Positions 1 to 20,000 of a stretch of 20,000 nucleotides of DNA are shown one piece after another. The stretch spans positions 299,753 to 319,752 of the forward strand of contig JAHCIT010000005.1 of assembly GCA_026129095.1 (NCBI GenBank), in the 5' to 3' direction. Position 1 is the first letter of the stretch; each line of letters starts with the position of its first letter. The notes under the pieces are model-generated. The model saw only the letters and a program-made list of their open reading frames with translations. It was not told where the DNA came from and did no database searches. A program made the translations under genes and the position numbers. The stretch comes from Deltaproteobacteria bacterium. GTDB taxonomy: Bacteria; JAGRBM01; JAHCIT01.

Positions 1-318
1 GATGAACCATTCCTGGAACAGCCAGTACATGGCCCAGATCATAACGCCCCATGCGATTCCTTTGGTTTTCCAATTCGAGCCGGGAACGGAATCTCTGAGG
101 ATTCCGAACATCACTCCATGAATTGCCGACAGGACCACCAGTCCGGCGACAGATACCGGAATGTTCCGGAGCGGCGTGACCTCCCGGAATAGCCTGCTCT
201 GTCGTGCCGGGTCGTAGAGCAGATCCCGGACCCAACTGATCGAATAGATGCCTCCAAGAAGGCCGTTGCCGAAAAAACCGCCGGTTATCCCGGCTATTAC
301 CGAGCGTAGATGTTTCAT
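1..318 (-). CDS. Hypothetical integral membrane protein (3' end runs off the window)
   Basis: Not in the ORF track. Hand translation from ATG 318-316 is open to base 1: MKHLRSVIAGITGGFFGNGLLGGIYS...IPVSVAGLVVLSAIHGVMFGIL...KGIAWGVMIWAMYWLFQEWFI, with several hydrophobic segments. The start overlaps the upstream TGA (ATGA coupling). Confidence 0.8.
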   Translation of the reverse strand, partial: MKHLRSVIAGITGGFFGNGLLGGIYSISWVRDLLYDPARQSRLFREVTPLRNIPVSVAGLVVLSAIHGVMFGILRDSVPGSNWKTKGIAWGVMIWAMYWLFQEWFI

Positions 319-1046
319 GAAATCTCCTTTGACGGGAATCCATTCACCCGTATGTCTGCAAGCCTGATCCAGACCAGTAACGGTCCGGGTAATGTTGAAA
401 ATGCGCCAATCCTGGGTACTACCTTCCGGTTCGTATAAATCCGGAGGCCCCCCGCTCGTTGATGTTCAAGACAGAAATTCGCCGCAGCGGCCCAGCGTCC
501 TATCACGTCCGCCGTATAGTCATGGCGGAGCAGCAGTCCCTCGGGGCTGAATTGAAATGACTGGTTTCGGCAGTGCGTCGGGAAATTATCGGGAAAGACC
601 GCGTCCAGAATAATGTCGCCAGCATTCGACCGCCGGTCACGGATCACCATGCCCGGCTCGGTCAGAAGCCAGGGGAATGACAGATAATTCCATAGTGCGT
701 AGCCGCAGAAATAGAGGAGATCTGCCGCATCCCATCTGAAGTTCCGGCTGAAATGTTCGAATGAGCTTCGGGGCGACTCACGTTCCAGCACAACATCGGA
801 TTCTGAGCGGATCGACACGACGTCCGGAGTCCAGATTCCTGAATATCCCTGTGCCGGATAGTTGTCGATCCGGACGACCCGCCGGCGGGGTTCCACATGG
901 ATAGGCTTGCCTATCAGCTTTCCGCCCTGGAACCGGGAACGGAAGGCGAGCCCGTCAGTCGAAAGAATGGCCTCGATCGTTTCGCATGACGCCCACCGTT
1001 CCATTCCGCCATGAGCTGCCACGACCTCGCGCAACGATGGGTTCAT
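315..1046 (-). CDS. Conserved hypothetical protein (243 aa)
   Basis: Long ORF with ATGA overlaps at both ends. Motifs (AHGG.ERW, WD..DLLYF.GYALWNYL..P, P...PTH...Q.F.F...GLL.RHDY) are typical of an uncharacterised bacterial family. Confidence 0.75.
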   Translation of the reverse strand: MNPSLREVVAAHGGMERWASCETIEAILSTDGLAFRSRFQGGKLIGKPIHVEPRRRVVRIDNYPAQGYSGIWTPDVVSIRSESDVVLERESPRSSFEHFSRNFRWDAADLLYFCGYALWNYLSFPWLLTEPGMVIRDRRSNAGDIILDAVFPDNFPTHCRNQSFQFSPEGLLLRHDYTADVIGRWAAAANFCLEHQRAGGLRIYTNRKVVPRIGAFSTLPGPLLVWIRLADIRVNGFPSKEIS

Positions 1047-1840
1047 GGGTATCCGATATCTACCACTCGGCCGGTGAAAGCAGAGGCAGCTTCGGTTGCG
1101 AGAAAAGCGATGGCCTGACCTGCGTTTTCGAGTGTCAACGGGCGTCCCGAGACCTGGAGCTTCCGGATCCGCTCGGCGTATTCAGCGACCGGTATTCCCG
1201 CCGTGACGGCATTGGCCGCCATGGTGAGCTGAATCGTCCGGGTTTCGCCGATCGAGTCCAGACGGGCACAAACCACCCGAATGCCGCGCGGGGCATATTC
1301 GGCCGTCAATACTCGTGCCAGACCTTCGACTGCGTCGCTGGCTGCTGTGATTCCGGCCATATGCGGGATGGAATGGCGCGATAGAGAGGATGTGATCAGA
1401 ATGATGACGCCGCCATCTGTCGTCATCCGCCGGGCTACGAGACTTGAGGTCAGAAACTGCGACCCGGCGATTGCTCTCAGGGTTCCGGTGAATTGGTCGA
1501 ATTTCAGCTCCGTCGAGGGAAGCCCGTATCCGGCATCCACCGGGGAAAGCCCAATGCCGTTAAAGGTAATATCAAAACGCGGGATGAGCCGCTCGATCTT
1601 TCGCAGGTATCCTTCAACGGAAGCCGTGTCAGCCGCATCTACGATATCTGCCGCTACAGTCCGGCCGAGAGCCTTTTCCAGCCGTTTTGCCGCTAGCTCA
1701 AGTCGCCCCTCATTCCTCGCTGAAAGGAATAGCCGCGCACCCAGTCTTCCGAGCGAAGCGGCAACTGCTTGCGAAATCTCTCCGGTTGCAGCAAAGATGA
1801 CTGCGTTCCGTCCAGCGAGTGGTAAACTTGTCTGACTCAT
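1043..1840 (-). CDS. SDR-family oxidoreductase, atypical active site
   Basis: Rossmann start (LAGRNAVIFAATGEIS), D-x-A-D, FNGIG (NNAG equivalent), GVIILITSS, AEYAPRGIRVVC, and C-terminal FTGRVVDI. Confidence 0.88.
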   Translation of the reverse strand: MSQTSLPLAGRNAVIFAATGEISQAVAASLGRLGARLFLSARNEGRLELAAKRLEKALGRTVAADIVDAADTASVEGYLRKIERLIPRFDITFNGIGLSPVDAGYGLPSTELKFDQFTGTLRAIAGSQFLTSSLVARRMTTDGGVIILITSSLSRHSIPHMAGITAASDAVEGLARVLTAEYAPRGIRVVCARLDSIGETRTIQLTMAANAVTAGIPVAEYAERIRKLQVSGRPLTLENAGQAIAFLATEAASAFTGRVVDIGYP

Positions 1841-1878
1841 CGAACCGCCTGACTGCGTAGTGGCGCTATCACATATAA

Positions 1879-1904
1879 GACGTTCGAGGAGCCCGAAACG
1901 GATG
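1879..1904 (-). promoter_or_regulatory. Putative ECF-type promoter (CATCC-N17-CGTC) for the SDR operon
   Basis: The minus strand reads CATCCGTTTCGGGCTCCTCGAACGTCTTAT. CGTC is a common ECF -10 element, ~40 nt upstream of the SDR ATG, and the -35 overlaps the sigma factor's likely ATG. Confidence 0.5.
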
Positions 1905-2627
1905 GAAGAAAATAGCGGTCAGATATACGAACGGCTCCGTCCGGAGCTTACGGCCTATTTATGCCGGCTGGTTATCCGACCGGCCGTCGCCGAAGAAATA
2001 ACCCAGGCGGCATTTGTCCGGTTTCTGGAGAGCCGTGAGGATCCCGCATGGCAGCCAGAATCGGCAAAAGCCTGGCTCTTCCGGGTTGCCACAAACCTCG
2101 CCATCGACGAGCGGCGCAAGCATTCGAACTGGCGTGAGAATGCTCTAACTGAACTGAAGATCGCTGCCGAAGCCGACGCAGGCTTTGTCGCAAGCTCGCA
2201 GGAACTGGCGTCTACCCCTGAAACTGGCACCATAGCTCGCGAGCACTTGATTGCCTGCTTTGCCTGCGTGCTCCGGAATCTTCCGGAACAGAAGGCGGCG
2301 GCACTGCTGCTCAAGGAGGTTCACGGTTTTTCGCTAGCCGAATCGGCCTCAGTCCTTGAAGCCACGGAGAATCAGGTGAAGAACTGGCTTCAGGAAGCAC
2401 GCAGCTACATGGACTCGAAATACCGAACCACCTGTGCGCTGATCACGAAGGAAGGCGTTTGCCATCAGTGTGTCGAACTGGACGGTTTTTTCCGTGCCGA
2501 CCGGGGCCGGCCCATCGAAGGCGGCGTAGATCACCTGGCGGAACGGATTGAACTGCTTAAGACCGGCCGGTCGAAGCCGTGGGGGAGATGGCACAGGATG
2601 ATGTTCGGTTTGCTCGACAGGCTCTGA
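1902..2627 (+). CDS. ECF (sigma-70 family) RNA polymerase sigma factor with Cys-rich C-terminal extension
   Basis: Region 2 (AEEITQAAFVR, AWLFRVATNLAIDERRK) and region 4 (LPEQKAAALLLKEVHGFSLAESASVL...VKNWLQEAR), then CALITKEGVCHQC. ATG 1902 is preferred over the track's GTG at 1860. Confidence 0.92.
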   Translation: MEENSGQIYERLRPELTAYLCRLVIRPAVAEEITQAAFVRFLESREDPAWQPESAKAWLFRVATNLAIDERRKHSNWRENALTELKIAAEADAGFVASSQELASTPETGTIAREHLIACFACVLRNLPEQKAAALLLKEVHGFSLAESASVLEATENQVKNWLQEARSYMDSKYRTTCALITKEGVCHQCVELDGFFRADRGRPIEGGVDHLAERIELLKTGRSKPWGRWHRMMFGLLDRL

Positions 2628-2642
2628 ACCATAAGAAGCGCA

Positions 2643-3236
2643 ATGAAAGTCACCACAGACAGCTCCGGTAGGCTCTTGCTCGAAGAAGGTCTGCCGGCGC
2701 TTCGCTGGTCCCTTGTTGCGGGTGCCGTAGGCCTGTCGGTCCATTGGGGGGGAGCGCTCAGCACCGGGACGGCAACGACACTAAACCTTCTCCTTGAAGG
2801 AGTTGCCGTCGGTTTTGTTCTTCTGTGCGGTCTTTTGGTTCAGGACTCTAGGTTTCAATTTGACCCGGTCCGGAAGGTCCTGAGCTGGGAGTCTCGACGT
2901 CTGATCGGAACGAAACAGGGACGGATGCCGTTCGATGGCATCCGGCACGTTGCTGTCTTGAAGCTGAGTCAGCGCGAGGGAAGTGCCGTCTCCACTTACT
3001 ATCAGGTCGTTCTGGTCACCGACGCATTGCAACTCCGGCTCGGCAGCCGGGACCTGGACGAAACGGAAGCACTTTTGCTCGCCGGATCGGTGCATAAAGT
3101 TCTCGGCATTGATGAACCGCCCCGCATCGCTGCGCCGGCAGAGGTGGTAGAGGCCGGCGTGAAGATCGACGCGATCAAAGCCCGGCGGACCGAGACGGGG
3201 GAAACATTGGAAGAGGCGAGCAAAGATCTGCAATGA
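2643..3236 (+). CDS. Hypothetical membrane protein (2 TM, PH-like beta region, L7/L12-CTD-like tail)
   Basis: Two hydrophobic helices followed by a beta-rich segment. The tail KIDAIKARRTETGETLEEASK resembles the ribosomal L7/L12 C-terminal motif. It lies 15 nt downstream of the sigma factor on the same strand. Confidence 0.65.
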   Translation: MKVTTDSSGRLLLEEGLPALRWSLVAGAVGLSVHWGGALSTGTATTLNLLLEGVAVGFVLLCGLLVQDSRFQFDPVRKVLSWESRRLIGTKQGRMPFDGIRHVAVLKLSQREGSAVSTYYQVVLVTDALQLRLGSRDLDETEALLLAGSVHKVLGIDEPPRIAAPAEVVEAGVKIDAIKARRTETGETLEEASKDLQ

Positions 3237-3393
3237 TGGCTGTTATTCATGATCGTCACGGACGACCAGCGCAAGCCGGACCTGTCCAACCCCGTGACAA
3301 ACTGACTTTTGCTAAATAGTATTTCAAAAGGTAGGAATGGCAGCGTAGCGATTACGAGTGATCCTAGGGGCGGTCGGCAATGCAGCCTGCTAA

Positions 3394-4668
3394 TTGATGG
3401 TCAAGATGAAGCCACGAGCAGCAGATTTCTACCGAATTAATCCGCCCGGCGTTTGTTCTCGCCGAAATAGATTAACTGCCGTCGATCTTTTTGCAGGCGC
3501 AGGCGGCATCTCGCTTGGGTTGATGAATTCTGGGTTCGATGTGCTTTTCGCGTCTGATATTTCCGGTCCGTGTATGGCGACGCATACGCTAAATCTTCCG
3601 AATATTAAATTCCAGCAAACCGATATCAGGTCTCTATCAGGCGCGAAAATATTGCGTCAGACTGGTTTAGGTCGGGGCGAGCTGGACCTATTGATTGGTG
3701 GGCCACCGTGCCAAGGTTTTAGTATCCTCGGACAACGTGTCCTTGAAGATCCTCGTAACCGCCTGTTTCAAGAGTTTGTTCGCATTGTTGGCGAACTGAA
3801 GCCCCGCGTCGCCGTGATCGAAAATGTCCCGGGCCTCGCTACCCTGAGCAAAGGTGTGCTTTTGAGTAGAATCGGGGCAGCCTTCGGAAGATTGGGTTAT
3901 CGTGTGGAATGCGCGGAGCTTTTAGCTGCCCAATATGGTGTTCCCCAGATGCGTTGGAGAATGTTTTTCGTCGCATGGCGGTCAGATTTCGGCCCGCGAA
4001 CTGCGGGTTTCCCCGTCCCAACTCATGGGCGATTGGGAATTGGTGATCTAGTCCCAAATCGAAAGATTACAGACGTCCAATCCAAAGGCTTCCTGTCAAT
4101 TTGGGATGCAATTAGTGATCTTCCGCCAATTGAGAGCGGCGAAGTCGGAACGATATATACGAATAAACCCAAATCGCCGTATCAAGTAGCCATGCGAGCA
4201 AACTGCAAACGCGCCGAATTGCACAATCACTATGCTCCAAAATTGTCACCCATAAATCTCCAGAGAATTCAGACGCTCCAACCCGGCCAAGACTGGCGAG
4301 ACTTACCACGAGAATTACTCCCTCCGGGGATGCAGCGCGCGCTACGAAAGGACCACACTCGTCGTTTTAGACGGATGAAGTGGGATGGCATTGCGCGCGC
4401 CATCATCACTAGATTTCGCGATCCCAAATCGGGGGAGTACATCCACCCCGACCAAACCCGCACGATAAGCATTCGGGAGGCTGCTCGTATTCAATCGTTT
4501 CCAGATTGGTTCGTGTTTGAAGGGAACTATACCGATCAGTACGATCAGATCGGGAATGCCGTTCCGCCACTATTGGCACGCGCTGTAGGAACTGAAATCC
4601 AACAGGCTCTTGCAGCAGCGAGTGTTGAGCGTATAGTGCCAAAATCACGATATAAAATTCCTGCGTGA
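3394..4668 (+). CDS. dcm: DNA (cytosine-5)-methyltransferase
   Basis: Motif I DLFAGAGG, IV GGPPCQGFS, VI ENVPG, VIII PQMRWR, IX REAARIQSFPD and X QIGNAVPP. The true start may be ATG 3397 or 3406. Confidence 0.97.
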   Translation: MMVKMKPRAADFYRINPPGVCSRRNRLTAVDLFAGAGGISLGLMNSGFDVLFASDISGPCMATHTLNLPNIKFQQTDIRSLSGAKILRQTGLGRGELDLLIGGPPCQGFSILGQRVLEDPRNRLFQEFVRIVGELKPRVAVIENVPGLATLSKGVLLSRIGAAFGRLGYRVECAELLAAQYGVPQMRWRMFFVAWRSDFGPRTAGFPVPTHGRLGIGDLVPNRKITDVQSKGFLSIWDAISDLPPIESGEVGTIYTNKPKSPYQVAMRANCKRAELHNHYAPKLSPINLQRIQTLQPGQDWRDLPRELLPPGMQRALRKDHTRRFRRMKWDGIARAIITRFRDPKSGEYIHPDQTRTISIREAARIQSFPDWFVFEGNYTDQYDQIGNAVPPLLARAVGTEIQQALAAASVERIVPKSRYKIPA

Positions 4669-5786
4669 TGAAGAAACCAAGCAAAGCCGCTCGTGGAAAT
4701 TATGTTAGCGAATGGTTCGGCCATCGCGTATTTCCGAATGTCGTAGCCGGGAAAAAGAGTTTGAAAGAGCAGCAAGCAGAGTCGTGCCCCTTCTTAACCG
4801 CTGCAATTGGTGAGGTCAGAACATGTATCAAAAGTAGTGCTGCGCGAGGTGTGTGCACGATCAACACTGCTACTAGTGGTACCAGAATGGATTGGCTGGT
4901 CTGCCCATACCGAGCTCTTGATCCGTCACTTCTTGAAAGTGCGGTCAGACGGCTATTCGGATTTCGCGAAAGCCAAGCTGTATATATCATTCCTGCCATT
5001 CGGTTAGAGGCAGAGAAAATCAGAGAAGAGATAGGCCAAAGGCTCCGATCAGGAGATCGGGTATTTATTTATTTTGACGAAAAACTAGGCGGCGAACTAA
5101 GTATACCCGCAACTGCGAAGTCGCCAGAGTTTTCCTTCGACGTCACAATAATCGAAATCGAATTATCAGATGGTCGGCCGCATGTTGGCCGTTTTGGCGT
5201 TATTGAAATTCAGACCATGGATTTCCACGGCTCATATAGAAAGGCCGTTGCTAATCTCAAGGACGCTCTTCGGCTGCACCCAAAAGATTTTGCTACATCA
5301 TTACAGACCAATCAAAACTGGTTGAGTGAGGATATTGAAGGTCCAAATATAGCCAATGTGTTTAAACGAACATTCTATCAAATGATGTTTAAGTTTCAGC
5401 TCGGTCAAAATCCACGTTGTGCAGGATGTGTCCTTGCCGTTCCACTGTCGGTTTGGGAAAGTTGGCAGCGTCACTTGGGACAACCAGAGCTGAGATCAGA
5501 GCCAGATGGGACATTCAGTCTGTTCCCAAGTGGTGGTGCCCGACCCCCCATTGTACCGGCTTGGATATACGTATTTGATATAAGTTCTATGAGTCGAACA
5601 TCGCCCAGCCCACTAGTAATTTCAAAGATTATTGCTACCGATGCGACATCTATTTCTCACTATGCACTTCAGGTCGCACCCGCAGCAGCATTAGAAAATA
5701 TAGCATCTGCAACGGGTATGTTGACGCTTTTGGCACGCCGTATAAGCAGGCTTTGGCCGGAGTTAGGTACAACGTTAACGGTGTGA
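4665..5786 (+). CDS. NotI-family type II restriction endonuclease
   Basis: EWFGHRVFP, Cys4 metal site (CPFL, CIK, GVC, VCPYR), KLGGELSI, SPEFSFD, EIQTMDFHGSY, EGPNIANVFKRTFYQM and CAG all match my recollection of R.NotI. The start overlaps the MTase stop (GTGA/TGATG). Confidence 0.92.
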   Translation: MMKKPSKAARGNYVSEWFGHRVFPNVVAGKKSLKEQQAESCPFLTAAIGEVRTCIKSSAARGVCTINTATSGTRMDWLVCPYRALDPSLLESAVRRLFGFRESQAVYIIPAIRLEAEKIREEIGQRLRSGDRVFIYFDEKLGGELSIPATAKSPEFSFDVTIIEIELSDGRPHVGRFGVIEIQTMDFHGSYRKAVANLKDALRLHPKDFATSLQTNQNWLSEDIEGPNIANVFKRTFYQMMFKFQLGQNPRCAGCVLAVPLSVWESWQRHLGQPELRSEPDGTFSLFPSGGARPPIVPAWIYVFDISSMSRTSPSPLVISKIIATDATSISHYALQVAPAAALENIASATGMLTLLARRISRLWPELGTTLTV

Positions 5787-6043
5787 GGATTCCTTCCGTA
5801 GCGAATTATTGCGGGGGGGGATGATGATTGACACGTCCAGCAGGACGGACCAATCGTACCAGATACGAGGATGAATCCATGATGGCCCGGGAACCCCAAA
5901 GGCATCTGGTTTGAGACTAGCCTTGGAGTGCACGGAATTGTCACGCGGTGTGCCATCTGGCGAAAACAGGATAATGCATTTGGGGTGTTGTAAAAATCGT
6001 ATGGATATTTAAAATACGAATGATAGGTGCCATACTTTCCCTA

Positions 6044-6311
6044 ATGGCGGGGAAGCTCGTGACACTTGTGGTCACCTTCGACCTGGATGAAGACGATGAT
6101 TACGACGATGCGTACAAGGTCTTAGCTAACTTCAATCTTGAGCCCGTAACCACGAAAAAAATTGCCATTGCCGAGCACTACAGTGATGGGGAAGGTAACT
6201 ATTGAAAATGCTGCTGCGGCTCGCGACGCAATTTTGGAGGTATTGAGGGCTGCCGGTTTGACCGTTAAACAAATCCTGGTTGTTGACGCAAACAAATGGG
6301 CCTCTAAATGA
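6044..6311 (+). pseudogene. Small GhoS/Cas2-like (ferredoxin-fold) protein, frameshifted at an A7 tract
   Basis: The first frame MAGKLVTLVVTFDLDEDDDYDDAYKVLANFNLEPVTTKK continues in the +1 frame after A7 (6155-6161) as LPLPSTTVMGKVTIENAAAARDAILEVLRAAGLTVKQILVVDANKWASK* (stop 6309-6311). The joined product is 88 aa. Confidence 0.55.
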
Positions 6312-6425
6312 ACCTGATCTCGGGCTGCTGACTGTGCTAAAACCGGTGCACACGCACGGCTGCTTTACATCAAGAGACACGCGGCGCCCTTCCAGACGAT
6401 CGCGCTGGAAGACCTATGACAGAGC

Positions 6426-7064
6426 CTAATGCAAAAATTCATTAAATTTGAAGATGAAATTTCCGACCGATGCGACTTTGCTTAAGGGTTCGAGCAGTCT
6501 TGAAATAATACCGGCGTCGGGCTTCGTCTTAGAGAACTGCCGTTCAATTTCATCCAAGTCGCCCAAATGCTCACGTCTCTCAACGTCGGTCAGATTTGCG
6601 TCACTGCTTAGAGCGTTCTTTGCGGCCCTAATTAGGGTGGCCAAAGTTTCTGAATCGACTGGACTGGGAAGGGTTTGGCTAATTGAGCTGTGCTTTCCCG
6701 TGAAAGCTATCTGGTTACTATTTCCATGCACGTTTACGACATTTACTTCGTGCTGGACATTATTGCCATCGTCGCTGCCGTCACGGTTTGATTCGACAAA
6801 CATTCGTCCCTTCCCGGTCAGTTCCGCGTGAACCATTCCCTTGGGAAGAAATAGGCATTTGGCTATGCCTTGATCTTGCAGAGCATGCCCAGCGTCGATG
6901 AACCATCCGGAATCTGGCACGTCTATATCGAGAGCTCCCGCAATTTCCGGAAGCGGATAGTAGTGTGAACCCTTCTCTTGATCGAGGAGATAAAGCTGCT
7001 CAACAAGTTGGTTGAAGAATTCTGTGAAGGTAACCCGTGCCATAGAAGTTTTTTCCTGCGTCAT
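6426..7064 (-). CDS. Hypothetical protein (N-terminal winged-helix-like domain, N/V/G-rich linker, C-terminal helical bundle)
   Basis: 212-aa ORF. ALQDQGIA...AELTGKGRMFVE is a typical wHTH wing signature, and the C-terminus is amphipathic helical. Confidence 0.7.
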   Translation of the reverse strand: MTQEKTSMARVTFTEFFNQLVEQLYLLDQEKGSHYYPLPEIAGALDIDVPDSGWFIDAGHALQDQGIAKCLFLPKGMVHAELTGKGRMFVESNRDGSDDGNNVQHEVNVVNVHGNSNQIAFTGKHSSISQTLPSPVDSETLATLIRAAKNALSSDANLTDVERREHLGDLDEIERQFSKTKPDAGIISRLLEPLSKVASVGNFIFKFNEFLH

Positions 7065-7184
7065 ACACCTGAAATCCAGTTATTCGAGTTTCGAAGCTGA
7101 ACTGTCCCAGATTACAAGATTGCTGATGGAGCCTCTATATTTCCCCATAATATCACATGGTTATATTTTTTATTTTTCGTACCC

Positions 7185-7212
7185 TTGACGTTTTTTGAGC
7201 GATAGCCATTTT
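7185..7212 (+). promoter_or_regulatory. Possible sigma-70 promoter for the MBL/E2-E1-JAB operon
   Basis: TTGACG at 7185-7190, preceded by a T-rich UP-like tract. The -10 (CATTTT at 16-nt spacing) is weak. Confidence 0.3.
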
Positions 7213-7370
7213 AAGCAATGAGGGCTTTGGGGCTAAATCATTTGGTTTGGCCGACGTTGTGTTTTGGGAAGGCGTGAGCCTCAAAGACTTCATTCTTCGA
7301 TCTCTTTTCGGCAACTCCTTTCCAGAATGGCACGATGTTGAATGCTGAAGTGGCATTTAAGGGAGTTACC

Positions 7371-8474
7371 GTGACCTCCGAAGACTTGTATCCGAAAAGC
7401 AATGTAATGCGTGTCCTTTTTCTGTACGTTGGGCAGGGAGAGGCAACCCTTTTTCTCGTACCTGACGGCCTTGGTGGACACATCTCCATGCTTGTGGACT
7501 GCAACTATTCGCCGTCACTCAACGGAATCGACCTGCCATGCTTTTTAGCGGATACGCTCCCTAAGAATTCCAAGGGCAGACCGGTTCTCGACTTGTTCGT
7601 TAATACGCACCCTCATTCGGATCATCTTGGTGGCCTCAAAGCTCTACGGCAGGCCATAGAGATTCAGAACGTCTGGCACAGCGGTCATAATCCTGGCCGG
7701 GAACACGGTGATGCCTATAAAGAGCTGCAAACCCTGATGAAAGAAGTGGAAGACCGAAAGGGAAAGGTTGAAGAACTTCAGGGATCCCGGACGGCGGTCA
7801 AATTCGGAGCCGCTGAAGTTCATATCCTGGCGCCAGCCGAATACGTGAAAGATGAAATCGCCGACGAAAAGGCCGAAACACGCTATCAGCGTATACATGA
7901 GCATTGTGCGGTGCTTCGGGTAAGATACGGCTCCGCCGGCAAAAAAGTAGGTGTCCTGGTGACCGGGGATGCCGATAAAGCCGCATGGGAAAATCACATC
8001 ACCGATTACCACGGTGCAAAAGAAGAGAACCGGCTAAAATCGGAAATACTTAGTGCTTCCCACCACGGGTCCAGAACGTTTTTCAAAACGGATGAGGACG
8101 ATGACAAGCCGTACACCAAACATCTCGATTACATCCAGCCAGAACGCTTGGTAATTTCCGCGCCGGCCCAGAAGGACAGTCCTCACGATCATCCGCACGA
8201 TGATGCTCTTGAACTTTATCAAACATACATCGAAACGGACTGCATTCACCATATGGGAGCCGGGCGTTGGTCATTTCAACTCGATGTTGATGACAAAGGG
8301 GATTACGAACTTGAAGAGGACCGAGGTAAAATTGCGGATGAATACCCGGCTTCGGATGATGATGAAAAATCAGACAAAGGCGGCGGCAGTGGCGGCACAA
8401 AAGCTACCATCGCCAGCACGCCCATCAGCCGTGTCGGCAAAACCCATCCAATGGGGATGCCAAGCGAGCGGTAA
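7371..8474 (+). CDS. ComEC/Rec2-like metallo-beta-lactamase-fold hydrolase (putative nuclease effector)
   Basis: VGQGEA, LVDC, THPHSDHLGG (HxHxDH), TGDA, SHHGS, ISA and HPH. GTG 7371 follows the RBS AAGGGAG (track start is 7335). There are no TM segments. Confidence 0.92.
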   Translation: MTSEDLYPKSNVMRVLFLYVGQGEATLFLVPDGLGGHISMLVDCNYSPSLNGIDLPCFLADTLPKNSKGRPVLDLFVNTHPHSDHLGGLKALRQAIEIQNVWHSGHNPGREHGDAYKELQTLMKEVEDRKGKVEELQGSRTAVKFGAAEVHILAPAEYVKDEIADEKAETRYQRIHEHCAVLRVRYGSAGKKVGVLVTGDADKAAWENHITDYHGAKEENRLKSEILSASHHGSRTFFKTDEDDDKPYTKHLDYIQPERLVISAPAQKDSPHDHPHDDALELYQTYIETDCIHHMGAGRWSFQLDVDDKGDYELEEDRGKIADEYPASDDDEKSDKGGGSGGTKATIASTPISRVGKTHPMGMPSER

Positions 8475-10861
8475 TGTTCCCAGGCATTCCATGGTTCGTT
8501 GAGCATCCTGATCTGTATCGATCGGAGGCTAGTGAACTTCGAGAAAAGTTCCCCGAAATGACGGAGATGCCGGAACCGGATATTTCGGGGCGTGTCTACT
8601 TCTATGGCGCTTTGAAATTCCACTCCGGACGAACGACAACTTCCGTCAATATCGTTTTGTATTATCCAGCCGATTTTCCGTATTCGTCGCCCGCTGTTAT
8701 CCCGGTAGAAAAATTGCCCCACGAGTTGGGGCAAGAAGCACCGCTTCTGCTTGATCGCTCGAATATCCGTTTCTTTTCCGCCCGTCACCAAATGGCTAGC
8801 GGAATGATTTGTCTTTACGAAGCAGATGGCCGCCCTTGGCACCATCTTGCCGTGACGGGTGTTGAAGCACTCCACAGGGCCAGGAAATGGCTACGTCACG
8901 CAATACGAGGGCAATTCCCTAGCGATCTCGATGGCGATCATGCAGAACTCTCAGAACATTACCAGGCAACTGGTGACGTATTGGTCGGCCCGGCAATGCA
9001 TCGAACTAATCTAGGGGCTCCGAAGCGGTTCCTAGCCGTTCAACTTCGACCTAAGCAGCAACTATTCGCGGTAACTCATGTCCAATATGAACACGGATGG
9101 GCAGATGATCGAGCCGTCTTTAATAGACTAATGCCTGAAGCATTTGGGAACGAGCAGTGGTGGGATTCCGCAGGGACGACAGAAAATCTGGATATTTTGC
9201 GGGTGAAACCGGACTGTCTGGTCGGCGAGTGCTACCCCATTTCCGGGGAGCCTCGGCCATATCGATCAGCTTCCGAATTCGCCCAAACGCTATATCCGGA
9301 AAAGGGCGCCGCAGCCATTGAAGCTCTTCAAGAAAAATATGCTGTTGAGCGGACCTGCCGGGAAAAGGTGGTATTGCCTATTCAATATCCAGGCAGGGCA
9401 GGCAGTTGGGAATGGCTATTTATCGAATTGCAAATAAAAAACACTGCTCCTGAACGAATCAAAGCTCCCACAGGGGAGATGGTCCCTCTCTTAGATTTAA
9501 GTCCTTCATCCCGAACAGCACTCGCTACTGCTGTCCCAACAGTATTACGCCAACATGATTTACAGCGCAGAAGTTTGGAGCTTCGCAATGGTGGCCGAGC
9601 CCAGCCGGACATTAATAACTGGACGGTATCGCTATTTGGAGCCGGAGCCATCGGCTCCGAAACGGGCGTGCTTCTTGCCAAAGCGGGAATCGGGAAACTG
9701 AAGATATGGGACAACCAAATCCTTTCAGCCGGGAATACCATTAGGCATCTATCCGGGCTCTTTGGTGTCGGGTTTCCCAAGGCGTCGCTGACGGAACTGA
9801 TGGTTAAGCAGCACAATCCGCATTGTGAGGTGGCGTCAACTTTTGGGGATGCCCTCGATGCGATAACGAGAAACCCGAATGATGCATGGGGATCCAATGC
9901 GACTATCAGCACCATCGCCGATGATGGTGTCGAGTTGCGGTTGAATAAGCTGGCAGTATCGAGCGGCAAGACGGTTTACTATTTGCGCGCCCTCAGGTCC
10001 GGTTCGGTAGGTCAACTGCTGCGGGCTATACCTGGCAGTGGTGCGTGTCTGGAATGTCTGGCGCATTATCTGCAAGATGAGACGCCGGATCCAAAATCGT
10101 TCCCAATGGATGAAATCCCCGGAGAAATTGTCGCTCGTGAATGCGGTAGACCCATACTTGCGGCAAGTGCAATGGATCTTACGACCGTAGCGGCATTTGG
10201 CAGCAGACTTATTCTTGGCGATCTGGCGCAACCGTCTGAAAACAATTTATGGGTTTGGACGACCGATGGTATCCCAGGACATTCGGAACTGGCCAAGCCA
10301 TTTTCGATGGCCTCGTCGTTTTTACCTCCGCACCCAGCATGTTCAGTGTGCCGCCCCAAGGCGATTGGCAATGTTCATTTTCCAAAGGACGTTCAAGCTC
10401 GAATGATAGATTTGGCTCGGCAACATGAGCCGAACGAGACGGGCGGTATGCTTATCGGCTATCGGAAGGGACAGGACGTATTTGTTCTGGAGGCAAGTGA
10501 CGCGGGACCAAAGGCCACCAGCATGCCGTCACGGTTTGAGAGAGATGGGGGTTACAGTGAAACGTATCTAATGGATGCCGTGCGGCGGAATGGCAACGGT
10601 ATTGATTATGTCGGTGATTGGCACAGTCACCCCGGATATCCGGCAGTTCCTAGCCCAAGGGACGCGGTTTCTATGCATGATATTGCGGCAGATCCGGGAT
10701 ACCGTACCGATTACCCGATAATGGCGATAGTCGGCCTGCCCGATAGCGGGAAATCGGGTGATCCTGAATTCACCTGTTACTGCTTTCCCAAGGGGAGCAG
10801 TAGTTACAGCGTCGGTGTGAGGATCACCGATTCTGCTCCAGTATCACGAACAGGCGATTAA
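8474..10861 (+). CDS. E2-E1(ThiF)-JAB fusion, ubiquitin-like conjugation/deconjugation enzyme (Cap2+Cap3-like)
   Basis: E2: YPADFPYSSP...HQMASGMICLY. E1: GAGAIGS, D...GNTIRH...K, Zn pairs CLEC and CSVC, candidate catalytic ECG. JAB: ETGG...GDWHSHPG...PSPRD. TAATG coupling to the MBL gene. Confidence 0.92.
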   Translation: MFPGIPWFVEHPDLYRSEASELREKFPEMTEMPEPDISGRVYFYGALKFHSGRTTTSVNIVLYYPADFPYSSPAVIPVEKLPHELGQEAPLLLDRSNIRFFSARHQMASGMICLYEADGRPWHHLAVTGVEALHRARKWLRHAIRGQFPSDLDGDHAELSEHYQATGDVLVGPAMHRTNLGAPKRFLAVQLRPKQQLFAVTHVQYEHGWADDRAVFNRLMPEAFGNEQWWDSAGTTENLDILRVKPDCLVGECYPISGEPRPYRSASEFAQTLYPEKGAAAIEALQEKYAVERTCREKVVLPIQYPGRAGSWEWLFIELQIKNTAPERIKAPTGEMVPLLDLSPSSRTALATAVPTVLRQHDLQRRSLELRNGGRAQPDINNWTVSLFGAGAIGSETGVLLAKAGIGKLKIWDNQILSAGNTIRHLSGLFGVGFPKASLTELMVKQHNPHCEVASTFGDALDAITRNPNDAWGSNATISTIADDGVELRLNKLAVSSGKTVYYLRALRSGSVGQLLRAIPGSGACLECLAHYLQDETPDPKSFPMDEIPGEIVARECGRPILAASAMDLTTVAAFGSRLILGDLAQPSENNLWVWTTDGIPGHSELAKPFSMASSFLPPHPACSVCRPKAIGNVHFPKDVQARMIDLARQHEPNETGGMLIGYRKGQDVFVLEASDAGPKATSMPSRFERDGGYSETYLMDAVRRNGNGIDYVGDWHSHPGYPAVPSPRDAVSMHDIAADPGYRTDYPIMAIVGLPDSGKSGDPEFTCYCFPKGSSSYSVGVRITDSAPVSRTGD

Positions 10862-11496
10862 CTGGTTGGAAGATTTAGGAATTGGACAAAAAGTTCGCGG
10901 GCGTAATAGCAGCCGAAACGATGCATTCGGGCTAGAGCTATCGCAACTAGTACCCCGAAAAACAACACAGGCCTCCAGCTTCCTGGCCCCTTCTCCCATA
11001 ACAACAGGGCGGCCACGACCAATAAACTGGCGGCGATTCCACGGCACAGACCATAGTTGCCATTGAATCGTTCGATTCGCTCTAGTCGATTAGCCGCGCC
11101 AATTGCCGCATGTATCTGCCGGGTAATCGGCGTCCATTCGGCTGCCGCAATTTTGGATAATTCGACCGGTTCATTTCGGCCGAGTAATTTCTGGAGTCGT
11201 GTTTCGAGTAATCGCTGCTGATCGGGGCTTATCAAGTTCCCACGACCGGAAATAACCCAGTCGGTAGGCATTCCTTTGAAGATTTTCCAATGTAACGTTT
11301 CAAGCCTATTTCCTATGAACTGAACCAAATGGCCAGCGGCGTACGAAAGAATGATAAATACCCCAAGATCACCAAACGACGCTCCCGATGCTTTCGCTAT
11401 CAGGGAGATCGATGGATAGATCAACGATGCGCCGAATATAGTGATTGCGCCTGGCGCTAAAATGCCCGCGAATTCGTAAAAGTCGAATTGCTTCAC
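10858..11496 (-). CDS. Hypothetical membrane protein (2+2 TM helices)
   Basis: 212 aa with two N-terminal and two C-terminal hydrophobic helices around a soluble loop. Its stop shares TTAA with the convergent E2-E1-JAB stop. Confidence 0.8.
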   Translation of the reverse strand: MKQFDFYEFAGILAPGAITIFGASLIYPSISLIAKASGASFGDLGVFIILSYAAGHLVQFIGNRLETLHWKIFKGMPTDWVISGRGNLISPDQQRLLETRLQKLLGRNEPVELSKIAAAEWTPITRQIHAAIGAANRLERIERFNGNYGLCRGIAASLLVVAALLLWEKGPGSWRPVLFFGVLVAIALARMHRFGCYYARELFVQFLNLPTS

Positions 11497-11861
11497 GTTT
11501 GTGCATCCTCAAAGCGTATCTTTGGACAGGTTTTCCGCTTACGCAACTTTAGCCCGCTCACATTCCCCTTTCGGGTAGAAGGATAAAAAGAGATTCGAAC
11601 CGTTGGGACATTTAAGCCCTCAGACTCCGGCATAGTGCCCCAGCCCCTATCGCTTTTTGCGCCGGGGACCGGGATAAAACCGTCCACATAAACATAACCA
11701 GTGATACAAGAACTACCTAACCCCAGTAACTAACTAGCAATAACCCACATATCTAAAATCTCTTGGTCATTTTGCCCCTACCCCCTAATGTGGCGGGATT
11801 GTGCGCCAACCTTAACCGAGTAAAATGCAGACCTGAGACATGGCAAGGAGCCAATAGTTAT

Positions 11862-12380
11862 ATGAGCACGAAACCAAAGACCGATGAGACGAAAGAGAGC
11901 CTGTCCCGCAATGAGGGCAAATGGACCCCAAAGCTGATGGCAGCAGGGTGGGTCGCAATTCCAGCGGTAATCATTGAGCAACAGGCGAAATTGCAGCTCA
12001 GTCCGACCGACATGAATATCATTCTGTTTCTCGCATCCAAGTGGTGGGAGAAAGAAAAACTGCCGTTTCCCAGCAAGAAACATATCGCGGAAAGTATCGG
12101 TATCGACGCGAAGACGGTTCAGCGCAGGATCAGCCAGCTCGAAAAGGTCGGCTATCTGAAACGCCATATTCGTCAACGGGCCGACAAGAGCTTCAAGTCG
12201 AACATGTATTCGTTCGATGGGCTCATCGAAAAAAGCACTCCTCTTGCCATTGAAGCTGTGAAAGAGCGCGCAAAGAAGCGGCAAGAGCGGGAGAGCAATC
12301 TCATCAAGCAGGCCAAAAGACGTCCGAGCGCGGCGCACCTGAAAATGGTTAAGGACGCCGACGAAGAAGAAGCCGATTGA
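11862..12380 (+). CDS. Winged helix-turn-helix protein (HTH_36 / DnaD-N / replication-initiator-like)
   Basis: GWVAIP...LSPTDMNIIL...PFPSKKHIAESIGIDAKTVQRRISQLEKVGYLKR...SNMYSFDGL. ATG 11862 follows AAGGAG (track start is 11763). Confidence 0.85.
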   Translation: MSTKPKTDETKESLSRNEGKWTPKLMAAGWVAIPAVIIEQQAKLQLSPTDMNIILFLASKWWEKEKLPFPSKKHIAESIGIDAKTVQRRISQLEKVGYLKRHIRQRADKSFKSNMYSFDGLIEKSTPLAIEAVKERAKKRQERESNLIKQAKRRPSAAHLKMVKDADEEEAD

Positions 12381-12742
12381 CGCGGTGCCGTGGAGGCCGG
12401 TCGCATTCGACGAGTGGCCCGAGGTCTGAATAAAACAGGGCAGTTCCAGAAGCTAGCAGAAACCACTATGGCGGTGTGAAACGCCAAGGTGATTTCGACA
12501 TGAAAAGCAGCGGTGCTTTCAAGTTAGCTCAGGAGACCGAAGGAAAAAAGCCTTGGACCTGCCAGCAAGGGGCAGGAGATTTCGGAAGGGGTACGACCGG
12601 CCTCCTCAGCGCCGCTTCCACATACGAATCGTTGCTTGGGTAAATACATGCGAAGTTCGTCTTTATGGCATGCGAGCGAGGACATGCCTTGAATCGTGTC
12701 GCCAATACGACGAGCGTGTATTTTCATTTGGAGAGCGATTCG

Positions 12743-13633
12743 TCATGGCCGCTCGTACCAGTCAGGATGATCGATAAAACCAAGGCCGCTCCTGTCGGGT
12801 TGAGGGTATGTCGAATAGATCAAGACGGCACGCAGCCCTTGGCACTGTTGAAAGACATAGGCCGAATCAAAAGCAACACGTTTATCGATCCCGGATATTA
12901 GCGGAAAGGCAATCATCGTGAAGCGTTGAATATCCACGGCTACCGTGAAATTCCCGCTTGCGCCTTTCTTCCAGACGTCCTCAAATTTGTCGTTCCATTT
13001 CCGGCAGACGCGATTTTCCAGGGTTTTGCGCTGTTCATGCAGTCGAGGGTTGAAAAAGACGGGGGTGCCATCACGTGGGATCTGCTCTCCACCCTGAGAC
13101 GGATCAAGAGCACACGTAAGATCAATCAAATATTCCTTTGTCTCTTTGACAACTTTGAGGTCAGCATCTTTACCGTTGCCGAGAGGCACTTCCGTATCTG
13201 CGAGTTCACCGCGAGAGTCGAAGAAGCGCATGAGGAATAACTCCGAAACGGTACTTAGCCCTTCCGGATTGGTCATGGTCCCAATGCTCAGAAGCTTTGT
13301 GGCAGGCCGCGAGATATCCAATACCTTACGAAGTATTCGTATTGAACGATTCGCTTCGTTTACGAACGCCAATGCAAAACGGTCGAGATGGGAATCCGCG
13401 AAACGTGGATCACCCCTCTCGATCGCCTCGATCACTGCCAAGAATCGTGGAATCGTATTGACACGGTCGTCGGGTTGAAGTGTCCACCACCTCCGAAACT
13501 GCTTCGACTGAAAATGATCTCGCAGTAAATCGGGTGTTACCACGCTGGCGAATTCGGCGAATCTCCGTAATCCGGCAAAAGCCAACAACTGGAATTGGGG
13601 CAGGTCGGATTCTGTGTAGATTAATGCGGGCAT
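12743..13633 (-). CDS. Hypothetical protein, possible PD-(D/E)XK nuclease-like fold
   Basis: 296-aa ORF. STVSEL...EVPLGNGKDADLKV...YLIDLT resembles the E...D...(D/E)xK/T arrangement of restriction-endonuclease-like domains. Confidence 0.6.
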   Translation of the reverse strand: MPALIYTESDLPQFQLLAFAGLRRFAEFASVVTPDLLRDHFQSKQFRRWWTLQPDDRVNTIPRFLAVIEAIERGDPRFADSHLDRFALAFVNEANRSIRILRKVLDISRPATKLLSIGTMTNPEGLSTVSELFLMRFFDSRGELADTEVPLGNGKDADLKVVKETKEYLIDLTCALDPSQGGEQIPRDGTPVFFNPRLHEQRKTLENRVCRKWNDKFEDVWKKGASGNFTVAVDIQRFTMIAFPLISGIDKRVAFDSAYVFQQCQGLRAVLIYSTYPQPDRSGLGFIDHPDWYERP

Positions 13634-13813
13634 ATTGAAATCTAATCGTAGAATATAATTTTTCCATCCGGTCGGTCACGAAGCTAGTTAGAGAGTGTGG
13701 ATGACCCAGTTGTGCTAACCTGACCGGGCAAGTTCACCTGCACCAACAGGGAGTATGCCATTATGGATCCAGACGATATTGAATGTAACCTGCCTCTAAA
13801 CGCCAGATGACAA

Positions 13814-15751
13814 GTGCTGTCTGAACGAACCTCAAAACTTATTGAGGGGTGGGCGCGCACCTCCTACGATTCGTTCCGCATCCAGCAACCACAAATTGTG
13901 GTTGACGGCTTGTGGAAGCATGGCGACCGCTTTCTAATTTATTGCCCTAGTCTTGCCTCCGAAGCCACTTCCCGGAGTGGCAAACCGATCCGAGAATGGT
14001 TTGACCAAGAGTGCAGAGCGATCACGTGCCCGGTGGCTATTGTCCCCAGGCTTCCAATTGGTGCGCGCCGTCTTGCCGACAGAACTATTGCGGAAATAGG
14101 TCGCCTAACGGGTGAACCGATTACCCGAGCAGTTTTACAGAACGAAATCGACCTACAGGTTCCTGATTCATTTCCCGATTACTATACGGAAAGCGGCCCC
14201 GGCAGCGTAACGATACATGTTAGCCGAGAGCTTTCTCCCGAGGAGCAAGCTTGTCTTAGCCAATATCTAGAATCACAAGGCGGCGATTTTAAGATCATGG
14301 TCGAAACCCCTGAACGTGTTTCGGCGGCAATGGAAGATGAATCGCGCGCTGAGCAAAATATATCCAATATATTGCCGAAGCACGATCTAATTCTCCTACC
14401 AGCTCGAAAGTTACCCAAAAATCTTCCCGGCAACGTCAAGGATACATATGAAACCGACCAGGAGTTCTGGCTAGATCATAGGGATCGGATATGGTCAGAT
14501 CCGACATTTTCCGTCAATGACGTGTTACCGCCGACGTGGAACGAATCTTCTTCTAAAGGATTTGTAGACGCCTCAGTCTTTCCAGCATCCGATATTCGCA
14601 ACTATTTATCGCTATACGATGTGACATGCATCGCGCCGCCGTTAGACCGTGTGGTGTCAAAAGATGACGGCCTTGGACTTGGCGAGGACGAACTGGTCGA
14701 GTTGATGAAACTTGGCAGAGTCAGGTTGGTCTTTCCGCAATCACTGGACCGCTATTCGCCTTCATTGTTGGCGAAAGCTGCCGCCATAGCCCCTCAGGGT
14801 ATTCTATTTTCCCGACGGCTTGCCGCTGCGAGCATCTGCGACGTCCGGCGACGCGTTCCATTGCTATATCCTGCGTTCGATATTACTGAAAAAAGAAAAG
14901 TGATCCAGTTCCTGGATGTTCTTGCGACTAATGCAGCGTCTCCGCACGGAAAGAAACTTTGGAAAGCATTCGGCGACGGGCTTATCGAGTCATGGCATGG
15001 CCCGGAATATTCGATTCATCTTCGTGGCGCAGTGGGAACGCTCTCTTTTGGCTTTGGCACGATCATCGCCCGGGTCCAGCAAGAGTTCACAGGCCGAGAT
15101 CTTCGGTTGGAGATGTGGAGTTTCGGCTCGGCAGTTGAATGGGCCGGGGCCTTGGGGGCCGCGTTGAACGCACCGCCATCGAACGCGAACGGATACGATC
15201 AGGCTCCCTTGATGGAGCTACTTGCTCATTCATACAGCGGTGTGGTCTCTGACGCGGTACCGGTATTTTCGACCGAGCCCAACGTGATTGTTCCTGAACT
15301 GCTGACCATTTCGAAAGCGGTTCCCGCCGTCGAATTCGCGACCTCATTTATGAGCAGCGATATCAACCGATTTCGCTCACTTGTAAAGAATATGGCGGGC
15401 GCAGTAGTTACGCCGAAAGAACTTCACGCGGTTGTTGAAAAATATAATGCATCAATATCCGCATACGATAAGAACATGGAGCGTTGGTCGAGATGGGGAA
15501 TGAAAGGTCTTGTTTACGGCGGCGCACTCGCGGCGGCTGGCCCTTCGGGTCCAGCATGGGGGTTATTTCTCGATTGGCTCATTGAAGTGATCGAAAATCA
15601 CTTCGGAGAGAAGAGAATCGAAGTGCCGCCGCTTGATAGCATACTGGACTATTGCAAGGTCATTATGGGTCTGTCCGAACGTGGCGCTGTACTGGTATCC
15701 CGTATGCGGAATGACCTCAACAAGAAGCACGAACTTACCCGGTCCGCCTAG
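13814..15751 (+). CDS. Large hypothetical protein (645 aa)
   Basis: Long uninterrupted ORF with globular composition and no recognised catalytic motif. The start is uncertain. Confidence 0.8.
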   Translation: MLSERTSKLIEGWARTSYDSFRIQQPQIVVDGLWKHGDRFLIYCPSLASEATSRSGKPIREWFDQECRAITCPVAIVPRLPIGARRLADRTIAEIGRLTGEPITRAVLQNEIDLQVPDSFPDYYTESGPGSVTIHVSRELSPEEQACLSQYLESQGGDFKIMVETPERVSAAMEDESRAEQNISNILPKHDLILLPARKLPKNLPGNVKDTYETDQEFWLDHRDRIWSDPTFSVNDVLPPTWNESSSKGFVDASVFPASDIRNYLSLYDVTCIAPPLDRVVSKDDGLGLGEDELVELMKLGRVRLVFPQSLDRYSPSLLAKAAAIAPQGILFSRRLAAASICDVRRRVPLLYPAFDITEKRKVIQFLDVLATNAASPHGKKLWKAFGDGLIESWHGPEYSIHLRGAVGTLSFGFGTIIARVQQEFTGRDLRLEMWSFGSAVEWAGALGAALNAPPSNANGYDQAPLMELLAHSYSGVVSDAVPVFSTEPNVIVPELLTISKAVPAVEFATSFMSSDINRFRSLVKNMAGAVVTPKELHAVVEKYNASISAYDKNMERWSRWGMKGLVYGGALAAAGPSGPAWGLFLDWLIEVIENHFGEKRIEVPPLDSILDYCKVIMGLSERGAVLVSRMRNDLNKKHELTRSA

Positions 15752-15849
15752 CAGGTTAACTTCTGGAGGTCCGTGAATGTTCTGCTGTGCCGGGCTCCAT
15801 AGTGTCAATATATTGTTTCCGACACGTGAACGAGACGGAGATCACCCTC

Positions 15850-16569
15850 ATGCCTAAGAGCTGGACCAATGCGCTGCATTCATATTTTTATTGTGCCGAC
15901 CTTTATCGGTATCGAAACGCGCACAAGTATCCGAAGTATTTCAAATCCAAAAGCGCGGATCGCCAATCGACCGCAATTTTTGAAGATCGTTTTCGTTCGA
16001 AATGCGGCAGCGAACTGGAAGTCTGGTATGAGGTAACGTTCTGGAAAATGTACTCCATGAAAGGTAGGGGACAATACCAAACAGACGAGGCCATTCAAAA
16101 GATACTGACTGCCAAGAATACGGCGAAATGCCTAACACTGCTCGCCGACGATTTTATAAGTCATTGGTCTGACCCTATACGATTGAATGCACTACGGGCA
16201 GGGTTGGGTATGATTTCGAAGGCGAAGGTTATGGCTTTGCCGCTCACTTTTGTCAGTTTTCGCGATCCCTATAATTTCCCAATGATTGACACGGTAAGTG
16301 CGCGCTGGATCAATAAACATCTGCTGGCGCACAACCGCCCTGGACGACCACAACTGACCAAATTCGCTACAGTAAAACGAACAAAATCCGGATATTCTGT
16401 CGTTCGACATCCGGATATGCAGTCTTATATTCATTGGGTCGACTGGTGCCGGTGGGTACGCGATCGCCTGAATAGTTCAGGCGATACTGGAATTGATTGG
16501 CGAGCAAGAGACGTTGAAATGGCTGTATTCACCGCACAGCAGGATGGGCTCGCCCTGAATGTGCTTTGA
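15850..16569 (+). CDS. Hypothetical protein, HhH/OGG-like DNA glycosylase-like fold
   Basis: EVTFWK, MALPLTFVSFRDPYNFPMID, YIHWVDWC and WRARDVEMAVF resemble the WK...S..L...P..D...Y..Y...R.VE.AL pattern of stand-alone HhH-like glycosylase families. ATG 15850 is preferred to GTG 15787. Confidence 0.55.
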   Translation: MPKSWTNALHSYFYCADLYRYRNAHKYPKYFKSKSADRQSTAIFEDRFRSKCGSELEVWYEVTFWKMYSMKGRGQYQTDEAIQKILTAKNTAKCLTLLADDFISHWSDPIRLNALRAGLGMISKAKVMALPLTFVSFRDPYNFPMIDTVSARWINKHLLAHNRPGRPQLTKFATVKRTKSGYSVVRHPDMQSYIHWVDWCRWVRDRLNSSGDTGIDWRARDVEMAVFTAQQDGLALNVL

Positions 16570-16845
16570 CCGTTGTCGCGCCCAGAGGAGGGGATGGTGC
16601 CGACTACGCGACATCATGCTTCAATGAGTTTGTAATCCCATCAAGTTGGAAGACTGAGATCAGGATTAAAGTTATCTTCGACGATCTCTGTGCCAATTCG
16701 GCGGCTCGATCCTTTCGTCTTAAGAGGCGCATCGAGACCGAGACGAAATTGGGGGAAGTTCACTTGGATCACCCGTGCCCTTTACTAGATTACTGCCCTG
16801 CCATGTTCGCCAGGATATTCTCTGTTCTTCCCAAGCTCGGAAAAT

Positions 16846-18177
16846 CTATTTTCTTGCAGACCGGCATTCAGCTCGCAACATCTTATATCTAATCACGCCG
16901 GTGGCGGGCTCGATTTCAATGCTCCACCCGTTGTCGAGCAGATCCTCATGTGCGTCACGGAACGCTTCCTCAAGATCCTGAATATCGCAAAAACCCGGGG
17001 ATCTCAGGTATCTACTGGCGGCCAATCTGAACGCGTTGCGAAATTGGCCAGTAGTTCCGCGGAATACGACGGTCGATGGGTAACTGAAACAATCGAATGA
17101 TAGGGTTTTAGCCCCTTCAGAGGAAACTGCAGAGTCCAGCACAAGCTCGATCCCGAATTCCTCTTCAAATGCCACAATGGATTTGGCCTCGGCCAAGAGG
17201 TCCCGCAACGCGTTCAGAAGAACCGTCACAAAGCGGCTGCCAGTGCCATGGCGCGTTGTAATGCGGGAACGGGTAGGCACCATCAATCGCCTAATTACCA
17301 ATGCACTGCGGAGTCCGTCAGGCGTATTCAGCCGGGCGAGTTCATCCATCAGCATGTCCCGATATCGGGCAAGTTCGGGAGGACCAGACGATTCGATTCG
17401 CCCAGTTAGCATTTCCGTTTCCAGGAACGAACAGAATACATTCACGAGTTTTCTACCGGCCGGCGTGTCATCAAGCTGTTTCAGATACCGGGAGATGCAT
17501 TTTCGGCCATTATCCTGTTGTTTCTCGACGAGATAGACCTTGGCCATTCCAAGCAGACAGGTCGCGTCTCCAAGCCGGGCACCTTCCTTGAAATATTCCA
17601 ATGCCTTTTCGGGATTTTTCTTGTCCCATCCAATCTCAAACAGCCGAAGCCGATTGATCTCGATGAGCCGCCCAAGCTCGATCCTGCCGAGCCGTTCATA
17701 AGCCGACGGCGATCCCAGCTTTGCCGCTTTCTCGTAGCAATCGAGTGCGGCTTTACGGTCTTCCAGCTCACCATTAAGCCCTTTGAGGAAATTGTCGCCG
17801 TCAGAAACGAGCCCGTCCGCAAGCGACTCCTTGTTCTGAATGGTATCCGGGTTCTTTAGTGAGCCGGGAGGTTCGGATGCTTCCGGTTCTGCGTGGATTT
17901 CCAGTATGCAGTCGATAGCGACAACAGGCGGGGTCTCGAATAACTCTTTGCGCTTATGATGACGGGGTGCGCGCTGGTCCAGCAGATCATGGACCTTTCG
18001 TTCGGCGGTAATGCTGTCACGGAATTTACGGTAGAAGACGACATACCATCTGCCGGGTGTTCCGGTTGCTGAAGAGATCTGTTCGGCGCGCTCGTCGGGC
18101 TCGTTTGACGTTCTCCCGACCTTGACCAGTTCGGGAACGGCCGGATTGAACAGAACGTAGACAAAACCGGCAGCCAT
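16846..18177 (-). CDS. GIY-YIG (T5orf172/MUG113-type) nuclease-domain protein with Sel1-like repeats
   Basis: GFVYVLFNPAVPELVKVGRT...ERAEQISSATGTP...AERKVH...KELF. Sel1-like units ALDCYEKAAKLGSPSAYERLG and KALEYFKEGARLGDATCLLGMAKVY. RBS GAGGAG lies upstream. Confidence 0.88.
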   Translation of the reverse strand: MAAGFVYVLFNPAVPELVKVGRTSNEPDERAEQISSATGTPGRWYVVFYRKFRDSITAERKVHDLLDQRAPRHHKRKELFETPPVVAIDCILEIHAEPEASEPPGSLKNPDTIQNKESLADGLVSDGDNFLKGLNGELEDRKAALDCYEKAAKLGSPSAYERLGRIELGRLIEINRLRLFEIGWDKKNPEKALEYFKEGARLGDATCLLGMAKVYLVEKQQDNGRKCISRYLKQLDDTPAGRKLVNVFCSFLETEMLTGRIESSGPPELARYRDMLMDELARLNTPDGLRSALVIRRLMVPTRSRITTRHGTGSRFVTVLLNALRDLLAEAKSIVAFEEEFGIELVLDSAVSSEGAKTLSFDCFSYPSTVVFRGTTGQFRNAFRLAASRYLRSPGFCDIQDLEEAFRDAHEDLLDNGWSIEIEPATGVIRYKMLRAECRSARK

Positions 18178-18184
18178 GTGCTCC

Positions 18185-18979
18185 TCATTTCTGGGCCTTG
18201 CAGAGTTTCAGGCGAGCCCGGTAGCGAACAATGCCCGGTTCCCGGAGCGGAACAGCGATATTTGCTGCCATGCGTTCGGCAATTTCCATGACTTCACCGG
18301 CGGTCATGGGGAGCGCCATGCGACTGATGATTTCGGCGGGCTGTTCGCCGATTACCTGATACCGGACGAGTATCTCGCAATCCCGGTCCAGGCCTACGTG
18401 ATCCGGCGACAGCTTCCAGACCCCACGCTCCCCAAGAACGCTGTAGACAGCCCCGGCGTAGTCGCGGCCGTACCGGTAAGCCTCCGGCCTGATGCGGCTC
18501 GTACAGTCGGGGACCGGCTTTTCTTCGAAATCCAGGGTGGGAGGGAAGGCAAAAGGATAGCTTCCGCAAACCAGTGTCTCGGCGATCTCGTTTTCACGCT
18601 CGAACCGGCGAGCCATTGTTCCGCTTTCCGCCCACCGGTGGAGCTGCCAGGCCACTTCGGACGAGAACCATCCGCCGAGGCGGTAGCTCTCCTCCAGATC
18701 GACCACCCGGCTGGCGAGTTCGTCAGCCACCGCTGCCGCCTCCGAACGTATACGAATGTCCATAAACGTCCGCCACAGCGGGAAAACCTCGTCCCGGAGC
18801 GGGACCATGAATTCGGCCGAAAGCTGCTGGATCTTGTTCAGGTAGCGGAGCTGCGCCCGCACGACAGGCGAATAGCCTGTGATGAGGTACCGGGGACGGC
18901 CCCAAGCGGTAACGTCGGGTGTCAAAGCGGATTTGCCTCTCTTTTTCACCGTCACCTGATCCAGTACCTTACCGTCCAT
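18185..18979 (-). CDS. Hypothetical protein (264 aa)
   Basis: ORF with RBS-like GGAGTGAG before its ATG. It ends 7 nt before the GIY-YIG gene start on the same strand. No motif recognised. Confidence 0.65.
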   Translation of the reverse strand: MDGKVLDQVTVKKRGKSALTPDVTAWGRPRYLITGYSPVVRAQLRYLNKIQQLSAEFMVPLRDEVFPLWRTFMDIRIRSEAAAVADELASRVVDLEESYRLGGWFSSEVAWQLHRWAESGTMARRFERENEIAETLVCGSYPFAFPPTLDFEEKPVPDCTSRIRPEAYRYGRDYAGAVYSVLGERGVWKLSPDHVGLDRDCEILVRYQVIGEQPAEIISRMALPMTAGEVMEIAERMAANIAVPLREPGIVRYRARLKLCKAQK

Positions 18980-19078
18980 GGTTACTCACTCCAAGCTGGG
19001 AGGGTTTCCGGTGTTTCGCTCACGACACTGACCAGCGGACGCCCAGAGCAGAATCTGTATCGGTCCAGCCAAATCTCG

Positions 19079-19205
19079 CAGAGGACTAGGCTTCTTTTGG
19101 AGTGGACCGGACCATTTCCAGAGTGGACCGAACCAAAATCCAGAAGCACCAGACCTTTTTCGGAGTGGACCGAACCAAGTTTCGAGATGGACCAGATCGT
19201 TTGGC
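19079..19205. repeat. Imperfect 21-bp tandem repeat (~6 units), core GAGTGGACCG(G/A)ACCA
   Basis: GAGTGGACCG occurs at 19100, 19121 and 19163 (spacing 21 and 42). Degenerate units fall in phase at ~19079 and ~19142, and near phase at ~19185. Confidence 0.8.
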
Positions 19206-19258
19206 GGCCAAACCAGGCGAATTTTGGCTGCGAAATGTACATTCATCACAGTTTCCCG

Positions 19259-20000
19259 TTACGGACAGCTCGCCGCGAGCTTTACGCCCAGTTCTTCGGC
19301 CTTGGCAGGGAGCTGATCTTCCGGCCCCTGTACCTTCGCGGACGCGACCACCCGCTCGGTTCCACCCTCGACGATCATGGCCGACACTATATAACTGGGT
19401 CCGAACTTCACGATCTCGCCCTGTACGGCGAGATCGGCTCCCTTTTGAGGATCGGTGGCGAGGATCAGGCAGTTCGACCTGGCGATCTCGCTGGAAACCA
19501 CCGACTGGACGGCTTCCGAGTAGGACGGATCGGCGCCGGCCTTCGCGGCGAAAGGGGCGACGGAAATTCGCTTGGGACCGGCAACGGGAATGGCCGCTGG
19601 CGCTAGGACGGGTACCACCGAGGCGGTTTCAACTGGCTTCGGAACGACCGGTGGTTCTTTTGCCCTGGCGAGGCCGGCAATTCGGGGAGAAGATCGGATC
19701 AGGTTAACGATCTTGTCGGCGGCTTTGTCCGCCGCCGAATCCGCTCCCACTGAACCCAGGCTGATCCCGCCGCCGTAGTAGTCGCTGATCGAGTCATCGA
19801 CGGTGACAACGGTTTCGTCTTTTATTGAAAGCGTGAATTTCACCCGGTCGGGACCTTTCCAGACCGAGGTTTCGATTTCGACAGTCCCGGCCAGGTCCGC
19901 CTGGCCGTCGCCAATTACCCGGTACCCGGCATTTGTGAGCTTGCCGGCAAGACGCTCCTTGAAACTCTCCGGCTTCCACGCGCCGGGGCTGCCGATCGCC
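19259..20000 (-). CDS. Exported/lipoprotein-like protein with C-terminal CsgG/TolB_N-like domain (5' end beyond window)
   Basis: The frame stays open from 19843 to the window end (AIGSPGAWKPESFKERLAGKL...). A Pro/Val/Ala linker precedes RISVAPF...GADLAVQGEIVKFGPSYIVSAMIVEGGTERVVASA. Confidence 0.7.
   Translation of the reverse strand, partial: AIGSPGAWKPESFKERLAGKLTNAGYRVIGDGQADLAGTVEIETSVWKGPDRVKFTLSIKDETVVTVDDSISDYYGGGISLGSVGADSAADKAADKIVNLIRSSPRIAGLARAKEPPVVPKPVETASVVPVLAPAAIPVAGPKRISVAPFAAKAGADPSYSEAVQSVVSSEIARSNCLILATDPQKGADLAVQGEIVKFGPSYIVSAMIVEGGTERVVASAKVQGPEDQLPAKAEELGVKLAASCP

What the first reader, a model, noticed from the sequence alone, without database searches (positions are those of the whole stretch)
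7371..10861. Two-gene ubiquitin-like system: MBL hydrolase plus single-chain E2-E1-JAB, with no Ubl and no CD-NTase
Seen: a TAATG-coupled pair. The second protein holds an E2 (H-x4-G-x-I-C-L), a ~220-aa unassigned middle domain, a ThiF/E1 with both CxxC Zn motifs and a candidate catalytic Cys (ECG), and an intact JAB (E...HSH...S..D). Known: CBASS Cap2 (E2-E1) and Cap3 (JAB) conjugate and release a CD-NTase, and MBL + E2-E1-JAB operons are reported as the '6A-MBL' anti-phage system, whose mechanism is to my knowledge unresolved. Inference: this is a complete write-and-erase conjugation machine whose substrate is the MBL nuclease itself.
Basis: partly seen in the sequence, partly recalled or inferred. 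Interest (0 to 1): 0.82.

Follow-up and report, generated by a model that had tools for sequence, protein, structure and literature searches.

The report
Divergent copy of 6A-MBL defence operon
This is a divergent copy of an already described bacterial anti-phage operon in which a nuclease-like enzyme, not ubiquitin, appears to be what a fused E2-E1-JAB enzyme attaches and detaches, with a small membrane protein as an overlooked third partner.

Summary
The "unassigned" middle domain matches the linker region of CBASS Cap2.

The architecture is not new. It is operon type 6a of Iyer et al. 2006, later named 6A-MBL. This scan has reported it before in at least six other genomes.

This copy belongs to a divergent clade. 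It scores far below NCBIfam's 6A-MBL cut-offs (80 against 220 bits, 137 against 320 bits).

- The MBL has a disordered 37-residue tail.
- The tail carries an invariant Pro-x-Gly. Gly is the last residue, or is followed by 1-8 residues, in 113 of 120 homologues. Here it reads PMG plus five residues.
- MBLs that have no E2-E1-JAB neighbour have no such tail.
- The idea is already in print.

"Two-gene" is incomplete. A convergent Csx27-like four-helix membrane protein (10858-11496, minus strand) accompanies the pair in 14 of 22 loci.

Nothing was shown biochemically. Verdict: a new member of a known kind, of modest interest.

The parts
7371..8474 (+). MBL-fold (ComEC-like) metallo-hydrolase gene, 367 aa from GTG 7371 (the longest ORF starts at ATG 7335); stop TAA 8472-8474
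   Evidence: Pfam Lactamase_B 2e-6. NCBIfam best hit 6A-MBL_enzyme, 79.8 bits against a cut-off of 220. AF2 model pLDDT 86. Foldseek top hit is the ComEC beta-lactamase-like domain 9ic4, E 7.4e-20, TM 0.79 by target. Metal ligands are invariant in 20 sequences.
8361..8471 (+). Disordered C-terminal tail of the MBL (residues 331-367): an acidic and Gly-rich linker, then a conserved segment ending in PMG, then five further residues
   Evidence: pLDDT about 30 over residues 331-367. Alignments.
8448..8456 (+). Codons for Pro-Met-Gly (P360, M361, G362), the proposed adenylation and conjugation end. The following codons 8457-8471 (five residues) would have to be trimmed off
   Evidence: P360 and G362 are invariant and M361 is at least 90% conserved in 20 sequences. 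An x-M-G lies within the last 12 residues in 113 of 120 homologues. Sequence read.
8474..10861 (+). Single-chain E2-linker-E1-JAB gene, 795 aa
8474..8923 (+). E2 (UBC/UEV-fold) domain, residues 1-150, catalytic Cys113
   Evidence: VIA-align Z 8.8-10.5 to UEV, UFC1 and UBE2S over residues 4-150. H105, Q106 and C113 are invariant.
8924..9568 (+). Middle domain, residues about 151-365, counterpart of the Cap2 linker region
   Evidence: Model residues 10-365 align with Cap2 7to3_A residues 7-365, Z 12.3, 277 residues aligned. Foldseek E 3.8e-7 to 7tqd_B.
9569..10369 (+). E1 (ThiF-type adenylation) domain, residues about 366-632, with a GxGxxG motif, two CxxC pairs and Cys557
   Evidence: Pfam ThiF 2.9e-15. 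PDB sequence hits to Cap2 and UBA5. Invariant residues.
10370..10858 (+). JAB/JAMM metallopeptidase domain, residues about 633-795 (E655, H717, H719, S727, D730)
   Evidence: Pfam Prok-JAB 1.3e-15. PADLOC JAB 5.7e-23. Invariant residues.
10858..11496 (-). Csx27-like membrane protein, 212 aa, with four hydrophobic segments (about 8-26, 44-62, 147-165, 177-195). It is convergent with the E2-E1-JAB gene and overlaps its end by 4 nt
   Evidence: Hydropathy. Homologues lie next to the pair in 14 of 22 loci. The two sub-families are related (hhalign probability 95%, E 2.9e-8). 6 of 10 family members match the PADLOC Csx27 model, best 2.2e-13, while the window's own copy scores only E 0.019. No Pfam, NCBIfam or PHROG hit.

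Best explanation
This is a three-gene anti-phage module of the 6a / 6A-MBL kind, carried on a GC-poor island. It works like type II CBASS with the cyclase replaced by a ComEC-like MBL hydrolase, probably a nuclease or phosphodiesterase.

Proposed steps, all inferred:
1. The JAB domain trims the five residues after Gly362 of the MBL tail and exposes a C-terminal glycine.
2. The E1 domain adenylates that glycine and takes it as a thioester on Cys557.
3. The MBL passes to E2 Cys113 and is then joined to an amine on an unknown target.
4. The JAB domain also reverses the conjugate, so that the MBL's activity or location is switched on during infection and off otherwise.
5. The Csx27-like 4-TM protein is the MBL's membrane partner. 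MBL plus TM protein is the older core cassette, and E2-E1-JAB is a regulatory add-on.

Shown here: the genes, the folds, the intact catalytic residues, the gene linkage and the conservation of the tail.
Inferred: adenylation, conjugation, trimming, the target, nuclease activity and the anti-phage role.
For: 1. Gene linkage. 21 of 21 loci with a full-length relative of the fusion have an MBL homologue directly upstream on the same strand (E 2.8e-26 to 4.5e-122).

2. The tail.
- Residues 331-367 are disordered (pLDDT about 30) behind a confident MBL fold.
- P360 and G362 are invariant in 20 sequences.
- In the 21 aligned MBLs the Gly is the last residue in 9 and is followed by 1-5 residues in 12.
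- In 120 cluster representatives, x-M-G lies in the last 12 residues of 113. Gly is last in 35, is followed by 1-3 residues in 72 and by 4-8 residues in 6.

3. Natural control.
- Canonical 6A-MBL loci that pass NCBIfam cut-offs (L070, L078) have MBLs ending exactly in ...RAG.
- Two further MBLs beside an E2-E1-JAB gene end ...TQG (L113) and ...HG plus 2 residues (L125).
- Related MBLs paired only with the membrane protein (L114, L116, L117, L093 and the second MBL of L084) are 271-355 aa and have no such tail.

4. In CBASS loci of the same search, the gene before Cap2 ends in ...GRFG...GGFA or ...PPFA. This is the same layout, a substrate C-terminus abutting the E1 gene.

5. All E2, E1 and JAB catalytic residues are invariant in 40 relatives.

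6. The first 365 residues match Cap2 in structure (Z 12.3).

7. The MBL's nearest solved fold is the ComEC beta-lactamase-like domain (E 7.4e-20).

8. Literature.
- Operon type 6a is described in PMC1779556 (passages and Table 1).
- Passages in a review (PMC13276650) and in a preprint's methods (10.1101/2025.09.30.679545) describe 6A-MBL as a phage defence system.
- A discussion passage in PMC11601596 says MBL pathways use the E2-E1 fusion to conjugate their enzyme to unknown targets.

9. Setting. GC falls to 0.47-0.53 over about 3400-17500, against 0.57-0.60 in the flanks. The stretch also holds a Dcm methylase and a T5orf172/PDC-S57 gene.
Against: - No experiment of any kind stands behind conjugation, trimming, nuclease activity or defence for this clade.
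- Both proteins score far below NCBIfam's 6A-MBL equivalog cut-offs (79.8 against 220 bits; 137.1 against 320 bits). Transfer of the P. aeruginosa phenotype is therefore an extrapolation.
- The window's tail has a five-residue extension. That is longer than in 107 of the 113 motif-bearing homologues, and it would make conjugation depend on an unproven trimming step.
- 7 of 120 homologues show no x-M-G near the end.
- The membrane gene was not found in 8 of 22 loci. Two of those contigs are too short to judge. In the window the gene is convergent, not co-transcribed.
- The paper that named and tested 6A-MBL (van den Berg 2024) could not be read.
Confidence: 0.65

Rival explanations
1. The E2-E1-JAB protein activates some other carboxylate, such as an unlinked small protein, a peptide or a metabolite. 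The MBL tail is only a docking or autoinhibitory peptide and is never covalently transferred.
For: No conjugate has been observed. The window's tail does not end in Gly as encoded. The E1 superfamily also includes enzymes that adenylate without protein conjugation (MoeB/ThiF hits).
Against: No Ubl-like or other conserved small ORF accompanies the pair in 22 loci. A near-terminal Gly that is conserved across clades, with RAG in one clade and PMG in the other, is hard to explain as a mere docking peptide. The tail is lost when the E2-E1-JAB gene is absent. The E2 Cys and the JAB site are invariant.
Confidence: 0.12
2. The module is not primarily a phage defence. It is a ubiquitin-regulated DNA uptake and degradation device related to natural competence, in which a Csx27-like channel and a ComEC-like nuclease process incoming DNA.
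For: The MBL's nearest fold is the ComEC nuclease domain. The partner is Csx27-like. Two citing passages say Makarova et al. 2019 linked Csx27 proteins to competence genes and ubiquitin signalling and predicted ssDNA channels (PMC7642515; 10.1101/2021.11.02.466367). The 2019 paper itself was not held.
Against: The module lies on a GC-poor island with R-M and other defence-type genes. Relatives of the membrane gene sit next to SIR2-HerA, Schlafen/AlbA_2, DUF4365 and type I R-M genes. 6A-MBL is listed as a phage defence system. The two readings overlap, since degrading incoming DNA is itself a defence.
Confidence: 0.12
3. The Gly end is activated but joined to a non-protein acceptor such as a membrane lipid, as Atg7/Atg3 do with Atg8. 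This would anchor the MBL at the membrane.
For: The CBASS and MBL-pathway E2-E1 fusions are described as related to eukaryotic Atg7 (PMC11601596 passage). A membrane partner is conserved. The acceptor is unknown in all related systems.
Against: No data bear on the acceptor. The CBASS conjugates described in that preprint are to 'unknown targets', and no lipid is shown.
Confidence: 0.06

Closest known systems
6A-MBL anti-phage system (operon type 6a of Iyer, Burroughs and Aravind 2006, PMC1779556; NCBIfam NF058523 '6A-MBL_cap2_3' and NF058524 '6A-MBL_enzyme')
   Same: A specialised MBL gene is followed by a single polypeptide with E2, E1 and JAB in that order. The MBL has a flexible tail with a conserved Gly at or near its end. 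A membrane protein often lies beside the pair.
   Different: The scores are far below the curated cut-offs (79.8 against 220 bits; 137.1 against 320 bits), as they are for other members of this clade (L014, L016). The tail motif is PMG, usually followed by 1-3 residues and here by five, instead of a terminal RAG. MBL motif 2 is HxHxDH instead of HxDxDH. Whether the two clades of fusion proteins form one group is unresolved (AU test p 0.20).
Type II CBASS: CD-NTase with Cap2 (E2-E1) and Cap3 (JAB)
   Same: The E2-linker-E1 part superposes on E. cloacae Cap2 (Z 12.3). The JAB domain matches Cap3 models. The substrate gene lies directly upstream, and its C-terminus abuts the E1 gene.
   Different: There is no CD-NTase in the window or in its genome. 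Cap2 and Cap3 are fused into one chain. The presumed substrate is a hydrolase, not a signal-making cyclase.
PADLOC phage-defence candidate PDC-M48 (small multi-TM protein plus MBL hydrolase). PDC systems are untested predictions of the 'guilt-by-embedding' preprint 10.1101/2024.01.29.577857 (passages seen; PDC-M48 itself is not named in its main text)
   Same: It pairs a ComEC-like MBL with a 4-TM protein. Stand-alone pairs whose membrane gene belongs to the window's family have MBLs that match PDC-M48B strongly (L116 2.1e-97, L117 4.2e-119, L093 9e-80).
   Different: The window's MBL matches PDC-M48B only weakly (3.5e-6). It also carries the Gly tail and an E2-E1-JAB partner, both of which the stand-alone pairs lack.
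Csx27, the 4-TM accessory protein of type VI-B1 CRISPR-Cas, and its family (Makarova et al. 2019; title seen in a reference list; paper not held)
   Same: Both have four predicted membrane helices. 6 of 10 members of the window's membrane-protein family match the PADLOC Csx27 model (best 2.2e-13).
   Different: The window's own copy matches only at E 0.019 over residues 1-69. No CRISPR-Cas genes are present in the window.
MBL (beta-lactamase-like) nuclease domain of the competence protein ComEC
   Same: It is the best structural match (9ic4, E 7.4e-20, TM 0.79 by target). A weak NCBIfam ComEC/Rec2 hit also exists.
   Different: Here the domain is a separate soluble protein, not the C-terminal domain of a large channel protein, and it has an added conjugation-type tail.

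Membership tests
6A-MBL / operon type 6a | One polypeptide with E2, E1 and JAB domains in that order | tested here: met
   Pfam ThiF and Prok-JAB. E2 fold by structure, Z 8.8-10.5. Order read.
6A-MBL / operon type 6a | Adjacent gene for a specialised MBL-fold protein | tested here: met
   TAATG-coupled in the window. Present in 21 of 21 related loci.
6A-MBL / operon type 6a | Scores above the NCBIfam equivalog cut-offs of NF058524 and NF058523 | tested here: not met
   79.8 bits against 220 and 137.1 bits against 320, although each model is the best hit. Canonical loci L070 and L078 score 386-413 and 625-630 bits.
6A-MBL / operon type 6a | Intact catalytic residues of E2 (Cys), E1 (ATP site, Cys), JAB (E, HxH, S, D) and the MBL metal site | tested here: met
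   Invariant columns.
6A-MBL / operon type 6a | MBL ends in a flexible tail with a C-terminal glycine | tested here: inconclusive
   The tail and the invariant Gly362 are present. As encoded, Gly is followed by five residues, so a free Gly end needs an untested trimming step.
6A-MBL / operon type 6a | Protection against phage | not testable with these tools
   Known only from citing passages. The primary paper is not held.
Type II CBASS | CD-NTase (SMODS) cyclase gene | tested here: not met
   None among the window's ORFs. 0 matches to PF18144 in the window's own genome, 96.65% complete.
Type II CBASS | Cap2-type E2-linker-E1 architecture | tested here: met
   7to3_A Z 12.3 over model residues 10-365. 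Sequence hits to the Cap2 E1 domain. PADLOC E1-E2 models down to 4.9e-27.
Type II CBASS | Cap3-type JAB isopeptidase | tested here: met
   NF050170 6.4e-11, below its cut-off, and PADLOC JAB 5.7e-23. Here it is fused to the E1 domain.
Bil / Bub bacterial ubiquitination operons | A separate beta-grasp ubiquitin-like protein gene | tested here: not met
   No such family in 18 larger ORFs of the window or in 10 small ORFs near the pair. No conserved small ORF across 22 loci.
PADLOC candidate PDC-M48 | MBL matches the PDC-M48B models | tested here: inconclusive
   Weak hits only, 3.5e-6 to 1.5e-3.
PADLOC candidate PDC-M48 | Multi-TM partner matches the PDC-M48A models | tested here: inconclusive
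   The window's copy has no hit at E up to 0.05. 3 of 10 family members match (best 1.5e-4).
Csx27 family of 4-TM proteins | Four predicted transmembrane helices in about 200-230 aa | tested here: met
   Hydropathy segments 8-26, 44-62, 147-165 and 177-195. This was a simple Kyte-Doolittle window, not a dedicated predictor.
Csx27 family of 4-TM proteins | Sequence match to a Csx27 profile | tested here: inconclusive
   Window copy E 0.019, 13.4 bits. 6 of 10 aligned relatives match, best 2.2e-13. L027, 41% identical to the window's copy, matches at 3.5e-8.
ComEC-type MBL nucleases | MBL fold closest to the ComEC domain, with metal ligands present | tested here: met
   9ic4 E 7.4e-20. Ligands.
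ComEC-type MBL nucleases | Nuclease activity | not testable with these tools
The next-best folds are phosphodiesterases (Pce) and RNases, so the substrate is open.

The most novel reading that the evidence does not exclude
The E2-E1-JAB protein does not merely 'prime' the MBL but places it. After JAB trimming, the Gly end is joined to the Csx27-like 4-TM protein or to a membrane lipid. A ComEC-like nuclease is thereby fixed at a DNA-conducting membrane channel and destroys phage DNA as it enters, and JAB releases it again. On this reading the conjugation enzyme is an optional regulatory layer added to an older two-gene membrane-protein plus MBL cassette (PDC-M48 type), just as Cap2/Cap3 are an optional layer on CBASS. 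The PMG-plus-extension clade would be a pro-enzyme form that needs maturation.
Probability: 0.15. Interest if true: 0.65.

Novelty: new member of a known kind. Interest (0 to 1): 0.3.

Why it matters
- If the MBL is conjugated through its own tail, then bacterial E1-E2 machinery tags whole effector enzymes, not only cyclases. The window's clade, in which Gly is usually followed by a few residues, would offer a clean test of JAB-dependent maturation.
- This clade is missed by NCBIfam's curated 6A-MBL models, so annotation pipelines that rely on them probably under-count the system.
- The link between tail-bearing MBLs with E2-E1-JAB and tail-less MBLs with only the membrane partner suggests a type I / type II relationship like that in CBASS. 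That would tell experimenters which genes form the minimal effector.
- None of this changes the basic picture already in the literature.

Tried and rejected
- Complex prediction. E2-linker-E1 (residues 1-632) with the MBL cut at Gly362 scored 0.09 and 0.14 against a mark of 0.32. The tool gives no verdict, so this is evidence neither way.
- Word-based homologue search with the fusion protein found only 3 relatives, one of them close. The exhaustive HMMER search was needed: 82 representatives at E up to 1e-30. I aligned 39 of its 150 listed hits, choosing full-length ones of 760-840 aa.
- Search among 40 relatives' genomes with NF058523 gave only ThiF/MoeB-type partial hits, none over the cut-off.
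- Foldseek listed MPN/JAB-fold proteins over about 215-240 columns of the N-terminal model (E about 1e-4 to 5e-3). This hinted at an MPN-like middle domain. VIA-align did not bring them up, and its rows mostly cover residues 4-151. The fold class of the middle domain beyond 'like Cap2' therefore stays open.
- Phylogeny. A quick tree placed the three canonical 6A-MBL fusions apart from the window's clade, with Cap2 proteins in between, under long-branch warnings. The AU test does not reject one clade of all 24 MBL-linked fusions (p 0.20). I make no claim of independent origin.
- Metagenome scan for the membrane protein. The 10-row alignment had no stretch conserved enough. A 2-row alignment found a single locus.
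- The promoter and terminator scan of 6900-11900 found 2 promoter-like sites against 5.7 expected and 7 terminator-like sites against 5.1 expected. It is uninformative.
- Papers not held: van den Berg 2024, Ledvina 2023 and Makarova 2019. Their content is known to me only through citing passages or recall. bioRxiv supplements, where PDC-M48 would be defined, are closed.
- Searches for a mechanistic paper on the MBL pathway found none beyond PMC11601596.
- Rejected: that the pair is a CBASS remnant (no cyclase). Also rejected: that the genome's other E1/JAB genes belong to this system. Contig C21 holds a MoeB-type E1 with a desampylase-like JAB.

Full report
WHAT IS THERE. The window lies at the end of a contig of a 3.67-Mb genome.

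Two plus-strand ORFs are coupled by TAATG, with TAA at 8472-8474 and ATG at 8474-8476.
- The first runs to 8474.
- The second (8474-10861) encodes 795 aa.

GC falls to 0.47-0.53 over about 3400-17500, against 0.57-0.60 in the flanks. This stretch also holds:
- a Dcm-type methylase;
- a replication-initiator-like winged-helix protein;
- a T5orf172/Sel1 protein that matches PADLOC candidate PDC-S57.
The setting is therefore a mobile, defence-type island.

THE DOMAINS ARE REAL. Pfam finds ThiF (373-544, 2.9e-15) and Prok-JAB (637-755, 1.3e-15) but no E2. CBASS E1-E2 and JAB models of PADLOC match down to 4.9e-27.

An exhaustive HMMER search found 82 cluster representatives at E up to 1e-30. I aligned the window protein with 39 of the 150 listed hits, choosing full-length ones.
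- E2: H105, Q106, C113.
- E1: G389/G391/G394, D413, R424, K436, C525/C528, E556-C557, C623/C626.
- JAB: E655, H717/H719, S727, D730.

A model of residues 1-365 has pLDDT 85.3.
- It superposes on E2/UEV folds over residues 4-150: Tsg101 UEV Z 10.5, UFC1 Z 9.5, UBE2S Z 8.8.
- Over residues 10-365 it superposes on E. cloacae Cap2 residues 7-365 (7to3_A, Z 12.3, 277 residues aligned, rmsd 5.8).
- Foldseek gives E 3.8e-7 to 7tqd_B.
- A sequence profile of this region against PDB gave only weak hits, but 17 of the 21 were E2 enzymes (E 0.02-0.08).

The MBL model (pLDDT 86) is closest to the beta-lactamase-like domain of ComEC (9ic4, E 7.4e-20). Next come the phosphorylcholine esterase Pce and the RNase Z/J types. 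Its metal ligands are invariant.

IT IS A KNOWN KIND OF OPERON. Iyer, Burroughs and Aravind (2006) described operon type 6a as usually two genes: a triple-module E2-E1-JAB protein and a specialised MBL (PMC1779556, passages and Table 1).

A review passage (PMC13276650) and a preprint's methods (10.1101/2025.09.30.679545) name it '6A-MBL' and count it among phage, including jumbo-phage, defences. Both credit van den Berg et al. 2024, which I could not read.

NCBIfam now has equivalog models for both proteins. They are the best hits here but fall far below their cut-offs: 79.8 against 220 bits and 137.1 against 320 bits. Loci L070 and L078 pass the cut-offs easily (386-413 and 625-630 bits). Other members of the window's clade (L014, L016) fail as the window does. 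The window therefore represents a distinct, divergent clade.

Members of this clade were found in contigs labelled Myxococcota, Bacteroidota, Planctomycetota, Acidobacteria, Nitrospirota and others. Whether the two clades of fusion proteins form one group to the exclusion of CBASS Cap2 is unresolved. A quick tree separates them, with long-branch warnings. The AU test does not reject a single clade (p 0.20).

This scan has reported the same system before in at least six other genomes.

LINKAGE. Of the 80 loci kept from the genome collection, 21 match the fusion protein over nearly its full length. All 21 have an MBL homologue directly upstream on the same strand, one of them cut by the contig end. 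The MBL is better conserved than the fusion: 39-52% identity to the window's copy, against 25-49%.

THE TAIL. Residues 331-367 of the MBL are predicted disordered (pLDDT about 30). After an acidic and Gly-rich linker comes a conserved segment ending in Pro-Met-Gly.
- P360 and G362 are invariant in 20 sequences.
- In the 21 aligned MBLs the Gly is the very last residue in 9 and is followed by 1-5 residues in 12. The window has five.
- Among 120 cluster representatives from an independent search, 113 have x-M-G within the last 12 residues. Gly is last in 35, is followed by 1-3 residues in 72 and by 4-8 residues in 6. Seven have no such motif.

A conserved glycine at or just before the C-terminus, on a flexible tail, is the hallmark of ubiquitin-like precursors. 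The same layout is seen in the CBASS loci, where the gene before Cap2 ends in ...GRFG...GGFA or ...PPFA.

There is also a natural control.
- Canonical 6A-MBL MBLs end exactly in ...RAG (L070, L078; also the transposon-disrupted L084).
- Two further MBLs beside an E2-E1-JAB gene end ...TQG and ...HG plus 2 residues (L113, L125).
- Related MBLs with no E2-E1-JAB neighbour (L114, L116, L117, L093 and the second MBL of L084) are 271-355 aa and stop right after the globular domain.

It is comparative evidence only, and the samples are small.

The idea is also not new. [quoted passage not shown] Earlier reports of this scan reached the same reading.

A THIRD GENE. The ORF at 10858-11496 on the minus strand is convergent with the fusion gene and overlaps its end by 4 nt. 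It encodes a 212-aa protein with four hydrophobic segments.
- Homologues lie next to the pair in 14 of 22 loci, the window included. They may be upstream, downstream or convergent. Two of the eight loci without one are contigs too short to judge.
- The two sub-families are related (hhalign probability 95%, E 2.9e-8).
- No Pfam, NCBIfam or PHROG model matches. The protein atlas lists only 'hypothetical protein' clusters.
- 6 of 10 aligned members match PADLOC's Csx27 model (best 2.2e-13), 4 match 'tm_4' and 3 match PDC-M48A. The window's own copy reaches only E 0.019.

Csx27 is the 4-TM accessory protein of type VI-B CRISPR. Citing passages report that Makarova et al. 2019 linked its family to competence genes and ubiquitin signalling and predicted ssDNA channels. 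The paper itself was not held.

In a sample of 401 Bacteroidota genomes the membrane family occurred in 14. I examined 15 contexts: 13 new genomes, one further locus and one metagenome contig.
- 9 of the 15 have an adjacent MBL.
- 4 of the 15 have an E2-E1-JAB gene (L112, L113, L121, L125).
- 4 have only MBL plus membrane protein (L114, L116, L117, L093). The MBLs of these match PADLOC candidate PDC-M48B (5.3e-17 to 4.2e-119).
- One MBL-bearing locus (L115) is cut by a contig end.
- The remaining 6 of the 15 have no adjacent MBL. Some of them sit by Schlafen/AlbA_2, DUF4365 or type I R-M genes.

Earlier notes of this scan had already tied MBL-plus-4-TM pairs to PDC-M48 and to 6A-MBL. I tested that lead and it holds. 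MBL plus membrane protein looks like the core cassette, and E2-E1-JAB looks like an add-on that comes with the Gly tail.

HOW IT MOST LIKELY WORKS (inferred).
1. JAB trims the five residues after Gly362.
2. E1 adenylates the Gly and forms a thioester at Cys557.
3. E2 Cys113 passes the MBL to an amine on an unknown target.
4. JAB reverses the link.
The result is control over the activity or placement of a ComEC-like hydrolase that works with a Csx27-like membrane protein, probably against incoming phage nucleic acid.

Differences from the canonical clade may matter for biochemistry: HxHxDH instead of HxDxDH in MBL motif 2, and PMG plus an extension instead of a terminal RAG.

LIMITS.
- No experiment stands behind any step.
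- The complex prediction gave no verdict.
- The promoter and terminator scan was uninformative.
- The key primary papers could not be read.
- Hydropathy was a simple sliding window.
- The association counts rest on tens of loci, and many of those are related to one another.

VERDICT. This is a new, divergent member of a known kind of system. Interest 0.3.

Noticed in passing
window 3394-5786: A Dcm-type C5 cytosine methylase (3394-4668; Pfam 1.8e-63, PADLOC MTase_II 9.4e-112) overlaps by 4 nt a 373-aa ORF (4665-5786) with no family match. The second ORF may be the cognate restriction enzyme of a type II R-M pair.
   Followed up: partly
window about 3400-17500: A GC-poor stretch (0.47-0.53 against 0.57-0.60 in the flanks) holds the R-M pair, the MBL module, a replication-initiator-like gene and other orphan genes. 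It is probably a mobile island. No tRNA gene was found in the window, and its ends were not mapped.
   Followed up: partly
window 11763-12380 (+): A 205-aa winged-helix protein (HTH_36 / DnaD_N) matches 16 PHROG families, 12 of them replication-initiation, primosomal or helicase-loader proteins (best 8.6e-11). It is divergent from the membrane gene and suggests the island can replicate or derives from a phage-like element.
   Followed up: no
window 13814-16892 (+): Three co-directional ORFs of 645, 260 and 108 aa have no Pfam, NCBIfam or PADLOC match. The 645-aa protein matches PHROG 36744 (unknown function, 1.8e-43). This is an uncharacterised operon in a defence-type island.
   Followed up: no
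window 16846-18177 (-): A 443-aa protein has an N-terminal T5orf172 (GIY-YIG-like) domain and a Sel1 repeat. It matches PADLOC candidate PDC-S57 (3e-17).
   Followed up: no
window 6426-7064 (-): A 212-aa ORF, divergent from the MBL gene, has weak matches to PADLOC candidate PDC-M14B (1.7e-06) and no Pfam hit.
   Followed up: no
L003 (G000:C7) 1-770: The same genome holds a stand-alone Cap3-like JAB gene (273-770; 100.6 bits to the JAB end of the 6A-MBL model). It lies right at the start of a contig, after an ORF that is open at the contig edge. This may be a second Cap2/Cap3-type system cut by the assembly. No SMODS cyclase was found in the genome.
   Followed up: partly
L084 1816-10555: An Ectopseudomonas oleovorans contig carries a canonical 6A-MBL fusion gene (636.8 bits). 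Its MBL is reduced to a C-terminal remnant fused in frame behind a Tn3-family transposase ORF, which still ends in ...RAG. A Csx27-like gene and a short tail-less MBL lie downstream.
   Followed up: partly
L043 2734-6203: A Halorubrum contig has a CD-NTase-like gene followed by a fused E2-E1-JAB protein of 778 aa. This is a CBASS-type system with Cap2 and Cap3 in one chain, in an archaeon. The cyclase ORF as called does not end in Gly or Ala.
   Followed up: no
L113 6001-11577 and L121 115-6711: In two Bacteroidota genomes a patatin-like phospholipase gene lies directly after the E2-E1-JAB gene, with the MBL and Csx27-like genes in the same cluster. This is a four-gene variant.
   Followed up: no
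L034 4998-7363; L019 7396-8098: In L034 the fusion gene is split into two ORFs (4998-6902 and 6911-7363). In L019 the membrane gene is split into two (7396-7872 and 7826-8098). These are likely frameshifts or sequencing errors in those MAGs.
   Followed up: no
L016: A contig labelled as a Citrobacter freundii MAG carries a copy whose fusion protein nests among Bacteroidota sequences in the tree. This points to either recent transfer or a mis-binned contig.
   Followed up: no

Follow-up and report, generated by a model that had tools for sequence, protein, structure and literature searches.

In the divergent 6A-MBL pair encoded in the 20,000-nucleotide stretch of DNA analyzed here (the window), the MBL-fold enzyme itself probably takes the part of a ubiquitin-like substrate: its last five residues (MPSER) would be trimmed, the glycine in front of them (Gly374) would be adenylated, and the enzyme would be ligated to a target via the E1 and E2 domains of the protein encoded next to it. 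The reading of the MBL tail as a conjugation tag is supported by the comparison of homologous sequences and by analogy with known systems. The features concerned are as follows (positions are those of the window):

7335–8474, + strand: MBL-fold enzyme gene (379-aa ORF from ATG 7335; Pfam Lactamase_B)
8349–8423, + strand: acidic, Gly-Ser-rich linker predicted to be disordered, residues 339–363, ASDDDEKSDKGGGSGGTKATIASTP (pLDDT; linkers of homologues)
8424–8456, + strand: tail motif ISRVGKTHPMG, residues 364–374 (conserved in homologues)
8457–8471, + strand: five-residue extension MPSER after Gly374, a putative pro-peptide (ORF translation)
8474–10861, + strand: E2-E1-JAB triple fusion, 795 aa (Pfam, PADLOC, NCBIfam)
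10858–11496, − strand: 212-aa membrane protein (its gene running towards that of the ligase, the 3' ends overlapping by 4 nt)

The MBL-Fold Enzyme and Its Ligase Partner

Operon type 6a was described by Iyer, Burroughs and Aravind (2006) as an MBL-fold protein encoded beside an E2-E1-JAB triple fusion, usually in two genes. The window shows this architecture, its MBL gene being adjacent to a single E2-E1-JAB gene. Both proteins score below the NCBIfam equivalog cut-offs, yet the corresponding families are the best-scoring ones for each of them, namely 6A-MBL_enzyme (NF058524; 79.8 bits against a cut-off of 220) for the MBL protein and 6A-MBL_cap2_3 (NF058523; 137.1 bits against 320) for the ligase. 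By its architecture only, the pair is a member of the 6A-MBL system, and because of these scores it is assigned to a divergent clade.

An AAGGGAG site of the Shine–Dalgarno type precedes GTG 7371 within the MBL ORF, and the database copy of the protein (P0001) comprises 367 aa; for both reasons, this GTG is probably the true start, giving a protein of 367 aa. The residue numbers used here are those of the 379-aa ORF, and the choice of start leaves the tail unaffected. The HxHxDH motif is present as HPHSDH (residues 92–97), with H92, H94, D96 and H97 being invariant among the 51 sequences of alignment A1. The AlphaFold2 model obtained with the same alignment reached a mean pLDDT of 87.9 and is confident for the fold up to approximately residue 340. 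In Foldseek it matched best a ComEC structure, that of the beta-lactamase-like domain (9ic4, E 2.7e-19), followed by phosphorylcholine esterase and then by enzymes of the RNase Z/ELAC and RNase J types; at the sequence level, the profile of alignment A1 also matched the MBL domains of ComEC in the PDB. Because of the ComEC-like fold, the profile match and the invariant HxHxDH motif, the MBL protein is probably a phosphodiesterase, a nuclease being likely. It resembles the C-terminal MBL domain of ComEC, the DNA uptake nuclease, in fold and profile, with the HxHxDH motif intact, but differs from it in being soluble and stand-alone, in the absence of the competence channel domains and in its putative conjugation tail.

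The MBL ORF ends in ...ADEYPASDDDEKSDKGGGSGGTKATIASTPISRVGKTHPMGMPSER. Mean pLDDT values of 55, 44 and 36 were obtained for the successive blocks of residues 341–370 in the AlphaFold2 model, and the tail is predicted to be disordered because pLDDT falls below 50 in segments 344–346, 352–371 and 373–379. Gly374, the candidate residue for activation by E1, is encoded by GGG at 8454–8456. The MBL gene stops with TAA (8472–8474), whose final base is at the same time the first of the ligase gene's ATG (8474), which results in an overlap of 1 nt. The initial annotation had described an acidic, Gly-Ser-rich disordered tail behind the MBL fold, ending in ...THPMG followed by MPSER, with the glycine codon at 8454–8456, and a ligase-fused JAB domain. 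The tail and its coordinates were borne out, its disorder and composition agree with the model and with the linkers of homologues, and the fusion was confirmed by Pfam matches to both ThiF and Prok-JAB in the single 795-aa ORF.

Within this ligase, ThiF spans residues 373–544 and Prok-JAB residues 637–755, and the PADLOC models for the CBASS-derived E1-E2 and JAB proteins match as well. Catalytic residues were examined in alignment A2, comprising 26 sequences, in which all of the following positions are invariant: H105 and C113 (codon 8810–8812) of the E2-like domain (approximately residues 1–170); G389xG391xxG394, D413, R424, K436 and D483 of the E1 adenylation domain (approximately residues 356–630), together with its zinc cysteines C525, C528, C623 and C626 and with C557 (codon 10142–10144); and E655, H717, H719, S727 and D730 of the JAB domain, corresponding to the motif HxHx7Sx2D. 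As far as can be judged from these residues, the E2, E1 and JAB activities all look intact. The AlphaFold2 model of the ligase, built from alignment A2, reached a pLDDT of 86.4, and its top Foldseek match was Cap2 from the Cap2-CdnD02 complex of Enterobacter cloacae (7to3_A, E 1.3e-23, 655 aligned columns), followed by UBA5, Atg7, ThiF and MccB.

Conservation of the C-Terminal Tail

The initial annotation had made its reading depend on a glycine conserved at or near the C-terminus of homologous MBL proteins, and such a residue was found. At E 0.001 or better, the homologue search with the MBL protein retrieved 908 sequences, and the tails of the best 120 of these 908 were counted, the protein of the window included; these counts, like those for loci given below, are phylogenetically non-independent. 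An M-G pair is located within the last 32 residues in 113 of the best 120. When these 113 tails are anchored on the glycine, methionine precedes it in all 113, proline occupies position −2 in 101, arginine or lysine position −3 in 106, and isoleucine or valine position −10 in 84; a stretch of the type hydrophobic-S/T-R-[VI]-[ED] stands upstream of [RK]-P-M-G. In alignment A1, M373 and G374 are conserved at 90% or more. Between fold and motif, the linker differs in sequence from one homologue to the next and comprises 16 to 36 residues among the 51 aligned homologues, with mean contents of 18% D/E and 42% G/S/N/T.

Among the seven of the best 120 homologues that do not carry the motif, three (P0070, P0075 and P0112) look truncated or out of frame, one (P0086) ends in ...RPMA plus four residues, two (P0082 and P0109) have G or A at the end with other motifs before it, and the ending of the last (P0081) is unclear. 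A search of a library clustered at 50% identity gave 2189 matches at E 0.001 or better; many of the distant full-length relatives among the best 150 of these 2189, which were inspected, end in an aromatic residue followed by G or A.

Within the 113 motif-bearing proteins, the glycine forms the exact C-terminus in 34 and is subterminal in 79. For these 79 extended proteins, again from the best 120 of 908, extensions of one, two, three and four residues were counted in 8, 51, 10 and 3 homologues, respectively, and those of five, six, eight, ten and twenty residues in 2, 1, 2, 1 and 1. Extensions of at least five residues are thus restricted to 7 of the 113, and the window with its five residues is placed at the long end of the range. 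In sequence, the extensions (1 to 20 residues) are unconserved, and proline was found as their first residue in none of the 79. Judging from these tails, the window's protein appears to belong to a clade of several hundred proteins in which the glycine is more often capped than free.

Tail Motif and Ligase Architecture across Loci

To relate the tail to its genomic neighbors, 80 loci from reference genomes were classified by MBL tail and downstream genes, four of them having a cut or broken MBL gene. The motif [RKQHE]x-M-G/A was detected in 57 of the 80 loci, at the very end of the protein in 19 and with an extension in 38. A ligase-like match follows directly downstream in all 57, as a single full-length frame in 53 and as a partial or split ligase in the other four (L004, which lies at a contig end, L005, L049 and L061).

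Separate genes for E2-E1 (approximately 620 aa) and JAB (approximately 170–290 aa) were found in 10 of the 80 loci, with ThiF, Prok-E2_B and Prok-JAB being confirmed by Pfam on five of these ten. The MBL tails of these split-ligase loci are devoid of P-M-G, and nine of the ten end exactly in G or A (...RRYG, ...RKFG, ...SRFG, ...REYA, ...RYA, ...SKTA or ...SPTA), the tenth ending in ...GRSAY. The nine tails ending in G or A (L024, L025, L050, L053, L057, L062, L072, L075 and L077) carry no extension.

In five loci with enough downstream sequence (L033, L034, L052, L065 and L067), neither E1 nor JAB was detected by BLASTP, and Pfam found no ThiF or JAB in the downstream ORFs of L033, L034, L052 and L065. 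None of the five carries the tail motif; four end in a ...KPY[FY]-like sequence and one in ...GKWA. The tails of L065 and L067 (Gracilibacteria, read with table 11) may be wrong should TGA encode an amino acid there. Across the loci compared, the last conserved residue of the tail would accordingly seem to be small wherever a ligase is nearby, and the motif before this residue seems to change with the type of ligase. Capping of the glycine, in turn, appears to be tied to the fused-JAB architecture, an extension being present in 37 of 55 fused-JAB loci versus 0 of 9 loci whose JAB is separate (Fisher p ~2e-4, uncorrected for relatedness).

The same junctions offer another explanation for the extension. 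In 47 of the 57 motif-bearing loci, the distance between the stop codon of the MBL gene and the start of a frame of at least 450 residues is at most 5 nt, the overlap being 1 nt, as in the window, in 23 and 4 nt in 13 of the 57. The tail could therefore be a conjugation tag on which MPSER has no role of its own and merely results from the overlapping genes, the ribosome-binding and start signals of the ligase being contained in the last MBL codons; the residues would then be removed by any carboxy- or endopeptidase, or would simply make conjugation poor. The lack of conservation among the extensions, their predominant length of two residues (51 of 79) and the closest homologue (P0002, 64% identity), which stops exactly at ...SRPMG, are in line with such an origin. 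However, extensions occur in 79 of 113 homologues, from which it follows that the removal route must be general; a JAB domain is part of the same polypeptide as E1, and cutting after the last residue of a tag has precedent in Cap3 and Bil. Together with the confinement of extensions to loci with a fused JAB, this makes the explanation rather unlikely as a whole. As regards the origin of the extension alone, the tight gene junctions suggest that it may be a by-product and not a regulatory pro-peptide.

The possibility that MPSER is a frameshift artefact was considered separately and rejected, as the TAATG junction and the N-terminus of the ligase (MFPGIPWF...) align with those of the homologues.

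Predicted Interaction of the Tail with the Ligase

The complex of the MBL tail (residues 335–374) with the whole ligase, ATP and Mg was predicted with a score of 0.60, the best of three controls scoring 0.00. Of 157 solved complexes, 116 attain the mark applied in this procedure, as do 2 of 215 mismatched pairs; scores of 0.60 or less were obtained for only 18 of those 157 solved complexes and for both passing mismatches. The runs shared at least 78% of contacts, with a partner pLDDT of at least 51, and the positions of the contacts are not part of the output. The pass may be due to memory, because a like complex (Cap2-CdnD) has already been solved, and the prediction is weak support for binding of the tail by the ligase.

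Weak support for binding at an unspecified site would also suit a tail that acts as a non-covalent docking peptide, for inhibition or recruitment, while the ligase conjugates something else. Against this, no other candidate substrate is at hand: the operon, which according to Iyer et al. (2006) usually has two genes, contains no ubiquitin-like ORF; across clades, G or A stands at the end of the tail, which points to chemistry at the C-terminus; and neither the cysteines of E1 and E2 nor the residues of the ATP site vary among the 26 sequences. Docking in place of conjugation is considered very unlikely. Even less probable is an acidic linker and tail serving as an autoinhibitory plug or DNA mimic, with a JAB cut between PMG and M activating the nuclease and no ligation taking place, since the acid-rich linkers of the homologues and a reported trypsin-MBL module activated through proteolysis are outweighed by a cut that frees only five residues, by the lack of anything removable in 34 of the 113 homologues, by a tail that the model leaves undocked from the fold (pLDDT below 50), and by a conserved E1 and E2 that would be left without a role.

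Proposed Mechanism

The conjugation of the MBL enzyme through its own tail is the reading preferred here. Because no ubiquitin-like gene is present, yet the catalytic residues of E2, E1 and JAB are invariant, a substrate whose free C-terminal residue is small would be needed, and the MBL protein could be this substrate. In the proposed course of events, the linker of approximately 25 residues would present the tail ...ISRVGKTHPMG to the ligase. A free carboxylate on Gly374 requires the removal of MPSER, so the cap would have to come off before any E1 chemistry, and as the glycine is usually subterminal in the clade, trimming should precede activation in general. The cut after Gly374 would most likely be made by the JAB domain of the partner, which in its fusion to E1 is, by analogy, the obvious candidate for this step. 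The E1 domain would then adenylate the freed carboxylate of Gly374, and the MBL enzyme would be passed on as a thioester, to C557 of E1 and subsequently to C113 of E2, before being ligated to an amine on some target; this ligation could be reversed by the JAB domain of the ligase. By analogy with type II CBASS, conjugation might prime or localize the MBL enzyme for defence. Precursors of ubiquitin and Atg8 carry residues past the reactive glycine, which are trimmed by the pathway's own peptidase.

A hidden ubiquitin-like gene was also considered and rejected, there being no candidate among the window ORFs listed; in the scan for families, no ubiquitin-like family was matched by the window ORFs covered (ORFs of less than 150 aa outside positions 3000–14000 were left out).

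Relation to Known Conjugation Systems

The closest comparison is provided by type II CBASS. According to the Ledvina 2022 preprint, the extreme C-terminus of the cyclase is found in the adenylation site of Cap2 as an AMP conjugate, the exchange G436E abolishes defence, and in a cGAS-GFP fusion the Cap3 cut falls exactly behind the cyclase's last residue. Jenson (2023) adds that CD-NTases have Gly/Ala as their last residue only where Cap2 and Cap3 belong to the operon, and that other residues at the end of the cyclase abolish the formation of thioester and conjugate. The background on which the initial annotation had drawn, i.e., a Gly/Ala tail adenylated by Cap2 and a JAB cut after this residue, is in agreement with both sources. 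The window resembles type II CBASS in that Cap2 is the best structural match of its ligase and that the substrate would be an enzyme whose disordered tail has a small residue at its end. It differs in that the functions of Cap2 and Cap3 are fused in one protein; moreover, the Gly/Ala of type II CBASS is the true C-terminus (Jenson 2023), whereas it is masked in 79 of the 113 motif-bearing proteins (best 120 of 908) of the window's clade. Because the CBASS residue is terminal from the outset, trimming does not belong to the normal CBASS cycle, which counts against the mechanism proposed here. In a Pfam scan of 17 window ORFs, extended to PADLOC for 9 of them, neither a CD-NTase nor a cyclic-nucleotide effector was detected.

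With the Bil systems (BilABCD), the scheme proposed for the MBL protein shares a precursor trimmed by JAB: according to the Chambers 2023 preprint, JAB exposes the C-terminal glycine of the Ubl and also cleaves conjugates. Unlike in Bil, no beta-grasp Ubl was found among the window ORFs scanned, the tail being borne by an enzyme of 340 residues instead.

With 6A-MBL systems, the window shares the two-gene unit of MBL and E2-E1-JAB, the sporadic distribution and the defence-like neighbors, and it differs from them by scores far below the cut-offs, by the five residues past the glycine of the tail and by the conserved membrane protein alongside. Papers citing van den Berg et al. (2024) use the name 6A-MBL for the system and attribute to that work the demonstration of its anti-phage activity in Pseudomonas aeruginosa, and one preprint counts 6A-MBL among the defences against jumbo phages. 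Because both scores are so far below the cut-offs, the results from Pseudomonas may not be transferable to the window. Type II CBASS, Pycsar and MBL pathways were stated by Ye et al. (2024) to conjugate their enzymes. MBL is mentioned neither in the Ledvina 2022 preprint nor by Gong (2024). The 6A-MBL system and the idea of enzyme conjugation are thus already in print, and the addition made here is a divergent clade with a usually capped glycine; no description of such capping in 6A-MBL was found in the literature searched, this literature excluding van den Berg (2024), the final Ledvina (2023) article and their supplements.

Genomic Context and Distribution

The 212-aa membrane protein encoded convergently to the ligase gene had no match in Pfam or PADLOC. 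Of the 80 related loci, 32 contain homologues of it, in most cases immediately ahead of the MBL gene or immediately behind the ligase gene and on the same strand, and it may be one of the system's targets or its third component. A more far-reaching version of the conjugation reading would make the fused JAB both eraser and obligatory maturase in this clade, with the MBL protein being made as a capped pro-nuclease and the membrane protein of approximately 200 aa serving as acceptor or anchor that tethers the nuclease at the membrane. This combination is regarded as quite unlikely; if it were true, a single domain would control when conjugation begins and when it is reversed, and the nuclease would sit where phage DNA enters.

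A sister clade of MBL proteins occurs without E1, E2 and JAB (L033:4992–7414, L034:4965–7339, L065:4956–7316, L067:4968–7328 and L069:4974–6804). Its tails end in ...KPY[FY]xxxx and not in glycine, and the MBL gene is followed by that of a conserved protein of approximately 250 aa, which carries a SEC-C motif in L033. The family of the 212-aa membrane protein is represented beside the MBL gene in L034, L065, L067 and, weakly, L033, and was not found in L069. The ligase-less sister clade possibly constitutes a different, undescribed module with another partner.

Positions 3394–5786 (+ strand), just before the 6A-MBL genes, hold two overlapping ORFs: one encodes a C5 cytosine DNA methylase (Pfam DNA_methylase, 1.8e-63), and for the other, of 373 aa, only a weak PADLOC match to a type II restriction enzyme was obtained; the two likely form a restriction-modification pair. 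Further ORFs with no or weak family matches surround the operon at 6426–7064 (− strand), 12743–13633 (− strand), 13814–15751 (+ strand) and 16846–18177 (− strand), comprising a 212-aa ORF with a weak PDC-M14B match, 296-aa and 645-aa ORFs without a match, and a T5orf172/Sel1-repeat protein. An HTH/DnaD_N protein is encoded at 11763–12380. The surroundings of the operon, located at the end of a contig of 319,752 bases, look like a defence island or a mobile element, the methylase/restriction, PDC-M14B, T5orf172 and HTH/DnaD_N neighbors fitting such an assignment. In a scan of positions 7000–11600 for promoters and terminators, sites were no commoner than in shuffled sequences.

Among the genomes of six species of the window's phylum, the MBL gene was found in one, the window's own, the other five genomes being 83–99% complete, and this distribution suggests horizontal acquisition of the gene. 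A search of the six genomes with NF058524 at E 1e-20 yielded no match, and the control genomes gave no match either.

Implications for 6A-MBL Systems

The comparison lends further support to the notion that, in bacteria, what Cap2-type ligases use as tags are whole enzymes and not ubiquitin-like domains, and it indicates one large 6A-MBL clade in which the reactive glycine is usually capped. Without representing a new kind of system, the capped glycine would provide a handle for separating the roles of JAB as maturase and as eraser, and for finding the targets of the MBL enzyme.
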